This document shows, one piece after another, positions 1 to 64,000 of a DNA stretch of 64,000 nucleotides. Source of the DNA: Candidatus Campbellbacteria bacterium (lineage in GTDB: Bacteria > Patescibacteriota > Minisyncoccia > Phycocordibacterales > JAXHMZ01); assembly GCA_034521025.1 (NCBI GenBank), contig JAXHMZ010000001.1:15921-79920 (forward strand). Direction: 5' to 3'. Both the position numbers and the translations under genes were made by a program. Below the pieces are notes generated by a model. The model did no database searches, was not told where the DNA came from, and was given only the letters and a program-made list of their open reading frames with translations. The stretch's first letter is position 1, and every line of letters starts with the position of its first letter.

Positions 1-862
1 ATACTATACTCTCACCTAGATCTTGGTGAAATTCGCGAATAATTGTCTCTTGCTCTTGATCGCGACCTTGACCAAACAGCGAGAACGATTCCAATATACC
101 ACGTGAAGTATTATCACGTATGTTTGTACGTCCGCGAACGTCGTAACCGTAATAATCTAGCACAAGTGATGCTATCGACGACCGCACACCCGAATCACAA
201 AAAAGCAATAACGGATCGCTTTTACTGATGCCTAGTTCTTCCATAGCTTCGTGTATCGCCTCCTCGTTTGTTGGATCATGCATGACATAGTGCCCGATCA
301 GACAAGATGTTTGTGAATCAGATAATGCGACCGGGTTGCAATATGTACCAAGCATAGTGTATTCGTTGTCGCGAGCTTCCTCGATAGATATATGAGGTGT
401 AAGTTTCTTCATGTTCGTTATACTCAACCGATTGTTCTTTACGAACGCATCCACTTCGAAAGCAGGATTGTTTTCTGAGTATGCTACGGCAAATTCGTCC
501 CAATTAGTACCTTCGTACACAACGCTTTCGTCAAAAGAATTGATAGATTTTAGCTCCTTGTAATTCCCGTAAGCATCAATCGAAAACCAACCGAGTACGA
601 GAATAGGCGTCACAGCTATCACTACAGTAATGGCTTTATGCTGTCTAAACCATCGCAACATTAAAAAACCATAGGCAAAGACACCGGCCGCGAACGCTAC
701 AAAAATACCTCCGGAAGACGCAAGAATCAGAGAAAGCGTCGAAGGTGAAAGATATGCAAATGTTATTTGTGGAGTAAGTGCAAACCACGCAAAAACCAAA
801 CCGACAACAGTCAGTACTTTGTTCCGCGCGTACGTTGAATTTTTATATTCACGATTATTCAT
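1..862 (-). CDS. Membrane-anchored rhodanese-domain protein, 3'-partial (runs off the window start)
   Basis: Own minus-strand translation from ATG at 862 (MNNREYKNSTYARNKVLTVVGLVFAWF...) stays open to position 1. One N-terminal TM helix. C-terminal region has the rhodanese active-site loop FCDSGVRSS. Absent from the ORF track because no stop lies inside the window. Confidence 0.5.
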   Translation of the reverse strand, partial: MNNREYKNSTYARNKVLTVVGLVFAWFALTPQITFAYLSPSTLSLILASSGGIFVAFAAGVFAYGFLMLRWFRQHKAITVVIAVTPILVLGWFSIDAYGNYKELKSINSFDESVVYEGTNWDEFAVAYSENNPAFEVDAFVKNNRLSITNMKKLTPHISIEEARDNEYTMLGTYCNPVALSDSQTSCLIGHYVMHDPTNEEAIHEAMEELGISKSDPLLLFCDSGVRSSIASLVLDYYGYDVRGRTNIRDNTSRGILESFSLFGQGRDQEQETIIREFHQDLGESIV

Positions 863-932
863 AGTATGAGAATAAATTGCTCGTTCGTACGAGTAATTTA
901 CACTATACCATACTAATTTATATTGTCAATGA

Positions 933-2129
933 TTATCGCTCTTCAAACCTTGCCTCTCCAATAAACACATCGTGTGACATATAGTCCCGATAGACGCCAA
1001 GTGCTTCTTGTGACGAGTTAACGCGTATATCGGTCCACTGGGCACACCCTTGATCTTCAGTCTCGTCATATACAACACAAAATTCTGATTGCCACCAACT
1101 AAGCGCTTTAAGTCTCGGATAACGTCCAGACACAATATCCTCAAAGAAATCTTCCATCCATTCAGGCTTACGCTCGTCTTCGGTTACTCCATATTCCATA
1201 AGTGCGATTGGTTTCTCTTCACTTATCATATTGGATTCCGTTATCTGTTGATATACATTGTCAAATGTGAGCGACATATCCCACCAAAAGTCGTTTTTGG
1301 GATTTTGTGATCCATAACAGCTTACTCCGATCCAATCAATATAGTCGTCACCCGGATAGTAGCCATCCACTGAAGCTTCCGGATTACCTATGTCAGAATC
1401 CCAAATGCAATTCACATGGTAAAACCAAGTGACATTTTGCACCCCTTCGTCTCTAAAAATATCTATGATGCGTCGATAGGCGTCTCGGAATCTTTCGTGT
1501 CCATCGTATAATTCGGGATCACCATATTCGGTTTTTTCCAATCCTCCGTTGTATCGCAAATTCCACGGAAACCAAAAACCATTAACTTCGACCCCGAAAG
1601 TCACGAGCAAAGGCGACGGAATCGACTTTGCCTCTCTCGCCCACGCACGAATCTCCTCGTCGAATTTCCCGTCAATGAAATTCTCTAGTTTATACTTTTC
1701 GTAGTCACTTGTTATGCAGCGATCGTAAGGAAACATCCTTATAGAAGGAATGTTGCCCGAACGAACCACTTTCTCTACATCATTTCTCGGAAAGTGTATT
1801 CCTCGATCAAAGAAGTTGCGTTGTCCATTCAAACATTCGTTTGCGACCCCTCTGGGGAACCAAGTATTTGTAACCGAAATCCAAGATATACCTTTCCCTA
1901 CCAAGTCCTCGTGCTCGGAAATAATAGAAGGGTCTGATATATTATTCCATCCGGAAAACGCGTCCGGGGACATGGCGTGATAGATCTTTCCCTCAACGGG
2001 AACTAACTTTGCGTTAGGATTGGCATCTTCTCCGGTTGCCTTTTCAAGCGATTCTTCAAAAGGAGAAACTGTCACGCTTAAAAACGCAATTACTCCAAAC
2101 ACAAAAAATCCAATAACAAACTTTTTCAT
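933..2129 (-). CDS. Secreted glycoside hydrolase, GH26 (mannanase)-like
   Basis: Signal/TM at N-terminus (MKKFVIGFFVFGVIAFLSV). GH26-like motifs WFPWN and YYPGDDYIDWIGVSCY. Start moved to the internal ATG at 2129 (MKKF...). Confidence 0.5.
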   Translation of the reverse strand: MKKFVIGFFVFGVIAFLSVTVSPFEESLEKATGEDANPNAKLVPVEGKIYHAMSPDAFSGWNNISDPSIISEHEDLVGKGISWISVTNTWFPRGVANECLNGQRNFFDRGIHFPRNDVEKVVRSGNIPSIRMFPYDRCITSDYEKYKLENFIDGKFDEEIRAWAREAKSIPSPLLVTFGVEVNGFWFPWNLRYNGGLEKTEYGDPELYDGHERFRDAYRRIIDIFRDEGVQNVTWFYHVNCIWDSDIGNPEASVDGYYPGDDYIDWIGVSCYGSQNPKNDFWWDMSLTFDNVYQQITESNMISEEKPIALMEYGVTEDERKPEWMEDFFEDIVSGRYPRLKALSWWQSEFCVVYDETEDQGCAQWTDIRVNSSQEALGVYRDYMSHDVFIGEARFEER

Positions 2130-2163
2130 AATATTAATTGTAGTATATATCAATTGATCGTAA

Positions 2164-2198
2164 GTATAAAAAAAGCGCCGGTTCCGAGGAACCGGCGC
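2164..2198 (-). terminator. Rho-independent terminator hairpin after the collagen-like gene
   Basis: GC-rich inverted repeat gcgccggttcc-gag-gaaccggcgc, flanked by A/T runs. Confidence 0.5.
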
Positions 2199-2222
2199 AA
2201 GGTACTACAGATCTTTGAGGGA

Positions 2223-3833
2223 TCAGTTTTGAGAAGGGCGATGAAACGCATTGAATGTAACTTGACACTCATCTCGGCCATCTGACACGGTCACGGAGAA
2301 GGTTGCATCGAGCGGCAAGCGCTCTTCATACCACCTGGTCTCCTTCTGACCTGGATTACTTGCCTCGGGGCCAGTATTCCAACCGTCCGGAAAGTCGTAG
2401 TCGACGATTCGAACCCCATCCGCATACGTGTAGACAGTCAATGACATGTCTCCCGTATAATTGCGATGGGTATTAACGGTCATCTCCTGCTGGTTGTTGT
2501 CGGTACCAGTACCGCCAGCACCACAGGTCCGTTGCCGAAGAGGACTGTCTGCGCGAACATCGTCGGGGAAGTCGTATGAGTCCACACGACCTTCTCGTAC
2601 CATTTCGCGCAATTCGTCGATTTGATCCTGCTGATCATCAAGACGACGCGTGTTGTCGGCAATGTCACGTTCGTTATTGCCGATCCGACGCTCGTGGTCG
2701 TCAAGTTGATCTTGCTGCCCATCGTGACCTGCACGCAGATCATCAAGCATTGCGTTGAACTGATCGACGTTTGCATCGTCGCCTGCGGGACCTTGAGGTC
2801 CGCGAGGACCTTCGGGGCCACGGGGACCTTCAGGGCCGGGCGGGCCTACTTGACCAACTTCGCCAGGAAAGCCTCGAGGTCCTCGGGGACCTTGTGGGCC
2901 CTCACAGTCGTCACTCTGTTCACAGTATGCAACTACATCTTGGTAGACTTCCTGCTTGATTTCATCGACTCGATGTTCAAGCTCTGCATGGGCCATCCAC
3001 AACGAGCCAATCTCGTCTCTCCACTCATCCCAATCTTCAGGAAACTCTCGAAGAGCTTCTTCAATCTGCAGTTGGAAGTCTTGACGAAGCTCGAGATCCG
3101 CGCGAAGTGCTTCCGCGGTGGCCGCGTCAATGTCACGGCCGACACTGTCTTCCAGATCAGCAATCGCACCCTCAAGCCGTACTTCTGCATTTTCGACGGC
3201 GCGATTTGCCTGCCGTTCGATGAGATCCTTAAGCATATCAGGATCTCCTGCAAATGATTCGATGGCAAGCGGACATCCGGGTCTCGTATGGGTGCCACCA
3301 AGGTGTACAATCTCAAGCATGATCCCGAGCAACCGAGCGGCAACATTTTCTACTTCACCGCGCGTCGCATACTCGCCGGTCTCAAAGCTAAGCTCATTGT
3401 CGTTTTCTTGGTCAACACGTCCCGTCGTCACCCCGCATGCGTGATTAAGCGCCACCGAAGGACGTTGTTCATAGGGAACTTCTTCCCAATCAACATAGTC
3501 CCAATCAGCGGGATGATCCGGAACTTCGACCACCTGACCGAATTCGAGCGTATCGGTGTCGCTGGTACCGTATTGAACAGTTGCGATGTTATGCCACTGA
3601 TCTAGCCACTGTTCCCACGACTCATCATCGCGGACGTTACTTGTGTCCCACATGAACTCATAGACGAGCTCACGCAGGTCAGCGTCAGTATCGAAAGACT
3701 GTTCGCTGTCCACGTGCTCCTGGCTCTGCGCGCTGTGTCCGTTGGCAAAAGCCGGCATATAGCCGATAATCGCCAGAACGACAAACACGAGAGTCAGACG
3801 AATTGTCCAACGTACCTTAGTGTCGTAAGTCAT
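2223..3833 (-). CDS. Membrane-anchored collagen-like repeat protein (Gly-X-Y triple-helix segment plus coiled-coil and a C-terminal domain)
   Basis: [42 protein letters not shown]. Start chosen at the ATG at 3833, which follows AGGAGG (tcccacaaggaggaaaaATG), rather than the longer upstream ORF. One TM ([22 protein letters not shown]). Confidence 0.6.
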
Positions 3834-4007
3834 TTTTCCTCCTTGTGGGATTGAATGGAACTTATCTGGCTTCGTCGGACGAGATTTCATTTTTCTCTCC
3901 CCTCTCTTCCCTTTCAAAGATCTGGCGATACTATATCACGTAATAGAAAAATGTCAACCTTTGTAAAGAGCTGACATTTAACTTTTTGTAATACAACTTT
4001 TCTTTTA

Positions 4008-5582
4008 TTAAGCAAGTGACGGTTGGACTACTTCTTTTACATTTACACTTGAAACATAGACCTCTTTTTCCGACTCCTCAACGGTTCGCTCGGTTTTATA
4101 CCATAACTGCGGTGTGTCCGGAGAACGATAATATTTGAAAGGCGCATAGAACCTAGGAATAGCCTGAACCACAAAGTGTACCGGAGTATATAGATACAGT
4201 ATTACTGACATTTTCAGGAGATACCCACGGCTCATCTTCTTGTCGTTATATGGTTCTATGTACTCCCTGAACATACGATACGTATAACCGTAAAAATCAA
4301 ATATAGTAATCGAGGCAAAAAGTAAATACAACATTACAAATTGAAAGCCTATGCTAAGTGCTCCATACGCTCCAACGACCATAAGAAACCAGCCTATTAC
4401 AGGCATTCCCAAGTGCCAAATTGAGCTATATGCGTTTGAGTATATTTTTAGAGTTAGATGGATCTTTCGGTACCACGGCAATTCTGATTCAACAACGTAA
4501 GGTATCAACTGAAAGTGTCCGCGTGCCCATCTTTCACGCTGTTTAAAATAAGTAGCATAGTTAGACGGCGACTGTTCGATCTCCGGACATGAGTACCATT
4601 CAGCCGTATGGCCAGTGAGAATATATGTCCGCAGACCAAGCTCGGCGTCTTCTACGAGTGAGCCGGCATCCCAACCACCAACGTGAAATAGAAGGTCTTT
4701 TTCAAAAAAGTAATTAGTACCAGCTAGGAAAAGAAGCTTCTTGTTCTTTCTCATGAGACGATGTGTCATAAAGCTCAAGTGGTGTACGACACCTTCGATA
4801 AAAGCTCCAATTCCGACTATGTTGAGATTCTTCATATTGGAAACTCCCAACACTATTCCTTGCAAGATCTTACTATTCTTCATCATTCGCAGAAAAGCGA
4901 TCTCCTTAAGAGAATCAACGTCTAGTCTTCCGTCCGCATCCAAAATTCCGATCATCTCTATATCTTCGTCATCTCCGGTGTAGCGAATATACTCGAGACA
5001 ATAGTTTAACGCGCGACCCTTTGTAGAGTGAGCATAAGTTTTTGTGAAATCTCCAAAGGTGCCAGAATACCACTCCGGAACCTCAACGCAGTTTACAAAC
5101 CCCGCCGGATAATTTTTCTGCAAGTCAAGTATAGTTTCTTTAGCGACTTCTTTTGTTGTGCGATCAACGTCATCGTACTTTTCACGTTCATCAACAATGA
5201 CGTAGATCTTATATGCGTCTTTTGGGTAATCCAATTCAGTAAGCCGTCTAATAGTGTTTTCTATAACACGGCCTTCATTACGAGCGGGAACGAAAACTGC
5301 AATTTTAGGGATATCACGACCTTTCATTGCAGAAACAGATATAATGTCTCGCATTGAGTAGACCTGCTTTTTCAACTTGGATTTATAATCATTCATAAAA
5401 TATACCCTGCGAAGGTATAGAAAACTACCAACAAAAAACACACCAATAGTTAGGTAGCTAAGTATCGTTATTATCTCTGAAGAAGAAAGTAGTATAAAAG
5501 TGAATAGCAAAATATCTACAGCAAGTATGATCTGTATCAAAAAAAGTATTCTATATAGATTTTTGTCCCAAAATTTTTTCAT
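4008..5582 (-). CDS. Processive family-2 glycosyltransferase (cellulose/chitin/PNAG-synthase-like), polytopic membrane protein
   Basis: GT2 motifs: VFVPARNEG...VIVDE, DADG, and QRERWARG (the QxxRW motif). Multiple TM helices at both ends. Confidence 0.7.
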   Translation of the reverse strand: MKKFWDKNLYRILFLIQIILAVDILLFTFILLSSSEIITILSYLTIGVFFVGSFLYLRRVYFMNDYKSKLKKQVYSMRDIISVSAMKGRDIPKIAVFVPARNEGRVIENTIRRLTELDYPKDAYKIYVIVDEREKYDDVDRTTKEVAKETILDLQKNYPAGFVNCVEVPEWYSGTFGDFTKTYAHSTKGRALNYCLEYIRYTGDDEDIEMIGILDADGRLDVDSLKEIAFLRMMKNSKILQGIVLGVSNMKNLNIVGIGAFIEGVVHHLSFMTHRLMRKNKKLLFLAGTNYFFEKDLLFHVGGWDAGSLVEDAELGLRTYILTGHTAEWYSCPEIEQSPSNYATYFKQRERWARGHFQLIPYVVESELPWYRKIHLTLKIYSNAYSSIWHLGMPVIGWFLMVVGAYGALSIGFQFVMLYLLFASITIFDFYGYTYRMFREYIEPYNDKKMSRGYLLKMSVILYLYTPVHFVVQAIPRFYAPFKYYRSPDTPQLWYKTERTVEESEKEVYVSSVNVKEVVQPSLA

Positions 5583-5629
5583 ATTTCTAGGTTTTGTAAC
5601 TATACCATTTATTTTACTTATGTCAATAG

Positions 5630-5662
5630 AAAAACCCCTGCCGTTTTACCAGCAGGGGCTCA
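5630..5662 (-). terminator. Rho-independent terminator after the acidic lipoprotein gene
   Basis: Hairpin cccctgccg-tttta-ccagcagggg followed by a T-run on the minus strand. Confidence 0.45.
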
Positions 5663-5679
5663 ATGATCAAGGAACTAGG

Positions 5680-7515
5680 TTAGCGAGGTTCTACGTCAAT
5701 CACACAACGTGTTTCTTCTCCGTCGTCGACTCTAAGGTCAACAATGGCATCGGTGGTTTTTGTGCAATTATCGCCGGTAACTGAATCGACAACAAAGTCT
5801 TGGTTGTCGTCGAGCACCGCCCGATAATTGTTTTCTTCCACAAAAACCTTTTCACCGTCTTCGATGTCGCGAGAGATCAATTCTCCGCTTGATCGTTCGT
5901 AGACAGTAAAGGAAACGGCACGATCAATCTCAAAAACGTAATTACCTAAGCTGGAGCCACTCTCTCCCCCCACCAAGTCAAACCTGATGGTCTCAACATC
6001 CCTGTCGTCATCGCGTTCAACTTCCAGACGCACAACAACTTCACCGTCATCGTAGTCTGAGAACGAGATGTACTTGGAATGAGACTCGCGGGTGGATGAG
6101 TAGATCTCGAGATCGTCAACACGGATGGTCAGTTCGGCGTCATCCGCCGAAGAGACAGCTCCCCAATTGACCGAGAAGCCCTTGCCGTCGTCGACATCGA
6201 CATCGTCGTTGTCACGAACGTGACTTCCATCAGAGTCGGTCACGTTCAAGTAATCGATGAGGTTGGGATCAGAATCGTGATCCTCAAACTCAAAGTACAA
6301 GACGCAGTCAACGGTCTCTCCTTCATCCACATTAACGCGGATACGGAAGTCATTGACCTTGGTGCAGTCTTGCCTGACCCTGTCGAGGTCGTAGCCAAGG
6401 TTGGAAGGAGCGTTAATGTAATAACGACCTTCATTTACCCTAGCTCGATCACCGTCACGGTAGGTATCAACGTACGCGCCATCTGAGGCTTCTAGCTCTA
6501 GCGGAAAATCTTCCGGTTCGAGGTCGCCTCCGGTCACGCGAACGTCAAAATCGATCCGACCGGATCCATTTGAAGGATCACTTCCCCCCACCAAGTCAAA
6601 CCTGATGGTCTCAACATCCCTGTCGTCATCGCGTTCAACTTCCAGACGCACAACAACTTCACCGTCATCGTAGTCTGAGAACGAGATGTACTTGGAATGA
6701 GACTCGCGGGTGGACGAGTAGATCCTGTGACCGTCAACACGGATGGTCAGTTCGGCGTCATCCGCCGAAGAGACAGCTCCCCAATTGACCGAGAAGCCCT
6801 TGCCGTCGTCGACATCGACATCGTCGTTGTCACGAACGTGACTTCCATCAGAGTCGGTCACGTTCAAGTAATCGATGAGGTTGGGGTCATTGTTCCCGGT
6901 ATCATTGTCCTCATCATCGTTATGGTCGTCGTTGTCGTCTCCGCCGTGGTCACTGTTTCCATCGTCGCCGTCGTCATCGCCACTGTCATCGTTACCGCCG
7001 TCGGTATCCTTATCGCTGTCGTTATCGCCATTATCGTCGTCTTGACTTCCAACGTTAACAACGATCTCAATCGGCGAGCCGGATCTGTTGTTGCCTGACT
7101 TGTCGCTCAGGTAGAGCACAAAATGGTACTCTCCCGACCTTTGCGGCGTCCAATTGAACGTTTCTACGGACTCTTGGTCTCCGAAGTTGTGCGTATGCAC
7201 AACCGGGAGATCGCTCACATCCGTATCGGTCGTATTCCACTCACCAAGCTCAACCCGATAAGTACCGCGAACGTATCCATAGACAATGGTAAGTTCTTCA
7301 CCGATGTCCACGTCAGCCCTAGAGCGAGCATCAGCCCAGCTCCAGGTACGGTCTTGGTTGTCCTGATAAGTAGAATTATCAACTGCGACTAGGAAGGCTT
7401 GGGGGGTTACAGCGTTTTCACCGCTGTTGCCGTCTTTTGGTTGCTGATTCAGTTGAGTACAAGCCCCAAGAAACAGCAATACAAACGGCACCAATAGCAA
7501 ACCGATCTTTTTCAT
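5680..7515 (-). CDS. Highly acidic secreted lipoprotein with an internal tandem duplication and a poly-D/N/G low-complexity tract
   Basis: Lipobox LLFLGAC. DDDNGDNDSDKDTDGGNDDSGDDDGDDGNSDHGGDDNDDHNDDEDNDTGNND tract. Two near-identical segments of about 110 aa (DPNLIDYLNVTDSDGSHVRDNDDVDVDDGKGFSVNWGAVSSADDAELTIRVD...RFDLVGG). Confidence 0.5.
   Translation of the reverse strand: MKKIGLLLVPFVLLFLGACTQLNQQPKDGNSGENAVTPQAFLVAVDNSTYQDNQDRTWSWADARSRADVDIGEELTIVYGYVRGTYRVELGEWNTTDTDVSDLPVVHTHNFGDQESVETFNWTPQRSGEYHFVLYLSDKSGNNRSGSPIEIVVNVGSQDDDNGDNDSDKDTDGGNDDSGDDDGDDGNSDHGGDDNDDHNDDEDNDTGNNDPNLIDYLNVTDSDGSHVRDNDDVDVDDGKGFSVNWGAVSSADDAELTIRVDGHRIYSSTRESHSKYISFSDYDDGEVVVRLEVERDDDRDVETIRFDLVGGSDPSNGSGRIDFDVRVTGGDLEPEDFPLELEASDGAYVDTYRDGDRARVNEGRYYINAPSNLGYDLDRVRQDCTKVNDFRIRVNVDEGETVDCVLYFEFEDHDSDPNLIDYLNVTDSDGSHVRDNDDVDVDDGKGFSVNWGAVSSADDAELTIRVDDLEIYSSTRESHSKYISFSDYDDGEVVVRLEVERDDDRDVETIRFDLVGGESGSSLGNYVFEIDRAVSFTVYERSSGELISRDIEDGEKVFVEENNYRAVLDDNQDFVVDSVTGDNCTKTTDAIVDLRVDDGEETRCVIDVEPR
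5966..6888. repeat. Intragenic direct repeat: two copies of about 300 bp, >95% identical, offset exactly 600 bp (about 5966-6268 and 6585-6888)
   Basis: gagactcgcgggtgga[tc]gagtagatc... occurs at 6101 and 6701, and the long flanking sequence is identical. Confidence 0.8.
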
Positions 7516-7703
7516 TTTTCCCTCCTTGGGATTTTGAAAGACTTAGGTTGAGTTCGTTTTGAGTAGCCGTCGTTACTTGCTCCTCTCTCGCTTAACCGAA
7601 GTTCCGCGGATATTTATATCATAAAATATTGATTTGTCAATATTTTTGTGGTACTGTAAAGATTCAAATTGCTATTTGAGAATAACGTCTTTAGAATGAA
7701 AAT

Positions 7704-9215
7704 ATGCCTAAAGTAAAAGAACTATTACACGAGATGCCGAACAATATGAGCAAAGAGGACGAGGAATTGGTCCGACGCGCTTTTGCTTTTTCAGAAAAAG
7801 CCCACGAGGGACAAGAACGATACTCGGGAGAGCCATATTTTATACACTCCTTTGAAACAGCAAAAATTCTCGCAAGTATCAATATGAGCGCGGTTACTGT
7901 GGCAGCAGGTATTTTGCATGATGTTATGGAAGATTCCGATGTTAGTGAGGAAGAGCTAAAGGAAGAGTTCGGGGCTGAGATCGTTTTTCTAGTAGACGGA
8001 GTAACAAAGCTGGGTAAGCTCCGGTTTCAAGGCCTCACTCGCCATGCCGAAAGTCTGCGCAAGTTTTTTATAGCTACTTCAAAAGATATTAGGGTGGTCA
8101 TAATAAAACTAGCTGACCGTCTACACAATATGCACACACTTGAACACGTACCAGAACACAAACGCAAAAGAATAGCTCAGGAAACGCTCGAGATATACGC
8201 TCCACTGGCCTACAGACTGGGAATACGTAAATTAACAAAAGAGCTTGAGGATCTGGCTTTTCCTTATGTATATCCCGAGGAAGCTGAGAAAACCCAGAAA
8301 ATACTCCAAGAACGAGAGAAAGACGCAAACGCCTACGTTCAAAAAGTGTATAAGCTTTTAAAGAAAAAATTGGCCGAAAACGGTTACCGTAACGCTAAAA
8401 CCGAATTTAGAACCAAAGGGGTCTACAGTTTGTATAAGAAACTCATCCGCAAAGATATGGACGTAGAAAGAATTCACGATCTGGCGGCTATACGAGTAAT
8501 AGTACCAACCGTAGCGGATTGTTATGCCGTACTCGGGATCATTCATGGCACTTGGAGACCCTTGCCAGGGCGCGTAAAGGATTATATTGCTTTTGAAAAG
8601 CCCAACGGATACCAATCCATACATACCGATATATTTACCGGCGATGGCGGTATTGTGGAAATGCAGATACGCACCGAAGAGATGCACCGAGAAGCAGAAT
8701 TTGGAATCGCAAGCCACCTGTCTTACAAACAGGGATTCAGAGGAAATGCCGTCAATCCGAACTTATTGTGGCTACGCCAACTGCTACCACGCAGTTATTC
8801 TCGTGAAAAAACCGAAACCGAAGAATGGACGCGCGATGTTCCTAGCTGGGTCAAAGAATTAAATGAGTATCAGGAAGAAGCTTACGGATATGAATTTTTA
8901 GACAACCTCAAGAGTGACTTTATGAAACACAGAATTTTTGTGTTTACTCCAAAAGGAGAAGTGGTCGATCTTCCTAAAGATTCAACACCCGTAGACTTTG
9001 CTTATTCCATACACTCAGATATAGGAGATCATATGAGTAGCGCCAAGGTAAACGGCAAGATGTCGTCACTTTCCACACCCCTACAAAACGGCGACATAGT
9101 AGAAATAACGACCAAAAAATCCGCGCAACCCAATCGTAAGTGGCTTGACTTCGTAAAGACCGCCCTAGCTAAGCGTCACATAAAGCTTTTCTTGCAAAAA
9201 GGAGAAAGTAAATAA
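7704..9215 (+). CDS. rel: RelA/SpoT-homolog (p)ppGpp synthetase/hydrolase (HD, synthetase and TGS domains; no ACT domain)
   Basis: HD motif ILHDVMEDS. Synthetase motif YIAFEKPNGYQSIHTDI. TGS region FVFTPKGEVVDLPKDSTPVDFAYSIHSDIG. Confidence 0.85.
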   Translation: MPKVKELLHEMPNNMSKEDEELVRRAFAFSEKAHEGQERYSGEPYFIHSFETAKILASINMSAVTVAAGILHDVMEDSDVSEEELKEEFGAEIVFLVDGVTKLGKLRFQGLTRHAESLRKFFIATSKDIRVVIIKLADRLHNMHTLEHVPEHKRKRIAQETLEIYAPLAYRLGIRKLTKELEDLAFPYVYPEEAEKTQKILQEREKDANAYVQKVYKLLKKKLAENGYRNAKTEFRTKGVYSLYKKLIRKDMDVERIHDLAAIRVIVPTVADCYAVLGIIHGTWRPLPGRVKDYIAFEKPNGYQSIHTDIFTGDGGIVEMQIRTEEMHREAEFGIASHLSYKQGFRGNAVNPNLLWLRQLLPRSYSREKTETEEWTRDVPSWVKELNEYQEEAYGYEFLDNLKSDFMKHRIFVFTPKGEVVDLPKDSTPVDFAYSIHSDIGDHMSSAKVNGKMSSLSTPLQNGDIVEITTKKSAQPNRKWLDFVKTALAKRHIKLFLQKGESK

Positions 9216-9216
9216 A

Positions 9217-10485
9217 CTATATATTAAAATTGGAGATCGAATATAGCTCGTCGTCGTTATCATCTTCCTTTTTATCTTCGGAATCACTTTCTTGTGTTAG
9301 ATCCGGTTCTTCTTCTGTACTTTCGCTTTCCTCCTCGCCATGACTAACTTCTGCTCCGTAGGTCGGGATATCCGCGGCAGGGGCTGTGTCTTCCCTTTTT
9401 TCCTCTCGTGTATTCAAGTAAGAACTCCAATCGTATTGGGGTGTTTTATTCGCTTCTTCTTCGGAACCGCTTTCCGTTTGTTTCACTTCCTCGTCAGATT
9501 CATTGCTTTTCTCAAACGACTGTGGTTCAGAGTATATGTTTTCTTCACGCGACTCTTCGGTTCCAGTTTCTTCTGGCTCTTCTTTAGTTTCGGGTTGTGA
9601 CGCTTGTTGAGAATTAATAAAGCGGCTTAGCATATCGTACTTTTCAGCGGAATTTTGCGCCGAAGAAGATAGTAAAGTGATTATATTTTTTACATCCTCG
9701 GGAGAGAAAAAGTCTATCATTATTTTGCCACCGTTTTCGCGAGATTCAATTTGCACTCGCGTACCGAGCGATTCTGAAAGTTTACCTTCTAGCTCTACAA
9801 GCTCTGGGTCTACTCTGCGATCCTTTTTGCGCACTTTATCGTGCGCTATTCTGCGAGCTATTGATTCAGTTTCGCGAACACTGAGATTTTTGTACACAAC
9901 CTCTTTAAAGACGGTGGCTAATTCATCTGGCTTGTCACTAAGCATCATTAGTGTACGGGCGTGCCCTTCCGATATTTTGCTACCGGCAACCGCCTCTCTG
10001 ATCTCTTCAGGCAAGGTCAATAATCTGAGAGTGTTTGATACGTACTCACGCGACTTTCCAACTTTCTTTCCAACCTCACTGTGCTTGAGTTTAAACTCTT
10101 CTACTAATCGGTTGAAAGCTACTGCTCGATCGATCGGGTTAAGATCTTCTCGTTGAATATTTTCTATGATCGCCAGCTCAAGCTTGAGAAGAGAATCTTC
10201 TTCGCCGCTTTTGATTATCACCGGCACTTGGCCCAGGTTCGCCATTCTAGCTGCGCGCAAACGTCTTTCACCGGCGATAAGTTCATACTCGGTAGATATG
10301 CCCCCATCAGACTTCTCTACTTCGCTTCGCGTTACCACGAGCGGCTGCAAAACACCATACTGTCGCACCGATTCAGATAGGCTCTGCAGCTTTTCCTCAT
10401 CAAATTCCTTTCTGGGTTGATGTGGATTGGTTTTTATTTTTCCGACTTCGATCCAAAAAATTGAGTTCCCTTGAAAATATGACAT
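9217..10485 (-). CDS. parB: ParB-like chromosome partition protein with a long acidic/Ser-rich C-terminal tail
   Basis: GERRLRAARMANL ParB box and an HTH region. Roughly 130-aa E/D/S-rich tail. Confidence 0.75.
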   Translation of the reverse strand: MSYFQGNSIFWIEVGKIKTNPHQPRKEFDEEKLQSLSESVRQYGVLQPLVVTRSEVEKSDGGISTEYELIAGERRLRAARMANLGQVPVIIKSGEEDSLLKLELAIIENIQREDLNPIDRAVAFNRLVEEFKLKHSEVGKKVGKSREYVSNTLRLLTLPEEIREAVAGSKISEGHARTLMMLSDKPDELATVFKEVVYKNLSVRETESIARRIAHDKVRKKDRRVDPELVELEGKLSESLGTRVQIESRENGGKIMIDFFSPEDVKNIITLLSSSAQNSAEKYDMLSRFINSQQASQPETKEEPEETGTEESREENIYSEPQSFEKSNESDEEVKQTESGSEEEANKTPQYDWSSYLNTREEKREDTAPAADIPTYGAEVSHGEEESESTEEEPDLTQESDSEDKKEDDNDDELYSISNFNI

Positions 10486-10592
10486 TGCCTGTATTGTTCG
10501 TTATTTAGCACAGTATATCACACACAAGTATTTGACTTTATAAACACTCTTTGTTTTATTTGAAATGGAGGTCAAAGGAGAGGAGTGAAAAT

Positions 10593-10790
10593 ATGAGTAT
10601 AGAAGGAGAGTTATTCACCCTATGCGGAAGAGACACTGAGGAAGTCCGAGATCTAGTAGAGGACCTAAGGAGCAAAGACCTTAACATTTGTTTTTGGAAG
10701 GAAGATCGGTCTGAGCCAATACTCTACCACCAAGGGTGGCAAGAGCCCATCATTGGACACAGCCGCATTTGCAATAAGTTCGGGGTATAG
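10593..10790 (+). CDS. Hypothetical small protein (66 aa)
   Basis: Strong RBS aaaggagaggagtgaaaatATG. A terminator follows. Confidence 0.35.
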   Translation: MSIEGELFTLCGRDTEEVRDLVEDLRSKDLNICFWKEDRSEPILYHQGWQEPIIGHSRICNKFGV

Positions 10791-10837
10791 AACGTCCGAT
10801 TCCACGATCCTAGATAGTTCCTTTCTTCGCAGAAGCC

Positions 10838-10870
10838 AGAGGCCGCACAAGCGGCCTCTTTATTATGAAA
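10838..10870 (+). terminator. Rho-independent terminator
   Basis: gaggccgcacaagcggcctc followed by TTTATT. Confidence 0.55.
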
Positions 10871-10914
10871 CATTGATTTAAGAAGACATAAATTATAGAC
10901 TTTTAGAGAAAGAT

Positions 10915-10997
10915 GCCGGAGTGGCGGAATTGGTAGACGCGCACGACTCAAAATCGTGTTCCTTCGGGAGTGGGAGTTCGATTCTCCCCTCCGGCAC
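10915..10997 (+). tRNA. tRNA-Leu(CAA), type II, no encoded CCA
   Basis: Hand fold: acceptor GCCGGAG/CTCCGGC, anticodon stem CACGA/TCGTG, loop CTCAAAA, long variable arm, T-loop TTCGATT. Confidence 0.8.
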
Positions 10998-11400
10998 TAC
11001 GAACAGAGTGAGTTGAGGCGGAGAGCGGGCAAACTGCTTTGCCCGTGTGAGAGAAGCGAAAGACGGAGTATATTGCGAGCGAAGCGGAGCAATTCGAGTC
11101 GGGGTCGCGAGGCTGCCGAAGGCAGAACTTGTGACCGATTCTCCCCTCCGGCACTACGAACAGAGTGAGTTGAGGCGGAGAGCGGGCAAACTGCTTTGCC
11201 CGTGTGAGAGAAGCGAAAGACGGAGTATATTGCGAGCGAAGCGGAGCAATTCGAGTCGGGGTCGCGAGGCTGCCGAAGGCAGAACTTGTGACCGATTCTC
11301 CCCTCCGGCACCAGAGCAAAGTGAGTTGAGGCGGAGAGCGGGCAAACTGCTTTGCCCGTGTGAGAGAAGCGAAAGACGGTGAGTTGAACCGGAATTGGGC
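10998..11400 (+). repeat. tRNA-3'-end-associated modular repeat array, about 2.7 units, period 150 bp; each unit ends in ...GACCGATTCTCCCCTCCGGCAC (tRNA-Leu 3' mimic)
   Basis: Unit cgattctcccctccggcactACGAACAGAGTGAGttgaggcggagagcgggcaaactgctttgcccgtgtgagagaagcgaaagacgg... is repeated at 10977, 11127 and 11277. Confidence 0.85.
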
Positions 11401-11442
11401 GCAAATAAATGCTTCAATCTATAGATTGAAGCATTTATTTGC
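11401..11442. repeat. Perfect 42-nt palindrome containing the core aaatgcttcaatctatagattgaagcattt (a second copy of the core is at 40381-40414)
   Basis: gcaaataaatgcttcaatcta|tagattgaagcatttatttgc. The 30-nt core is identical at both sites. Confidence 0.85.
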
Positions 11443-11474
11443 TACTATTTCTCGTATAAACATGCATTTAATTT

Positions 11475-12362
11475 ATGAAAGATAAGATTTTGGCTATCGT
11501 TGGACCTACGGCCGTAGGGAAAAGTAACTTGGCAGTGAACCTGGCTCTTGAATTTAATGGCGAAGTAATTTCCGCCGATTCTCGTCAGATCTACAAAGGA
11601 CTAGACATTGGAACCGGGAAGATAACCGAGGGAGAGAAAAAGGAAGTGACCCATTATATGATCGATATAGCCGACCCCAGAGAGCAATACACTGTAGCAG
11701 AGTGGAAAAATAACACCGAAAAGATCATATCCGAAGTTCTATCCAAGGACAGACTGCCGATCATTTGCGGAGGCACTGGTCAGTATATAGAAGCTATAGT
11801 AGATAATATTTCATATCCAAACGTCCCTCCTAACTACGAACTGCGAGATAAACTTCAAGATAAAAGTCCGGAAAAGCTTTTTGCAATACTAATGTCCAAA
11901 GACGAAGATCGCGCGAATACGATAGATAGAAATAACCCACGCCGAATTATACGCGCCATTGAAATAGCAGAATCTATTGGAAAAGTGCCGCCACTCGAAA
12001 GTGATCCTAAATACAATGCTCTTCAGATCGGTCTGTACCTGCCACGCGAGAAGCTGAAAAACCGTATAAAAAATAGATTGGAATCGCGCCTAGAGATAGG
12101 AATGGTCGAAGAAGCCAAAAAAATTCACAGCAATGGCATATCGTACAAACGAATGGATGAACTGGGATTAGAGTATCGCTACTTGGCAAAATACCTGCAA
12201 AACGAAATGACATACGAAGAAATGAAGGAGAAGCTAGAAACAGAAATATACCAATATTCAGTACGTCAACTACGTTGGTTCCGGCGCGATAATAGAATCA
12301 AGTGGTTCACTCCGGAAGAAAACGATCAAATCCAAGAGGAGGTGCGCAAATTTTTAACGTAA
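11475..12362 (+). CDS. miaA: tRNA dimethylallyltransferase
   Basis: P-loop GPTAVGKS. Overall MiaA-like (DSRQIYKGLDIGTGKIT). Confidence 0.85.
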   Translation: MKDKILAIVGPTAVGKSNLAVNLALEFNGEVISADSRQIYKGLDIGTGKITEGEKKEVTHYMIDIADPREQYTVAEWKNNTEKIISEVLSKDRLPIICGGTGQYIEAIVDNISYPNVPPNYELRDKLQDKSPEKLFAILMSKDEDRANTIDRNNPRRIIRAIEIAESIGKVPPLESDPKYNALQIGLYLPREKLKNRIKNRLESRLEIGMVEEAKKIHSNGISYKRMDELGLEYRYLAKYLQNEMTYEEMKEKLETEIYQYSVRQLRWFRRDNRIKWFTPEENDQIQEEVRKFLT

Positions 12363-12393
12363 AAAGCCCCGCGGTATATATACCGCGGGGCTA
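12363..12393. terminator. Bidirectional terminator between convergent genes
   Basis: aaaagccccgcggtatatataccgcggggct. Confidence 0.55.
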
Positions 12394-12435
12394 GAGGTTT
12401 CATCACCTCCTTATCAAAAAACTAAAGGAAGACGG

Positions 12436-14328
12436 TTAGTCACACAGTGTCCAGCCGTGTAAGTAGTCGAGTTTCCTATTGCCGTATCGCACCTCACCAT
12501 CAAAGTGATGGATAATGGTGTGTCCGACAAACAGGTCTGCCTGCCAACCGTGGTTATTGCCCTGTTGTTCAGACACATCACACGGTGGGTACCCGATGAT
12601 CGTCATCTCAGCCGGACCATTTTCGTCCGCTGGAGCAATCTCTCCGGTCCAGGAGGTTGAAGGCTCCTGATGATCGAGAGCACCAGACTGATCGTGCTTG
12701 TAGTAGATCGCCCAACCGAAGTTGTAGCAATCTTCTTCTGATGTGTTGGTGACAGTGAACTCAAGACTGCCATCGGGAAGCTCGGTGATAGTACCGGTGA
12801 GACCGGTAGCATCATCAGCACTCGTGGGATCAACGCATACTAGCGTCTCACCGTCTTTGCCATCCTGGCCATCTTCTCCGTCTTCGCCATCCTGACCGTC
12901 TTCACCGTCGGCTCCGTCGCAAACGTACCAAGTACCTGTTACTTCGGAGTTGTCGAGGATGCCGTTGCGGTTGTTGTCAAGACCAACTTCAACCCTAACA
13001 CCACCGTTTTCACAGTTCTCTCCCGAAGAAACGCTTGTAGTGTCGACGAGAGTAGTGAATCCATCTTCGCCGTCCTCGCCATCTTCTCCGTCTTCCGGGT
13101 AACCAATGAAAACTGTTTCGGTGACTTCAGACTCTTCGAGCGTATCGTTGCGATTGGAGTCGAGGCCAAAGTAGAGAGTTACACCCTCTTCTCCGAACTC
13201 AACGTCAACAAGTACGTTGTAACCGTCTTCGCCATCTTCACCGTCTTCGCCGTCCTGACCGTCTTCGCCATCGCTGGGACGGCAGAAGCGCACACTTTGC
13301 TCGACTTCGCTTTCTTCAAGCTCGCCGTTGCGGTTGGTGTCGAGACCGGTCTCGAAGAGTACGCCACCGTTGCGACAGATGTCGCCAGGATGGATCTCTA
13401 CGACGTCGACTAGACTATTGTATCCGTCTTCGCCGTCCTGACCGTCCTCACCATCTTCGCCATCTTCACCGTCTTCGCCGTCCCGACCGTCTTCACCGTC
13501 GACTCCGTCGCAAACGTAAGTAACATCAGTTACTTCGCTTTCGTCCAGAACCGTATCACGGTCAGTATCCAGGCCAACGCTTACTCGCGTACCTCCATTC
13601 GGACATTCTTGTGATTCTTCGATGGGCGTGGTGTCAATTAAAGCTGTATGCCCATCTTCACCGTCTTCGCCATCGGCACCATCTTCACCGTCTTCACCGT
13701 CTTCGGGGAACGGAATAAAGATGGTTTCTGTTACCTCCGAATCATCGAGCTCGCCGTTGCGGTTAGTGTCGAGACCAAGCTCTACTGTAACGCCATCTGA
13801 TTCAAAAATGACGTTAAACAGAACGCTGAGTCCGTCTTCGCCGTCCTCACCGTCGGCACCATCTCGACCGTCTCTGCCATCTTCACCGTCCTCGCCGTCG
13901 ACACCATCTCTGCCGTCTTCGCCATCCTCACCGTCTTCGCCATCCTCACCGTCGCGAGGGATAACCAGAACGTCTACGACACAGTGCGCTTGACTGTTAA
14001 GGTAGTTATACGTTTCGTATGTAAACGTATACGTACCATCGGGCAGACAATCGCCAGTCCAGCTGGAAACGCCGACAGCTCTTGCCTGCTCTGCTACTGT
14101 CACACGCGTCCGTGTGGTTCCGGGTGTGAGCTCGTAGGTAAGCTGTGAGCCATGGTCTTCGACCGGCTCAATTACGTTTCCGGATTCATCCAGAAGCGCA
14201 AGCTCGATCCCAGTGGCGCCGTCCGGCGCAGAATACTCTACTTCAAGAGTATTAACAGGCATCGGACGACTACAAGCCGCCAGCAGTAACGCTAGAAAGA
14301 CCGCTGAAAGTATGTAAAGCTTTTTCAC
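12436..14328 (-). CDS. Acidic surface lipoprotein with (Gly-Glu/Arg-Asp)n collagen-like triplet runs alternating with EF-hand-type Ca-binding loops
   Basis: Start set to GTG at 14328 after AGGGGAGG (MKKLYILSAVFLALLLAACS lipobox). Triplet run GEDGEDGEDGEDGRDGVDGEDGEDGRDGRDGADGEDGEDG. Five or more loops of the form DTNRNGELDDSE (D-x-N-x-N-G-x-L-D-x-x-E). Confidence 0.55.
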   Translation of the reverse strand: MKKLYILSAVFLALLLAACSRPMPVNTLEVEYSAPDGATGIELALLDESGNVIEPVEDHGSQLTYELTPGTTRTRVTVAEQARAVGVSSWTGDCLPDGTYTFTYETYNYLNSQAHCVVDVLVIPRDGEDGEDGEDGEDGRDGVDGEDGEDGRDGRDGADGEDGEDGLSVLFNVIFESDGVTVELGLDTNRNGELDDSEVTETIFIPFPEDGEDGEDGADGEDGEDGHTALIDTTPIEESQECPNGGTRVSVGLDTDRDTVLDESEVTDVTYVCDGVDGEDGRDGEDGEDGEDGEDGQDGEDGYNSLVDVVEIHPGDICRNGGVLFETGLDTNRNGELEESEVEQSVRFCRPSDGEDGQDGEDGEDGEDGYNVLVDVEFGEEGVTLYFGLDSNRNDTLEESEVTETVFIGYPEDGEDGEDGEDGFTTLVDTTSVSSGENCENGGVRVEVGLDNNRNGILDNSEVTGTWYVCDGADGEDGQDGEDGEDGQDGKDGETLVCVDPTSADDATGLTGTITELPDGSLEFTVTNTSEEDCYNFGWAIYYKHDQSGALDHQEPSTSWTGEIAPADENGPAEMTIIGYPPCDVSEQQGNNHGWQADLFVGHTIIHHFDGEVRYGNRKLDYLHGWTLCD

Positions 14329-14341
14329 TGGCCTCCCCTTT

Positions 14342-15529
14342 CTAGAAGTGGACATTTACACCAACGCCCAATTCGAGATCCGTCTCCCTGGGATCGGTGA
14401 TCGTATCGAATTGATTACTCAAACCGATCTCAGTAAAGGGACGGAAAACTTCGGTCGCTTCAAACTCCAAGCCGGCAAACATCACTCCCGCAAAACCGTT
14501 GCGAGGCTCGTCAAACGAGCCTTCCTGCGCACCGAACTGGTAGAACAATCCGCCACCTGCGTAGGGGTTGGCACTACCTGCCACATAGGGCCAGAACAGC
14601 ACATCAACTCCGACGCCAAACATCATGGCTTCTACTCCGCCGGCTCTGTTCAGAGACAAGTGACCGCGCACGCCAAGCCCTTCTTCGCTCGACGAAAGCA
14701 AGCCAGTATCTCCAACGTGAAGGTTTAGCGCAAGTGGAGAAATTCCGCCAACGGAAGCACCAACGTATGTGGTAGACGGACGATCAGGGGTGGTATACAC
14801 CACCTCCGTTACGCCATCTTCACCCGCTGGTCCACGTGGGCCTTCTGGTCCTTGTTCTCCAGTTTCGCCTTGCGGACCGGCAGGTCCTTGTGAACCTGCT
14901 TCACCGCGAGGACCGGGCTCGCCTTGCGAACCTTCCAGACCTTGTTCTCCACGGGGACCAATGTCACCTTGCTCGCCCGGCAGACCCATAGGGCCAGCCA
15001 GACCTTGTTCTCCGTCTTCGCCTTGCGGGCCCTGTGGTCCGACTTCGCCGCGAGGACCTCGGATATTACCAAGCTCTCGCATCTCACCGTCCGTGTACGT
15101 AATCGAGAGGTTGCCCTCTTCATCGAGGTAAACACTCTCTATTCCGCGTCCGGGCTCCCCTTCGGGGCCTTGCGGACCGGCGGGGCCTTGTGGGCCTGCT
15201 TCACCGCTTTCTCCCTCAGGACCCCGAGGACCTTGCGGGCCTTCGGTTTGTGGCAAGCATTCTGATTCCAGAATGCGAGCAATGACGACAAACGCCTCGT
15301 TACGCGTCAGGCTATCCCGACCGCGAATTGTAAACGTACCTTCGTCGCCGACAATGACGTTGCACTCAACCGCTCGGTTAAGCGCTTCGCGCGCCCAATC
15401 GACCACCGATTCCATATCGGTGAATACTTCGGGTGCTGGATGTGCCGCCCCGATAGGCGGCTCCGAATCTTGTGCCTGCGCAATAGGGATAACGAAGAGT
15501 AGGAAAAGCGCAAAACAAAACTTTTTCAC
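14342..15529 (-). CDS. SLH-domain protein with collagen-like Gly-X-Y repeats and a C-terminal domain ending in F
   Basis: GTG start after AGGAGAAG. Signal peptide. SLH-like segment [85 protein letters not shown] and further GLxGxxGxxG runs. C-terminus ...GVGVNVHF. Confidence 0.55.
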
Positions 15530-15656
15530 CGTCTTCTCCTTTCAAGAAATTTCTAGTTATAGGGCGAATATTTGTATGACTATTTCCTCCTTTCTGTAAA
15601 GAGCTTCAAAACAAAAAATACTAACAATTTAGGGTTTTGTCAATTTATGATCTGCT

Positions 15657-15849
15657 ATAATTGTTCGCTTTCTCGCTCCCTTCACTCACGCTGTTCGTTG
15701 CGGGTCCGAGCCGGGACTCGAATCTTACAGATTCGGTACAGATCTCGTATCGTGCTCGCAAAGCTGCGCGCGATTAACTCGATCTTTTCTCGTCCTGGCG
15801 AAAGCGAAATTGTTCGCTTTCTCGCTCCCTTCACTCACGCTGTTCGTTG
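15657..15849 (-). repeat. tRNA-3'-end-associated repeat: one 151-nt unit plus a partial second unit; the unit ends in GATTCGAGTCCCGGCTCGGACCCGCA (tRNA-Trp 3' mimic)
   Basis: aattgttcgctttctcgctcccttcactcacgctgttcgttgcgggtcc occurs at 15657 and 15808. The minus-strand left end is ACGAACAGCGTGAG. Confidence 0.8.
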
Positions 15850-15921
15850 CGGGTCCAGCAGGACTCGAACCTGCAGTCCTGGTTTTGGAGACCAGTGGTT
15901 TGCCAATTAACCGATAGACCC
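15850..15921 (-). tRNA. tRNA-Trp(CCA)
   Basis: Acceptor GGGTCTA/TGGACCC, anticodon stem CTGGT/ACCAG, loop CTCCAAA. Confidence 0.75.
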
Positions 15922-15985
15922 CTACCGACAAATAGTACACAAAAATTTTGAAAAACAAAATAAAAGCCACTCGTGGACAAGTAGC

Positions 15986-16151
15986 TTTTAGTAAACTATT
16001 TCTTAGACTCTTTGAAAAGCACGTGTTTTCGCACGTTAGGGTCGTATTTTTTTAGTTCGATCTTCCGAGTTACGAGCTTCTTATTCTTACGAGAATAGTA
16101 TACGTAGTCCGACTCGGTTGATTTTAGTTTGATTAATTGATCCTGTGACAT
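15986..16151 (-). CDS. rpmG: 50S ribosomal protein L33 (54 aa; below the ORF-track length cutoff)
   Basis: Own translation: MSQDQLIKLKSTESDYVYYSRKNKKLVTRKIELKKYDPNVRKHVLFKESKK. Confidence 0.7.
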
Positions 16152-16295
16152 AGTTTTAGATTTGAATATAACGCTAGGTACTATAATAAATCACTAAGAA
16201 TTAGTCAATGTAACGATATTGTGCTTTTTCCCAAACTTCACTCTCGTCAATATGCTAAACTGCATACATATCAAGCAGTCTTTAACTATTAAATT

Positions 16296-16967
16296 ATGGC
16301 GCTTTCAGACAAACAAATTTTAGAACAAAAAGAAAAAGGAGATATAGTGATCGAACCGTTTATAGAAGAAAATATTTCTACTTCAAGTTATGATGTAACG
16401 CTTGGAGAATATTTTTTCTTTGAAAAATCACCAGGCCGGTTCCAAAATATATATAACCCCTATGACGAAGCACACGTGGAGAAAATTTGGGGTAAAGAGC
16501 CGAGCCAAGCACAACCGGCAAAAGAAACATTCAAGCATTACAAATTCGAATTTGAGGGGATAGAGCCGGACGATAAGGTAATAGTGCTGGATCCGGGAGA
16601 AACTATATTAGCTCACACAAACGAATTTATCGGCGGTAAGAAACACATAACCACGATGATGAAGGCGCGATCCAGCTTGGGTCGTAATTTTATAGAAGTT
16701 TGTAAGTGCGCTGGCTGGGGAGACGTGGGATACGTGAATCGCTGGACCATGGAGATAACAAATAACTCCAAGTTTTACTCTATACCTCTAGTAGTCGGAA
16801 GAAGAGTCGCCCAGATCATATTTTTTGAAACCGGAGAAATACGCGGTGACGATTATACTAAAGACGGTAAGTATCAGTCTATAGGATTAGAAGGTCTAAA
16901 AGAAAACTGGGATCCTTCAATGATGATCCCCAAAATGTACAATGACAGAGAAGTAAAACAAAGATAG
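16296..16967 (+). CDS. dcd: dCTP deaminase family protein
   Basis: SSYDVTLG motif and dUTPase-like fold signatures. Confidence 0.7.
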   Translation: MALSDKQILEQKEKGDIVIEPFIEENISTSSYDVTLGEYFFFEKSPGRFQNIYNPYDEAHVEKIWGKEPSQAQPAKETFKHYKFEFEGIEPDDKVIVLDPGETILAHTNEFIGGKKHITTMMKARSSLGRNFIEVCKCAGWGDVGYVNRWTMEITNNSKFYSIPLVVGRRVAQIIFFETGEIRGDDYTKDGKYQSIGLEGLKENWDPSMMIPKMYNDREVKQR

Positions 16968-16969
16968 CT

Positions 16970-17120
16970 ATTCGAATTCTGACACGAGCAAAGCAGTTTG
17001 TTTTGGGATTCTCTCCTTACAGGAGCTGTACACCTTTCGTATCGTACTCACTTTGTTCCGTGCGATATACTCAAGGTTTTCGAATCCTGCCCGAAAGCTT
17101 CGCTTTCTCGGCCACAAAAT
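16970..17120 (-). repeat. tRNA-associated repeat module in permuted/inverted arrangement downstream of tRNA-Tyr
   Basis: Minus-strand reading contains cggGAACAAAGTGAG, CTGTACAGCTCCTGTAAGGAG, CAAACTGCTTTGC and GAGTATATCGCAC. Also an inverted copy of the tRNA-Tyr T-arm region (cgggcaggattcgaa). Confidence 0.6.
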
Positions 17121-17151
17121 AAAAACCCCAACAAATGGGGTTTTTATTTTG
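17121..17151 (-). terminator. Rho-independent terminator immediately 3' of tRNA-Tyr
   Basis: Minus-strand aaaaccccatttgttggggttttt followed by a T-run. Confidence 0.65.
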
Positions 17152-17236
17152 TGCGCCGGGCAGGATTCGAACCTGCGTAGCCCATAGGGCGACAGATTTA
17201 CAGTCTGTTGCGATTGACCACTCCGCCACCGACGCA
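17152..17236 (-). tRNA. tRNA-Tyr(GTA), type II
   Basis: Acceptor GCGTCGG/CCGGCGC (with one G-T pair), loop CTGTAAA, long variable arm CGCCCTATGGGCTAC. Confidence 0.75.
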
Positions 17237-17323
17237 TTTTCTGGACCGCGTAATCAATATAATTACGAGCTCCAGAAAAATATATCACAGAGTCACCGCT
17301 TTTCAAAGTTAGAGTTTTTGAAA

Positions 17324-20014
17324 CTACGCGGCAACTTTTTCTTTTGAATTGCTTTTAGCTCTTTGTTTACGAGAGCGCTTGCTTACTTCAAAAGTAAGCT
17401 CGTCTTTCTTCACGCCTACAGTAACTGTGGCGCCCTCACCCAGACCATCTCCGATCATTCGGTTGGCTATTGGGGTCAATATGTTCGACTGGATCAACCG
17501 TTTCAAAGGTCGAGCTCCATAAGTAGGATCGTAGCCTTTGTCTGCGAGGTATTCCAGAGCCGTCTCGGTAAGTTTCAGAGTAATTCCTCTATCCGCCAAT
17601 CTTTTCCTAACCACATCTACCTGTATTTTGACAATATTCTTGATAACCTCTTTTTCTAGAATATTGAAGATAACTACATCGTCCAGACGATTCAAGAATT
17701 CTGGCGAGAAATGATCTTTTAGCGCTTTCATAACGTTGCTCTTGGCCTCGTCGTAACGAGTGATATCGTCCATTTCCGGATGAGTAAACCCGATCTTCTC
17801 CATCTGTTGAATGTGTTTTGATCCCACGTTAGAAGTGAGAATAATGATCGTATTCTTGAAGTTTACTTTCCTTCCTTTGGCATCGGTCAAATGTCCATTG
17901 TCCAACACCTGTAGAAGTATATTAAATACTTCCGGGTGCGCCTTCTCTATCTCGTCAAATAGAATCACCGAATATGGGCGGTGGCGCACCTTTTCAGTGA
18001 GCTGTCCACCTTCGTCATATCCAACATAACCAGCCGGAGCTCCGATCATTTTTGAAACCGCGTGTTTTTCCATGTACTCGGACATATCTACTCGTATCAA
18101 CGCGTTCTCATCGTTGAACATAAACTCAGCCAAAGCTTTGGTTAGCTCAGTTTTACCTACTCCGGTTGGACCCAAGAACATAAACGATCCGATCGGCCTG
18201 TTAGGGTCAGCAATTCCTACTCGGGAACGCTTAATGGCATCCGATATTTTCTCAATTGCCTGATCCTGTCCCTTGACCCGACTTTTGAGCTCTTTTTCAA
18301 TTCGGGCCAATTTTCTGGATTCTTCTTCAAGCATCCGGTTAACCGGTACTCCAGTCCAACGAGATACCACCGAAGCCACGTCTTCTTCTTTCACTTCTTC
18401 GTTTAGAACTTTGCGAGACCTCTGAAGTTTTTTGAGCTTCTTGTTTTTAGTATCGAGCTCTTTTTCAATTGAAGGTATTTCTACGTAACGGATCTCGGCG
18501 GCCTTTGAAAGGTCAGCGCGAGCTTCAGCGTCTTCGGCCTCGAGCCGACGTTCTTCAAATTCTTTCTTCAGACGTTTAATGTCGGTAAGAACATTCTTTT
18601 CATTTTTCCACTTAAGCTCAAGCTCGGAGGTCTCTTCTCGAAGATCAGCAATGTTTTTATCTATTTCTTTAATGCGTTTCTTGAGTCCGCGTTTCTTGCT
18701 ATTGTCTTCGAGCTCATTCTTTAATGCCTCCTTCTCTACCTCGAGACGCATTATCTTCTGATGTGTCTCTTCCAACAACTCCGGCTTATTCTCGAGCGAT
18801 ATCTTCAGCTGACTGGACGCTTCATCGATCAGATCTATTGCCTTATCCGGCAAGAACCGATCCGTGATATAGCGACTTGATAGATCAACAGCCGCGACAA
18901 TAGCTCCGTCGGTAATCTTTACACCGTGGTAGAGCTCATATTTTTCTTTTAGTCCGCGCAAGATAGCCGTCGCGTCCTCCACAGAAGGTTCGTTTACGTA
19001 TATTGGTTGGAACCTACGAGTAAGAGCAGGATCTTTCTCGATGTATTTTTGATATTCCTTTAATGTAGTCGCGCCAATTGCACGTAGATCTCCACGCGCA
19101 AGAGCTGGCTTTAGCATGTTCGATGCATCCATAGATCCTTCAGCCGCTCCTGCCCCGACTATGGTGTGAATTTCGTCGACAAAGAGAATAACTTGGCCTT
19201 CCGCTTTCTCGATCTCTTTCATTATTTTCTTCAGACGATCTTCAAACTCGCCACGGTACTTTGTACCGGCTATGAGGGAGCCAATGTCAAGCGAGACGAG
19301 ATCTTTTCCCTTTAGTGACTCTGGCACGTCACCCGCTGCCACGCGATTGGCCAACCCTTCAACAATAGCCGTTTTTCCAACCCCCGCTTCTCCTATAAGG
19401 ATGGGGTTGTTTTTATTACGTCGAGACAATATCTGTATCAAGCGGTGGATTTCATTGTCGCGTCCAATGACCGGATCCAGCTTATTCTCCTTTGCTAATT
19501 GTGTTAGTGATCGAGTGTACTTTTGGATGGAGCGATTCTTCGGAGAGTTGTCTACATCCGAGATCTTGCCTTCACGTAACTGCTTCAAGATCGAAAGAAT
19601 ATCGTCCTTTGATATCTTAAAACGCTCAAGTGTTTCGCGAGCCTTGCTAGGAATTTCGAGACAAGCTATCAACAAGTGCTCGGTTGATATAAATTCATCG
19701 TCGAGGTCTTGCGCGGTCTTTCCAGACGACTCAAGGACTTGGGCAAGCTCCGGTGTTAAGTAAATCTGATATGAAGGAGAAAGCGTGGAATTGCTCTGCG
19801 TATCTTCGAGCATATCCAGAATATTGTCGGTAAGAAGTATAGTATCCACCTCCAGTTTCTCGAGTATTGAGAAAACCGAACTTTCTTCTTGAAGAATAAG
19901 AGCCGCGAGCAAGTGCAGCGGGTTCACGTGATTCTGACCCCGCTCAACCGCGAGCTCATGGGCTTTTCTTATTGCTTCACGGGCTTTGGATGTGAAGTTA
20001 TTGAATGGTGCCAT
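17324..20014 (-). CDS. clpB: ATP-dependent chaperone ClpB (two AAA+ modules plus coiled-coil M domain)
   Basis: Clp N domain, Walker A GEAGVGKT and GPTGVGKT, long coiled-coil middle domain. Confidence 0.9.
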
Positions 20015-20075
20015 GTGAATTAGTAGTTAGTTTCAAGTAATATGTTCGTCTTAAAAGACAAGATTATTTTTTAAT

Positions 20076-20104
20076 GGTGAGTCTGCAATATACAACGTTT
20101 TCTG
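20076..20104 (-). promoter_or_regulatory. Putative sigma70-type promoter for clpB (minus strand TTGACA, 16-nt spacer, TATATT)
   Basis: Reverse complement reads ttgacaaaatcagaaaacgttgtatattg, about 60 nt upstream of the clpB start. Confidence 0.35.
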
Positions 20105-20266
20105 ATTTTGTCAAAACGATCGCCGCTTTTCCGCTTCTGTTTCTTTGCCTTCAGATTAGACAGACGTTAGAGCTCGCTGTGTGCTTACACCTCTGTTCTT
20201 ATCTCTCATTATAACAAGAGACACGAAAAGTAAAAACTTGAATTGAACTCGATCTATTTTGCGTTT

Positions 20267-21505
20267 TTAAAGACCTAAGAAAGTATTTCTTTTAAAACTT
20301 CTACGGTTTTTTCCACTTCTTTCTTTCTCTGTATTGAATCCAAATGAAAACCTCACGGAGCTCTCCGCACATTCTTCCTTTATAACGCGCAATACTTCTG
20401 ACTCATTACCCTTTCTGCTTCGACAGGCACTTCCTCTGGAAACAAAAATTCCCTTAGCATCGAGAGATAAGACAAGCCATTCTGCATCAGCTCCTTTGAA
20501 GCACACATTTACAATGTGCGGAGTCATATTGTCTGTATTTCCGTTTATGCTCGCTTGGCTGATCTCTTTTGTTAATTCTTCGACAAAAAAATCGTGAGAT
20601 CTCACCCAGGCGCTCGCTCTCTTCTTCTACTTTTTCTTGCGCGATTGAAAGCGCTATCCGCAAGCTCTCGATCGCCAGTATATTCTCAGTGCCGGGACGG
20701 AGTCCTTCTTCTTGGCCTCCTCCATATAGCAACGGATGTATTTCAACGCCCTCTTTAACAAAAAGTAAGCCTGAACCCTTTAATCCTCCTACTTTTGATC
20801 CGTCCAAAACCAATAGATCAACACCCAATTTCTGCACATTAAGATCAAAACAGGTTGCCGCCTGCGTTACGTCCAAAAGAAAATATGGATACTTTTCTCC
20901 TGTTTCGTGTCGTCTGAAATGTCGCAACGATCTAACAAGTTCTTCTACCGGTAAAATATTTCCGATCTCGCTGTTGACGTATGAAAACACAGCTAGACAA
21001 GTCTCCTTTCTTAGAGAGTCTTTAAATTCTTTATTATCAATTACTCCTTTTTCATTTGGGGTGAGATAAGTAACCTCAACACCCTCTATCTCTAACGCCC
21101 TCAGAGTTTCTAGAATTGCAGGATGTTCAATACTGCTGGTTACCACATGAGGAGTTTCGAATAATTCTTTTGCTTTTTTTACGGTACCTTGAATTGCAAT
21201 ATTCAATGACTCTGTAGAACCTGAAGTAAAAGTTATTTCTTCCGGAAGTACGCCAAAACATGAGCGGTCTCTTTTCTCGCTTTGGCTATTCTTGATCTGG
21301 CTTCAACTCCCTTTTTGTGTATCGAAGATGGGTTCGCAAAATGTTCCAATGAATCATTAATTTGCGTCAATACTTCACTTCGTACCGGCGCGGATGCTGC
21401 ATAATCCAGATATATTTGATCGTTTTTAAAATCTTTCATTATTTCTATATTACCAGAACAGCTTAACAAAAACTTGTCAGAGAGCAATTTTGTCGGTATA
21501 ATCAA
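20267..21505 (-). pseudogene. Cysteine desulfurase (NifS/IscS/SufS-like, aminotransferase class V) split into three reading frames
   Basis: ORF 21233-21505 is the N-terminus (IYLDYAASAP). ORF 20487-21206 is the PLP domain (DGSKVGGLKGSG). ORF 20267-20605 is the C-terminus (SRGSACRS). Frames 1/2/1. Both junctions sit at homopolymers (T8-9 near 21172-21180, A7 at 20585-20591). Confidence 0.7.
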
Positions 21506-21606
21506 CCGATAGTTTAAGCAAAGGCGTTGCTTATTACTTCTCCAACTAAAACAACCTCGAACAAGCTAACGCTAGTGCTGATTAAAAGAGCTTAATTACA
21601 TGGCCT

Positions 21607-23133
21607 ATGACTGAGAACACTTCAACAACTAAAAAAGAAAGGAATGATCTGCCGGATCGACCTCCGGTTATAACTGTTATGGGTCATATCGACCATGGTA
21701 AGTCACAGCTGTTGGACCATATTCGACATACAAACGTAGTCGAAGGCGAAAGTGGCGGGATCACTCAGCACATCAGCGCTTACGAGGTTGTACACGAGTC
21801 CAAGGAACACGGCACTAAAAAAATAACTTTTCTTGACACACCGGGGCACGAAGCCTTTCAAGCCGTGCGAGCACACGGAGCTCAGGTGGCTGATATAGCG
21901 ATTCTTGTGGTTGCGGCGGACGAAGGTGTCAAACCGCAAACAAAGGAGGCACTAGAAACTATAAAGGCCGCTGGGATTCCGTATATCGTAGCCCTTAACA
22001 AGATAGATAGACCGGAAGCCAGCACCGAAAGAACAAAAATGTCCCTCTCAGAGCACGAAATATATATTGAGGAATATGGCGGTGACGTGCCTTGCGTTCC
22101 CATTTCTGCCAAAACCGGCGAAGGACTAGACGTCCTCTTAGATATGATCCTCTTAGTCGCTGAGCTTGAAGAGCTAAAGGGAGACCCGGAAGACGATCCG
22201 ACGGGGGTCATCATAGAAAGTAACGTAGACCAAAGAAAAGGTGTTTCTGCTACTCTTATAATAAAGAATGGAACAATAGAGACCGGCAATTTTATAGTGG
22301 CCGGGGATGCTTACGCGCCGATACGTATTATGGAGGATTTCGTCGGAAAGAAAATTCCTCAAGCTAGTTTTTCTATGCCAGTTCGCATTGTGGGATTCAA
22401 TAAACCTCCAGCGGTCGGTTCGACTTTTCAAATAGTGAAAAACAAGAAAGAAGCGGAGGCGCTAGTTAAAGAAAATGTGACTGAAAGAAAACAGGCATCG
22501 ACTGAGATGGCAACAGGAGAGAAAAAAGAGATCGTTTTTCCACTCATCATCCGTGCTGACGTTCAAGGGTGTCTCGAGGCCATAAAGCATGAGTTTAACA
22601 AAATCGAAAGCGATTTGGTGGAGATCAAGATAGTTAGCGAAGGCGTAGGTAGTATCAGTGAAAGTGACGTAAAGATGGTAGCCGGTAATGATCACTCAAC
22701 AATCCTTGGTTTTAGAACTCCGATAGACGCCGGTGTCAGTGATGTCGCCGAACGAATGAATGTCGAAATTGAAACTTTTGACGTTATTTACAAGCTCACA
22801 GAGTGGCTCGGAGAAAAAATAAAAGAGATCACGCCGCTACAAGAAATAGACGAGGAGTTGGGACAAGCCAAAATACTCAAGAACTTTAGCAGAAGTAAAA
22901 ATAAGCAAGTTTTGGGCGGCAAAGTAACCGAAGGCAAACTAACCAAAGGAGATAGGATAAAAATACTTCGCAGAGGTGAAAACGTTGGACGAGGCAGAAT
23001 CTTAGAGTTACAATCACAGAAGATAAAAACGAATGAAGTACATGAAGATTCGGAGTTCGGCACCATGCTCGAGACAAAGGAAGATGTGTCGTCCGGAGAC
23101 ACATTGGTAGCTTTCAAAACTGTAGAGAAATAG
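21607..23133 (+). CDS. infB: Translation initiation factor IF-2 (short form: G domain plus C-terminal domains only)
   Basis: GHIDHGKS, DTPGHEAF, NKID G-motifs. Ends 1 nt before rbfA. Confidence 0.9.
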   Translation: MTENTSTTKKERNDLPDRPPVITVMGHIDHGKSQLLDHIRHTNVVEGESGGITQHISAYEVVHESKEHGTKKITFLDTPGHEAFQAVRAHGAQVADIAILVVAADEGVKPQTKEALETIKAAGIPYIVALNKIDRPEASTERTKMSLSEHEIYIEEYGGDVPCVPISAKTGEGLDVLLDMILLVAELEELKGDPEDDPTGVIIESNVDQRKGVSATLIIKNGTIETGNFIVAGDAYAPIRIMEDFVGKKIPQASFSMPVRIVGFNKPPAVGSTFQIVKNKKEAEALVKENVTERKQASTEMATGEKKEIVFPLIIRADVQGCLEAIKHEFNKIESDLVEIKIVSEGVGSISESDVKMVAGNDHSTILGFRTPIDAGVSDVAERMNVEIETFDVIYKLTEWLGEKIKEITPLQEIDEELGQAKILKNFSRSKNKQVLGGKVTEGKLTKGDRIKILRRGENVGRGRILELQSQKIKTNEVHEDSEFGTMLETKEDVSSGDTLVAFKTVEK

Positions 23134-23134
23134 C

Positions 23135-23455
23135 ATGACAATACGTCAGAAAAAAGTGGCAGAGCTTATACACAAACTCGCCGCCGAATATGTCTCGCGC
23201 GAAGCAAATTCGCTCTCTATGATAACCGTAACCGGAGCCGATATTTCTCGTGACTTGGTTAATGCTAAAGTCTTCTTTACGGTTTTACCGGAAGACAAAG
23301 AAGAATCGGCGAGTGAATTCCTGGAAAGGAAAAAATATGATTTCAGAGAGTACGTACGCAAGAGTACTTCACTCAAAATACTACCAAAAATAGATTTTGC
23401 CCTTGACCTTGGCGAGAAAAACCGTCAACGTATTGAAGAACTTTCAAAAAAGTAA
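23135..23455 (+). CDS. rbfA: Ribosome-binding factor A
   Basis: RbfA-like sequence, in infB-rbfA synteny. Confidence 0.75.
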   Translation: MTIRQKKVAELIHKLAAEYVSREANSLSMITVTGADISRDLVNAKVFFTVLPEDKEESASEFLERKKYDFREYVRKSTSLKILPKIDFALDLGEKNRQRIEELSKK

Positions 23456-23457
23456 AC

Positions 23458-23529
23458 TGGCACGGTGGCGAAGTGGTAACGCAGCGGTCTGCAAAACCGC
23501 GATTCACGGGTTCGATTCCCGTTCGTGCC
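23458..23529 (+). tRNA. tRNA-Cys(GCA)
   Basis: Acceptor GGCACGG/TCGTGCC, anticodon stem GCGGT/ACCGC, loop CTGCAAA. Confidence 0.8.
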
Positions 23530-23585
23530 TCAATTTCTAATTCTTCTCTAGGAGTTCTAATGTCTAATAAAAGTAAAAAATAAGG

Positions 23586-23612
23586 GCCACTGAGTATTCA
23601 GTGGCCCTGTGT
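23586..23612 (+). terminator. Terminator hairpin after tRNA-Cys
   Basis: gggccactgagtattcagtggccc. Confidence 0.5.
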
Positions 23613-23641
23613 GGGAGAGCAGTGATATTTTCTAGTGGGTC

Positions 23642-23896
23642 TTATCGCGTCAATCTTACAAGCGCGCCGGCTCGATTGATCTCGCGAATGGCTTGCAGTG
23701 TAAGGTCGGCGTGCCTACAGGCATCTCTCTCGCTAAAGCCCTCTTTTCTCTTATGTTCGCGGGCGTTCATCCAGGTGCGCTTCTCCTCGTCTGTACGTCC
23801 ACGAACCGGCAGTTGAAGCAACTTGACCTTTTTTGCATTTCTCATAACTGCTCCACTAAGCAACATTAGAGGCTTGTTGACTGACCACTCTCCCAA
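23642..23896 (-). CDS. Hypothetical small basic protein, possibly a ribbon-helix-helix-type DNA binder
   Basis: 84-aa ORF. The VKLLQLPVRGRTDEEKRTWMNAREHKRKEGFSERDA pattern resembles a beta-strand plus two helices. Weak call. Confidence 0.25.
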   Translation of the reverse strand: MGEWSVNKPLMLLSGAVMRNAKKVKLLQLPVRGRTDEEKRTWMNAREHKRKEGFSERDACRHADLTLQAIREINRAGALVRLTR

Positions 23897-23994
23897 CCGG
23901 GAGTTTAAATTAACGAGAGAAAATTAGCAAGAAAATATTTTTGCCCTTAAGTTGATAACATAGATTACAATTTTGTTTTATACTAGAGATAAGT

Positions 23995-25305
23995 ATGAAA
24001 AAGCTTATCAAAAGGTTGCTTCCGGAAAGATCGCTGCTTTTTTATCACTATTTAGTAGCTATATTCGCCGCCATACGCTTTGGCTTTCCATCACGCGACA
24101 TGGTTGTAATAGGTGTTACCGGTACAAAGGGCAAAACCTCGGCAGCAAACTTCATTTGGTCTGTTCTGCAAATGAGCGACTATAAGACCGGCATCATCAC
24201 AACGGCCAATATTCGCATCGGGCACAAAGAGATAACCAACGATATGCATATGACAATGCCCGGCCGATTTGCTATTCAAAAACTTCTCAGTGAGATGGCA
24301 GAGGAAGGATGTACGCACGTAGTGGTAGAAACTACTTCAGAGGGCCTTAAGCAGTTCCGACACGTAGGCATAAATTACGATTACTGTATATTTACGAACC
24401 TCTATCCTGAACACCTATCTTCGCACGAAGGAAGTATGGAAAAATATAAAGAACAAAAAGGGGTTCTGTTCAAAACTCTTTCGCGTTCCCGTCGCAAGGT
24501 AGTAAATAACAGACGTATTGCCAAGGTAAACATAGTCAATCGTGACAGTGACTACGCCGAATATTTCGGATCATTCAAGGCCGATCATAAAACAGACTTT
24601 TCAATTGAAGAAAAATCAGACTTTCAAGCCAAAAATATAGAGGATACTGAGCTCGGAGTCGCCTTTAAGGTCAACGGAGACAAATACGAGATCTTGATCC
24701 CTGGCAAATTTAATGTGTATAACGCCCTCCCTGCCATAGCCGTGGCAAAAGAAGAGAAAATTCCCAAAGAAAATGTCGCCAGAGGACTAAAGCAACTAAG
24801 CATTATTCCCGGACGAATGGAAAGGATAGACGTGGGTCAAAATTTCTTTACCTTTGTCGACTACGCTCACGAACGTGAAAGTATGCGACAATCTCTAGAA
24901 ACGGCCAGCTCCATCGTGCGTCCAAGCGATCGAATAATAGTTCTCTTAGGAGCCGAGGGAGGCGGTAGAGACATCGCCAAGCGCAGTGCTATGGGAGAAG
25001 TAGCGGCTAGTATTGCTGACTGCGTTGTCGTATCTAACGTTGACCCCTATGATAGCGACCCGGAAGAAATACTGGAAGATATCGCCCGAGCCTCGGAAGA
25101 ACACGGAAAGGTTCGCGACAAAGATCTTTTTGTTATAGAAGATCGGCGCGAAGGAATACGAAAGGCGCTTTCACTAGCGCGTCCGGATGACATCGTAATG
25201 ATAACCGGCAAAGGATCTGAGCAATCCATCATAATAGGAAATAAAAAAATTCCCTGGGATGACAGAGAAGTAACCCAGGAAGAGCTTCTTAATATGAAAA
25301 AATAA
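23995..25305 (+). CDS. Mur ligase family protein (MurE/MurF-like)
   Basis: VIGVTGTKGKTS P-loop, NLYPEHLSSHEGSMEKY, DYAHERESM...LLGAEGGGRD. Confidence 0.6.
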   Translation: MKKLIKRLLPERSLLFYHYLVAIFAAIRFGFPSRDMVVIGVTGTKGKTSAANFIWSVLQMSDYKTGIITTANIRIGHKEITNDMHMTMPGRFAIQKLLSEMAEEGCTHVVVETTSEGLKQFRHVGINYDYCIFTNLYPEHLSSHEGSMEKYKEQKGVLFKTLSRSRRKVVNNRRIAKVNIVNRDSDYAEYFGSFKADHKTDFSIEEKSDFQAKNIEDTELGVAFKVNGDKYEILIPGKFNVYNALPAIAVAKEEKIPKENVARGLKQLSIIPGRMERIDVGQNFFTFVDYAHERESMRQSLETASSIVRPSDRIIVLLGAEGGGRDIAKRSAMGEVAASIADCVVVSNVDPYDSDPEEILEDIARASEEHGKVRDKDLFVIEDRREGIRKALSLARPDDIVMITGKGSEQSIIIGNKKIPWDDREVTQEELLNMKK

Positions 25306-25329
25306 AGCGTCCCGTGGGACGCTTGTGAG
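25306..25329 (+). terminator. Terminator hairpin
   Basis: aaagcgtcccgtgggacgcttgt. Confidence 0.5.
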
Positions 25330-25591
25330 AATTTGGTCTACCTCGATATTATCAAGGCAAACTGAGTAGCAAGAACTGAAACCGTGAAATAATACGGTAT
25401 TAACTTTTTAACCTTCCCTGCCGGCATGCCGCCTATTACTAGAAGTAGAACGGGTACAGAGGTCGCGATCATAGCAACCAAAACCACCCAAACGGAAAGT
25501 TGTATTCCTGTCATTTCTACCTCCTATGTTTGGCAAGAAAACCTTTGCGTTTTATATCAGCTTTAAGTAAAGTATTCAATAGTGAATATTT

Positions 25592-25674
25592 GCCCGGGTG
25601 GCGGAATAGGTAGACGCGCGAGACTTAAAATTTCGTAACCTTTGGTTGTGCGGGTTCGATTCCCGCCCCGGGCA
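25592..25674 (+). tRNA. tRNA-Leu(TAA), type II
   Basis: Acceptor GCCCGGG/CCCGGGC, loop CTTAAAA, long variable arm. Confidence 0.8.
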
Positions 25675-26100
25675 CAACGAACAAAGTGAGTTGGTAGAAA
25701 GCTCATTTCTGAGCTTTCGTGCGGGAATCGAAAAGGTTCTCCCATATCCCTCACCAGTTTTCTGGTGGGGGATGGGAAACCTGCACAGATCCTGTAAGGT
25801 TGAGCTGCGAGCGAGCGCAGCAACGAAAAACCTTTTGAGATATTTTGTGAGATACCGAAACAAAATATCCAAAAGGTGTACTGATCTCGTGAATCGATTC
25901 GCCCCGGGCACTAATAAAACCAATGGAAGTAGCAAGCAAACAGTTTGCTTCGGTGAACGAAATCGAAAAGGTTGAGTAGTCGGACGGAACGAAGTGATAC
26001 GACACGATACCGATTGTAGTTCAGATTCCCGCCCCGAGCACAAGAGAGTGAAGCGAGCGTAATGCTCGGGAGCATGCAAACTGCTTTGTGTGCGATGAAG
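25675..26100 (+). repeat. tRNA-3'-end-associated repeat array (units about 240, 127 and one partial), with mimics GATTCGCCCCGGGCAC and CAGATTCCCGCCCCGAGCAC
   Basis: Begins caACGAACAAAGTGAG. Contains the CGAAAAGG and CAAACTGCTTTG motifs. Confidence 0.75.
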
Positions 26101-26237
26101 AATCAAAAAATTGATTCTTGCAAAAAGTGTTTTTTCAACGTAGAATGTTTTTCGTCTATTTTTGGAAAAGCAATCTAGCAACCTGCGATAGGAAAATTTG
26201 ATTCAAGATCCTGAGGTTATACAATAGCTAGAGTGTA

Positions 26238-26438
26238 GATATTAGACCCGCCCATAGCTCAGTTGGATAAAACAGAAACTGCTTTCTGTTTTATCCGGTT
26301 CCGCGTAAGCGGAAACTTCCGTTGTTGAGCGTAGCGAAACAGGAAGTAGGAGGAAGAGTTTACTCTAACAACTGAGCATTTCGGGGACAGTACATAAGCA
26401 CTGGTACCATCGCGTGGTATAGTGGTACAAATAATTAA
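26238..26438 (+). repeat. Duplicated 5' fragment of tRNA-Lys (ccgcccatagctcagttgg) followed by an insert of about 180 nt, directly upstream of the intact tRNA-Lys
   Basis: The first 19 nt of tRNA-Lys are repeated at 26238. The insert begins with the hairpin ggataaaacagaaactgctttctgttttatcc. Confidence 0.7.
26416..26423 (+). promoter_or_regulatory. Extended -10-like box TGGTATAGT upstream of tRNA-Lys (the same motif lies upstream of tRNA-Arg)
   Basis: gtggtatagtggta is shared by the Lys and Arg tRNA upstream regions. TGcTATACT is found upstream of tRNA-Val at 48503-48511. Confidence 0.35.
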
Positions 26439-26511
26439 CCGCCCATAGCTCAGTTGGTAGAGCAGTTGCCTTTTAAGCAAACGGTCCTAGGTTCGAATCC
26501 TAGTGGGCGGA
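26439..26511 (+). tRNA. tRNA-Lys(TTT)
   Basis: Acceptor CCGCCCA/TGGGCGG, loop CTTTTAA, T-loop TTCGAAT. Confidence 0.8.
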
Positions 26512-26960
26512 CACGAAAGAAGTGAGGGGACGACCAAGCAAACAAATAGTTTTGTTTGCGTCTAGGATGAGAAGAGGTCGAATATATCGCGCGCAGTACA
26601 GCGAGCACGATTTGAGACCTGTACCGAATCCGTAAGATTCGAATCCTGAGTCGGGCGGACACGAAAGAAGTGAGGGGACGACCAAGCAAACAAATAGTTT
26701 TGTTTGCGTCTAGGATGAGAAAAGGCTCAAATGGTCCGGGGGACTGTTTGAGAAGGTTGCCAGATAGTTTGAGAGCTTGCGAACCAAACTATCGACAACC
26801 TGTACAGCTCCTGTAAGGAGGAATTAATCGGGCGCAGCTTGGCGAGCACGATTTGAGACCTGTACCGAATCTGTAAGATTCGAATCCTGAGTCGGGCGGA
26901 CACGAACAAAGTGAGAGGACGACCAAGCAAGCAAATAGTTTTGTTTGTTTTAGTGTGGAT
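26512..26960 (+). repeat. tRNA-3'-end-associated repeat array: unit 1 about 147 nt; unit 2 is the same plus a nested ~105-nt module; then a partial unit 3. Units end in GATTCGAATCCTGAGTCGGGCGGA
   Basis: cACGAAAGAAGTGAGGGGACGACCAAGCAAACAAATAGTTTTGTTTGC is repeated at 26512, 26659 and 26899. The nested module at 26727-26832 is about 95% identical to 48697-48802. Confidence 0.85.
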
Positions 26961-27016
26961 AACAAAAGAAGATCGTGCGTGTAGAATGCAATAGTAACAT
27001 TTAAATATAAAATTTT

Positions 27017-28321
27017 ATGAATAAGCAACTAACTGATTACGTACGCACCCAACTCGAAGCAGGAGTGTCACGCGAAGACATCACTCGGGCTTTAAAATCC
27101 GAAGGCGGATGGACAGAAGAAGAAATTGACAAGGCATTAAAGATCGTTGAAGGCGACCTTGGCAATACAAGCTCTGCTGACCAGGAACAGCCTGAGACTA
27201 GAACAGAGAACATCACTAGTAGCCAAGCAAGCTCTTCTGCTCCTCTCCTGGTTGGGGTAGTGGTACTCCTTTTTGTGGGAGGAATAGCTGGTGCTGCTTA
27301 TTTTAGAAATCATATTCCCTTCTTAAATTTTAGCGAACGCCCACCAGAAGATCTGCTCGAAAGAATAGGTCAAGCTTATAAAGAGCTTGATTCCTTTTCA
27401 TTTTCAACTCAAGCGGATATCACGACGGAAGGACCTATGTCTTACTTTGATCCTCTTGCCAAGGAAGACCCTTCGGAGTTAGTTTCAATGGATTATTCCG
27501 TGAATATTGACGGCGGTTTTGATGTCTCGGATGTTAATTCAATAACGGCTACTATGAATGCATCAATGGAAACTTCTACTTCTGAAAACTTCAAGGCCGG
27601 TAGTAATGACTTTGATTCTGAATTGGCGATCAGATTTATAGACAATACGCTGTATATAAATCTAGCTAAAGCCCCGAATATTGGATTTTTCTCCTTGTCT
27701 CCGTTTGAAAACCAGTGGATCTCTATAGACCCAGAAAGTAGTGAGGAATTTGGTTACTCTATTTCAGAAGAAGAACTCGACAAAAACGTAGAAGAAGTGA
27801 TCGCTCAAGCAATGGAAGTGGCCGGACAGCTAAAAGAAATTAACGCCGAACACGGAGGTTTTGAAGTAGCCTACGAAGGAACCGAAAGGATAGAAGGCGA
27901 CAGTTCTTATCATTTTGCTATAGGCATAAACAAGGAAAATATTTACGACACACTCGTCGCTATATCAGAAGAATTTAGCGTGGAAGGCGAAGAAGTTAAT
28001 TATCCACCGCGTTCAGAACTAGAAGAAATGCTGAAACCAGTTGAAAACGTATCTTTAGACGTTTACGTTAGCAAATCAAACTATCTCGTCACAAAAGAAT
28101 CGTTAAGCGCTGAGTACAGTGATGACGAAGAAGCTAGCGGCACTATGAACGTAACTACAACCTACTCCAACTTCAATGAACCATTAAACGTCGAAGCTCC
28201 AGAAGACGCTAGGTCATTTGAAGATGTACTCAATGAGATGTTCGGTCCTATGATGAACTCACAGATGAATACTGGAGTAAATCAAGGTGACGGCTCAGAT
28301 TCTTTTGAGATTGATAGCTGA
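27017..28321 (+). CDS. Hypothetical single-pass membrane protein with a small N-terminal cytoplasmic domain and a large extracytoplasmic domain
   Basis: TM helix LLVGVVVLLFVGGIAGAAYF about 75 aa in. No recognisable family. Confidence 0.4.
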   Translation: MNKQLTDYVRTQLEAGVSREDITRALKSEGGWTEEEIDKALKIVEGDLGNTSSADQEQPETRTENITSSQASSSAPLLVGVVVLLFVGGIAGAAYFRNHIPFLNFSERPPEDLLERIGQAYKELDSFSFSTQADITTEGPMSYFDPLAKEDPSELVSMDYSVNIDGGFDVSDVNSITATMNASMETSTSENFKAGSNDFDSELAIRFIDNTLYINLAKAPNIGFFSLSPFENQWISIDPESSEEFGYSISEEELDKNVEEVIAQAMEVAGQLKEINAEHGGFEVAYEGTERIEGDSSYHFAIGINKENIYDTLVAISEEFSVEGEEVNYPPRSELEEMLKPVENVSLDVYVSKSNYLVTKESLSAEYSDDEEASGTMNVTTTYSNFNEPLNVEAPEDARSFEDVLNEMFGPMMNSQMNTGVNQGDGSDSFEIDS

Positions 28322-28405
28322 AGCAACTTCTAGAATCTTAGAATCAAAATAGTGGGTTAATAACTTGAGTAAAGTATATAGCTTTGCTATGCTTGGTGAC
28401 ATCAC

Positions 28406-28487
28406 GCCGGGGTGGCGAAATTGGTAGACGCGCCAGTCTTAGGAACTGGTGGAGCAATCCATGGAGGTTCGAGTCCTCTCCCCGGCA
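28406..28487 (+). tRNA. tRNA-Leu(TAG), type II
   Basis: Acceptor GCCGGGG/CCCCGGC, anticodon stem CCAGT/ACTGG, loop CTTAGGA. Confidence 0.8.
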
Positions 28488-28975
28488 CACGAACAAAGTG
28501 AGTGTGACGGGGAAGCAGGCAAACTGCTTTGCCTGCGTGAGAGGACTCGAGAATGAGCATATCGCAGCGGAGCTTGTGACACATACGAGATCTGTACAGG
28601 TTCTGTAAGAACCGAGTCCTCTCCCCGGCACACGAACAAAGTGAGTGTGACGGGGAAGCAGGTAAACTGCTTTACCTGTGCGAGGACGAGAAAAGGCTGA
28701 GTTTATCGCAACGAGTCCGCAGGACGAAGTGTCAGTCTGTACCGAACCGAAGTCGACTCCCCGGCACAGGTTGAGCGCAGCGAAAGCTGGGCCGGGAGAA
28801 AGACAATTTCTTGTCTTGCGTGAGAGGGCTCGAAAAGATCGAGTATATCGAGCGCAACTCTGTGAGCACGATACGAGATCTGTACAGGTTCAGTAAGAAC
28901 CGAGTCCTCTCCCCGGCACAAGTGAGTCCGCGAACGCAGTGACGGGAGCAGGTAAACTGTTTTGCCTGCGTGATT
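28488..28975 (+). repeat. tRNA-3'-end-associated repeat array (3 units plus a partial); units end in CCGAGTCCTCTCCCCGGCAC or GTCGACTCCCCGGCAC
   Basis: cACGAACAAAGTGAGTGTGACGGGGAAGCAGG[CT]AAACTGCTTT[GA]CCTG occurs at 28488 and 28632. Mimics at about 28612-28631, 28753-28768 and 28899-28918. Confidence 0.85.
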
Positions 28976-29079
28976 TGTTGTATCTCTTTTTATATTTGAC
29001 AAAAAGTGTTTTTATAGTATAATCTCAAGCAGAACTAACTTACGTTTCTTGACATAACTCAACACGAAAGGAGTTAAAA

Positions 29080-30108
29080 ATGAAAAGCTACTTCGACATT
29101 CTCGGAGCCTACTTTGACGTTGAAGGATTCAACAGATCACAAGAGCAAAGCGAGACCTTTGTCATTCCCAAGGTAGAAAGTTACATCCTTGGGGCTATAA
29201 TTTCGACAGCATTCGCGATTGTAGCTTGGATCCTACTGCTAGTTACCTTCGGCATGCTTTCGATAGATCTCAATATCGCATTGAGTTTGTTGATGGCAAT
29301 TGGCGTATGGATGGTGGTCTTCGCAGGCGGCCTGGTAAGCATTGAAGTGGGGTTTCTGGGAGTCATCGTAATTCTGGGTGAGCGTATTAAAAATGCTCAT
29401 CTAGGTGAAGGTGTCTTCTGGCTCATCCCCTTCTTCACCAGCTCAGAGTACGTGGACGCCCGACAACAGCATAAAGATACCCACGTTAACCAAGCGCTAA
29501 CAAAAGGAACAGGCAAGGTAGGCAAAGTAGACTTGGACGTGGATGTAAACTCTGCATGGCTAGTGGACAATCCGTACAGACGACTGAACGTCAATATGGC
29601 AAACATTGAAGGTTTAGTAGATGATGCTATAAGGAGCTCAGTTGTAAGCGTAATTGGACGTCACACCAGAAAACAGGTTTTTAGAAAACACCAAAAAATA
29701 TCCAAAGAAACTAAATACGGAGAAGGCGTTAGTGAGCTTAGTGTAGAAATCGCGAAAGAGATCGAGGGAAACATCGCAACTTTTGGCGGAAAGATCGTTA
29801 GGGTCTACATCTCTACCCTCCTGCCGGACGCAAAACTGATAGAACAAGAACGCCGGGTGGCAATTGAGGAAGCACAACGAGACGCTGAGCGAATTCAATC
29901 CCAGCACGTAATCGATGAAGTAAATAAAATCGCAAAGGAAACGGGGGCGTCCAAAGAACAAGCGGGTCAGTGGTTCCTTGCACAAATTGATAAGGCCGAA
30001 ATCAAGGTTGATCAGAACAACTTCAACGTAAACACAGAAACTCTTGACGCTCTCAAGGTAATTAGCGATTCCGTGATCAACAAGATCTTGGGGAAACAAG
30101 GTGACTAA
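29080..30108 (+). CDS. SPFH/band-7 (stomatin/prohibitin/HflK-C-like) membrane protein
   Basis: N-terminal TMs, SPFH core, C-terminal coiled-coil (RRVAIEEAQRDAERIQ). RBS AAAGGAG. Confidence 0.65.
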   Translation: MKSYFDILGAYFDVEGFNRSQEQSETFVIPKVESYILGAIISTAFAIVAWILLLVTFGMLSIDLNIALSLLMAIGVWMVVFAGGLVSIEVGFLGVIVILGERIKNAHLGEGVFWLIPFFTSSEYVDARQQHKDTHVNQALTKGTGKVGKVDLDVDVNSAWLVDNPYRRLNVNMANIEGLVDDAIRSSVVSVIGRHTRKQVFRKHQKISKETKYGEGVSELSVEIAKEIEGNIATFGGKIVRVYISTLLPDAKLIEQERRVAIEEAQRDAERIQSQHVIDEVNKIAKETGASKEQAGQWFLAQIDKAEIKVDQNNFNVNTETLDALKVISDSVINKILGKQGD

Positions 30109-30539
30109 TGGCTGAAGATAACCAGGAGTCCACGGAGTTTGTCAGAGAAGCAAAGCCCGGTTCGGCAAAAATTAGCAAAGGATGGATAAATGCCGGTGCA
30201 GGGATCATCGCTGTCGTGTTGATTGTCGTCCTGTTTAGCGCCCTTTTTTCGAACGATAACGGTGGTCAATCCCAAGAAACACGCGAAGCCAGAGAAAGAC
30301 AAGAGGAAAGAGAAAGGCTAGAAGAGAGAGAAGCCGAAGAGAGAGAGGCAGCGAGGCTCGCACGACGGGAAAACAAGATCCAAACTACCAGAGATTTTAT
30401 CTCTGGACCTTGGATAAAGGACGGGGGTGAAGGAGATACCATTGTCTACACCGACGGTTTTGACATCGACCAAGATACCGGAGAGCTTGAATCATTCGCA
30501 CGCAGTGGCGCTACTCAGCTTCGTAAGGAGAGTGGATGA
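30108..30539 (+). CDS. Hypothetical single-TM protein with an R/E-rich charged helix; start overlaps the SPFH stop (TAATG)
   Basis: TM GAGIIAVVLIVVLFSALF, then REARERQEERERLEEREAEEREAARLARREN. Confidence 0.4.
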   Translation: MAEDNQESTEFVREAKPGSAKISKGWINAGAGIIAVVLIVVLFSALFSNDNGGQSQETREARERQEERERLEEREAEEREAARLARRENKIQTTRDFISGPWIKDGGEGDTIVYTDGFDIDQDTGELESFARSGATQLRKESG

Positions 30540-30745
30540 GGCTCGGACTTATGCAAACTCATTCTCCTGCGAAACATCAGAGATCGGTTTCGAGATTAAT
30601 CAGCTTACGAAGCAAATCTGATTCGGGAAGCGGTGCGCTCTACTTCGAGATGACGCCAACCTGAGAAGGACAGACGATCCTCTTGGTTTCACCGGTAGGT
30701 ACAAATACAAAAATCAGTGGAAGGAGATAACGTTTGTAGCACATT

Positions 30746-30778
30746 GAAATTTAAGGCGTGAGTATCAAACTTGATACT
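30746..30778. terminator. Bidirectional terminator hairpin
   Basis: aggcgtgagtatcaaacttgatactcacgcct. Confidence 0.55.
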
Positions 30779-30789
30779 CACGCCTTCTT

Positions 30790-31224
30790 TTATATTAGCA
30801 TTTTTGCTAGCTTAGGATCACAACCACCCCCGCCCGGATCTACTCCTCCTGGCGAAGTTGGTAAAGTTGGTGTTGGCGGCGGATCAGTAAATCCGGTTCC
30901 GCCTAAAATTGATTTTTGCAAAATGCTTACAATCCCCCATATGGATACCATCATAAAGAGAGCTATAACGCCCCAAAACATAATTCTTTTTCCTCTTTCG
31001 CTGGCATCTTCATCTCCGGCTTTAAAAATATAGATAACTAAACCGTAAAGAAAACCAACTAGACCCAATCCAACCATAAGCGGCACGAGGGCCTCTATAA
31101 TTTTTTGCATCGCTTCTATGAGGGTAAGTATTGTAGCGTTCTGAGCCTTGACCAATATCGGGAAGAAAAATAAAAAAAGAGTTGTAGATATAAAAATGTT
31201 TTTTTGTTCTATATTTTTTTTCAT
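30790..31224 (-). CDS. VirB2/TrbC-like small membrane protein (signal peptide, two TM helices, Pro/Gly-rich C-terminus); paralog 6 of 6
   Basis: ALVPLMVGLGLVGFLYGLVIYIFKAGDEDASERGKRIMFWGVIALFMMVSIWGIV, then PPPTPTLPTSPGGVDPGGGGCDP. Confidence 0.45.
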   Translation of the reverse strand: MKKNIEQKNIFISTTLFLFFFPILVKAQNATILTLIEAMQKIIEALVPLMVGLGLVGFLYGLVIYIFKAGDEDASERGKRIMFWGVIALFMMVSIWGIVSILQKSILGGTGFTDPPPTPTLPTSPGGVDPGGGGCDPKLAKMLI

Positions 31225-31263
31225 AACTTATATTTTGAAAATACTAAATATAAAAATCATATT

Positions 31264-31521
31264 TTATATTGTACTTATACCAAACGTATTAAGGACGAGG
31301 TTAATTAAACTAACCGCCGCAACCATTATAAAGATACCAAGAATACCATACAACATATGCTTTTTTCCTTTCTCGCGAGCTTCATCATTTGAGCTATTGG
31401 CGACAAACTGAAGAAGACCCCAAGCAAACACTAGAGCCGCAAGCGCGAACAAAAGCACTATCAAGGGGTTGATAATAACTGCATTTAATCTAGCCACAAA
31501 TTCAGCCATGTTGACTATCAT
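31264..31521 (-). CDS. VirB2/TrbC-like small two-TM membrane protein; paralog 5
   Basis: Same TM1-short charged loop (NDEAREKGKKHM)-TM2 architecture. Confidence 0.4.
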   Translation of the reverse strand: MIVNMAEFVARLNAVIINPLIVLLFALAALVFAWGLLQFVANSSNDEAREKGKKHMLYGILGIFIMVAAVSLINLVLNTFGISTI

Positions 31522-31608
31522 AATACCACAGAAACATAAAAACCGCCCTGTGAAGAACGGTTTTTATAACGATCTTGTAGTACACATCTTCTAAAGATGC
31601 ATATCTAC

Positions 31609-31962
31609 CTAATTACTCGGAGGCTGTGGAGGAGTAACAGAACCTCCGGTATTAATACCAAATGCACCACTTAGCACTTCGATAATACCCCAAACAGCTA
31701 CAGCAGCAAACAAACCAACGATTCCGGCTATCATGATTCTACGACCATCCGCTTGGCTTTCTTCATTCCCTGCTGCAAAGATGTATTTTACAAGACCATA
31801 AAGAAACGCAACCAAAGCAACTCCGACTAGTAGAGGTACTAGGGCGTTGACTATATCCTGAATACTACCAACAAGAGTGTCAAACCAAACGAGTTCTTGT
31901 GCGTGTGCCACAGAAGGCGCAACAAGAAGTACAGGCGCTATTAGTTTTAAAAACTTTTTCAT
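31609..31962 (-). CDS. VirB2/TrbC-like small membrane protein; paralog 4
   Basis: Signal peptide MKKFLKLIAPVLLVAPSVAHA, two TMs around AAGNEESQADGRR, C-terminus GGSVTPPQPPSN. Confidence 0.45.
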   Translation of the reverse strand: MKKFLKLIAPVLLVAPSVAHAQELVWFDTLVGSIQDIVNALVPLLVGVALVAFLYGLVKYIFAAGNEESQADGRRIMIAGIVGLFAAVAVWGIIEVLSGAFGINTGGSVTPPQPPSN

Positions 31963-32087
31963 TTTAAGATGTTTTCTATCTAAACTATTAATGTTAATTG
32001 TACAAAAACGACCTCTGTTCAGTACTGTAGAAATACTACCAAATAAAGCTCTGTTTTTCTACGCAACCTGTGGATTATTCAAACAAG

Positions 32088-32393
32088 CTAAACACTCAAA
32101 AAGGTGTTGGTAAGTATAGTCACAATGCCCCAGAAAGAGACAACCATAAATAGAGCTATGATGCCCCAGAACATTATACGCTTGCCTTCTTCCAAATTGT
32201 CGCTACTGCCTAGGGAAAATACAAATCTGGCTAGCCCATAAAGGAACATGAGAAGAATAAGGGCTATGACCAGAGTAAACAAAGGATCAATAATACTAAT
32301 AAGCAAATCGACAAGCTGAGCAAATGTTGTTGGCTGGGCAAAGACAAGGTTTGGGAATAGCAGTATTGTCGTGATGAATAGAGATCTCTTCAT
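32088..32393 (-). CDS. VirB2/TrbC-like small membrane protein; paralog 3
   Basis: Signal peptide plus two TMs around SLGSSDNLEEGKRIMFWGIIALF. Confidence 0.45.
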   Translation of the reverse strand: MKRSLFITTILLFPNLVFAQPTTFAQLVDLLISIIDPLFTLVIALILLMFLYGLARFVFSLGSSDNLEEGKRIMFWGIIALFMVVSFWGIVTILTNTFLSV

Positions 32394-32402
32394 ATAAATG
32401 TC

Positions 32403-32717
32403 TTACTTTAATGATTCAATGGTACCTTGAATAAGCTGTGATATGGCTTCGGCTCCCAAAAGTATAAGCGCACCCAAAAGGGCATAAGTGATAGCTCTTT
32501 TGGCTTTATCAAGTTTCTCTGTATTGCCTTGGGCGGTGACAAAAAGGAAACCGGCGTATATCACTGAAAGCACCACGATCGGAGTAGCAAGCAGAATGAG
32601 CGCTTCAATAATTATATTTAAAAGCGAAAGCAGGGTCTCATCGCCAAGAGGATTACCTATATTGATATCAGATTGGGCTAATAAGTATTCTTTATAATTT
32701 TGCCACCATTCCTTCAT
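32403..32717 (-). CDS. VirB2/TrbC-like small two-TM membrane protein; paralog 2 (no obvious cleavable signal)
   Basis: Two TMs around AQGNTEKLDKAKRAITYALLGA. Confidence 0.4.
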   Translation of the reverse strand: MKEWWQNYKEYLLAQSDINIGNPLGDETLLSLLNIIIEALILLATPIVVLSVIYAGFLFVTAQGNTEKLDKAKRAITYALLGALILLGAEAISQLIQGTIESLK

Positions 32718-32765
32718 ATGTTTTGTATTTGACGCTACTCTATTTGTGCTTAAATGTAAATTAAA

Positions 32766-33218
32766 TTACCCACCATAATCCTCTAAGAACTGATTGAAAT
32801 TGGTTTCCACGCCAAGTGCAGAGACAATTACCTGTACCAAAAGGTAGGCTCCAAAGACCAGCACTAAGCCGATGGCGACGTTGGTAAAGATCTTTTTGGC
32901 AGCTTCTGTTTGAGAAGTATCCCCCGCGGCTGTAGCATACCTGAATCCCGCCCAAGCAAAGAAAACCGTCGCTAGAGATAAAGAAAAGACCAAGAGAAAT
33001 CCCATTATGTTGGCAATTAATTGCAAGAAATCATCAAAACCGCATTCCGTGGCGGCATCTTCTCCCGTACAGGCTTCGGGTACAAGCGTAAAATCTTTTT
33101 TCTCTACCTCTGTACTGCCCACCGGTTCAATTGTCTCCTGCGCGAAAAGACTATCTGTAGGCAAAAACATTCCCAAAACTAAAGATAGAATTAAAAAGGA
33201 TTTTAGAAAATTAGCCAT
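32766..33218 (-). CDS. VirB2/TrbC-like small membrane protein with a Cys-containing N-terminal extension; paralog 1
   Basis: Signal peptide, CTGEDAATEC segment, two TMs around AAGDTSQTEAAKKIF. Confidence 0.4.
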   Translation of the reverse strand: MANFLKSFLILSLVLGMFLPTDSLFAQETIEPVGSTEVEKKDFTLVPEACTGEDAATECGFDDFLQLIANIMGFLLVFSLSLATVFFAWAGFRYATAAGDTSQTEAAKKIFTNVAIGLVLVFGAYLLVQVIVSALGVETNFNQFLEDYGG

Positions 33219-33220
33219 AA

Positions 33221-34510
33221 TTATCTACCAAACATATTATTTATCTCTCGAGACAAGCGATCCAAGGCTGATTTTGCGTCTCTCGCGTTAGATCGTACCG
33301 ACTCCACCATTCTCTTGAATGCCCGATACGTTTCTCTGCGATCGGGATCAAACCAAGTCTTGGTTATAAGAGTTGAGTCAACGAACACGCGCGAAGATGC
33401 CTTTGTTGGATCTTCGGCAAGGAGAGAGTTATGAACGGATGGCAGCCCGGTGCGCTCGTCTAGAAGCTCTAAACCGGACTGACTCGATAGAGCGTAAAGG
33501 GCGTTAAACGCGACATCTGTATTATCTGAGTTGCGTATCACCGCAAATCCATACAAATCACCAAAAGTTACCCTCCTTGAGCTCGACTGCACTTGCGGCA
33601 TCATAGAAACCCCAAAAGAAAGATTGGGGTTGGCATCGATTAGCTCGCTCTCCTCTGAGGCAAAGCCAAAGTACAACGCAAGATCTTCGGCTAGGAAAGA
33701 TTCGCGAGAAGAAGGTAGAGATGAGTTCCACGTATAGGCACCTCTCTCCGGATTGGCAAATTCGGTATAGAAATTAAGTGCTTCCGAAGGTGGTAAAGAA
33801 AGTTCATCTGTTACTTGTGAAAATGAAGCCCGGTGACTGCCTTCGCTTCCGGTAACTATAGGAGATCCGGACTGCATCAAAAGTAACGAAAGAATATCTT
33901 TTGCGTTCGTTATGTTGTCATACGTACCTAGAGATACGGCGCTCCGAGAAATATCGAGAAAGCCATCGGTCTGAGTAATTCGTTCGCTAAAATCACGCAT
34001 TTCATCCCAATAACTAGGCGGAGAAGAAATAAGCTCAGAAGACAATATAGAACGATTCCAGTACATAACCATTGGGTCCACTACGGCGGGCAGGGCATAG
34101 AATCCATCGGCGCCTTCAAAGATCTCCGCAGCCTGTATATAGGTGTCGTAATAATCAGAAGCGCTATAATTTTCAAACGGTATTTTATATACCCGGTTGC
34201 GGTGCTCGTATATTGAGTCGTGTTTGAGCAGGATCAGATCCGGCCCATTACCGTCGGCCAGTGCCTCAACAAGAGTCTGGTCAAAATTCTCGGGGCGAAT
34301 TTCCCTATAATTTATTTTTTCCAAATAAGGATCATCTATTTCGTTTTCGTCGAGATAGGTAAAGTACTCAGCCGGCAATGAGCCCCACATATCAATTTCA
34401 GGAATATTTCTATCGCTATTAAAGGTTTGGTAAAGAGCAAAGCTGGCCACACCAACAACAGCTCCGATACCAAAAATGAATAATAAGATTGTCTGAAAAC
34501 TGTTTTTCAT
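33221..34510 (-). CDS. Secreted/membrane-anchored solute-binding-protein-like protein
   Basis: N-terminal TM/signal. About 400-aa periplasmic-binding-like domain. Family uncertain. Confidence 0.35.
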   Translation of the reverse strand: MKNSFQTILLFIFGIGAVVGVASFALYQTFNSDRNIPEIDMWGSLPAEYFTYLDENEIDDPYLEKINYREIRPENFDQTLVEALADGNGPDLILLKHDSIYEHRNRVYKIPFENYSASDYYDTYIQAAEIFEGADGFYALPAVVDPMVMYWNRSILSSELISSPPSYWDEMRDFSERITQTDGFLDISRSAVSLGTYDNITNAKDILSLLLMQSGSPIVTGSEGSHRASFSQVTDELSLPPSEALNFYTEFANPERGAYTWNSSLPSSRESFLAEDLALYFGFASEESELIDANPNLSFGVSMMPQVQSSSRRVTFGDLYGFAVIRNSDNTDVAFNALYALSSQSGLELLDERTGLPSVHNSLLAEDPTKASSRVFVDSTLITKTWFDPDRRETYRAFKRMVESVRSNARDAKSALDRLSREINNMFGR

Positions 34511-34514
34511 CTAT

Positions 34515-35045
34515 TTATTTCTTAATGAATATAAGACCATAATGGTGCGCGCCCGCGCTAATTTCTTTTTCAAACTTAAAACCTACCTCTGTAGCAATAT
34601 TCTTTACTTCCTCAGCCGAAACAACATTTTCTGGCGGTGGTCCCATCCCCCTAAAAGATTCACTCCAGTCTATCACCAACAACCGACCTTCCGGCTTTAA
34701 TATGCGAAATGCTTCTTTTAAAAAAGCGGGTCTGTCGTCAGTCTGGAAAAGGACATTTGATGCTACTGCTGAATCGAGCGAGCTATCATCTAGCTCAATT
34801 CCCTTTTCACGCTCTATGTCAGCTACTAACGGAGCTATATTGGTATATCCTTCTTTTGTCGCGCGTGTTGATAATTCCTTAAGAATATCCTTTTGTATAT
34901 CAACAGCATAAACTGCGCCGGGCAAACCGACTGCTTCGGCTAATACAAATGTATGCGCCCCGGAACCTGCTCCCAGATCAGCTACCTCGTCACCTTCTTT
35001 CGGACCTAGTTGCTGAATATTGTACTCAGGATCTGAAAAATACAT
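34515..35045 (-). CDS. Class I SAM-dependent methyltransferase
   Basis: Motif I VADLGAGSGAHT. Acidic post-I DIQ. Confidence 0.7.
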   Translation of the reverse strand: MYFSDPEYNIQQLGPKEGDEVADLGAGSGAHTFVLAEAVGLPGAVYAVDIQKDILKELSTRATKEGYTNIAPLVADIEREKGIELDDSSLDSAVASNVLFQTDDRPAFLKEAFRILKPEGRLLVIDWSESFRGMGPPPENVVSAEEVKNIATEVGFKFEKEISAGAHHYGLIFIKK

Positions 35046-35107
35046 TATCTTCAGTATAGCGTATTTTAATTATAAATGAGTCAACAAAATGTGGAGAAAA
35101 TACCGCG

Positions 35108-37567
35108 TTAAAGCGCCACCACGGAAGCCACCGAATCTTGAGCACGCAATTTCATAAGACGCACTCCCTGAGTTTGGCGTCCGAGTCTAGGAATATCGTC
35201 AGAAGCCATCCTTATTACCTGGCTCTTCTTCGATATGGCCACTACTTCCTCAGTTTCTTCGTCGAGAATTTTAGCGGACACTAATTTACCGGTTTTGCTA
35301 TTGAGCTTTACGGTTTTAATTCCGGAACCGCCTCTTTTTTGAATTTTGTATTCATCAACCGGAGTTTGTTTCCCATATCCGTTCTCACTAACAACGAACA
35401 CATTCGCCCCTTTTGTGTTTTTGCTAATGACCCCGGACCCTACGACATGATCATCTTTGCCAAGCTTGATCCCGCGGACACCGCCGGCCGCGCGTCCCAT
35501 CTCTCGAATGTCAGACTCCTTGAACCTTATAGCCTGTCCTTCTTTAGTAGCCACCATTACGCTTTCTCCAGACTCTACAAAACCAGTCGCGATAAGTCGA
35601 TCCGTAGCTCCCAATTTTATAGCTAAGATCCCCGAGCGCCTCACATCATGAAAGCTCTCCGCGTTAACCTTTTTAATAACACCTTCTCGAGTAACCATCA
35701 TAACCGAGCAATCACTCGCCTTCACGTCTTTGTGCATAGCCAACACGCTGGTTACGTGCTCTCCGTGTTCCAAAGAAAGGAAATTCATAACTGACTTACC
35801 TTTGGTAGCGCGCTTGCCTTCGGGCAGATCATACATTTTCATTTGATAAACCTTTCCGGCGTCAGTAAAGAAGAGCAGGTCTGAGTGTAGATTGGTCGTG
35901 ATAAAGGTCTGAACAAAGTCTTCTTCTTTTGTATTCATATCAACGACACCAACTCCGCCTCGTTTCTGACGTTTGAATTCGTCCGGAGAGGATCGTTTTA
36001 TATAACCACCGGAAGTAAGCACCAAGACGTTTTCATCATCCGGCACCAAGTCTTCTACCGAGAGATCTTTTAGTTCTCCCTTGATGATCTTAGTACGACG
36101 TTCATCACCGTATTTATCGGCTATTTCTTTGGTTTCATCTTTTATAACTCCCTTGATCTTCTTCGGACTTTCAAGAAGGGCGCGTAATTCCTTGATGAGT
36201 TTTTGCACGCTCTTCAGTTCGTCTTCGATTTTTTGTCTTTCCAATCCAGCCAAGCGCTGCAGTTGCATAGCGAGGATAGCTTCAGTCTGTCTGTCGGAGA
36301 ACTTGAATTTCTTTATAAGGTTGCTTTTCGCGACATCGCGATCCTTGGATTTTTTAATTATCTGGATTATTTCATCAATATGATCCAGAGCTTTTTTCAG
36401 TCCCAAAAGTATATGCTCTCTTTCCAGAGCTCGATCCAGATCATATTGAGTACGCCGTACGATGACCTGACGACGATGCTCTATGAATTCTTCGAGAATG
36501 GTCTTCAAAGAAAGCGTCTGCGGAACCCCATCTACCAGAGCGACTATATTGAAGTGGAAGGTGTCTTCCAATTGTGTATGTTTGTAGAGATAGTTAAGAA
36601 CTTTTTGCGGATGAGCGCCGCCTTTGAGTTCAACTACGATCCTGGTGTCATCCCAATCCGTAGATTCATCACGCAGTCCCTTTATTCCCTCAAGTTTCTT
36701 ATCACGAACAAGATCGGCTATTTTTATGACCAAATTAGCTCTATTCACCCGATACGGAATCGAGGTAATAACTATTTGAAAATTCCCCTTTTTGTCTTCA
36801 ACTATTTCCGCTTCTCCTCTAGTGACAACACCACCACGACCATTCGCGTAAGCTTGTTTTATATCTTTAAAATTGAACGCTATTGCTCCGGTTGGATAAT
36901 CGGGACCCTTAACAAACTGCAATAGATCTTCAGTTGTGGCCTTAGGATTATCTACAAGATGCAAAATAGCGTCGGAAATTTCACGCAAATTGTGCGGAGG
37001 TATATTCGTTGCCATTCCCACGGCGATACCGAGAGTTCCGTTTAATAGAAGGTTTGGCACAGCGGAAGGAAGTAGAGACGGTTCACGGCGCGTACCTTCA
37101 TAGTTTGGCCTCCAATCTACAGTATCCTTTCCAATATCACGGATCAGTTCTTGGGCAATTTTTGACATTTTTGCCTCGGTATATCTGGACGCCGCCGGCG
37201 GATCTCCATCAATAGAACCAAAGTTACCTTGGCTCACTATCAAGGGATAACGCATACTAAAAGGCTGGCTTAAGTTGACCATAGCGTCATAAACAGCCAT
37301 ATCACCGTGCGGGTGATAGTTACCGGTGACGTCACCGGTGATTTTCGCGGACTTACGAGTTTTACCGCCAGGGTTAAGCCCTAGTTCATGCATTGTGTAT
37401 ACAATACGGCGATGAACCGGCTTTAGACCGTCACGCACGTCCGGCAAAGCCCTCGAGACTATCACCGACATAGCGTAGTCGAGGTATGACTCTTTCATTT
37501 CGGCAATGATCTTTCGAGAAATTATGCCTTTCTTGTTTTCTTTATTTTCTTCGTTTTTCTCGGTCAT
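35108..37567 (-). CDS. gyrA: DNA gyrase subunit A
   Basis: Active-site region [24 protein letters not shown]. GyrA-box-like QKRGGVG. C-terminal beta-pinwheel repeats. Confidence 0.9.
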
Positions 37568-37588
37568 AGGACTTCGGATTATATCATT

Positions 37589-38122
37589 TTATTCCGCGGG
37601 CGGAACTTGCTCTTCACTTTCAGTGTCTTCTTCTGATGAGTTAGTGCTATCAGAATCAGAAGAGCTTTCTTCGTTATTTTCTTCATTTTCGCTTACTTCG
37701 ACTTCCTCTTCATCGCTATCCTCACTCTCTTGATAAACTTCCCCGCTTTCCTCATCGATCTTCAGCGACCCTCCTCCTTCCAAGTTTCCTCGCGAGCCAC
37801 TTTCTTTTACTTCAGTACTTAAGTCTTCCTCTGAGTTCGCTTCTCTAAATACTTTTATAAGCTCATTTATGCTGGTATTCAGCTCGCCTACGCCTTGCTT
37901 TAGATCTTTTCTCACAACATCAAAATCTTGACCAAGCGCCTTGAACGGAGTAATAGAGTCCGCTTGGCTAGTATCTTCGCTATTTAGATCAATAGTTCTA
38001 GGAAGAACAGCTGTGGCCCAAACTAATCCCACAATACTTGTGAGGGCTAAAGAAGACAGAAAAGTTATGCGCATTCTCTCGCCACGGCTCTTTTTTCTTA
38101 TCTTTTTGATCCTCTCTAACAT
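37589..38122 (-). CDS. Hypothetical secreted/membrane protein with an acidic Ser/Glu-rich C-terminus
   Basis: N-terminal TM ITFLSSLALTSIVGLVWATAV. Low-complexity tail. Confidence 0.35.
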   Translation of the reverse strand: MLERIKKIRKKSRGERMRITFLSSLALTSIVGLVWATAVLPRTIDLNSEDTSQADSITPFKALGQDFDVVRKDLKQGVGELNTSINELIKVFREANSEEDLSTEVKESGSRGNLEGGGSLKIDEESGEVYQESEDSDEEEVEVSENEENNEESSSDSDSTNSSEEDTESEEQVPPAE

Positions 38123-38130
38123 AATCAGAC

Positions 38131-38775
38131 TTATACTTGAGATGAAAGTACAACGATATCTCCCTCTCTCTCATCTAGTTCTTTCTTTTTGATAGTGAGT
38201 TTGTCTTGCGGCTTTTCTCCTGTTTCTCCTTCCTCACTAACAAATGACTTTAGAGTGTCTTTGTCATAGAGCATAGGGATAATAATACTCGCTTCAAATT
38301 TCAAGGAAAGTTTGTACGCCTCATTTGGAGAAAGCGCTCCACTGCCTCCTACTGGAATAAAAAGAATGTCGGGGTCTCCCAAGCCCTCTCTTACTTCCGA
38401 ACTTATTTCCCCTTCGGATAATGCACCTAAGAAGACCAAGTTCATATCTTCAAGAGTTATGGAATACACGGTATTGTTTGCTTTTTTACCTCCATACTCC
38501 GTCGGAGTTAAATATCCCTTGGCGAAAATTCCCTGTACTTCATACTCGCCAGGACCGGAAATAACAAATGGATCCTTTCCTTTAAGCGAAGCATTTTCCC
38601 GGCCATCCATATCCGGATGAAAGTTTGAGATAAAGCAGATGTCTGAACCAAATTTTGATTGTTTTAGTTCTGACTTTTTAGAAATAGGATTGAGCGCGAG
38701 CGTCACATCCCCAAACTGCACCTTGAAATACGAGGCTCCATAATACGATATTACCATTACCTCATTATATCGCAT
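38131..38775 (-). CDS. MBL-fold metallo-hydrolase-like protein
   Basis: Beta-lactamase-like fold pattern (ICFISNFHPDMDG...DILFIPVGG). Confidence 0.45.
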   Translation of the reverse strand: MRYNEVMVISYYGASYFKVQFGDVTLALNPISKKSELKQSKFGSDICFISNFHPDMDGRENASLKGKDPFVISGPGEYEVQGIFAKGYLTPTEYGGKKANNTVYSITLEDMNLVFLGALSEGEISSEVREGLGDPDILFIPVGGSGALSPNEAYKLSLKFEASIIIPMLYDKDTLKSFVSEEGETGEKPQDKLTIKKKELDEREGDIVVLSSQV

Positions 38776-39039
38776 TTACCGTTCATATTCAAACAAAGAA
38801 ATAGCAAATTTTAGCTTAACTAAACGCCAAAACCCTATATATAAAGACTTATAACAAAACCAGATTGGCCGTACTTGACTGTTTACAAAACGCTTTTTTT
38901 AACTATACTGTAACGGAACTTTGAGTTTCTACTTAAAGTTAAATTATCAGTCGTAATTTCTCTGATAACACTTTTTCCCTACAGATAAAGAAAGAAAAAT
39001 ACCGCGCGAAACCGAAAAAGAACAGAGAAAAAAATATAA

Positions 39040-40317
39040 ATGACAACAACAGAAGAAACGTCAGTAGACACTGACACAAAAGAGACGACCAACGGCGTCG
39101 ATAGGTCTGATTTGGACATGAGCGCCGAGGAAAATCAAAGAATAGTTGATGAAATAGCCCAAAAAGCGACATCGGAAGGCAGTGATCTTATGGAAGCTTT
39201 GATCGCCGAAACCCCGACACCGCCGGAAGTAGGCGATCTTGTAGAAGGACCGGTGGTTGGAATCGAAAAATCAAGAGTTTATGTTGATCTGCATCCGTTT
39301 GGAACCGGCGTGATATACGGTCGTGAGTTCAACAATGCTCGCGATATGATCAGAAACATTGGAATCGGTGACTCGATCGCCGCCAAAGTACTGGAAAACG
39401 GAGCCGAGCATGGCTACATAGAGCTTTCTCTACGAGAAGCGAGACAAGCACTGATCTGGGCTGAGGTTGAGGAGCATATTCGTAACAAAACCATACTCGA
39501 GCTACCAATTAGTGACGCCAATAAAGGTGGACTTATTATTGAATGGAAAGGTATACAAGGATTTTTGCCCGCCTCACAACTTTCAAGCGACCACTATCCT
39601 CGTGTTGAAGACGGTGACAAACAAAAAATATTAGATGAACTCAAACGCCTTGTCGGTGAGAGACTGCCGGTCTCAATTCTTACGGCAAGCCCGAAAGAAG
39701 GTAAATTGATATTCACCGAGAAAAAACAAGATACGCAAGAGAAAACTGAGATACTCGAAGGATATGAAGTAGGCGAGATCGTCGAAGGAGAAGTATCCGG
39801 AATGGTTGATTTTGGCATTTTTGTAAAATTGGAAGAGGGGCTCGAAGGTCTGGTCCACATCTCTGAGATCGATTGGTCTCTGGTAGAAGATCCACGAGAG
39901 CTTTATTCGATCGGTGACAAAGTACGCGTACAAGTGATCGAGATCAAAGACGGCAAGATCTCTCTTTCTATTAAGGCACTTAAAGAGAATCCGTGGATAG
40001 AGGCCGAGAAAAAATACAGTAAAGGAGATACCGTTGAAGGCGTGGTTATCAAATACAACCGCCACGGCGCTCTGGCCTCTATTGAAGAAGGCATTGCCGG
40101 ACTTGTGCACGTCTCTGAATTCGAATCTGAAGAAGAACTGCGCAATACTCTGGAATTAGGTAAAAGCTATCCGTTTACCATTACCCTGTTCGATGCCAAA
40201 GAACAGCGAATGGCTCTTTCCCATAAGGGACCGGGAGAAACAACCGAAACAGAGGAAGCTCAAAACAAAAACATCGCAGAAACAAAAGAAGACAGCGAAG
40301 ATAGCGATAGTGAATAA
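39040..40317 (+). CDS. rpsA: 30S ribosomal protein S1 (four S1 domains plus acidic N- and C-terminal extensions)
   Basis: Repeated S1-domain pattern (GxV.G.V..I...G.FV.L, GLVHISE). Confidence 0.8.
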   Translation: MTTTEETSVDTDTKETTNGVDRSDLDMSAEENQRIVDEIAQKATSEGSDLMEALIAETPTPPEVGDLVEGPVVGIEKSRVYVDLHPFGTGVIYGREFNNARDMIRNIGIGDSIAAKVLENGAEHGYIELSLREARQALIWAEVEEHIRNKTILELPISDANKGGLIIEWKGIQGFLPASQLSSDHYPRVEDGDKQKILDELKRLVGERLPVSILTASPKEGKLIFTEKKQDTQEKTEILEGYEVGEIVEGEVSGMVDFGIFVKLEEGLEGLVHISEIDWSLVEDPRELYSIGDKVRVQVIEIKDGKISLSIKALKENPWIEAEKKYSKGDTVEGVVIKYNRHGALASIEEGIAGLVHVSEFESEEELRNTLELGKSYPFTITLFDAKEQRMALSHKGPGETTETEEAQNKNIAETKEDSEDSDSE

Positions 40318-40320
40318 AAC

Positions 40321-40350
40321 CCACAATACAAAAACCGCCACTAAGGCGGT
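40321..40350 (+). terminator. Rho-independent terminator after rpsA
   Basis: aaaaccgccactaaggcggtttctgtattt. Confidence 0.6.
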
Positions 40351-40380
40351 TTCTGTATTTAATACCTAGTTTAAGCCATT

Positions 40381-40414
40381 TTAAATGCTTCAATCTATAG
40401 ATTGAAGCATTTAA
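40381..40414. repeat. Second copy of the aaatgcttcaatctatagattgaagcattt palindrome, between convergent rpsA and pth
   Basis: ttaaatgcttcaatcta|tagattgaagcatttaa. Core identical to 11406-11437. Confidence 0.85.
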
Positions 40415-40416
40415 AT

Positions 40417-41010
40417 TTAATTAAAACGATTCATTGTCTCCGTAAGCCCATATATCTCAAGGGATCTTATGACCTTCCAGACAAGAGAAGGAAGCTTTTC
40501 TACCTTTTCTCTCTCTTCTGGTGAAAATCTCCCTAGAACATAATCTCTAACGATCTCTTTTGGCGGCTTATTCTTTTCACCGCCTTCATCTACCGGACAC
40601 ACACCCAAACGGATACGGATAAAGTCTCGAGTATGCAGATGATCTACGATCGATCTTAGCCCCTTGTGACCACCATCACCTCTGTCTTTGGAAATTCTTA
40701 CGCTTCCTACGGGGAGATCTATGTCGTCATACATAACGACAACTTCTCCCGAAGATACATCAAATCTTTTGACCAATTCTCTCACCGCTTCCCCCGAGCG
40801 GTTCATAAAAGTCTCCGGCAAAGCAAACCTTGAAACATGATCGTCATCGACTTTTGCCTCCGTTAGGTAGGCGTTCGCGTATTTATCAAATTCCCAGTTA
40901 TTAAAATTATTTTCTTCGGAAATATCAAGCAATAGATCGCGTCCGATATTATGACGCGTGCTTGCGTATTTTCTTCCCGGATTTCCAAGTCCAAATATTA
41001 ACATTTGCAA
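40417..41010 (-). CDS. pth: Peptidyl-tRNA hydrolase
   Basis: LIFGLGNPG...RHNIG and the conserved Pth core. Confidence 0.85.
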   Translation of the reverse strand: MQMLIFGLGNPGRKYASTRHNIGRDLLLDISEENNFNNWEFDKYANAYLTEAKVDDDHVSRFALPETFMNRSGEAVRELVKRFDVSSGEVVVMYDDIDLPVGSVRISKDRGDGGHKGLRSIVDHLHTRDFIRIRLGVCPVDEGGEKNKPPKEIVRDYVLGRFSPEEREKVEKLPSLVWKVIRSLEIYGLTETMNRFN

Positions 41011-41058
41011 AATAAAAATTAGCTTGTGTCAAGCGATACTCTGTAATACAATACTAGC

Positions 41059-41712
41059 ATGAATGAAGCTCCTGATGATAGGGAAAACGAGGCTGTCGAC
41101 GAGAGTTCTTTCGATACAGACGAAGAAGATCACCGCGAAGAAGTAAGAGGCGGTGGAACTTCTTTTATTGGCGATCTCCTTCGTTTCTCCTTGTTATCTA
41201 TTATTATTGTAGTTCCTATACGCCTGTTTATCGCCTCTCCTTTTGTGGTAAACGGCTCTTCCATGGACCCCACCTTTCACACGGGTGAGTATCTAATAGT
41301 TGACCAACTGTCTTATCAATTCTCTGAGCCAGAGAGAGGAGATGTTGTTATTTTTCATTTTCCTCAAAATCCTTCTCAGTTTTTCATCAAAAGAGTTATT
41401 GGACTCCCCGGTGAGACAGTAGTATTAGAAGGCAACAAGGTAAAAATAATCAACACCGAACACCCGAATGGATTTTATTTGGACCAATCTTTTTTAACTC
41501 ATAAATCACCGAAAGAAGAGGAGGAAATATTTAAACTGAGAGAAGATGAATACGTGGTCTTGGGTGACAACAGGACGGCTAGTTCTGATTCACGAGTATG
41601 GGGCACTGTAGACGAGAGATTGATAGTAGGAAGAGCTCTTCTGCGACTATTCCCTCTTTCTACGGTCGGTTATATGCCTGGAGATATAGATTTGCAAGAT
41701 CAACAACAATAA
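41059..41712 (+). CDS. lepB: Signal peptidase I
   Basis: Catalytic-Ser box GSSMDPTF, Lys box region, GDNRTASSDSRVWG. Confidence 0.8.
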   Translation: MNEAPDDRENEAVDESSFDTDEEDHREEVRGGGTSFIGDLLRFSLLSIIIVVPIRLFIASPFVVNGSSMDPTFHTGEYLIVDQLSYQFSEPERGDVVIFHFPQNPSQFFIKRVIGLPGETVVLEGNKVKIINTEHPNGFYLDQSFLTHKSPKEEEEIFKLREDEYVVLGDNRTASSDSRVWGTVDERLIVGRALLRLFPLSTVGYMPGDIDLQDQQQ

Positions 41713-41714
41713 AT

Positions 41715-42923
41715 ATGAACCCAACTCAACACAAAGAAAACAACAGTAAGCCTCAATTACCTAATTTTTCTTATAGCGGACCGTACAAAAAAGCAGTTGA
41801 GGTCTGTTCCTTTTATGGAGTTAGCTTGATCTCTCCGCCCGAGATCCAAAAAGATACTCAATCCTATACCGACAAATTTGGATCTGAAACGGAAATGAAC
41901 AACAAGGAGCCTGGTTTCTCTATAGACGAAAGGGTTGCGATGATCCGTGAATATTCCGAGAAAAACTGGGAGACCCTAACCCAGCCCGTATTAGTTATGT
42001 ACACCAAAAAACCTAATCCACGAGGTGAACGTTTTTTGTATTTACACGTCATAGGCTTATCTAAAAATATAGCTGATATGCTATCTATACATCTAGCCTG
42101 GACAATCCTAGGCGGTGCGCTTAATAAAGATCTTTTACTTCATATAAATAGTATGGGTGACAAGGAATCCGGCACTCAATTCGTAAGAGAACTTACATCT
42201 TATTTTCGCAAACATATAAATTCGCTTCCGGTTGAGTGCAGAGAGTCATTTAAGAACAATATATTGAACGTATTGAAAGAAAGACGAAGTGAATGCCTTA
42301 TGTTTCAAGAAGACGCTCCTCAATCTATTACCTTTTTAAGCGAAAGTTCTCGTAATTTTTTCAAAGAAATAATTGAATTCACAGAAACCCGTTCAATCCC
42401 ATATCTTATAGATCCAAGCCTAGTAGAAAACAAAGACGCATTTTCAGAGACAATATTTAGCATCAACGAAAAAAGCGGCTCTGGAAAAGGAAAAACATTT
42501 GCTACCGGTGCCAGATCGGACAATCTAACCCGCGGCTCCGGAATGCGTAAAACGGTCCCCGTATTCTCAACTACAATAAATATACCCGGTTCCACAGCGA
42601 GAGAGAGCATTAAAGAAGTAAAGGAAAAGAAAAGTAAGCCGTGGGTGTATCTGATTCAGCTAGGTGAAGAGGCGAGACTGCATTCGTTTGAACTTCTCGA
42701 GAAACTTAGAGAAGCAAAAATTCCTACCAAAGTCTCGTTCGGTAAAGAAAAGATGTCCGAGCAAATGGACCAAGCCGAACGGCTTAAAATCTCTATTACG
42801 CTCATAATGGGCCAAAAAGAGTCGCTTGAACATTCAGTAATAGTTCGCAATATGAAAACACACTCACAAGAGATCGTGGACATAAATGACGCCCCAAAAA
42901 CTATCAAAAAGCTCCTCAAGTAA
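41715..42923 (+). CDS. Histidyl-tRNA-synthetase-like class II paralog with degenerate catalytic motifs (HisZ-like); the C-terminal HisRS-type anticodon-binding domain is intact
   Basis: Start set to the ATG at 41715, 2 nt after the lepB stop. PNPRGERFLYLH stands where motif 2 is FRYERPQKGRYRQFHQ. GARSD stands where GGRYD is expected. C-terminal KPWVYLIQLGEE...IVRNMKTHSQEIV anticodon-binding fold. Confidence 0.5.
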   Translation: MNPTQHKENNSKPQLPNFSYSGPYKKAVEVCSFYGVSLISPPEIQKDTQSYTDKFGSETEMNNKEPGFSIDERVAMIREYSEKNWETLTQPVLVMYTKKPNPRGERFLYLHVIGLSKNIADMLSIHLAWTILGGALNKDLLLHINSMGDKESGTQFVRELTSYFRKHINSLPVECRESFKNNILNVLKERRSECLMFQEDAPQSITFLSESSRNFFKEIIEFTETRSIPYLIDPSLVENKDAFSETIFSINEKSGSGKGKTFATGARSDNLTRGSGMRKTVPVFSTTINIPGSTARESIKEVKEKKSKPWVYLIQLGEEARLHSFELLEKLREAKIPTKVSFGKEKMSEQMDQAERLKISITLIMGQKESLEHSVIVRNMKTHSQEIVDINDAPKTIKKLLK

Positions 42924-42962
42924 TACTTGAAGTCTATTCTCTCTTATGATAGAGTTCTCGCC

Positions 42963-43187
42963 ATGGCAAATGTTGAAGTAGAAGCAAATACCAACGAACC
43001 CAACTCTAGCGTGGTTCGACGCTTTACGCAGCGCGTCCGCGGGTCGGGTCTCCTTAGAATTGCGCGTGGCGGACGTTATCTAAACCGCGAAAAATCTAAA
43101 TTTATCAAAAAGAAAGAGGCTCTAAAATCGATTGAGAGAAAGAATGAAATTGAGCGCTTAAAAAAACTTGGTAAACTTCCAGAGTAA
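42963..43187 (+). CDS. rpsU: 30S ribosomal protein S21
   Basis: MANVEVEANTNEPNSSVVRRFTQRV...REKSKFIKKKEALKS matches the S21 pattern. Start moved to the internal ATG. Confidence 0.6.
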   Translation: MANVEVEANTNEPNSSVVRRFTQRVRGSGLLRIARGGRYLNREKSKFIKKKEALKSIERKNEIERLKKLGKLPE

Positions 43188-43192
43188 AAAAG

Positions 43193-43224
43193 AAAAAACC
43201 GGCAACTTGCCGGCTTTTTTATTG
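43193..43224 (+). terminator. Rho-independent terminator after rpsU
   Basis: aaaaaaccggcaacttgccggctttttta. Confidence 0.65.
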
Positions 43225-43327
43225 CTTGATCTCTGTTTACTTCTCCACAGATTTTTATTAAACCCCTTTTTTGCTATACTGAGTTCACTTTAATCGGGAG
43301 AAGGACTGCCCTGTCCCGTTTATACTT

Positions 43328-44506
43328 ATGACAAAAAATATTGCTGTTGGCATTGACATCGGAACATACAATGTAAAGGTCGCTATCGCGGAAAAGTCGG
43401 TACAAAACGGCAAGGTAGTTCCGCGCCTTATCGCTACGGGTTTTGCCGAATCCAAAGGATTGCGCCACGGCTACATAATTAACTCCAGCGAAGCGGTGAA
43501 AAGTATACGAAAAGCGGTGAAACAAGCTGAAAAAACCGCTGGAGTTGAGGTAGGCCGAGCTTACGTTTCTATGGGTGGTATATCACTTGAGGGAAACACC
43601 TCAGTCGGATCGACCGTGATCACACATCCGGATATGGAGATCTCTGAAGAAGACGCCCAAGCCGCTCTTAATGCGAGCGAGCGTACTCTTCCAAGGGCTC
43701 TCACTTTGAATAAAAAGATCCTTCATACAATTCCAATTCAATACAAAATAGACGGTCGAGACGTACTTGGTCGACCGAATGGTATGCGCGGCTCCAAACT
43801 TGAGGTTAAGTCATTGTTTATTACCTGTCTTGAGCAACACCTGAATGATCTAATTCAAGCCGTTGAAGATGTAGGGATAGAAGTGGAAGACGTTGTGGCC
43901 GCTCCCATAGCGGCAAGCTTTGTTTCGCTTACCAAAACCCAAAAGATCGCCGGTTGCGTACTTGCAAATATAGGCGCGGAGACAGTTTCTATTGTTGTAT
44001 ACGAAAATAGCATCCCCATTTCACTTGAAGTATTCCCTTCCGGTTCAAACGACATAACTAACGACATAGCGTTAGGTCTAAAGGTTCCCATAGAGGAAGC
44101 TGAGAAAATAAAGCTCGGCCACGCAACCGGAGTCGGCTATCCCAAAGATCAGATAGAAGGCATAGTAGCCGAACGTCTAAAAGAGATCTTTCTTTTGGTC
44201 GAGGCTCATCTCTCTAAAATTGGCAAAAATGAGCTTCTACCCGCCGGTATTATTATTTCCGGCGGGGGCTCAGGACTTGGCTCTGTTCAAGAAATTGCTA
44301 AAGCCACATTAGACCTGCCCAGCATGATCGCAAGATCAGAGATCATCTATACTTCTCGAAATCAAATTAAGGACGCGACGTGGTCAGTGGCATATGGTTT
44401 GTGCATCCTTGATTTCAGTACTGAAAGCGAATCCAAATCAAGAGGAAGTGGTATTTTGAAACGAATCGGTGGCATATTCCGATGGTTAAAGCAGTTTTTG
44501 CCTTAA
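43328..44506 (+). CDS. ftsA: Cell division protein FtsA
   Basis: Actin-like ATPase motifs (VGIDIGTYNVKVA, GGGSGL). Immediately upstream of ftsZ. Confidence 0.8.
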   Translation: MTKNIAVGIDIGTYNVKVAIAEKSVQNGKVVPRLIATGFAESKGLRHGYIINSSEAVKSIRKAVKQAEKTAGVEVGRAYVSMGGISLEGNTSVGSTVITHPDMEISEEDAQAALNASERTLPRALTLNKKILHTIPIQYKIDGRDVLGRPNGMRGSKLEVKSLFITCLEQHLNDLIQAVEDVGIEVEDVVAAPIAASFVSLTKTQKIAGCVLANIGAETVSIVVYENSIPISLEVFPSGSNDITNDIALGLKVPIEEAEKIKLGHATGVGYPKDQIEGIVAERLKEIFLLVEAHLSKIGKNELLPAGIIISGGGSGLGSVQEIAKATLDLPSMIARSEIIYTSRNQIKDATWSVAYGLCILDFSTESESKSRGSGILKRIGGIFRWLKQFLP

Positions 44507-44682
44507 TTTAAGTCCCTACAAGAAAGTTTTGTTTAATTCCCTTCATGCTCTTTCTTTTTTGTTTTGGTTTGCTATAGTATAGGTAATTCAGATACACGTT
44601 TTGCTCGTATAAAACGTTGAATTTGACGAATAATTTAATGGATTAGGAGCATCTTGCTCTAAACGAAAATTTAGTAGAAATT

Positions 44683-45966
44683 ATGGCTAAAAAAGTTACA
44701 CCGGAAGTTGAATCATTTGCGCGTATTCGCGTTATTGGTGTAGGTGGTTCAGGCGGAAACGCAGTCAATCACATGATCGAATCGAAAGTAAAAGGCGTGG
44801 AATTTATCGCTGTGAACACAGACGCTCAAGACTTGCACCATTCCCTTTCTAAACATCGAATTCATATCGGCAAAAATCTAACCAAAGGTCTGGGAACCGG
44901 CATGGATTCAGATATTGGTAAGCGCGCGGCAGAAGAAACTAAGGAAGAATTGCAAGAAACTATAAACGGATCCGATATGGTCTTTATTGCCGGCGGTATG
45001 GGAGGCGGCACCGGAACCGGCGCGAGTGCCGTCGTGGCAAAAACCGCCAAGGAACAAGGAGCGTTGACGGTTGCGGTTGTAACGAAGCCATTTTTCTTTG
45101 AAGGCGCTCAGCGAATGAGACTTGCCGATCAAGGCCTTGAAGCTCTACGTAAAGAAGTAGACGCGCTTATCATTATTCCAAACGATAAGTTACTACAAAC
45201 CGTAGACAAAGAAACCACGGCGAGCGAGGCCTTCGCTATGTCTGATGAAATTCTTCGCGTAGCGGTAGAAGGCATCTCTGACTTGATCATCAAACCTGGA
45301 GTTATCAACGTAGACTTTGCTGACATTAGATCGATCATGGAAAATGCCGGATCTGCTCTTATGGGTATCGGTGTAGCTTCAGGAGATAATCGCGCTGTAG
45401 AAGCCGCTAAGATCGCCATTAATTCCCCACTATTGGACATCTCGGTTGATGGAGCAAAAGGAGTACTATTTGCCATTGCCGGCGGATCTGATATGACAAT
45501 GAATGAGATTCAGGAAGCAGCTAAAGTTATCACCGAGTCAATTGATCAAAACGCGAAGGTTATCTTTGGAGCTATTAACGATGACAAATTGAGGAAAAAC
45601 GAGATCAAAGTTACCGTTATTGCCTCCGGATTTCCTCAGGACGTAGCAAACGAATCTCCTCACTTGCCACGAGAAGAGCAATCCTTTGAGAAAACCGTTG
45701 AAGATAGCGGAGTTGGAAAAATATATAATTCTTTGGGATTAGGTAAGACCAAGAGAGAAGAGGAGGAGAAAGAGAAAGGAGAAAAAGAAGAGAATGGTAA
45801 AGCACCGCAACCGACAAAAGAAGAAAAGCGAGAAAAGCCAGCCAAGAAATCCCCTCCTAAACGCAAAGAAAAAGAGGAAGAAAAGAAAAATGATGACGAC
45901 GAAGATGACGATGATGATGATTGGGGTTCGATTCCGTCATTCCTTCGCCGATCAAAGATCCGATAA
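44683..45966 (+). CDS. ftsZ: Cell division protein FtsZ, with a long K/E-rich linker, a poly-Asp tract and a C-terminal FtsA-binding peptide (SIPSFLRR)
   Basis: GGGTGTG tubulin signature. NTDAQ. T7 loop. Confidence 0.9.
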   Translation: MAKKVTPEVESFARIRVIGVGGSGGNAVNHMIESKVKGVEFIAVNTDAQDLHHSLSKHRIHIGKNLTKGLGTGMDSDIGKRAAEETKEELQETINGSDMVFIAGGMGGGTGTGASAVVAKTAKEQGALTVAVVTKPFFFEGAQRMRLADQGLEALRKEVDALIIIPNDKLLQTVDKETTASEAFAMSDEILRVAVEGISDLIIKPGVINVDFADIRSIMENAGSALMGIGVASGDNRAVEAAKIAINSPLLDISVDGAKGVLFAIAGGSDMTMNEIQEAAKVITESIDQNAKVIFGAINDDKLRKNEIKVTVIASGFPQDVANESPHLPREEQSFEKTVEDSGVGKIYNSLGLGKTKREEEEKEKGEKEENGKAPQPTKEEKREKPAKKSPPKRKEKEEEKKNDDDEDDDDDDWGSIPSFLRRSKIR

Positions 45967-45984
45967 AGCAAACGATTATTAAGA

Positions 45985-46012
45985 AAAATCCGAGCGCCAG
46001 TTCGGATTTTTT
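45985..46012 (+). terminator. Rho-independent terminator after ftsZ
   Basis: aaaatccgagcgccagttcggatttttt. Confidence 0.6.
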
Positions 46013-46027
46013 GCTACAATTTCCCTT

Positions 46028-46951
46028 ATGTATGATTTAGTAATTATAGGCGGAGGCCCTGCCGGAGTTGCAGCGGGCGTATATGCCGCAAGAAAAAAAC
46101 TTAAAACAGCTCTGATCACCGATTCTTTTGGCGGACAAAGCGTTGAATCGATGGGTATTGAGAACTGGATCGGTACCCCTTTTATTTCCGGTGACGATCT
46201 AGCGAAAAACTTCGAAAACCACTTGCGCCAATTCGAAGATGAGGATCTTGATATCTATGCCAACTCAAGAGCTGAAAAAATCGAAAAAACTAACGATAAC
46301 TTTGTCGTCATTGACTCTGACGAAAACAAATTTGAGACCAGAACTGTTTTAGTGGCTACGGGAAGCAAACGAAGAAAGTTAGATGTACCCGGAGCCGATG
46401 AGTACGAAAACCGCGGTATTACTTACTGCGCTTCTTGCGACGGCCCCCTCTTTAAAGACAAAGATGTAGTCGTCATCGGAGGAGGCAACGCCGGATTTGA
46501 AAGTGCTGCCCAACTTCTGGCTTACACAAGATCTGTAACTCTTTTACACAAAAACGACAAATTCAAAGCTGATCCGGTTACAGTTAATAAAGTTATGGAG
46601 CATCCTAAGATGACTGCTTATACAAACGCGGTTACTAAAGAAGTAAAAGGAGAAACTATGGCACAGTCTATAGTCTATAAAGACACCGCGACCAATGAAG
46701 AACACGAGATACCTGCCGAGGGCATATTCGTTGAGATCGGCAATATTCCGGCAACCGGATTTGTAGCTGACGCCGTAGAAATGAACGAACTCGATCAAAT
46801 AAAAGTAGATCCTAAGGATCAAAAAACTTCAACCCCGGGCATTTGGGCGGCTGGAGACTGCACCGACACTCTCTATCATCAAAACAATATAGCGGCTGGA
46901 GACGGAGTTCGCGCGTTAGAGGACCTATACCTTTGGCTTAGAGCTCGCTAG
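46028..46951 (+). CDS. trxB: Thioredoxin reductase
   Basis: FAD motif IIGGGPAG. Redox CASCDG. NADPH motif VIGGGNAG. Confidence 0.85.
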   Translation: MYDLVIIGGGPAGVAAGVYAARKKLKTALITDSFGGQSVESMGIENWIGTPFISGDDLAKNFENHLRQFEDEDLDIYANSRAEKIEKTNDNFVVIDSDENKFETRTVLVATGSKRRKLDVPGADEYENRGITYCASCDGPLFKDKDVVVIGGGNAGFESAAQLLAYTRSVTLLHKNDKFKADPVTVNKVMEHPKMTAYTNAVTKEVKGETMAQSIVYKDTATNEEHEIPAEGIFVEIGNIPATGFVADAVEMNELDQIKVDPKDQKTSTPGIWAAGDCTDTLYHQNNIAAGDGVRALEDLYLWLRAR

Positions 46952-47024
46952 AATTATAAAAAGATAGGATTTAAATTGGAAAGCCATCTCTTAAAGATGG
47001 CTTTGTGTGCTTTTTGGCTCTATC

Positions 47025-47372
47025 TCAAGAGCCGGCGTAACTATTGTTTTTGATCTTTGTTCCACCTTTCGACTTTCCAAGCCGATAAACGACTTGCCTT
47101 ATAGGCCTATTCCTGTGATCTCGTATTGCTGTATGATGCGGACTTTCTCTGCACTCAAGCCGCGATTCCTCGTTCAGGCGATAGAGTGCTTTTTTCACGA
47201 TATACTTAGGAGAGTTTGTCCTTTCTACCAGATCTACCAACAGTCTCCATTGCTGTGGATTCTCTTTGAAGACATCGATTATTTGATCCCTAACGGAAAG
47301 AATCCAAATGCTGATGATCAGCTGAGTAACAGCAAAGACAAACCCGGCCACAAGCAACACCGTAACGAACAT
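47025..47372 (-). CDS. Hypothetical small membrane protein
   Basis: Strong RBS GAGGAGGAGGTGG 4 nt before the ATG. N-terminal TM. Confidence 0.4.
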   Translation of the reverse strand: MFVTVLLVAGFVFAVTQLIISIWILSVRDQIIDVFKENPQQWRLLVDLVERTNSPKYIVKKALYRLNEESRLECRESPHHTAIRDHRNRPIRQVVYRLGKSKGGTKIKNNSYAGS

Positions 47373-47449
47373 TCGCCACCTCCTCCTCTATTGGTGTATT
47401 TCTACTTTGAAAGATTACTTATTCGCTAAAGTCTGTCAAATAGATATTT

Positions 47450-47624
47450 TGCTATGACCCCACGGAGAATCGAATCTTACAGATTCGGTAGAGTCTTCGT
47501 GTCGTACTCGCTACACTCCGTGCGACTAACTCAGACTTTTCGATTCACCGATCTGAGCCAAATTATTGGCTCATTTGTGGTATGAACAAAAAAGGACTGC
47601 TCAAGCAGTCTCTTTTTGTATTCA
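47450..47624 (-). repeat. tRNA-3'-end-associated repeat unit downstream of tRNA-Glu, ending in CTACCGAATCTGTAAGATTCGATTCTCCGTGGGGTCA (Glu 3' mimic)
   Basis: Minus-strand reading: hairpin gactgcttgagcagtc, CGAAAAGTCTGAGTTAGTCGCACGG, then the conserved right arm plus an exact copy of the tRNA-Glu 3' end. Confidence 0.75.
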
Positions 47625-47698
47625 TGACCCCACGGAGAATCGAACTCCGATTACCAGGATGAAAACCTGGCGTCCTAGCCGTTAGACGATGGGGCCTT
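47625..47698 (-). tRNA. tRNA-Glu(TTC)
   Basis: Acceptor GGCCCCA/TGGGGTC, anticodon stem CCAGG/CCTGG, loop TTTTCAT. Confidence 0.75.
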
Positions 47699-47788
47699 AT
47701 CGAGAAGTACTTTAGCAAATTTCTTGTTCGCGCGCAAAGGACAAAAGTTGAAAAATTGCTCTAATTCGCTACAATGTGCCCGAAGCGA

Positions 47789-47872
47789 GGTGGATTGCCC
47801 GGAATTGGTAACGGAGCGGTTTCGAAAACCGTCGGCCTAACGGCCTTACAGGTTCGAGTCCTGTATCCACCG
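47789..47872 (+). tRNA. tRNA-Ser(CGA), type II
   Basis: Acceptor GGTGGAT/ATCCACC, loop TTCGAAA, long variable arm GGCCTAACGGCCTTAC. Followed by cagtGAACAAGTGAG. Confidence 0.7.
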
Positions 47873-47994
47873 CAGTGAACAAGTTCCTTTTTATACACGC
47901 ACGAAGATTTGAACAAGTGAGTAAGATATGCTCTCCTTTTAGTAGGTAGGGTTTCGTTCCTTTAAACTCATACACTCACGAAAGGTAGGTTCTA

Positions 47995-48426
47995 ATGAAA
48001 AGCATATCCATTTTTATTGGCAGACTTCCCTTCGTGGGAAAAGTAGCGATACGCCCTCTTGTGTTCGATCTGTACTTGAGCACAAGTGTAGATAGAAGAC
48101 TGCGGAGCTATCTGATGCTCATGACCCTCCTTATCCTCTTATTACTCCTTCACGCAGTCTGGATGTGGATGGGATTGGAGGCACTGAGATTTGAGTCTCC
48201 CGTGTGGGCAAAGATAGTGAGCGCCGCTTTTGCTTTCGTAAACTTCATGGTCATTGTGTTTCATTTCTACCTAGGGTACCGAGTGACACGTTTCTTTCAA
48301 AGCAGAGTGTTGCCTCGCGTTGAACGCAGTTACACTAAACTCTCAGGGGGAGACGCGTTACTAACGGTGGTTGTAACATTGGTAGGGCTCGCTGTCTTCT
48401 TCTTCCAATACGCATGGTTTAGCTAA
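47995..48426 (+). CDS. Hypothetical polytopic small membrane protein
   Basis: Four predicted TM segments. No family recognised. Confidence 0.35.
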   Translation: MKSISIFIGRLPFVGKVAIRPLVFDLYLSTSVDRRLRSYLMLMTLLILLLLLHAVWMWMGLEALRFESPVWAKIVSAAFAFVNFMVIVFHFYLGYRVTRFFQSRVLPRVERSYTKLSGGDALLTVVVTLVGLAVFFFQYAWFS

Positions 48427-48522
48427 CCTTCACCCCTGTGTGGATATACACGCAGGGGTGCTTTTGTTGTTTTTTCAATTGAGTGGAAAAATGAATGTTT
48501 TTTGCTATACTCTTTCTAGTTC

Positions 48523-48596
48523 GGGCGATTAGCTCAGTTGGCTAGAGCGCATCATTGACGTTGATGAGGCCATAGGTTCGAGTCCTATATCGCCCA
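48523..48596 (+). tRNA. tRNA-Val(GAC)
   Basis: Acceptor GGGCGAT/ATCGCCC, anticodon stem CATCA/TGATG, loop TTGACGT. -10-like TGcTATACT lies 12 nt upstream. Confidence 0.75.
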
Positions 48597-48880
48597 CCGT
48601 ACAGTTCAAGATGGCACAACGATGTGTCTTTATACAAAAGTTCCTATAGTGCAAGAGCAAGCCAACTGCTTGGCTTGCGTGTTAGGACTCGAAAAGCTCA
48701 AACAGTCCGGGGGACTGTTTGAGAAGGTTGCCAGATAGTTTGAGAGCTTGCGAATCAAACTGTCGACAACCTGTACAGCTCCTGTAAGGAGGGAGTATAT
48801 CGCGCGAAGCAGAGCGAGCACGACGCGAAGACTGTACCGAATCTGTAAGATTCGAGTCCTATATCGCCCACCTAGACAAA
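48597..48880 (+). repeat. tRNA-3'-end-associated repeat unit carrying the nested ~105-nt module; ends in CTGTACCGAATCTGTAAGATTCGAGTCCTATATCGCCCACC (Val 3' mimic)
   Basis: The module at 48697-48802 matches 26727-26832. Terminal 24 nt are identical to the tRNA-Val 3' end. Confidence 0.8.
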
Positions 48881-48905
48881 AATCACTGCTTAGATATTTA
48901 GTTTA

Positions 48906-49436
48906 CTAAACGCCAAACCATTGGTTGATAGCGTATCCGACGTAGAAAGCGATGGCGGCAGCGATACCGCCTATAAGTAGCACCTGAAAGGCTGAACGCC
49001 ATTTGTTCTTATTGGTTATGTGTCCTTTTATAAAACCGACCGTAAGAAAAGCAACCGCGGTCAAAACAGCTGAAAATACAAAAGTATATGTATGTAGTCC
49101 CAAGAAAGGCACCAAAAGGAATGGAGCCAAAGGTATAAAACCAAGAACTACGAAAGATAGAAAAGTGGCAATGGCAGTTGATAACGGAGATTTTAGATCA
49201 GGGTGTGGGTGGTTGTGAGTTGCGGCGAGCTCGTTATTCGAACGAGTAGAAAGATAGTTTGACGCCGCCATAGAAAAGCCGTCAGCAAAAAGGTTTGCAA
49301 ACCCGAGGATCAGTATTACTGAAGCACTTAACGAGGCCCCGATCGCGCCCGCAATCACAGCAAGTGTCGTAATGGCCCCATCTATACCTCCATAAACAAA
49401 TTCAGAAAGATACTTCATATATTTTTTTATTTTCAA
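48906..49436 (-). CDS. VIT1/CCC1-family (vacuolar iron transporter-like) membrane protein
   Basis: N-terminal YGGIDGAITTLAVIAGAIGASL signature. Five TMs. Confidence 0.65.
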   Translation of the reverse strand: MKIKKYMKYLSEFVYGGIDGAITTLAVIAGAIGASLSASVILILGFANLFADGFSMAASNYLSTRSNNELAATHNHPHPDLKSPLSTAIATFLSFVVLGFIPLAPFLLVPFLGLHTYTFVFSAVLTAVAFLTVGFIKGHITNKNKWRSAFQVLLIGGIAAAIAFYVGYAINQWFGV

Positions 49437-49558
49437 CTAAAGCATAGCATCATTTCTCTTGAACCAAAATCTATCTAAATTACTTACTTTGGAGATTTAT
49501 TTCTCCACCTTTTCTCGCAACTCACATTGGGTTTATGTCATGCTATACTTTTCATTAA

Positions 49559-51379
49559 ATGGAGTTTGATTTTCTTTTAAACCCACAAATAGTTCTGTTC
49601 GGCGTTCTTGGCATAATGTTCGCTTTATTTGTGGTCAATAAGATCCGTTTTGATCTGGTCGCACTTAGCGGATTAGTAATACTCGTTTTATTGGGCGTCA
49701 TACCAACGGAGGACATCTTGGCCGGTTTCTCTAACCCGGTAATACTCACTATAATCAGTATCTTTATATTCAGCGCCGGCCTTGTTAGATCAGGCTTAAT
49801 TGACGCCATTAGCAGAAAGATCCTTGGTGCTTCAGGTAACCCTATAATAGAACTTTTCTTGCTTATGGCTCTTACGGCTGCCATTTCAGGGTTTATCAAT
49901 AACGTTGCAGCTGTATCATTGATGATCCCGATAGCGATTAAGGTAGCACATACACACAAGCAGCCGCTGGGGTTGTTTCTTATGCCTCTTGCCTTTGCCT
50001 CACTTTTGGGAGGTCTCGCCACTTCCATAGGCACAACTCCTAATATCATCATTACCTCTATGCGCGAGGAAACCTTGGGAACCCCTTTTGGTTTCTTTGA
50101 TTTTGCGCCGGTTGGATATTCTCTGGCGGCAATAGGGATAATTTTCCTAGGTGCTATTGGTTGGAGACTCATACCGCCAAGACGAGAAAAAACGCTTTCC
50201 GATGAGCTTTTTGATGTAAAAGATTATCTGACAGAAGTAAAGATCAAAGACTCTTCGAAGTGGATAGAAAAGGAACTTCACAACCTTCAGGAAGTGGCTG
50301 GATATAATCTCTCTGTAATTGGAATAATGAGAGAACAGGCTGACTCGGACAATAGCGAGGAAATATCTCTAAAGAGAATTAATCAACCATCTCGATATGA
50401 AAGATTTAAAGCCGGAGACATACTATTGATCCAAGCCGACTCCGAAACACTAGAAACAATACTGGACTCTACCGATCTGGAGTTGCTTGGAAGTAAAGCG
50501 ATAAGTAAAGAAGACTTGGGATCTGACTCGATCGAAACAATGGAGGTAGTAGTGGAAGCCGAAGCTCCCATAGTAGGACAATCAATGAAAAGCCTTGGTT
50601 TTAGAGCCTATGGTATTAACCTGCTAGCCCTAGCACGCGAAAACAAACGTATTTATGAAAGATTAGCAGACGTAGTATTCCAGCCGGGAGATGTCCTCCT
50701 TCTAAGAGGAAAGACCGAGACCCTTTTTGATACTGTCGCGCGCTTTGGCGCACTACCTCTTCGTAAGAGAGACCTACGTATTGGTACTCCGAAACGTATT
50801 GCTTTTGCAGCGACAGTATTTCTTGCCGCAATAGGCTTTTCGGTTATAGGAATTATTCCGGTTCCATTAGTGTTCCTACTGGCAGCAGGAGCCATGATAT
50901 TCACTCGCTTGTTGCCAGTCACAGAAATATATAACTCAATAAACTGGCCCGTAGTGGTCCTGTTGGGATCCATGTTAACCATTGGCAAAGCATTTGAAGA
51001 CACCGGAGCAGCGGAAACTATAGCTAGTTTTGTAGTGAGCCACGCCGATATATTAACCCCCTCCGTAGCGGTAGCTGGTATTCTCACCTTCTCTATGCTA
51101 CTTTCGAACGCAGTAGATAGTAGCGTTGTAGCTGTTATTCTAGCTCCTGTGGCAATACTATTGGCACAAAGCTTGGGTGTTTCAATAGATCCTTTCCTTA
51201 TGGCAACAGCCGTAGGATGTTCGACCGCGTTTTTAACTCCGATCGGAGGTCAATCCAGCACTCTTGTTATGAGCCCAGCGGGATATCACTTTGGAGACTA
51301 TACAAAAGTTGGTAGCTTCCTTTCTCTTTTAGTATTAATATTCGGATATATATTTATATTGACATTCTGGTCATTTTAG
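49559..51379 (+). CDS. SLC13/DASS-family anion:Na+ symporter-like permease with two central TrkA-C domains
   Basis: Two inverted transport domains with hairpin loops (SxxNN-like regions) flank two RCK_C/TrkA-C domains. Confidence 0.7.
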   Translation: MEFDFLLNPQIVLFGVLGIMFALFVVNKIRFDLVALSGLVILVLLGVIPTEDILAGFSNPVILTIISIFIFSAGLVRSGLIDAISRKILGASGNPIIELFLLMALTAAISGFINNVAAVSLMIPIAIKVAHTHKQPLGLFLMPLAFASLLGGLATSIGTTPNIIITSMREETLGTPFGFFDFAPVGYSLAAIGIIFLGAIGWRLIPPRREKTLSDELFDVKDYLTEVKIKDSSKWIEKELHNLQEVAGYNLSVIGIMREQADSDNSEEISLKRINQPSRYERFKAGDILLIQADSETLETILDSTDLELLGSKAISKEDLGSDSIETMEVVVEAEAPIVGQSMKSLGFRAYGINLLALARENKRIYERLADVVFQPGDVLLLRGKTETLFDTVARFGALPLRKRDLRIGTPKRIAFAATVFLAAIGFSVIGIIPVPLVFLLAAGAMIFTRLLPVTEIYNSINWPVVVLLGSMLTIGKAFEDTGAAETIASFVVSHADILTPSVAVAGILTFSMLLSNAVDSSVVAVILAPVAILLAQSLGVSIDPFLMATAVGCSTAFLTPIGGQSSTLVMSPAGYHFGDYTKVGSFLSLLVLIFGYIFILTFWSF

Positions 51380-51385
51380 AAAGCT

Positions 51386-52546
51386 ATGAGAATATTATCG
51401 ATAGAAACCAGCTGTGACGAAACAGGCGTTAGCATCGTTGACTGTGATCTTGAAAATGAAGAATACAAATTCGAGGCATTAGCGAACAATCTTCTTTCGC
51501 AAGTTAAATTGCACGCCGAATACGGAGGAGTATTCCCTTCCCTTGCGAAACGCGAACACACCAAAGCAATGATACCCCTTTTGATAAAAACTTTGCGTGA
51601 GGCAAAGTTGGGAGAAAATTCAGATCATTCATCGCGGCTTAAAGAAGCGCAAAAATACTTGGACCGAGAACCCGAAATAAGTGACCGCTTAAAAGAGATC
51701 TCTGCTTTCAACGCTGAAACAATAGACGCTGTCTCTGTAACCGTGGGACCAGGATTGGCACCGGCTCTTTGGGTTGGAGTAAACTCAGCAAAAGCACTTG
51801 CCACCCTGTGGGACAAACCGATCATTCCAGTAAACCATATGCACGGGCATATCTTTTCCGGTCTTTTCCCTCAGAGTGAACCGTATGAGGCACCTACCTT
51901 ATCTTTGCTAGTCTCAGGAGGACACACAGAAATATTAAAAATAGACGAGGACCTCTCAATGTACACCTTGGGAAGCACCCGTGACGATGCTATAGGTGAG
52001 GCCTTTGATAAGGCCGCTCGTCTGCTTGAGCTCGGATACCCGGGAGGTCCGGAGATCTCAAAGCTCGCCTCACTACATAGAGAAAAATTTCCTGAATACA
52101 AAAGCGAGTTGTTCCCCCGCCCCATGAAGAGCGATGAGTCATTAGATGTATCTTATTCAGGACTCAAAACCGCTCTACTTTACCAACTAGAGAATAATAA
52201 AGAAGATAGACCTTTGGATAAAGAGCAGATCTCTCGGGAATTTGAAGACGCCGCTTTAGATGTGATAGTAGCAAAGGTAGAACGCGCCCTTGAAGATGAC
52301 GCTTATCGATCTCTGGTTGCAGGCGGCGGGGTTATAGCTAACAAAGAGCTGCAGAGGCGCTTGCAGGACTTATCAGAAAAATTTTCTATTCCCTTACACA
52401 TACCAAAACCAGAATTAACGACCGACAACGCACTTATGATAGCTGTAGCGAGCTATGTTCTTTTTAAGAACAAAAAAATCTCCGCCATAGAGACAGAAAA
52501 AATCTCCGCACAGGCGAACTTGTCTGCAAATGAATTCGCATTATAA
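51386..52546 (+). CDS. tsaD: tRNA N6-adenosine threonylcarbamoyltransferase (Kae1/TsaD family)
   Basis: MRILSIETSCDETGVSIV, HMHGH metal site, GGVIAN. Confidence 0.85.
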   Translation: MRILSIETSCDETGVSIVDCDLENEEYKFEALANNLLSQVKLHAEYGGVFPSLAKREHTKAMIPLLIKTLREAKLGENSDHSSRLKEAQKYLDREPEISDRLKEISAFNAETIDAVSVTVGPGLAPALWVGVNSAKALATLWDKPIIPVNHMHGHIFSGLFPQSEPYEAPTLSLLVSGGHTEILKIDEDLSMYTLGSTRDDAIGEAFDKAARLLELGYPGGPEISKLASLHREKFPEYKSELFPRPMKSDESLDVSYSGLKTALLYQLENNKEDRPLDKEQISREFEDAALDVIVAKVERALEDDAYRSLVAGGGVIANKELQRRLQDLSEKFSIPLHIPKPELTTDNALMIAVASYVLFKNKKISAIETEKISAQANLSANEFAL

Positions 52547-52603
52547 AACAATTCTCCGGCTTAGCGAGGCAAACCGGAGAATTTTTGAGAAGGCGTGATT
52601 TTT

Positions 52604-52767
52604 CACAGCATGAGTATAATGATCACGATTATCATGACCAATAAGATTGGCTGTGAAACTAAAAATTGGAGAAGATTGACAAGAACGTTTACTATCGCCG
52701 CCAATGCTCCAATGGCCGCAAAAAACAACACAAAAGTTAAAACAGCAAAAGCTATGATGATTTCCAT
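52604..52767 (-). CDS. Small hydrophobic membrane peptide (54 aa)
   Basis: Own translation: MEIIIAFAVLTFVLFFAAIGALAAIVNVLVNLLQFLVSQPILLVMIIVIIILML. RBS GAGGAGG 6 nt upstream. Preferred over the antisense ORF 52595-52804. Confidence 0.4.
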
Positions 52768-52879
52768 CGCCTACCTCCTCATTAGTTTATACCCAACAAA
52801 TTAAGTGTTTGCAATAATAAAAAACCAGATCATATAAAACCATTTAATAAAGCCCTGTTTTTTGCTAAGATAACTCTAT

Positions 52880-55036
52880 ATGATTGAAAAATTCTCGAAA
52901 CCTTACGACCCGCAAGACACTGAAAGTAAAATATACGATAAGTGGCTAGAGAGTGGATACTTTGCTCCCGAAAACCTTCCCGGCAAGAGAGACGAGACAT
53001 TCACCATCATTATGCCACCCCCGAACGCGAACGGCTCTCTGCACGCCGGGCACGCTGTTTTTGTTACTCTCGAAGACACAATAATTCGCTACAAACGAAT
53101 GCGTGGGTATAAAGCTCTCTGGCTTCCCGGAGCAGATCACGCCGGTTTTGAAACCCAAATTGTATACGAAAAGAAACTGGAAAAAGAGAAACGTTCACGC
53201 CTAAAAATGGATCCGGAAGACCTGCGTGAAGAGATAATGGAATTTACACTTGCCAATAAAAGTCATATGGAGGGACAACTGCGGCAACTGGGTTCTTCGT
53301 GTGACTGGTCACGCGAGACATTTACTCTAGATGAGAGGATCGTAAAAACTGTTTACGATACATTTCAAAAACTATATAACGACGACCTGCTTTATCGCGG
53401 CAAACGGATAGTTAACTGGTGCACCAAACACCAAACAAGCTTGGCAGATCTTGAAACTGAATCCGTAGAGCAAAAAGATCCTCTGTATTATATGAAATAC
53501 GGACCTTTTACTTTGGCCACCGTACGTCCAGAGACCAAGTTCGGCGATACCGCGATAGCAGTTCACCCGGCCGATCCGCGGTACAAAGATTGGATAGGAA
53601 AAGAAATCGAATTTGAGGGCTTGATCGGACCGGTAAAGCTGAAAGTGATCGCGGATGAATTCGTTGATCCGGAATTTGGCACCGGGGCTGTAAAAGTGAC
53701 CCCGGCTCATGATCCGAACGATTTTGCGATGGCAGAACGTCACGGACTTGAGGTCAGAGAGGTAATTGATAAATACGGAAAACTTAACGAGAACACAGGC
53801 AAATATGCCGGCATGAAGATCGCCGAGGCTAGAGAAGCAATAGCTAAAGACCTGGAAGAAAAAGGACTTCTGGAAAAGATAGAAGATAATTACAGCCACA
53901 CGGTTAAAACATGCTACAAATGTGGACGCATCATTGAACCTAGAATAATGCCACAGTGGTTCGTGCAAATGCAGCCTCTAGCCGAAAAAGCGATTGAAAA
54001 AATTGAAGAAGGAGCGATCACTTTTTATCCCGACCGCTATAAAAGGATACTTATTGACTGGCTTGAAAACATACAAGACTGGAATATTTCCCGACAAATT
54101 GTATGGGGTATACCAATACCAGCTAAAATATGTGAAAAATGCGGAGATGGATTCCCCGACCTTGATGACTCTATTCACAAATGCCCAACCTGCGGAGGAG
54201 AAGTTGTAAAAGATGAAGATACATTTGATACTTGGTTTTCATCAGGTCAGTGGCCCTTTGCTACTCTTGGTTATCCAAACGCGGAGGATTACAAAACCTT
54301 CTACCCTACTCAACTAATGGAAACTGCCGCGGATATCTTGTTCTTCTGGGTCTCACGTATGATAATGCTCGGTCTATACAGAACTGGAGAATTGCCTTTT
54401 TTCGAGGTCTATTTACACGGCCTCGTAACAGCTCCAGACGGTAGTAAGATGAGCAAAAGCAAAGGAAATGTAATAAGTCCTTTGGAAATTTCAGACGAGT
54501 TCGGAACTGATGCTTTACGTATGGCTCTAGTGATAGGAAACACCCCAGGTACAAATACACCTTTGGATAAAAACAAGGTAAAAGCATATAAGCACTTTGC
54601 CAACAAGATATGGAATGCCACAAGATTTGTGTTGATGAATACTGAAGATTTTGATCTGCAAAAATTTGACCCCGAAACAATAGATACAGAAAAAGGCGAG
54701 ACTCACTCTTCGCACCTGAAAAGACTAGAGGAAATTACAAATGAGATCACCGATGACTTGGATAACTACCGGCTTCATTTAGCTGCAGAGAAAACATATC
54801 ACTATTTTTGGCACGAGTTCGCGGATGAAATAATAGAAGAATCCAAACCTCTCTTAGAAGACGAGAGTACTAGATCGGTAACGCAGTACACTCTGGTTAA
54901 GATATTGAATACAACCTTGAAATTACTGCATCCATTTATGCCCTTCATAACTGAAGATGTTTGGCTCAGAATTCCTGATAGAATTAAAAGCGGAAGAGAA
55001 ATGTTGATAGTCAACGAATGGCCATCTAACAAATAA
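52880..55036 (+). CDS. valS: Valine--tRNA ligase, short form (718 aa, no C-terminal coiled-coil)
   Basis: HIGH-type HAGH. KMSKS. CP1 editing motif TGAVKVTPAHDPNDF. Confidence 0.85.
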   Translation: MIEKFSKPYDPQDTESKIYDKWLESGYFAPENLPGKRDETFTIIMPPPNANGSLHAGHAVFVTLEDTIIRYKRMRGYKALWLPGADHAGFETQIVYEKKLEKEKRSRLKMDPEDLREEIMEFTLANKSHMEGQLRQLGSSCDWSRETFTLDERIVKTVYDTFQKLYNDDLLYRGKRIVNWCTKHQTSLADLETESVEQKDPLYYMKYGPFTLATVRPETKFGDTAIAVHPADPRYKDWIGKEIEFEGLIGPVKLKVIADEFVDPEFGTGAVKVTPAHDPNDFAMAERHGLEVREVIDKYGKLNENTGKYAGMKIAEAREAIAKDLEEKGLLEKIEDNYSHTVKTCYKCGRIIEPRIMPQWFVQMQPLAEKAIEKIEEGAITFYPDRYKRILIDWLENIQDWNISRQIVWGIPIPAKICEKCGDGFPDLDDSIHKCPTCGGEVVKDEDTFDTWFSSGQWPFATLGYPNAEDYKTFYPTQLMETAADILFFWVSRMIMLGLYRTGELPFFEVYLHGLVTAPDGSKMSKSKGNVISPLEISDEFGTDALRMALVIGNTPGTNTPLDKNKVKAYKHFANKIWNATRFVLMNTEDFDLQKFDPETIDTEKGETHSSHLKRLEEITNEITDDLDNYRLHLAAEKTYHYFWHEFADEIIEESKPLLEDESTRSVTQYTLVKILNTTLKLLHPFMPFITEDVWLRIPDRIKSGREMLIVNEWPSNK

Positions 55037-55045
55037 TCACGCCTA

Positions 55046-55744
55046 ATGGATACAAACACTATTTTAACTGCTCTTTTGTTTGGATTAGTACCAACTTTTA
55101 TTTGGCTTGTTTTTTGGCTTAGTGAAGACAGGGCGCATCCTGAGCCAAAAAGAATGATCTTTCTTTCTTTTATTGCCGGCATGATCGCGGTACCAATATC
55201 AATTACGATCGAAGCCTGGATCGATTCCTTGGTCAGTGACGGTTTTAGCAAAACTTTACTCTGGTCTCTAACTGAAGAAATGGCGAAATATCTATTGGCT
55301 TTTATAATAGTACTGCGCTCTATTGAATTGGATGAGGCCTTAGACGCTCTTATATATATGATCTGTGTTGCCCTGGGGTTTGCCGCACTAGAAAATACTC
55401 TGTACGCTCTTGAACCTATTCTCGATCAAGAACATATTGGCGCAGCTACGGTTTCTAATCTACGTTTTGTGGGAGCAACGTTATTACACACCGTTTCATC
55501 TGCCGCCATAGGAGTGGCTATGGCGCTTTCCTATTACCGCTCTCGCGCGAGTCGTATGGGCGCAACCGTTATCGGACTCATCGTTGCGATCGGTTTGCAT
55601 GCACTCTTTAATTTTTTTATAATTAACCTATCGGAAAATACTGTATTTATGGTTTTCGCAGGTATTTGGATCCTTACTATCGGACTCATAGTAATAGCCG
55701 AAAAAATCAAAAAGATAGATGCGGGATACTCGATTTTTAAATAA
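55046..55744 (+). CDS. PrsW-family intramembrane metalloprotease-like protein
   Basis: Polytopic. EExxK (LTEEMAKYL), FAALEN and HALFNF motifs. Confidence 0.55.
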   Translation: MDTNTILTALLFGLVPTFIWLVFWLSEDRAHPEPKRMIFLSFIAGMIAVPISITIEAWIDSLVSDGFSKTLLWSLTEEMAKYLLAFIIVLRSIELDEALDALIYMICVALGFAALENTLYALEPILDQEHIGAATVSNLRFVGATLLHTVSSAAIGVAMALSYYRSRASRMGATVIGLIVAIGLHALFNFFIINLSENTVFMVFAGIWILTIGLIVIAEKIKKIDAGYSIFK

Positions 55745-55760
55745 ACCACTAACTAAAATT

Positions 55761-56294
55761 ATGCGAAAAGAAAAAAGATCGTTTTTTGAAAGACTTACAG
55801 GCGCCATCAATATGGACGAGGAAGATGAGTACGAATTCGATGAAGAATTCGAAGATGAGGAATATTCGCGTCCCGAGAGACGCTCGTTCAGTCAAGATGA
55901 TCCAATGAACATAAGAGAGAATAGAGCTGCGGCAGCCTTTTCACCGGGTGAACTTTCGGAGGGTCAACTATCAGTGGACGTTTTGCAAACACCTGACGAC
56001 ATCATAATCAAGACCATCGTAGCCGGAGTAGCTCCAGAAGATCTGGATATTTCAATAACTCGCGACTCGGTCACAATCAAAGGTAGTCGAGAGGAAGATT
56101 TTTCGGTAAACGATAATGATTATTTTCATCGCGAAGTTTCTTGGGGTAACTTTTCAAGGACTATTTCTCTGCCAGCTGAAATAGAAGTAGAAGAAGCAGA
56201 TGCTCAAGAAAAACACGGCGTACTAATTATTCGGCTACCAAAAATAGACAAGGGGCGAGAAACCAAACTTTCTGTTCGCTCAGCGGGTAATTAA
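55761..56294 (+). CDS. Hsp20/alpha-crystallin small heat-shock protein
   Basis: ACD pattern (VDVLQTPDDIIIKTIVAGV...GVLIIRLPK). Start moved to the internal ATG. Confidence 0.75.
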   Translation: MRKEKRSFFERLTGAINMDEEDEYEFDEEFEDEEYSRPERRSFSQDDPMNIRENRAAAAFSPGELSEGQLSVDVLQTPDDIIIKTIVAGVAPEDLDISITRDSVTIKGSREEDFSVNDNDYFHREVSWGNFSRTISLPAEIEVEEADAQEKHGVLIIRLPKIDKGRETKLSVRSAGN

Positions 56295-56332
56295 TTCGTC
56301 TAAACGGAAGAAACGAAAATACCCACAAATAC

Positions 56333-56370
56333 ATTCCTCCTTTTACGTTATACTGTAAAAGGAGGTTTTA
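56333..56370 (+). terminator. Terminator after hsp20 (11-bp perfect stem)
   Basis: cctccttttac-gttatac-tgtaaaaggagg, then ttttat. Confidence 0.6.
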
Positions 56371-56632
56371 TGTACTTTAAAAGAATTTTCCATTAAAAAG
56401 AAAGAGGTCAAAAGTTAACTATAGGGACTTCTGTCCCCTTCGCAATTACAGAAAATTACCGTCGTCGTAAACCACATCGCTATCAATCACCTCGGCTTCT
56501 ATCGAACTCCTGGACAAACACAAGAGCGACTTGAGAGACAACAAATACACCTTTATACACATTAAGACAGCCACGTGGGCTGCCTTTAAATGTTTTTGCT
56601 TAATAAAAATTCCAAAACTGTTTGTATAAATT

Positions 56633-56785
56633 TTTGTGTGCCCCGTCTAGGACTCGAATTTTACAGATTCGGTACAGGTCTCAAATCGTGCTCGTTTCAC
56701 TCCGCTCGATATACTCAACCTTTTCTCGTCCTCAAGCAGGCAAAATAGTTTGCCTGCTTCCCTGTCCCCACTTACTGCGTTCGTG
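56633..56785 (-). repeat. tRNA-3'-end-associated repeat unit downstream of tRNA-Phe; its terminal mimic GATTCGAGTCCTAGACGGGGCAC does not match the adjacent Phe tRNA
   Basis: Minus-strand: ACGAACGCAGTAAGTGGGG...GCAAACTATTTTGC...GACGAGAAAAGGTTGAGTATATCGAGCGG...GAGCACGATTTGAGACCTGTACCGAATCTGTAAAATTCGAGTCC. Confidence 0.75.
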
Positions 56786-56857
56786 TGCCAGGTCGGACTC
56801 GAACCGCCGACCCTTCGCTCTTCAGACAAATGCTCTAGCCAACTGAGCTACCTGGGC
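56786..56857 (-). tRNA. tRNA-Phe(GAA)-like; possible pseudogene (3-nt insertion in the T-stem, 1-nt deficit in the acceptor 3' strand)
   Basis: Good D-arm (TAGCTCAGTTGGCTAGAGC) and anticodon arm (loop CTGAAGA). However GTCGG[CGG]TTCGAGTCCGAC, and acceptor GCCCAGG against CCTGG-C. Confidence 0.5.
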
Positions 56858-57718
56858 GTATTTTAATTTTGCAGGTTTTCTTCGTTACCACCGTCAGAAT
56901 TTACACCATCATCATTCTCCGTGCCTTCTTCTGAACCGTCAAAATTATCGAGGAAATCACCAACGGCTCCGCTTGCGCCTGAATTTACTTCTTCATTATT
57001 CTCAAACGTTTCTTGAGCACTTTCAAAGAAGGCTTGCATTCTGCAATATACGGCTGAGACAAATAATAGAGAAGTATAAATAATCCTATAACCACCAACC
57101 AGCGCACCACTCTCATGAGCGTTGCCATGCGTTGCGCGCGCTGCATCTTTTTTAGCATCCGATGGTTTTCCTCGGTCGACGCGCAGTTTTTACCAATAAT
57201 TCTTCTAGTTCATCAGGCTCCACGTTCAAAAGTATAGCTTAAAAAAAGCCAAAAGTGAAGAGTTTTCTTTCAAACTTCTTGCTTGTTTACACTAACTTTA
57301 CTTCTTACCATTAGTGACTCAAACTCTCAGCATACACACTTGACATATATAACTATCAATGTTATACTCGCAATAGTTTAGAATCGCTTTGGTTCTAAAT
57401 ACGTACACTTACAAAAGATGTTGAAAGGAAGGGATGGTATTATGGATTTCATCGCGACGCATTGGTACGTATCTGGGCCGGATTGCTCATTCTCAGCTTT
57501 GGCTACGTGGCTGTCCACAGAATTTTCGTATTTACGCCACCTATGCCAAGACTGTCGAAGGAGCAGTTGGATAGAGAGTACCTGAAGGACTTTTTAGCGA
57601 TGCTTGTTGTACTCGTGAGTATCGTTTTGATACTCATCCGATTCAACCACTTGGCCTAACTCGACATCGATTCATAAGCTCCGGCAGATAGATATATTTT
57701 CTGCATGGGGCTTTTTCT

Positions 57719-57887
57719 TTGCTTCGCTCAGCTTGTGCCCGGCAGGAAACTCTCCTTACAGGAACGGTACAGGTTTCATATCGTGCTCGCTTCGCTTCGC
57801 GCGATATATTCAACCTTTTCGATTCCCGCCCGCTAGCAAAGAAATTTGCTCACTCGCGGTCACAGCTTTTCGCTTCGCTCAGCTTGT
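57719..57887 (-). repeat. tRNA-3'-end-associated repeat unit downstream of tRNA-Arg; ends in CCTGTAAGGAGAGTTTCCTGCCGGGCAC plus a partial next unit
   Basis: Minus-strand: cACAAGCTGAGCG...GAATCGAAAAGGTTGAATATATCGCGCG...GAGCACGATATGAAACCTGTACCGTTCCTGTAAGGAG. Confidence 0.75.
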
Positions 57888-57958
57888 GCCCCCGGCAGGA
57901 ATCGAACCTGCATTTAGACGTTAGGAGTGTCTTGTTCTATCCATTGAACTACGAGGGC
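57888..57958 (-). tRNA. tRNA-Arg(CCT)
   Basis: Acceptor GCCCTCG/CGGGGGC, loop CTCCTAA, T-loop TTCGATT. Upstream gtggtatagtggtaac. Confidence 0.7.
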
Positions 57959-58030
57959 AAGACGTTACCACTATACCACAAACACCGCGAAAAGCGGTGT
58001 TTGTGAAATAATTTATATATTACTTCAAGA

Positions 58031-58261
58031 TTAGGACAAAAGCTCTTCAAGCTTTGCCTGGTTGAAGCCAACCATGACTTCATCCCCTATCATTATTACC
58101 GGAACTCCCATTTGTCCCGTCTTTTCTATCATCTCTTTTTGTTTTTCTATATTTTCTGAGACATCGTAATCTGTGTATTCAATTCCTTTGTCTTGAAAAT
58201 AATTTTTAGCTAAATTACAAAAATGACAGGTTGGAGTAGAATATATAGTTATATTTTTCAT
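58031..58261 (-). CDS. Glutaredoxin-like protein (NrdH/Grx family)
   Basis: CHFC redox motif (TPTCHFCNLAK). 76 aa. Confidence 0.7.
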   Translation of the reverse strand: MKNITIYSTPTCHFCNLAKNYFQDKGIEYTDYDVSENIEKQKEMIEKTGQMGVPVIMIGDEVMVGFNQAKLEELLS

Positions 58262-58372
58262 AATAGTTTTATGCGATTACTTATAAGCCCAAACAGTATA
58301 TCACTATACCCTTGATTAACGTAAGTATTTACAAAAAATTAATTTATTGTATATTTCACAAAGGAGGTACTT

Positions 58373-58576
58373 ATGGGCAACGAAAAAGAACTCTTGAGCA
58401 ACATCTTCGGATTGCTGGTCGTATTCGCATTTACCTTTGTGATAACCATTGGTGTTCCTTACTTCATTTACGTAACTATTCCATGGCTATTCTGGACTTT
58501 GGCAGGCATATACGGATTTTCAATCCTATCCATACCTGTCATAATCCTGGACAGCAAGTTCAATCACATAAAGTAA
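58373..58576 (+). CDS. Hypothetical small two-TM membrane protein
   Basis: Strong RBS aaaggaggtacttATG. Confidence 0.45.
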   Translation: MGNEKELLSNIFGLLVVFAFTFVITIGVPYFIYVTIPWLFWTLAGIYGFSILSIPVIILDSKFNHIK

Positions 58577-58882
58577 GCGATCCATTTAATTGGATTGCTT
58601 TTTTATTTTGTCTAATTATTTTCATCTATTTCTGTCATGCACTGATTAAACTCTTCTGTTTCGCTCCAACCACATTCTCCATCACTTTGCCGCTCACAAA
58701 CAGCTGAATCATAGCAGGCGTATTCCGGGCGCCACTCACAGGTGGTTACCATGTTCGGAACATCTGAACAGACTTGTCCGGAACATCCGCCCACATAACA
58801 TCCTTCTTTTTGCGCTGGGTAATTTTGATTCGCCTCCTCGCTTGATATTTCATCATTAGATTTAGTTGTTTCAAGGAGGAAT

Positions 58883-59435
58883 CTATCTCAATGGGAATAT
58901 ACATCCGATCATCTTTTTCGGCAACCCGGAAGCATTAGCTCGATGTAAAATCAACCTAGCCTCCCCAGAGTAATTATCTTCAACATCTATTTCAGCCGTA
59001 AATGACACAAAATCTTCGGTCATCCAGTCTCCACTAGCGGTAGCATCAAGTTTCAGCAATAACCTCTCCATCGTCACTTTCTAAAGAAACAGGAAAAGTG
59101 GCTTCAAAAAACCAATATCCACGCGCTTGACCTTCAAGGGAAAAATTATTGCCAACCTCCTCTCCGGGCCTTGGCGAAGAAATTCTAACTAGGTCATACT
59201 TCTCCATCTCATTTCCAATATCGCGCGTAAACGTCTTACCGTTAGCCGCACATTGCTCCGGATATGACTCCATAATAGGATATCCGGCTTCTGCACATTC
59301 TTCAAATGAGGTTATATCTTTTTTTGCTCCTTTGTCACTCTTTTCGCTTGTAATTACATATATACCAACAATGACTAATACAACCAAAGCAACCAAAGAA
59401 GTAACAATTGCTATTGTTTTTATTTTCATACACAC
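58883..59435 (-). pseudogene. Membrane-anchored Gmad2-like (Ig-like, GerM-associated) domain protein interrupted by a frameshift
   Basis: ORF 59046-59435 (RISSPRPGEEVGNNFSLEGQARGYWFFEATFPVSL...) continues in another frame as ORF 58883-59077 (ASGDWMTEDFVSFTAEI...). Confidence 0.45.
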
Positions 59436-59446
59436 TTATTGACGAT

Positions 59447-59920
59447 TTAATCGCCTTCATTCTTACCGCTCTCAATCACTACCACCACCCTGCGCTCTAT
59501 ATCGCCGGAATTTTCTTCCGGGGCTATTTGAGAAAGTTTAAGCCTATATCCAAATGCATTTATCACATCGCCCTCCGTCATAGTAGCTATTTTTAAACTT
59601 CCGTCGGTGTGTCTCAGAGAAATTTCCGCGCTTTGACAAGAGCGACCTCCTTCACAGTTTTGAGTTCCTATGTCTTCAAACCCAATTACAAGATCTTCAA
59701 AACTTTCTTTTGAGTTAATGCCTATATCAAAAGCTCTATCATAGAAATAAAAATCTTCGTCTTCGCTGTTTTCAATATCTACCACGTCGCCTTCTTTTCT
59801 CTCTTCTATAAGTCCTGCGGCCTCACTATCTGGTTGAATATAGAGAGAAACCATCAAGCCGGACAATAAAATAACAATAAAAAGGGCGGTTGACGCAACG
59901 ACAGGCTGTTTTATTTTCAT
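59447..59920 (-). CDS. Hypothetical secreted acidic protein
   Basis: N-terminal signal/TM. No family recognised. Confidence 0.35.
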   Translation of the reverse strand: MKIKQPVVASTALFIVILLSGLMVSLYIQPDSEAAGLIEERKEGDVVDIENSEDEDFYFYDRAFDIGINSKESFEDLVIGFEDIGTQNCEGGRSCQSAEISLRHTDGSLKIATMTEGDVINAFGYRLKLSQIAPEENSGDIERRVVVVIESGKNEGD

Positions 59921-60435
59921 TCTTCAGGGAATTTATTGTAAATCCTTTGCGCTTCCTCACTTTTTGGCTTGACGAACTTTCCTTTTCTGGTTTCTTTTAT
60001 CATTTCGATAAGCTTGAGCGCGTGTTTATGGCTATAATTGCCACGAAAATTTTCCTCTATTAACTCTCTTTGTTTTTTAGGTATTCTGCTAACCACTTCA
60101 TTGTTGACATAGGAAGGCGAGAATACATACACCTCGTTTATATCAAACTCTTTAGTTACATTTTTTAGCTTATCTTCAAGCTTACCCAGAAAATGACTTA
60201 CACCTTTCTCCTCCTCTTCCTCCGATGATCTTCCCCTAACTACCGCTCCTCCCACAGAACGATGTTGAATTCTTTCTCTGGAATCCCTGTCGAATTCCTC
60301 AGGGTCTATTTCGATGACTTCGACTTCTTTTATTTCTCCTTCGCTCGCGATATAAAATTTTGCAGTTTCTTTCTCAGTAACAACTAGCAGAGCATTTTTA
60401 TTTTCAAATTGTGGCAATGTACTTTTTATCTTCAT
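59917..60435 (-). CDS. baeRF/Hap (host-attachment-protein, eRF1-like) family protein
   Basis: N-terminal LLVVTEKETAKFYI and central VYVFSPSYVNNEVVSRIP...ELIEENF, consistent with the Hap/baeRF pattern. Confidence 0.4.
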   Translation of the reverse strand: MKIKSTLPQFENKNALLVVTEKETAKFYIASEGEIKEVEVIEIDPEEFDRDSRERIQHRSVGGAVVRGRSSEEEEEKGVSHFLGKLEDKLKNVTKEFDINEVYVFSPSYVNNEVVSRIPKKQRELIEENFRGNYSHKHALKLIEMIKETRKGKFVKPKSEEAQRIYNKFPEE

Positions 60436-60464
60436 AGTCCCATTATAACATTTACTATTAGTTT

Positions 60465-60824
60465 TTATATCTCACTAGAGTTGTCGTTTTCAGGAGCTTT
60501 TTCTTTCAAAAGGAGGGTAATTTTTTCAATATCTATCTTCGCGTGATCTTCATAATAAATAACATCTTCGTTTCGTATGACTATTACTTGTGGTGATTCG
60601 TGTACTATTCCAAATGTTTCAGCTATATAGTTAGAGATATCCCTCGCGTCTTGGACAACCAATACATACATTTGGAGTTCTATTTCTTTGTCTCTTTTCT
60701 CCAAATTTTTGAATTCTTCGTAGACTCTTCGGCTCTGCATGCAAACGTTACTTGTTTTAAGAACCAACACCGGTGAGTCGTACGAACGAGCCAAAGCAAC
60801 AAAAAGATCTTTCTTCGGTTTCAA
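60465..60824 (-). CDS. Thioredoxin-fold YtxJ/DUF2847-like (monothiol bacilliredoxin-like) protein
   Basis: Single Cys in KTSNVCMQS, similar to the YtxJ T-C-P-x-S motif. About 120 aa. Confidence 0.4.
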   Translation of the reverse strand: MKPKKDLFVALARSYDSPVLVLKTSNVCMQSRRVYEEFKNLEKRDKEIELQMYVLVVQDARDISNYIAETFGIVHESPQVIVIRNEDVIYYEDHAKIDIEKITLLLKEKAPENDNSSEI

Positions 60825-61044
60825 CTAATTGCATCGCTATTTATTATAACCTTGATACATACCGAGATATCAGAGCCCCTATAAAAACAATCATTGAGAA
60901 AAGATAAAGCCACAGTAATATAGCTACTAAGAAACTTGCGGCGCCATATAGAAGTAAAGTTTGAGAAGAAAGCGAAATATAAGCCAAGTAAATTATTGAG
61001 TAATAAAATAAGTACAAGAGGCCGCAAATCCCCCGATAAATGAA

Positions 61045-61725
61045 TCAAGCCACGACGCGCTGCGTCTCGAGAAAATCTATATGAACCCCCCAAAACAAAC
61101 TAAGCAGAACAAGTATTAATACAGCGCTAAGAGCCCTGATTGTTGCACCGGACATACTGTAATTAAAGAAATCTTCAGCTAATTCAATTCCGGTAGTTAG
61201 AAGAAGTCGCGCCACAAAAAGCGCGATTATGAAAAATAGAAAAACAAGCATATAAGCTGAAGAATAGAGATTGTTGTATAAAATATTTTTGGTTGGCGAA
61301 TTACTCTCAATTGAAACTGAGAAAACCTCAAAAAGTGATCTTTGCAAGGCTCGGAAAAATCCTGTAGCTGCAAACACAACCAAAAGAAAACCGACCGCGG
61401 CAACGACAATATCTACTGTCAAATTGTTAGCGCTTTCAATAACGCGCTCAAAAAAGACACTGGCTCCGCTTCCAAAATATCTAAGGAAGAATTCCTCAAT
61501 ACCAGACTGAGCAAATGAACCAAATACAAATATACTCGCTAATGAAGTAATTAAAATTAATATCGGCGCCAAAGCAAAAAGAGCAAAATACGCAAGTGCA
61601 GCGGATTTTTCGGCAATCCTAAATTGGATAAACACCTTGGCTACTCTTGTAATAAAGTTCTTAACTGAAAGTAACTGTGCCATACACACATAGAATACCA
61701 TGAAAACATTCGTTGATATCAACAA
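61045..61725 (-). CDS. YihY/BrkB-family membrane protein (possibly C-terminally truncated)
   Basis: AALAYFALFALAPILILITSLASIF signature. Overlapping downstream ORF 60821-61093 in another frame may be its displaced C-terminus. Confidence 0.45.
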   Translation of the reverse strand: MLISTNVFMVFYVCMAQLLSVKNFITRVAKVFIQFRIAEKSAALAYFALFALAPILILITSLASIFVFGSFAQSGIEEFFLRYFGSGASVFFERVIESANNLTVDIVVAAVGFLLVVFAATGFFRALQRSLFEVFSVSIESNSPTKNILYNNLYSSAYMLVFLFFIIALFVARLLLTTGIELAEDFFNYSMSGATIRALSAVLILVLLSLFWGVHIDFLETQRVVA

Positions 61726-61803
61726 AAAACTCCAATGGCGTAAATAAAATCCGAGATCTAACCTCGGATTTTATTTGGCTTCGATTTTAGTTGAGTTCAG
61801 CAA

Positions 61804-62064
61804 TTACTCCCTGTTCTCGATAGGTTTTGCAAAATCAACCTTAAGTACTCGTCCACCAAACTCTTGTCCATTCCACATATCTAGTGCGGCCTGCGCTTCT
61901 TCTTCAGTAGACATTTCAACAAAACCAAATCCGCGTGATCGACCAGTTACTTTATCCGTAAGGATAGTAGCTGATTCAACGGTCCCTGCCTTCTCAAAGG
62001 CCTCTTGGAGCTCTTCGTTTGTTGAAGACCAAGGAATACCGCCAACATATAGCTTTTTGTTCAT
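61804..62064 (-). CDS. RRM-type RNA-binding protein
   Basis: RNP2 LYVGGI and RNP1 RGFGFVEM. Confidence 0.8.
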   Translation of the reverse strand: MNKKLYVGGIPWSSTNEELQEAFEKAGTVESATILTDKVTGRSRGFGFVEMSTEEEAQAALDMWNGQEFGGRVLKVDFAKPIENRE

Positions 62065-62226
62065 GACCTCTAACTAATTATATTTTTTCGTAAGTCGACT
62101 CACTTCTAGAGGGGTTAAAAACCGGACACTCAAGAAACTTACTTGCCACCAGTATACGAAAAAATATACAAATAACAAGAGAATTGTCATTAAAAAGCTA
62201 ATTATTTTATTTTCTGGATATCGGTA

Positions 62227-63045
62227 TTAATTCTGATTGCTTATCAGCACAAGACCTCCATAAAGACCGCCATAGTCCTGAAGTTGAGCCTTTTTTAATT
62301 CCGGAATATCAGTAAATATTTTCATAGTATCACGCAGCTCTTTCCTTACAGCCTCTATGGGGATAGCCGGATCTCCCACAATCATCGGACCTCCGAGCAT
62401 TACCACCTCCGGCGACCAATGCAAAATAGAATTATGTAAACCCATTGCCAAATCTCGCGCAGCCTTATTCCAAACTTCCTTGTCTGTTATTTCATATGGC
62501 TCAACGTCAAATCGTCTCTTAAATGCGGCACCTGAAACCAAATCTTCAAGCGTTTCTCTAGTTTCAATATTCAATATTTGATGTCCTGGCTCAAAACCAA
62601 ATTTCCCCTCATCAGGCCTTCCGTCAATAAATCTGGATCCGCCGACACCGGTGCTAACCGTCATATATACTACTATTTTGTAGTCCTTACCCGCACCAAA
62701 GATAGACTCTCCAAGACCCACAACCGAAGAATCATTATCAACGATTAGCTGCGCACTAGAATGTTTAGAAAATTCTTTTTTTATATCTAAACCAACCCAC
62801 TCTTTTAAATTTGAAGAATTAACTATTTTTGATTTCTCTTCATCAAAAACAGCAGCGACTCCCCCAGCCACTTTATCTATAGATTCGCCACCGGCTACTT
62901 CAAGAGATAGTTTGGCAAGAAGCGCCACTCCTTCTTCCGGATTTTGAGGAGTAGCTATCGAGAGCGGCTCATCAAAAATCTCTTCACCGACAACTCTTGC
63001 AACTCTCATTTTGCTACCTCCTATATCAAAAACTATATTTACCAT
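62227..63045 (-). CDS. ROK/BadF-type sugar kinase-like ATPase
   Basis: N-terminal IVFDIGGSKMRVA and ASKHA-fold motifs. No Cys zinc motif. Confidence 0.5.
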   Translation of the reverse strand: MVNIVFDIGGSKMRVARVVGEEIFDEPLSIATPQNPEEGVALLAKLSLEVAGGESIDKVAGGVAAVFDEEKSKIVNSSNLKEWVGLDIKKEFSKHSSAQLIVDNDSSVVGLGESIFGAGKDYKIVVYMTVSTGVGGSRFIDGRPDEGKFGFEPGHQILNIETRETLEDLVSGAAFKRRFDVEPYEITDKEVWNKAARDLAMGLHNSILHWSPEVVMLGGPMIVGDPAIPIEAVRKELRDTMKIFTDIPELKKAQLQDYGGLYGGLVLISNQN

Positions 63046-63238
63046 AATATTATTCTTGTTTGTTTTCTAAGTAGTCCTTATTTAAGACACATTATCATTC
63101 TAGCAATAAAACAAAAAGTTGTGTTAATGAAAATTTAACTATTAAATTGATTTTTTCCTGTCAAGTGAATAATTATTTTATAAATTGACACCTGTATATT
63201 TAATACGTACCATTTAGTTTGCTCAAAGTTTTTGAAAG

Positions 63239-63544
63239 TTGAGGTTTATTTTTTATATGGAAAATGACGAAACACAAAAAAATATTATAGTTTTTATCGG
63301 TGCCTCACAGGCAGTAAGAAAGCGAGTCAGAGAGATCAAATCTGACAAAAAAAATCGCTACCGATTCGCTGTGCTAACTGGCACAAACAAACCACTAACA
63401 GAAAAACGCAAAAAGGCGTTGGGAATGTTTGATTTTTTCCTTCGCTGTAATTTCAAATCACGCAAATCGATTGCTCAAACTCTAAAACCATTTGGAAGAT
63501 CAAATACTGGCTATAACTTGCCACCCCGAGTCTCGTATACCTGA
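63239..63544 (+). CDS. Hypothetical protein; possibly the frameshifted N-terminal domain of the downstream ATP-grasp enzyme
   Basis: NIIVFIGASQA resembles a pre-ATP-grasp N-domain. Ends 1 nt before the ATP-grasp reading frame opens. Confidence 0.3.
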   Translation: MRFIFYMENDETQKNIIVFIGASQAVRKRVREIKSDKKNRYRFAVLTGTNKPLTEKRKKALGMFDFFLRCNFKSRKSIAQTLKPFGRSNTGYNLPPRVSYT

Positions 63545-63545
63545 T

Positions 63546-64000
63546 TTGGCAAAGGTGGTTCCTCACCTCCCATATATAAACACTCCGACCAGCGAATCTC
63601 TTTTTTGGTCAACTGACAAACTGGAGATGAGACGGCGTATTACCGCATACAACCCTGAACTTACTCCCAAGTATATGTTGGTCAAAAACACTGAAGAAGA
63701 GACAATTCAAAAGATCCAAAAACGCATCGGTTTTCCTTTGGTCGTAAAACCTTCCGGCCTCGCTTCGAGTCTTTTAGTAAACGTTGTTTACCATACAGAA
63801 GAGCTTAACAAGGTTCTAAGGCGCACCTTTAAACGCGTCAACAAGATAAATAAGGAGTACAAAGAAGCTCCGGCGCAAATTATAGTGGAGCAACTTCTTG
63901 AAGGAGAAATGTATTCTTTAGATGCTTATATAGACAACGTGGGTAATACTTATTTTTGCCCGATGGTCCATATTAAAACAGGCAAAACGATAGGATTTGA
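63546..64000 (+). CDS. ATP-grasp domain protein, 3'-partial at the window end
   Basis: Own translation open to the window end: ...DKLEMRRRITAYNPELTPKYMLVKNTEEETIQKIQKRIGFPLVVKPSGLASSLLVNVVYHTEELNKV... (the KPxxGxxSxGV ATP-grasp motif). Start uncertain (TTG at 63546, GTG at 63555 or ATG at 63627). Confidence 0.45.
   Translation, partial: MAKVVPHLPYINTPTSESLFWSTDKLEMRRRITAYNPELTPKYMLVKNTEEETIQKIQKRIGFPLVVKPSGLASSLLVNVVYHTEELNKVLRRTFKRVNKINKEYKEAPAQIIVEQLLEGEMYSLDAYIDNVGNTYFCPMVHIKTGKTIGF

Follow-up and report, generated by a model that had tools for sequence, protein, structure and literature searches.

Folded RNA modules bearing copies and complements of neighbouring tRNA ends: an apparently undescribed family in candidate-phyla-radiation bacteria

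tRNA genes of candidate-phyla-radiation (CPR) bacteria are flanked by what is apparently a large, undescribed family of folded RNA modules, the arms of which match the particular tRNA next to which they lie. In the 64-kb stretch of a Campbellbacteria contig analyzed here (hereafter the window), one to three same-strand copies of a unit of about 150 nt follow 10 of the 12 tRNA genes, and no unit stands behind the other two. Each unit consists, in order, of a short trailer with a hairpin, a 5′ arm antisense to the T-loop, the 3′ strand of the T-stem and often the 3′ strand of the acceptor stem of the neighbouring tRNA, a conserved core of about 85 nt, and a 3′ arm that copies the same tRNA end in part or in full. 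The units occur genome-wide and are specific to their tRNA, a point absent from the first-pass annotation of this DNA. Our best reading, which we hold tentatively and would not yet call probable, is that they are structured RNA modules in tRNA leaders and trailers, co-transcribed with the tRNA and acting in cis on its precursor.

The family is lineage-wide in Patescibacteria (Paceibacteria/Parcubacteria; here a Campbellbacteria MAG). The core motif was found at at least 120 loci, all labelled Patescibacteria or unclassified and distributed over many different MAGs; among the matches listed, 89 of 125 occurrences lie 61–200 nt downstream of a same-strand tRNA, and 32 anticodons are represented. 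The core forms a three-way junction, in which a P2–P3 rod with two tandem G·A-type internal loops is accompanied by an invariant GUAC joiner and a P4 hairpin with a UGUAAG loop. In the helices, 97.7% of the alignment cells are paired, as compared to 78.6% in shuffles, and pairing falls to 25–42% when the partners are slid; double changes number 327 against 98 in shuffles and affect 13 of the 19 pairs, and the covariation score is 0.556 against 0.193. The unpaired positions GA, GAG.ACGA, GAA, GUAC and GUAAG are invariant. Thus, the core is a conserved structured non-coding RNA, with pairing and covariation well beyond those of the shuffled and slid controls.

The locus of tRNA-Lys(UUU) (26439–26512, plus strand; intact, CCA not encoded, detected by ARAGORN and at 71.6 bits with Rfam) carries two full units and then a truncated third, all on the plus strand. 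Unit 1, of type A (26513–26661), is matched with 103.5 bits (26541–26668) by R1, the covariance model used to score units. It is formed by a trailer (26513–26537), hairpin B (26538–26559), the anti-T segment CUAGGAU (26562–26568), the core (26576–26640; P2 GGUC/GACC, the P3 rod, GUAC, and P4 GAAUC-CGUAA-GAUUC) and a 3′ copy of the tRNA end (26638–26659). Unit 2 (26662–26902; R1 match at 26783–26909, 71.4 bits; 3′ copy of the tRNA end at 26879–26900) is of type A with an additional module, and the third unit (26903–26953, end approximate) is reduced to trailer and hairpin B. The antisense arm of the tRNA-Lys units is short (7 nt) and has no T-loop complement.

That unit 2 equals unit 1 plus an inserted module at 26727–26832 (plus strand) had been proposed in the first-pass annotation and is borne out here, units 1 and 2 being about 87–89% identical once the module is removed. 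Folding of the module (minimum free energy −38.7 kcal/mol, z = −3.7) agrees with the initial 12-bp stem and the terminal hairpin described at that stage: the 12-bp hairpin (CUCAAAUGGUCC-GGG-GGACUGUUUGAG) is followed by a second closed hairpin domain, with a P2-like helix, GGUUG/CAACC, around a hairpin with the loop GAGAGCUUGCGAAC, then by CUGUAC and the hairpin CUCC-UGUAA-GGAG. The module is, in effect, a second, P3-less half-core. Its counterpart at 48697–48802, inside the tRNA-Val unit, is 93% identical over 105 nt (BLAST E 2e-39), close to the 95% first estimated. The module is not a part of every unit: unit 1 lacks it, as does each of the 77 units that alignment A1 includes from other genomes. 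Its position is identical in the Lys and Val units, between the 5′ strand of P2 and GAGUA; the modules of the two loci are 91–93% alike whereas the host-unit sequence is only about 65% alike before, and about 81% after, the insertion point. The module is therefore closer between the loci than are its hosts and has moved, or has been converted, between units after these had diverged, and the view that the elements are composite holds. Module-related half-cores also occur at locus L082 (positions 461–514) and in unit 1 behind tRNA-Leu(UAA) of the window.

Each of the 15 significant R1 matches in the window follows one of the 10 tRNAs on the same strand. On the plus strand, tRNA-Val(GAC) (48523–48598) is followed by a single type-A unit (48599–48872; 80.3 bits; whole locus 48523–48872) which closes by repeating the last 24 nt of the tRNA exactly. 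Two units stand behind tRNA-Leu(UAA) (25676–26051; 41.8 and 37.5 bits), the first of which is the long composite with the module-like half-core, and three units and a truncated one stand behind tRNA-Leu(UAG) (28489–28986). The units behind tRNA-Leu(CAA) (10998–11400, plus strand; about 21 bits) are of a second type, B, and comprise two perfect 157-nt repeats and a truncated third; type B has the same arm logic as type A but a different core (GAGUCGGGGUCGCGAG ... CUUGUGACC) and is also found at loci L007, L020, L042, L062, L110 and L117. On the minus strand, type-A units are located behind tRNA-Trp (15692–15848; 103.7 bits), tRNA-Tyr (16984–17111; 118 bits), tRNA-Glu (47444–47571; 101.8 bits), tRNA-Phe (56628–56754; 96.1 bits) and tRNA-Arg(CCU) (57723–57850; 110.1 bits). 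The sequences of the trailer and hairpin B resemble each other across different tRNAs of this genome.

The arms are matched to the neighbouring tRNA well beyond expectation. The longest substring shared with that tRNA has a median length of 12 nt in the antisense arm and of 10 nt in the sense arm; controls give 5 nt. Of 83 units, 58 contain an exact complement of the 7-nt T-loop of the tRNA, where permutations give a mean of 13.3 and a maximum of 23; among the 59 units without the T-loop in their own copy, 40 contain this complement. In 59 of 84 units, the arm forms a stronger duplex with the tRNA than with the unit's own copy, the reverse holding in 11, and arm:tRNA mismatches are of the G·U type (34) more often than of the A·C type (19). 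In genes without an encoded CCA, the anti-acceptor segment is complementary to the genomic trailer rather than to CCA, as in GTGTGaCGGGGA against TCCCCGgCACAC.

These figures bear on the idea that the units are independent tRNA-like small RNAs, which RNase P and RNase Z would cut out as minihelices that share the acceptor and T stems of the tRNA. Such a minihelix would act in trans as a mimic or decoy, with targets such as aminoacyl-tRNA synthetases, the CCA-adding enzyme, EF-Tu, tRNA-targeting toxins or phage factors. Closed tRNA-like folds that combine an acceptor-like stem with a side hairpin and a T-stem-like P1 are indeed predicted for L016 (z = −5.5) and for a tRNA-Leu(UAG) unit (z = −4.6), and exact 3′ copies of 12–26 nt, ending at the discriminator base, are found behind 68 of 233 tRNAs. 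The P4 loop, UGUAA, moreover presumably fits the T-loop pentanucleotide pattern U-N-N-R-A. However, a 5′ arm that follows the real T-loop even where its own partner has none would be needless in a free-standing mimic, and about half of the units have no acceptor copy; the tRNA-Tyr unit is without it both in the window and in a syntenic relative (see below), and the loss is therefore stable. In addition, the copy at tRNA-Lys (CCUGAGUCGGGCGGA) is not identical to the tRNA (CCUAGUGGGCGGA). We consider this explanation decidedly unlikely. A split or T-loop-intron tRNA, made up of the tRNA 5′ half and the distal 3′ copy, is a further candidate reading, but the distal copy is often truncated or altered (Lys, Tyr, Phe).

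The 5′ side of tRNA-Lys shows a mirror image of the logic of the 3′ units, with a sense copy of nt 1–19 of the tRNA followed by hairpins and, after these, an antisense segment. The initial 19 nt of the gene (26439–26457, CCGCCCATAGCTCAGTTGG) recur upstream, as had been noticed in the first-pass annotation; the second copy (26248–26266, plus strand), which covers the 5′ strand of the acceptor stem, the 5′ strand of the D-stem and part of the D-loop, is exact and lies at a corrected distance of 191 nt, with 172 nt (26267–26438) between it and the tRNA. By simple arithmetic, about 0.007 chance repeats of a 19-mer are expected anywhere in the 64 kb. This copy forms the 5′ strand of the closing helix of the leader and is followed by four hairpins (26265–26366, plus strand): hp1 (26265–26296; loop region AAACUGCUUU), hp2 (26297–26316; GUAA loop), hp3 (26315–26347) and hp4 (26355–26366). 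The segment CAACUGAGC (26369–26377, plus strand) is antisense to GCUCAGUUG, present both in the fragment and in the D-arm of the real tRNA. The leader fold has a z of −5.6. A promoter-like site, TTGCAA-17-TAGAAT (26118–26146, plus strand), lies upstream of the fragment, and a second one at 26198–26225.

A syntenic relative, whose MurE is 63% identical to that of the window, has the same fragment and insert in front of the corresponding tRNA gene. This gene is presumably tRNA-Lys, although the contig ends before its anticodon is reached; all contigs of the relative that reach this locus end inside the tRNA downstream of the leader, and the comparison covers the 5′ side. The insert is 84% identical between the two genomes and its hairpins differ by compensatory changes (for example, ACUUCC/GGAAGU in the window becomes AUCGCC/GGCGAU in the relative). 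The relative's fragment matches the 5′ end of its own tRNA (GCCCCGTTAGCTCAGCTTGG against GCCCCGTTAGCTCAGCTGG), an end unlike the one found in the window, its antisense segment contains CCAGCU, which fits its own D-loop variant, and the promoter-like site is conserved as TTGCAA-17-TAAAAT. The earlier proposal of a tRNA copy disrupted in the D-loop by an unrelated insert is thus unsupported on both counts, since fragment and insert are kept together upstream of the corresponding tRNA and the insert closes with a segment antisense to the fragment. A decaying tRNA pseudogene is ruled out by an identity to the own tRNA that is kept in two genomes with differing acceptor stems and by the conservation of the insert with compensatory changes. 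Because of the synteny, the compensatory changes, the match to the own tRNA, the promoter-like site and the antisense segment, we conclude that the fragment and insert are a maintained, structured pre-tRNA leader. Closer relatives were sought through the downstream DUF6612 protein, a search that returned the protein itself only; a MurE search gave relatives of at most 65% identity, and the contig of P0007 showed neither synteny nor a tRNA.

The conserved leader also weighs on a reading of the repeats as scars of integrases in tRNA genes (attL and attR with a decayed element between them) or as plain tRNA pseudogene debris. The tRNA 3′ end does recur in direct repeats that begin in the T-loop, with two examples in the window, one of them at the Val locus, and 5′-end duplications were found at 11 of 233 tRNAs, mostly broken within or close to the D-loop and the anticodon loop; at least two of the 11 are a paralogue and a simple tandem duplication, and one encloses a GIY-YIG nuclease gene. 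Loops of the tRNA, where these repeats start and these fragments end, are the classical sublocations of integrase crossover. However, the repeats enclose only 130–240 nt of non-coding DNA, the 40 larger ORFs of the window searched against Pfam include no recombinase, the antisense arm is foreign to any att site, a strongly covarying core with invariant loops is common to at least 120 loci, and the Lys fragment is identical to its tRNA in two diverged genomes. Covariation and the conserved leader largely refute this reading, which we regard as highly improbable.

The main rival to a cis-acting module is a non-autonomous mobile element that homes to tRNA gene ends, its core being recognised by a trans-acting enzyme encoded elsewhere (a reverse transcriptase, an HUH/Y1 transposase or a recombinase). 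The antisense arm would then be a targeting guide or a by-product of insertion, and the sense copy a target duplication arising on insertion, for instance by priming or template switching at the universal T-loop sequence. Units are gained and lost: the tRNA-Tyr unit has an orthologous copy in the relative, and no units stand behind the relative's orthologous tRNA-Trp, tRNA-Leu(CAA) and tRNA-Leu(UAA). Such differences at orthologous tRNAs speak for a mobile element, as do the tandem arrays with perfect repeats, the variable points at which the copies at array ends are cut, the extension of duplications past the tRNA end into the trailer, the likeness of trailer and hairpin B between different tRNAs of this genome, the nested insertions (the module; locus L108), the existence of several core types with one arm logic, and the 5′-end duplications, including that around the nuclease gene. 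Tandem repetition of units, truncation of the last copy and nesting of modules resemble the dynamics of selfish DNA. Complementarity between arm and tRNA could, moreover, be kept up without selection, through template switching at the DNA level in quasi-palindromes.

Against mobility, moves from one tRNA to another would bring along an antisense arm that does not fit, whereas the arms observed correspond to their neighbour down to its T-loop variant. Core identity is no higher within the window (0.73) than between genomes (0.69–0.74), which argues against a recent burst of intragenomic spread. The tRNA-Tyr unit of the relative has had P2, P3 and P4 rebuilt through compensatory changes, with an anti-T segment that follows the T-arm changes of its tRNA; together with the Lys leader, this maintenance of structure is unexpected for dead insertions. 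Since the anti-acceptor segment complements the trailer rather than CCA, priming by a mature tRNA, and with it a retroviral-type primer-binding site, is ruled out. A Pfam search of the 40 larger ORFs of the window revealed no transposase, integrase, reverse transcriptase or homing endonuclease, the matches all being to housekeeping or cell-surface genes, and no match to the core pattern was obtained in 2.9 million viral contigs. A MITE or IS-derived element does not fit, as the inverted arms vary by locus and match the neighbouring tRNA, and the duplicated length ranges from about 6 to more than 60 nt. On balance, we judge a mobile element somewhat unlikely.

Under the preferred reading, that of modules acting in cis on the pre-tRNA, the units would be transcribed together with the tRNA, and the antisense arm would have two alternative partners, the real tRNA end and the decoy copy within the module, of which the decoy would close the junction into a tRNA-like minihelix. 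The module would act on the folding, processing or release of the precursor, and the core would be read by a shared factor or would itself catalyze a step. The family diversifies through tandem duplication, loss, recombination between units and the nested gain of domains such as the 106-nt module. Complementarity suggests that the alternative pairings could work as a switch; against this, an antisense arm located downstream would have difficulty in invading the strands of a folded tRNA. Promoter-like sites are found upstream of the leader or of tRNAs, and not convincingly upstream of the units. In many genomes, however, a terminator-like palindrome separates the tRNA from the unit, which argues against efficient co-transcription there. 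The absence of units behind orthologous tRNAs in the relative and behind two of the 12 tRNAs of the window indicates that they are dispensable. A more far-reaching proposal is that the core represents a new class of functional RNA, a putative self-cleaving or processing ribozyme or an aptamer for a shared metabolite or protein, which would gate the maturation or survival of most tRNAs of a major radiation of bacteria through competition between arm and decoy; we consider this unlikely.

Searches for known RNA classes gave no assignment. Rfam 15, used at gathering and at permissive thresholds (E up to 5–10) on the whole window and on zoomed regions, returned tRNAs and noise only, with no match on the units to HDV/theta, hammerhead, twister, twister-sister, pistol, hatchet, hairpin or VS ribozymes, and the tRNA covariance model and ARAGORN recovered the 12 true tRNAs and nothing on the 5′ fragment or the units. 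Hammerhead, hairpin and K-turn assignments, considered by inspection, are at most tentative leads that fail to fit in strand order or bulge geometry, the junctions being unlike the hammerhead core, and a group I intron was rejected because the tRNAs of the window are continuous and gave no Intron_gpI match. A metagenome scan with a 20-mer from the leader produced no match. Full-text literature searches found no description of such elements, the nearest being group I introns in Patescibacteria tRNAs (bioRxiv 10.1101/2025.07.03.662931) and theta ribozymes (PMC10879173).

The HDV-like theta ribozymes adjoin phage tRNAs, and their authors propose a cis action on the tRNA 3′ trailer (Nat Commun 2024, PMC10879173). 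Like the units, they are small structured RNAs directly behind tRNA genes, but they form a nested double pseudoknot, as opposed to a three-way junction with G·A loops, have no tRNA-specific antisense and sense arms, and accompany phage tRNAs, whereas the units are chromosomal in CPR bacteria. The mascRNA of MALAT1, bacterial YrlA, plant mitochondrial t-elements and viral TLS share with the units a minihelix resembling the acceptor and T arms, 3′ of another RNA, which could be recognised by RNase P, RNase Z or the CCA-adding enzyme; these RNAs mimic the generic tRNA shape, however, whereas the units reuse the sequence of their own neighbour, carry an 85-nt domain in place of the T-loop and often do without the acceptor part. 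Integrative elements in tRNA genes, and their miniature cis-mobilisable derivatives, likewise show a tRNA 3′ repeat starting in a loop, an intact tRNA and tandem accretion; the units differ in their small size, RNA fold, additional antisense arm, mirror-image 5′ versions, and lack of integrase and cargo. As in attenuators, riboswitches and T-boxes, one segment has two alternative flanking partners next to a conserved folded domain, but here the partners are the tRNA end and its decoy copy, and no downstream expression platform is evident. Archaeal split or intron-bearing tRNA genes, with their complementary leaders, and the group I introns of Patescibacteria likewise show the tRNA genes of reduced genomes as hot spots of structured-RNA insertion, with breakpoints in tRNA loops; in our case the tRNA is uninterrupted, the insertions are external with duplicated ends, and there is no BHB motif.

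If this picture is correct, tRNA genes across much of the CPR carry dedicated structured RNA partners that read the ends of their own tRNA, which would amount either to a new layer of tRNA biogenesis and control or to a new, selfish, RNA-shaped targeting of the most conserved genes of the cell. The family would explain the recurrent assembly breaks and odd "tRNA fragments" of CPR MAGs and could serve as a marker for the annotation of tRNA loci in these genomes. The host organisms are not yet open to genetic study, and the compact, covarying fold of about 85 nt with its invariant loops offers a direct target for tests of catalysis or ligand binding. Should the core gate tRNAs, minimal-genome organisms would possess a global control, or quality check, of their tRNA supply that is encoded in RNA.

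The window, a bacterial chromosome segment of ~43% GC, encodes ClpB, IF-2, RbfA, MurE, GyrA, MiaA, FtsA/FtsZ, a class I aminoacyl-tRNA synthetase and RelA/SpoT, along with 12 tRNA genes. At tRNA-Lys(UUU) (26439-26512), an exact copy of the first 19 nt of the gene lies upstream (26248-26266), and two full units (26513-26661 and 26662-26902) followed by a truncated third lie downstream; a 106-nt insert (26727-26832) is the main difference between unit 2 and unit 1. The repeats described in the first-pass annotation (the 5' copy, the two downstream units and a module common to the tRNA-Lys and tRNA-Val loci) are all present in the sequence, and the hairpins it assigned to the module are reproduced in the predicted fold. 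Inspection of the 700 nt 3' of each tRNA revealed one to three units behind 10 of the 12 genes, several as arrays with a truncated extra copy; tRNA-Cys and tRNA-Ser have none. A unit starts with a short trailer, often ACGAACAAAGUGAG, followed by hairpin B, with a loop region that is often AAACUGCUUU, and by a 5' arm antisense to the adjacent tRNA over its T-loop, the 3' strand of its T-stem and the first acceptor nucleotides (for tRNA-Tyr, GGGCAGGAUUCGAA against UUCGAAUCCUGCCC); then come the conserved core and a sense copy of the 3' end of the same tRNA.

R1, a covariance model of the main core type (type A) built from 86 units, matched the window 15 times at E<0.01, every time behind a tRNA and on the tRNA strand, and had no match at this threshold away from tRNA 3' flanks in the window. 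A degenerate 34-nt core pattern gave seven matches in the window and none in shuffles, and was found at no fewer than 120 loci in GTDB contigs sampled at one genome per species. Among the matches listed, every record is labelled Patescibacteria or unclassified (Paceibacteria/Parcubacteria, Nomura-, Taylor-, Zambryski-, Kaiser- and Yonathbacteria, Minisyncoccia, and MAGs labelled Saccharibacteria), and 89 of 125 motif occurrences lie 61-200 nt 3' of a same-strand tRNA, with 32 anticodons represented; the remainder are mostly at locus edges, in array interiors, or in a variant class with other flanks. Type-A cores at five other loci (L067, L069, L093, L096 and L101) are flanked by GGUGAGCG(U)AGCGCAAGACC on the 5' side and GGGUGGGGUGCG on the 3' side; no tRNA is found near them, and they therefore form a separate context for this core. 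A second core, type B, follows the same arm logic behind tRNA-Leu(CAA) (10998-11400; two perfect 157-nt tandem repeats and a truncated third), differs in its core (GAGUCGGGGUCGCGAG...CUUGUGACC, with G.U pairs on the sense strand), and also occurs in L007, L008, L020, L042, L062, L082, L110 and L117. The core motif had no match in viral contigs, no Rfam 15 family matches the units, and full-text searches of the openly accessible literature found no description of them.

In the predicted consensus structure (RNAalifold, 86 units), P2 (5 bp) continues through a 2x2 loop of the G.A/G.A type into two more pairs, a 2-nt bulge and an invariant UCG/CGA; the P2-P3 rod is completed by another G.A-type loop and by an apical stem whose length varies, and the P4 hairpin (4-5 bp, loop UGUAAG) is preceded by an invariant GUAC. 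The loop motifs may be tandem sheared G.A, and P4 may be tetraloop- or T-loop-like. Both-side changes occur in 13 of the 19 pairs of the core, paired cells amount to 97.7% (column shuffles, 78.6%; partners displaced by 1-3 columns, 25-42%), and double changes in the core helices number 327, against 98 in shuffles. The way the loci were selected does not account for this covariation, since every position fixed in the search pattern is either unpaired or invariant. The purine-rich loops, the GNRA-like GUAA loop and helices richer in G.U than in A.C point to an RNA read from the tRNA strand.

The 5' arm can pair with the unit's own 3' copy to form P1, which closes the junction, and units with both an anti-acceptor segment and an acceptor copy are predicted to fold like a tRNA minihelix with a side hairpin (closed-fold z-scores of -5.5 for L016, from another genome, and -4.6 for the tRNA-Leu(UAG) unit). 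A free small RNA mimicking tRNA fits the units less well, and we consider it improbable. The 5' arm has its stronger duplex with the real tRNA in 59 of 84 units and with the own copy in 11. A perfect complement to the neighbour's 7-nt T-loop is present in 58 of 83 units (13.3 by permutation, maximum 23), the arms following the variants UUCGAAU, UUCGAUU, UUCAAGU, UUCAACU and others, and, of the 59 units with no T-loop in their own copy, 40 keep it. By these comparisons, the real tRNA is a better fit for the 5' arm than the own copy, which often starts only at UCC, after a conserved GAAAU or a small extra hairpin. Where the gene does not encode CCA, the anti-acceptor segment is complementary to the genomic trailer rather than to CCA; hence, the partner would be the precursor or DNA, not the mature tRNA. 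Arm:tRNA mismatches (34 of the G.U type, 19 of the A.C type) mildly favour pairing by sense-strand RNA. The tRNA-Phe gene (56785-56857) is aberrant, with the lowest Rfam score (39 bits), a T-stem mismatch and an acceptor 3' strand apparently one nucleotide short; the 3' copy in its unit (56628-56754), UUCGAGUCCUAGACGGGGCAC, is mismatched to it.

Upstream of tRNA-Lys, the fragment and its insert had been read as a tRNA copy disrupted in the D-loop. The 172-nt interval from fragment to tRNA is predicted to form a closed multi-hairpin fold (z = -5.6), in which an antisense segment further downstream (AACUGAGC, CGGGG) is the pairing partner of the fragment (GCUCAGUU, CCCG). BLAST with the insert unexpectedly matched Logan contigs syntenic with the window (ClpB, aminotransferase, IF-2, RbfA, tRNA-Cys, MurE, tRNA-Leu(UAA)), from a relative with a MurE only 63% identical. 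The relative's leader, made up of a promoter-like site, a 20-nt fragment and an insert 84% identical to that of the window, precedes a presumed tRNA-Lys, the contig stopping before the anticodon. The promoter-like site upstream of the fragment is conserved (TTGCAA-17-TA[AG]AAT), and the leader hairpins show compensatory changes from window to relative (ACAGAAA/UUUCUGU to AUAGAAA/UUUCUAU; ACUUCC/GGAAGU to AUCGCC/GGCGAU). The relative's fragment GCCCCGUUAGCUCAGCUUGG tracks its own tRNA 5' end GCCCCGUUAGCUCAGCUGG, the window having CCGCCCAUAGCUCAGUUGG in fragment and tRNA alike, and the antisense segment also tracks the D-loop variant. In the window, promoter-like sites lie upstream of the fragment, and no site directly upstream of tRNA-Lys passes the promoter scan. 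Together, the conservation, the compensatory changes, the match of the fragment to its own tRNA and the promoter placement rule out a dead copy and identify the fragment and insert as a maintained pre-tRNA leader, a mirror image of the 3' units (sense copy, hairpins, antisense). The relative's Logan contigs that reach this locus (L121, L122 and L124-L126) all end within the tRNA after the leader (presumably tRNA-Lys), which suggests that assembly was broken by downstream repeats, possibly units.

Of 233 tRNAs examined, 11 have an exact copy of their 5' prefix (at least 12 nt) upstream, and most of the breakpoints fall within or close to the D-loop and the anticodon loop; at least two of the 11 are not of the leader type (a pair of tRNA-Arg paralogues and a plain tandem duplication). 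In another of the 11, L106, at a tRNA-Tyr locus (~350-660, tRNA strand), an ORF for an 80-aa GIY-YIG nuclease (Pfam E 6e-17) lies between a 5' pseudo-half of tRNA-Tyr, itself interrupted by a 28-nt hairpin, and the intact gene. The arrangement resembles the insertion of a free-standing homing endonuclease, with duplication of the 5' half of the tRNA; some 5' duplications in these genomes are therefore true mobile-gene insertions. In L103 (1908-2123), a 36-nt copy of the 5' end of tRNA-Pro(UGG), extending to the anticodon loop, is followed directly by GUGAGCGUAGCGCAAGACC and a type-A core and then by the intact tRNA; a further 8-nt copy lies upstream of the 36-nt one.

Elsewhere in the window are three large collagen-triple-helix-repeat proteins, one with DUF7151 (2223-3917, 12436-14355 and 14342-15529), the block 12436-15529 being missing from the interval between MiaA and tRNA-Trp of the syntenic relative. 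Within a 611-aa ORF with no Pfam match, a stretch of 300 nt is directly repeated at 98% identity (5965-6264 and 6583-6882); the class-V aminotransferase ORF at 20267-21206 (239 aa, 397 aa in the relative) may carry a frameshift or truncation; and a small-gene cluster at 30790-33218 includes two T4SS-pilin-like (TrbC/VirB2) proteins.

The module in unit 2 of tRNA-Lys is 91-93% identical to its copy in the tRNA-Val unit (48697-48802), whereas the host units are ~65% identical upstream of it and ~81% downstream, so the module was transferred between units after they diverged. Its site is the same in both, between the P2 5' strand and GAGUA; given the homology of the flanks, gene conversion and transposition are equally plausible. 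The earlier view that it is an insert rather than part of every unit holds: it is absent from unit 1 and from 77 of 77 other-genome units in the alignment. The module resembles a second half-core, with a P2-like helix around a hairpin, CUGUAC and a P4-like CUCC-UGUAA-GGAG; related half-cores, found in unit 1 of tRNA-Leu(UAA) in the window and in another genome (L082, with the same GAG.C.UGCGAAC loop), make it a recurrent, portable domain of the unit family.

Such nesting, together with the arrays, the truncations and the gain and loss of units, fits the main rival reading, that of a non-autonomous mobile element targeting tRNA ends. Array ends carry copies truncated at variable points, and the relative has no units behind tRNA-Trp, tRNA-Leu(CAA) or tRNA-Leu(UAA), only a short trailer motif or a plain terminator. 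The mobile-element reading has difficulty with arms that fit every new tRNA and with a structure maintained at orthologous loci: behind tRNA-Tyr, the relative keeps a type-A unit at the same place, with compensatory changes in P2, P3 and P4, an anti-T that tracks its own T-arm (UUCAAAUCCUAC, arm GUAGGACUUGAA) and, as in the window, a 3' copy of only 6-8 nt. Nor was an enzyme found, the 40 larger window ORFs scanned including no transposase, integrase, reverse transcriptase or homing endonuclease by Pfam. On balance, we regard a mobile element as possible but rather unlikely. Mean core identity is no higher among window units (0.73) than between genomes (0.69-0.74), so the family is old, with no recent burst in this genome. 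The motif (A)ACGAAC(A)AAGUGAG, directly 3' of tRNAs (window trailers; L124, 1052-1082 and 75-85), is apparently a native trailer signal of the lineage and not part of the unit, as it also follows the relative's unit-less tRNA-Trp and tRNA-Leu(CAA). In L108 (3510-4366), a ~730-nt insertion within a type-A unit is flanked by a ~65-nt duplication of the unit's 3' part; in these genomes, long target duplications are thus seen with other insertions as well.

In function, the nearest precedent is that of the HDV-like theta ribozymes, which adjoin phage tRNA genes and are proposed to process the tRNA 3' trailer (PMC10879173); the units differ in fold, arms and hosts and are not members of that class. 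With mascRNA, YrlA and t-elements they share the idea of an excisable minihelix, but those RNAs lack the neighbour-specific sequence and an 85-nt domain in place of the T-loop. The att repeats of integrative elements have only the direct repeat in common with the units, and integrase scars or pseudogene debris, which fit less well, seem very improbable. The closest logic is attenuator-type alternative pairing; to our knowledge, none has been described in which a tRNA end and its decoy compete as partners. From these comparisons we rate the family as outside known kinds, on the openly accessible literature and with a function that we infer.

The core is widespread, strongly covarying and RNA-like, and its linkage to the ends of tRNA genes is exclusive; it lies between an arm antisense to the end of the neighbouring tRNA and a copy of that end, and a mirror-image leader version exists. 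Some loci have kept their units across long evolutionary distances, and others have gained or lost them. Our leading, still tentative, reading is that the unit acts in cis, as an RNA module within the pre-tRNA whose antisense arm has alternative partners. The arm would pair with either the real tRNA end or the decoy copy, coupling the folding states of the junction and the tRNA, and the module might thereby affect processing, release or quality control of the tRNA, its core being recognised by a common factor or doing chemistry. A cis-acting module and a mobile element are compatible, as a selfish, RNA-shaped passenger on tRNA promoters and processing enzymes would show the features of both.

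Follow-up and report, generated by a model that had tools for sequence, protein, structure and literature searches.

A tRNA-Phe gene with 3'-end lesions, most likely local sequence errors or very recent decay, beside a structured RNA element of Patescibacteria that is found after tRNA genes and is apparently undescribed

Here we describe a tRNA-Phe(GAA) gene with a defective 3' end and the repeat unit that adjoins it, both located in a 64-kb stretch of a Candidatus Campbellbacteria genome that was analysed as a whole and is called the window below. For the lesions, local errors in the sequence or very recent decay are the most likely source; the repeat belongs to a structured RNA element, apparently undescribed, that is found behind tRNA genes across Patescibacteria. 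We assign a probability of about 0.5 to the joint reading that the lesions are errors of sequencing or assembly and that the adjacent repeat is a conserved structured RNA of tRNA trailers, which does not demonstrably cause the damage.

The tRNA-Phe(GAA) gene and its orthologues

The tRNA-Phe gene (positions 56785-56857, minus strand; 73 nt without an encoded CCA) was called by ARAGORN and scored 39.0 bits on the Rfam tRNA model (RF00005), which is the lowest value among the 12 tRNA genes of the window (the remaining ones score 47-72 bits) and still above the gathering threshold of 29 bits. Parsed into its structural parts, it reads GCCCAGG TA GCTC AGTTGGCTA GAGC A TTTGT CTGAAGA GCGAA GGGTC GGCGG TTCGAGT CCGAC CTGGC A C. 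As stated in a preliminary description of this DNA, the D-arm (GCTC/GAGC) and the anticodon arm (TTTGT-CTGAAGA-GCGAA, with a 7-nt loop, U33, and two G.U pairs in the stem) are intact, both in the cmscan alignment and in the comparison with relatives, and the 7-nt T-loop TTCGAGT is canonical. The lesion segment (56787-56796, minus strand), which was delimited by cmscan alignment and comparison with 27 canonical relatives, consists of the T-stem 3' strand CCGAC and a shortened acceptor 3' strand, CTGGC in place of the expected CCTGGGC.

The T-stem (GGCGG/CCGAC) pairs at four of its five positions and has one G.A mismatch; the extra CGG that had been reported here was a mis-parse, as the orthologue comparison gives no insertion. 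The acceptor 3' strand had been described as one G short, and a G is indeed missing, together with a C at the junction of T-stem and acceptor (two deletions in the cmscan alignment), each base coming from a run of three (CCC to CC, GGG to GG). The two deletions leave the acceptor 3' strand two bases shorter than its partner strand, and in the register of the orthologues the 5' strand GCCCAGG and the 3' strand CTGGC form four of the seven pairs of a regular acceptor stem. All three lesions, one mismatch and two single-base deletions, fall within the last 13 nt of the gene. The minimum free energy structure predicted by RNAfold for the window copy contains no cloverleaf (z = -0.27), and that of the L124 copy does (z = -2.6).

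Related Campbellbacteria and Paceibacteria genomes have a single tRNA-Phe(GAA) gene after HSP20, which is canonical and orthologous to the window copy. The gene order TsaD-ValRS-PrsW-HSP20-tRNA-Phe, with the tRNA on the minus strand, is kept in the loci L122, L124 and L129, which carry its syntenic orthologues. The orthologous genes reach 69.7-72.2 bits on the Rfam tRNA model, 31-33 bits more than the window copy, and all of the 27 related tRNA-Phe genes are canonical, with 7/7 acceptor and 5/5 T-stem positions paired. Set against canonical tRNA-Phe(GAA) of the RF00005 family, the window copy is alike in the D-arm, the anticodon arm, the 5-nt variable loop, TTCGAGT, A73 and the syntenic position, and its anticodon loop CUGAAGA carries G37 as in all examined relatives; it differs in an acceptor 3' strand that is two bases short, in one T-stem mismatch, and in a score of 39 against about 70 bits.

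Three related genes (L136, L138 and L143) share the acceptor 5' strand GCCCAGG and the T-stem 3' strand CCGAC with the window copy and differ from it at the 3' end by the two missing bases only (CCGAC-CTGG-CA in the window, CCGACCCTGGGCA in these relatives). The T-stem of the window copy looks chimeric, with a 5' strand GGCGG of the L124 type and a 3' strand CCGAC of the L136 type. A strict pattern for the tRNA-Phe body had no match in metagenomes, and a relaxed pattern matched 18 loci, all of them canonical. The HSP20 contig of the closest relative, ERR4921265 (95% in ValRS), departs from the synteny about 190 nt past HSP20, before the tRNA, and its ValRS contig stops short of the tRNA.

Origin of the lesions

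The homologue of orf121, a gene of 121-139 aa upstream of tRNA-Phe in relatives, lies directly upstream of tRNA-Phe (56881-57238, minus strand; tblastn, translations and DNA alignment) and is spread over three frames, having lost 1 nt near 57178 and another near 57037. A Gmad2-domain gene at a distance of 1.8 kb from tRNA-Phe (58636-59366, minus strand) also occupies three reading frames; one shift, of +1, lies near 59048 and the other, of net +1 (+1 or -2), at about 58852-58888. This second shift sits in a length-variable stretch. The fragments of both genes keep 42-87% identity to their homologues. A tRNA-Arg gene (65 bits) and a glutaredoxin gene within the same block are intact, as are the five genes in the 7 kb ahead of tRNA-Phe (CitMHS, TsaD, ValRS, PrsW and HSP20; 49.5-56.3 kb). 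BrkB is possibly split too, at about 61.07 kb.

Because the neighbouring genes are frameshifted and the five upstream genes are intact, a local cluster of indels fits the defect better than damage by an element. The lesions of tRNA-Phe belong to a local group of single-base indels, spread over about 56.79-59.05 kb, which puts two protein genes out of frame twice each as well. Most likely the lesions are sequence or assembly errors, and the living cell would have a canonical tRNA-Phe ending in ...TTCGAGTCCGACCCTGGGCA. Some points speak against errors. In a contig that is clean elsewhere, it is unusual for indel errors to gather within about 2.3 kb, one of the Gmad2 shifts falls in the length-variable stretch, and the confinement of the lesions to the 13 nt that are duplicated by the units, a segment in which two random indels would both land with a chance of about 0.03, is the pattern that conversion from a degenerate unit end would be expected to leave. 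The preliminary description had named damage by the element and sequencing error as alternatives; between these, the frameshifts in orf121 and Gmad2 favour the indel cluster, and the chimeric T-stem, the 13-nt confinement and the homogenisation of units stay on the side of an exchange.

If such an exchange had taken place, the lesions would be real, and conversion or unequal recombination, in which the T-loop, 3' end and trailer of the tRNA gene met the degenerate 3' copy of a lost Phe-cognate unit, would have replaced the last 13 nt of the gene. The result would be an impaired gene or pseudogene, tolerated through another tRNA-Phe elsewhere, or a recent lesion in the sampled population. We consider this rather unlikely, but it would agree with the position of all three lesions 3' of the T-loop, in exactly the segment that is copied in the units, and with the joining of an L124-type and an L136-type strand in one T-stem. 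Changes of run length like those in tRNA-Phe are found in other unit ends of the window (GGG in the Arg unit against GGGGG in the tRNA), the unit end at tRNA-Leu(TAA) is 2 nt short, and the Phe unit, the end of which is itself non-cognate, is 81% identical to a Lys unit but shares only 66% with its positional counterpart in L129, as expected from homogenisation within the genome. An exchange does not account for the four frameshifts of orf121 and Gmad2, its donor sequence ...TCCGACCTGGCAC is found nowhere else in the window, and selection against a damaged sole tRNA-Phe would be strong, ARAGORN having detected no second tRNA-Phe gene in the 64 kb.

Real decay of the region, in which a block of about 2.3-4 kb (tRNA-Phe, orf121 and Gmad2) under relaxed selection would have collected small indels independently of the unit, is improbable. 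It would cover at least six indels across three adjoining loci, the synteny break about 190 nt past HSP20 in the relative with 95% in ValRS marks a rearrangement-prone spot, and the possible split in BrkB would be in keeping with it. The intact tRNA-Arg and glutaredoxin genes inside the block argue against decay, as do the 5' 60 nt of tRNA-Phe, in which all conserved features are kept, and the frameshifted fragments, which are as well conserved as intact genes, so that all events would have to be very recent. Still far less credible is a functional, non-canonical tRNA-Phe with a bulged acceptor stem of 5-6 bp, possibly repaired after transcription: ARAGORN and Rfam both still call a tRNA and the two changes in the anticodon stem each keep pairing as G.U, but the canonical structure of all 27 relatives, the deficit of 31-33 bits and the missing cloverleaf stand against it, and we know of no bacterial system for 3' acceptor editing. 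A chimeric tRNA-Phe produced by assembly collapse of tandem units was rejected, since the roughly 9-11 identical bases shared by tRNA and unit ends are too short for graph collapse. With sequence or assembly error as the preferred reading, a defective essential tRNA in a metagenome-assembled genome (MAG) among frameshifted neighbours calls for caution and should be checked against reads before biological conclusions are drawn.

The repeat unit next to tRNA-Phe and its copies in the window

The unit adjoining tRNA-Phe (56639-56784, minus strand) matched the covariance model R1 with 90.2 bits at 56634-56754, and no terminator was found between tRNA and unit. It opens with the trailer motif ACGAACGCAGTAAG (56771-56784, minus strand), the clade consensus of which, ACGAACAAAGTGAG, comes after every tRNA end and every unit end. 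This is followed by a 5' hairpin, AAGCAGGCAAA-CTAT-TTTGCCTGCTT (56734-56759, minus strand; repeat families D7 and I17), and by the anti-T segment GAGGACGAGAA (56723-56733, minus strand), which in most units is antisense to the T-loop and the T-stem 3' strand of the cognate tRNA and is here not cognate to tRNA-Phe. The conserved core (56656-56721, minus strand; alignment and pair counts) comprises P2 (AGGTT/GACCT), an S-turn (GAGUA/UGA), P3 (TATCGAGC/GCACGATT), an apical stem, GUAC, and the P4 hairpin with a UGUAA loop; it is nearest to the Lys unit (81%).

The unit ends in the tRNA-like sequence TTCGAGTCCTAGACGGGGCA (56639-56658, minus strand), a 3' string of canonical length that represents T-loop, T-stem 3' strand, acceptor 3' strand and A73. 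It is identical to the inferred intact Phe 3' end at 17 of 21 bases and cannot pair with the 5' half of tRNA-Phe. The earlier assignment of this end to a different tRNA holds insofar as it is non-cognate; a tRNA with the matching 5' strand GCCCCGT was found neither in the window nor among 151 related loci. The Phe unit is slightly degenerate, with a T.T in P3 and a C.A at the closing pair of P4 in addition to its non-cognate anti-T segment and 3' end.

The R1 model detected 15 units in the window, all of them close behind a tRNA gene (10 of the 12 have at least one) and none elsewhere, and all in one orientation relative to the tRNA; the core pattern alone gave eight matches against an expectation of 0. 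Single units are located downstream of tRNA-Arg(CCT) (gene at 57886-57958, unit at 57729-57849, minus strand, 104.9 bits), tRNA-Glu (47450-47570, minus strand, 93.5 bits), tRNA-Trp (15698-15818, minus strand), tRNA-Tyr (16990-17110, minus strand) and tRNA-Val (48755-48875, plus strand). The Tyr unit is placed after a terminator-like hairpin and has an anti-T segment, GGGCAGGATTCGAA, that is a perfect 14-nt complement of the tRNA; the Val unit is preceded by an extra module of 93 nt. Two units follow tRNA-Lys (26542-26903, plus strand); they are the closest relatives of the Phe unit, and the second has an extra module of about 93 nt. Three units follow tRNA-Leu(TAG) (28519-28923, plus strand), and two divergent units each follow tRNA-Leu(TAA) (25701-26045, plus strand) and tRNA-Leu(CAA) (11029-11315, plus strand), the latter pair with a 157-nt tandem repeat of 100% identity. 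Units at different tRNAs are 60-86% identical, and adjacent tandem copies alone reach 94-100%. In this the units do not fit a MITE or a derivative of a non-autonomous insertion sequence, which would have many near-identical dispersed copies with terminal inverted repeats and target-site duplications.

The unit family in Patescibacteria and its possible nature

The core pattern matched at least 120 loci in genome contigs, and all of those with a named taxon among the matches listed are Patescibacteria MAGs. Among the matches listed, a tRNA gene on the same strand, with 32 anticodons represented, precedes the core by 60-360 nt in 98 of 125 cases, and about 20% of the cores are without an adjoining detected tRNA. 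Units of the R1 type also follow the syntenic tRNA-Phe genes in L122 and L129. The anti-T segment has a median run of 11 nt to the cognate tRNA against 5 nt to non-cognate ones, and the 3' copy, which is non-cognate in the Phe unit, has in most units a median exact match of 12 nt to the cognate tRNA against 5 in controls. A terminator-like hairpin with a T-run separates tRNA and unit in 41 of 87 trailers in other genomes. A cognate copy of the acceptor 5' strand (at least 7 nt) occurs in 19 of the 87 trailers and in none of the controls; the units of the window do not have it.

The core of about 65 nt has four covarying helices; over 19 pairs and 129 sequences, 95% of the cells are paired, against 25-41% in slid controls. 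Changes on both sides of a pair were counted in 450 cells against 139±8 in shuffles, numbers that are judged against shuffles and slid controls and are not phylogeny-aware, and double changes occur in 12 of the 19 pairs, the compensatory pattern of a structured RNA. Pair 109-167 is U.G in 26 sequences, which favours an RNA of the tRNA strand. The covarying helices flank a nearly invariant S-turn (5'-AGUA-3'/5'-GAA-3', a sequence consensus only), and the core also has tandem G.A and the UGUAA loop. With AGUA/GAA between two covarying helices, the consensus is like that of the sarcin-ricin and loop E motifs (S-turn, bulged-G), whereas its context in the units is new.

Searches with Rfam 15 gave only tRNAs above threshold and no plausible match in the unit regions at E ≤ 10; the Hairpin model and all other ribozyme models were without a match, and a loop-A-like arrangement of N/GUC and AGAA did not fit. 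Loop B of the hairpin ribozyme and mimicry of the sarcin-ricin loop were rejected because GAGUACGA is the Watson-Crick 3' strand of P3, with two covarying pairs. A viral origin was likewise rejected: the core had no match in IMG/VR viral contigs, and BLAST against phages returned nothing beyond generic similarity to tRNA-Arg. Literature searches on the element found no description.

We infer that the unit is a conserved structured RNA module of Patescibacteria, which follows tRNA genes on the same strand in the order hairpin, antisense T-arm segment, core of about 65 nt, and copy of T-stem 3' strand, acceptor 3' strand and discriminator, and which would be transcribed together with the tRNA as its 3' trailer. 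Pairing of the anti-T segment with the 3' copy would shut the module with a helix like a T-stem, to which an acceptor 5' copy, added in about a quarter of the cases, would contribute the rest of an acceptor/T minihelix; the ends of the module might then be defined by tRNA-maturation enzymes, and the S-turn core may bind a hypothetical protein partner. Unequal recombination and gene conversion would be driven by the tRNA 3' end being directly repeated, and would explain the tandem arrays, the homogenisation within genomes and an occasional non-cognate end such as that of the Phe unit. The terminator-like hairpins in about half of the trailers of other genomes, the low share of trailers with an acceptor 5' copy, and the cores that have no detected tRNA beside them count against the RNA reading. 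Tentatively, the units may represent an undescribed class of tRNA-coupled non-coding RNA, with copies tailored to the neighbouring tRNA and a role in maturation, in quality control or as a decoy, or else an RNA-based selfish element that targets tRNA loops, with the tRNA-Phe 3' end as a footprint of exchange between unit and tRNA.

A different origin has been weighed against this, in which tRNA T-loops would be the target of mobile, non-autonomous DNA, with the units as miniature integrative or transposable elements and their 3' copies as target duplications or displaced att fragments. We consider it unlikely. Islands and prophages integrated in tRNA genes have displaced tRNA 3' fragments at their ends (Islander database, PMC4383910), and Ms6 has a T-loop attB (PMC1762012); most units, the non-cognate Phe unit aside, resemble them in layout, as the 3' part of the intact tRNA gene recurs some way behind it as a direct repeat starting in the T-loop. 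The tandem arrays, the greater similarity of units within a genome than to the same-position unit in relatives, and a mirror layout in L106, where the 5' half of tRNA-Pro is copied up to the anticodon loop, would also suit mobile DNA. However, the repeats are spaced by about 130 nt and not by kilobases, the units of about 150 nt have no ORF, integrase or cargo between the repeats, and the intervening DNA is a conserved structured RNA with an antisense T-arm copy, an arrangement found at most tRNA genes of a genome. The identity of only 60-86% among copies at different tRNAs, the occupation of the same tRNAs in syntenic relatives, the lack of matches in viral contigs, and a core that is conserved over many lineages of Patescibacteria and shows compensatory changes, U.G pairs and tertiary motifs of RNA likewise argue against mobile DNA.

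The E. coli tyrT locus, on which Egan and Landy worked in 1978 and Rossi et al. in 1981, reportedly contains a 178-bp unit about three times, each with the 3'-terminal ~19 nt of tRNA-Tyr. It is like the Patescibacteria units in having tandem units downstream of a tRNA gene, each with the 3' end of that tRNA; it is a single locus of one lineage and has no conserved RNA core, whereas the unit family is genome-wide, with a covarying structure in many Patescibacteria lineages. The tyrT repeats probably come from unequal recombination. Modules that resemble tRNA also serve in RNA end formation and mimicry, as in the tRNA-like domain of tmRNA, the mascRNA-type 3' modules and the Y RNA YrlA (PMC3985003, PMC4201824). 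A comparable minihelix could form in 19 of 87 units from the acceptor 5' copy, the T-stem, and the acceptor 3' strand with discriminator; unlike these modules, the units have a structured domain of about 65 nt in place of a T-loop, their helix copies the neighbouring cognate tRNA and not one fixed identity, and those of the window are without the acceptor 5' copy.

Preferring the reading as a conserved structured RNA, we note that 10 of 12 tRNA genes in the window have such a module in their 3' trailer and that the same arrangement is found in many Patescibacteria. The module combines a strongly conserved core with a cognate-specific copy and anti-copy of the T-arm and 3' end of the tRNA. It offers a ready explanation for the tandem repeats and chimeric ends at tRNA loci that hamper assembly and tRNA annotation in Patescibacteria genomes and would, if expressed, add a new layer to the biology of tRNA-linked RNA in a major bacterial radiation that is uncultivated and has minimal genomes.

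Repeat units 3' of tRNA genes

ARAGORN and Rfam identified the same 12 tRNA genes in the window. Downstream of ten of them, one to three repeat units of 120–240 nt lie on the same strand; the genes of tRNA-Cys and tRNA-Ser(CGA) have none. In this clade, a unit is built of six parts. A trailer (ACGAACAAAGTGAG) and a hairpin precede the anti-T segment, which is antisense to the T-loop and the T-stem 3' strand of the tRNA (in the Tyr unit it is GGGCAGGATTCGAA, the reverse complement of TTCGAATCCTGCCC); then come a conserved core, another hairpin, whose loop is CUGUAAG, and a copy of the T-stem 3' strand, the acceptor 3' strand and the discriminator of the tRNA. The core pattern had 8 matches in the window (0 expected), and a search with R1, a covariance model derived from an alignment of 129 core sequences (A2), detected 15 units at E < 0.01, all 3' of tRNAs and none elsewhere. 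Tandem arrays are found at Leu-CAA (2 × 157 nt, 100% identical) and Leu-TAG (three units).

In the Trp and Lys units (tRNAs at 15849–15921 and 26439–26512), the copied 3' end is 2 nt longer than the true tRNA end (e.g. CCTGAGTCGGGCGGA versus CCTAGTGGGCGGA), and in the Arg and Leu-TAA units it is 2 nt shorter; changes in length are thus frequent among the copied ends. An extra module of ~93–106 nt with its own hairpin (CTGTAC...CTGTAAGGAGG) is inserted in the second Lys unit (26721–26826) and in the Val unit (48692–48797), with 93% identity between the two loci. Other repeats in the window comprise a 32-nt perfect palindrome (TAAATGCTTCAATCTATAGATTGAAGCATTTA), identical at two distant intergenic sites (11406–11437 and 40382–40413), a 300-nt direct repeat (5965–6264 and 6583–6882; 98% identical, 618 nt apart) within a single 611-aa ORF, and 9-nt-period tandem repeats at 12.8–14.0 kb, which are due to two large ORFs with collagen triple-helix repeats and DUF7151 (12436–15529, minus strand).

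The core structure was tested on the A2 alignment and comprises four helices (P2, P3, apical stem, P4), with standard pairs in 95% of the cells versus 25–41% in slid controls. Double-sided changes occur at 12 of the 19 pairs and in 450 cells (139 ± 8 in shuffles). Pair 109–167 is U·G in 26 sequences, which points to an RNA of the tRNA strand. The P2/P3 junction has an almost invariant AGUA/GAA S-turn consensus, P3 has a conserved C·A and a GGA/GA cap, and the loop of the P4 hairpin is UGUAA.

A scan of GTDB species genomes with the core pattern yielded at least 120 loci. Among the matches listed, all loci with a named taxon belong to Patescibacteria MAGs (Paceibacteria/Parcubacteria, Nomura-, Kaiser-, Taylor-, Zambryski- and Yonathbacteria, and bins labelled Saccharibacteria), the others being records titled just 'bacterium' or 'uncultured bacterium'; there was no match in IMG/VR. 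Also among the matches listed, 98 of 125 cores are located 60–360 nt 3' of a same-strand tRNA, representing 32 anticodons, and ~20% have no neighbouring tRNA. In the 87 closest tRNA–core cases among these matches, the median exact run of the anti-T segment was 11 nt with the own tRNA versus 5 nt with non-cognate tRNAs, and the 3' copy had a median match of 12 nt versus 5; a copy of the acceptor 5' strand was present in 19 of the 87 (0 in controls), and a T-run hairpin separates tRNA and unit in about half of the trailers. No family of Rfam 15 matches the unit, and literature searches found no description of it.

Several loci depart from this layout. At locus L106 (1795–2125, plus strand), the 5' half of tRNA-Pro is duplicated as far as the anticodon loop (...CGCGGTTTGGG); a core follows this copy and lies immediately upstream of the intact tRNA-Pro gene, mirroring the usual 3' arrangement. 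Five free-standing cores (L069:6003–6124, L071:922–1043, L096:5839–5960, L099:3483–3604 and L104:5857–5978), have neither a tRNA nor another Rfam RNA beside them. GGTGAGCG(A)TAGCGCAAGACC precedes these cores and GGGTGGGGTGCG-like sequence follows them; a second scaffold thus also makes use of the core module. Metagenomic tRNA-Phe genes at L134 (6060–6320, minus strand), L141 and L140/L142 have a different trailer element, running from an acceptor 5' copy through a hairpin, an anti-T segment and a core of another kind to an exact copy of the 3' end, which hints that the tRNA-linked units form a superfamily wider than the core pattern captures.

The tRNA-Phe gene and its orthologues

The tRNA-Phe(GAA) gene (56785–56857, minus strand; ARAGORN, Rfam) is the weakest Rfam tRNA of the window (39.0 bits versus 47.5–71.6 for the other 11) and reads GCCCAGG TA GCTC AGTTGGCTA GAGC A TTTGT CTGAAGA GCGAA GGGTC GGCGG TTCGAGT CCGAC CTGGC A C. 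In the cmscan alignment, the T-stem has one non-canonical pair and the acceptor 3' strand two deleted positions; in the register of the orthologues, 4/7 acceptor and 4/5 T-stem positions are paired. Two changes in the anticodon stem are both still paired as G·U. RNAfold predicted no cloverleaf (z = −0.27) versus a cloverleaf for the gene at the related locus L124 (z = −2.6). ARAGORN found no second tRNA-Phe within the 64 kb.

The window is a segment of a bacterial chromosome and encodes CitMHS, TsaD, a class I aminoacyl-tRNA synthetase, PrsW and HSP20; the synthetase is 100% identical to the valine–tRNA ligase (ValRS) of an NCBI 'Candidatus Campbellbacteria' MAG. The order TsaD–ValRS–PrsW–HSP20 followed by a minus-strand tRNA-Phe is kept at loci L122, L124/125/127 and L129 (ValRS 76–79% identical to that of the window), where tRNA-Phe is canonical. 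All 27 related genes compared (14 distinct sequences; among them 18 loci from a metagenome scan with a tRNA-body pattern and 3 genes from other loci) have 7/7 acceptor pairs, 5/5 T-stem pairs and A73, and orthologues score 72.2, 70.2 and 69.7 bits in Rfam. Every tRNA-Phe of the clade, including that of the window (56820–56826), has the anticodon loop CUGAAGA with G37; most bacteria have A37. The closest relative found, L131 (ERR4921265; ValRS 95%, HSP20 99%), loses all similarity to window positions 56200–56900 ~190 nt past the HSP20 stop and continues with a different ORF; the junction between HSP20 and tRNA-Phe is thus a site of rearrangement or insertion.

Loci L136, L138 and L143 share the acceptor 5' strand GCCCAGG and the T-stem 3' strand CCGAC with the window. 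Their 3' end is ...GTCGG TTCGAGC CCGAC CCTGGGC A, and that of the window is of the same type with one C (CCC→CC) and one G (GGG→GG) missing. The window has the L124-type T-stem 5' strand GGCGG, whose partner in L124 is CCGCC; here it faces CCGAC, which produces the G·A mismatch. By this comparison with orthologous 3' ends and T-stems, the preliminary description was right in calling the acceptor one G short, and the extra CGG that it saw in the T-stem was a mis-parse of one mismatch and a missing C.

The adjoining Phe unit (56639–56784, minus strand) has a somewhat degenerate core (90 bits) with a T·T in P3 and a C·A at the closing pair of P4 (C–G in 127 of 129 sequences). The anti-T segment (GAGGACGAGAA) and 3' end (CCTAGACGGGGCA) of this unit match tRNA-Phe and each other poorly; 17 of 21 positions of the 3' end are identical to the inferred intact Phe end. 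The nearest relative of the unit is the Lys unit of this genome (81%; 86% over 84 nt), and its identity to the same-position unit of L129 is only 66%; R1 found units 3' of the syntenic tRNA-Phe in L122 and L129 and none in L124. No tRNA in the window or in 151 related loci has a 5' strand matching the 3' end of the Phe unit. For these reasons, 'foreign', as this end had been termed, is a fair description in the sense of non-cognate, although the different tRNA to which it was ascribed was not found; the end could stem from conversion by a Lys-type unit or from divergence.

Indels around tRNA-Phe and origin of the defect

At least six indels are clustered in ~2.3 kb that include tRNA-Phe. The homologue of orf121, which in L124 encodes 121 aa immediately upstream of tRNA-Phe, is split over three reading frames (56881–57238, minus strand; residues 1–15, 17–64 and the C-terminal part) by two 1-nt deletions near 57178 (CGTC-GACC) and 57037, as seen in translations and the DNA alignment. 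A Gmad2-domain gene (58636–59366, minus strand) is likewise split (frames 59366–59055, 59044–58889 and 58851–58636), with a +1 shift near 59048 and a second, net +1 (or −2), within a length-variable stretch; a 127-aa stub of it is annotated as a gene by NCBI (P0241). Inside the indel-rich block, tRNA-Arg (65 bits) and glutaredoxin are intact; CitMHS, TsaD, ValRS, PrsW and HSP20 (49.5–56.3 kb) are all full-length, and long unbroken ORFs extend across the remainder of the window. A BrkB/YihY-family ORF (60821–61725, minus strand; 226 aa, profile positions 5–180 of 259) shares a 49-nt overlap with a 90-aa ORF in another frame, which may be another frameshift, taking the indel-rich stretch to ~61 kb.

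The frameshifted fragments resemble their homologues as closely as intact genes do, and the indels are therefore artefacts or very recent. We favour a sequence or assembly artefact also for the lesions of tRNA-Phe (probability about 0.5), as the preliminary description had allowed, because the neighbouring genes are frameshifted and because tRNA-Phe, an essential gene that is normally present once, is canonical in every relative. The first idea of that description, a real lesion in which the 3' end was replaced through the repeat unit, is a weaker candidate. It agrees with the location of all three lesions inside the 13 nt that units duplicate, the chimeric-looking T-stem, similar run-length changes at other unit ends in the window and the apparent sequence exchange between units of the genome, but the frameshifts in the neighbouring genes speak for the artefact. 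Regional decay is improbable, and a functional oddity highly improbable. The defect is present in the sequence, but most likely it does not belong to a working gene.

Probable nature and working of the units

The units are probably functional RNA and not DNA elements that were mobile recently, judging from their strand bias, the compensatory changes and U·G pairs, the RNA tertiary-motif consensus, and their conservation in many lineages and, among syntenic relatives, at the same tRNAs. A mobile element would agree with the cores away from any tRNA, the L106 arrangement and the T-loop part of the anti-T segment, which is often a better match to the upstream tRNA than to the 3' side of its own unit, but we consider it unlikely.

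In the simplest model, the unit would be a 3'-trailer RNA. A T-stem-like helix, in some cases a full acceptor/T minihelix, would close its ends and make it a substrate of tRNA-processing enzymes; the core would be a putative protein-binding domain, and the anti-T segment may pair with the precursor tRNA. With the tRNA 3' end present as a direct repeat, unequal recombination and conversion would be favoured, which would account for tandem arrays, homogenisation within genomes, and non-cognate or shortened ends. The noteworthy object at this locus is the element, not the defect of tRNA-Phe; this element appears to be a structured RNA module coupled to tRNAs, widespread in Patescibacteria and so far undescribed.
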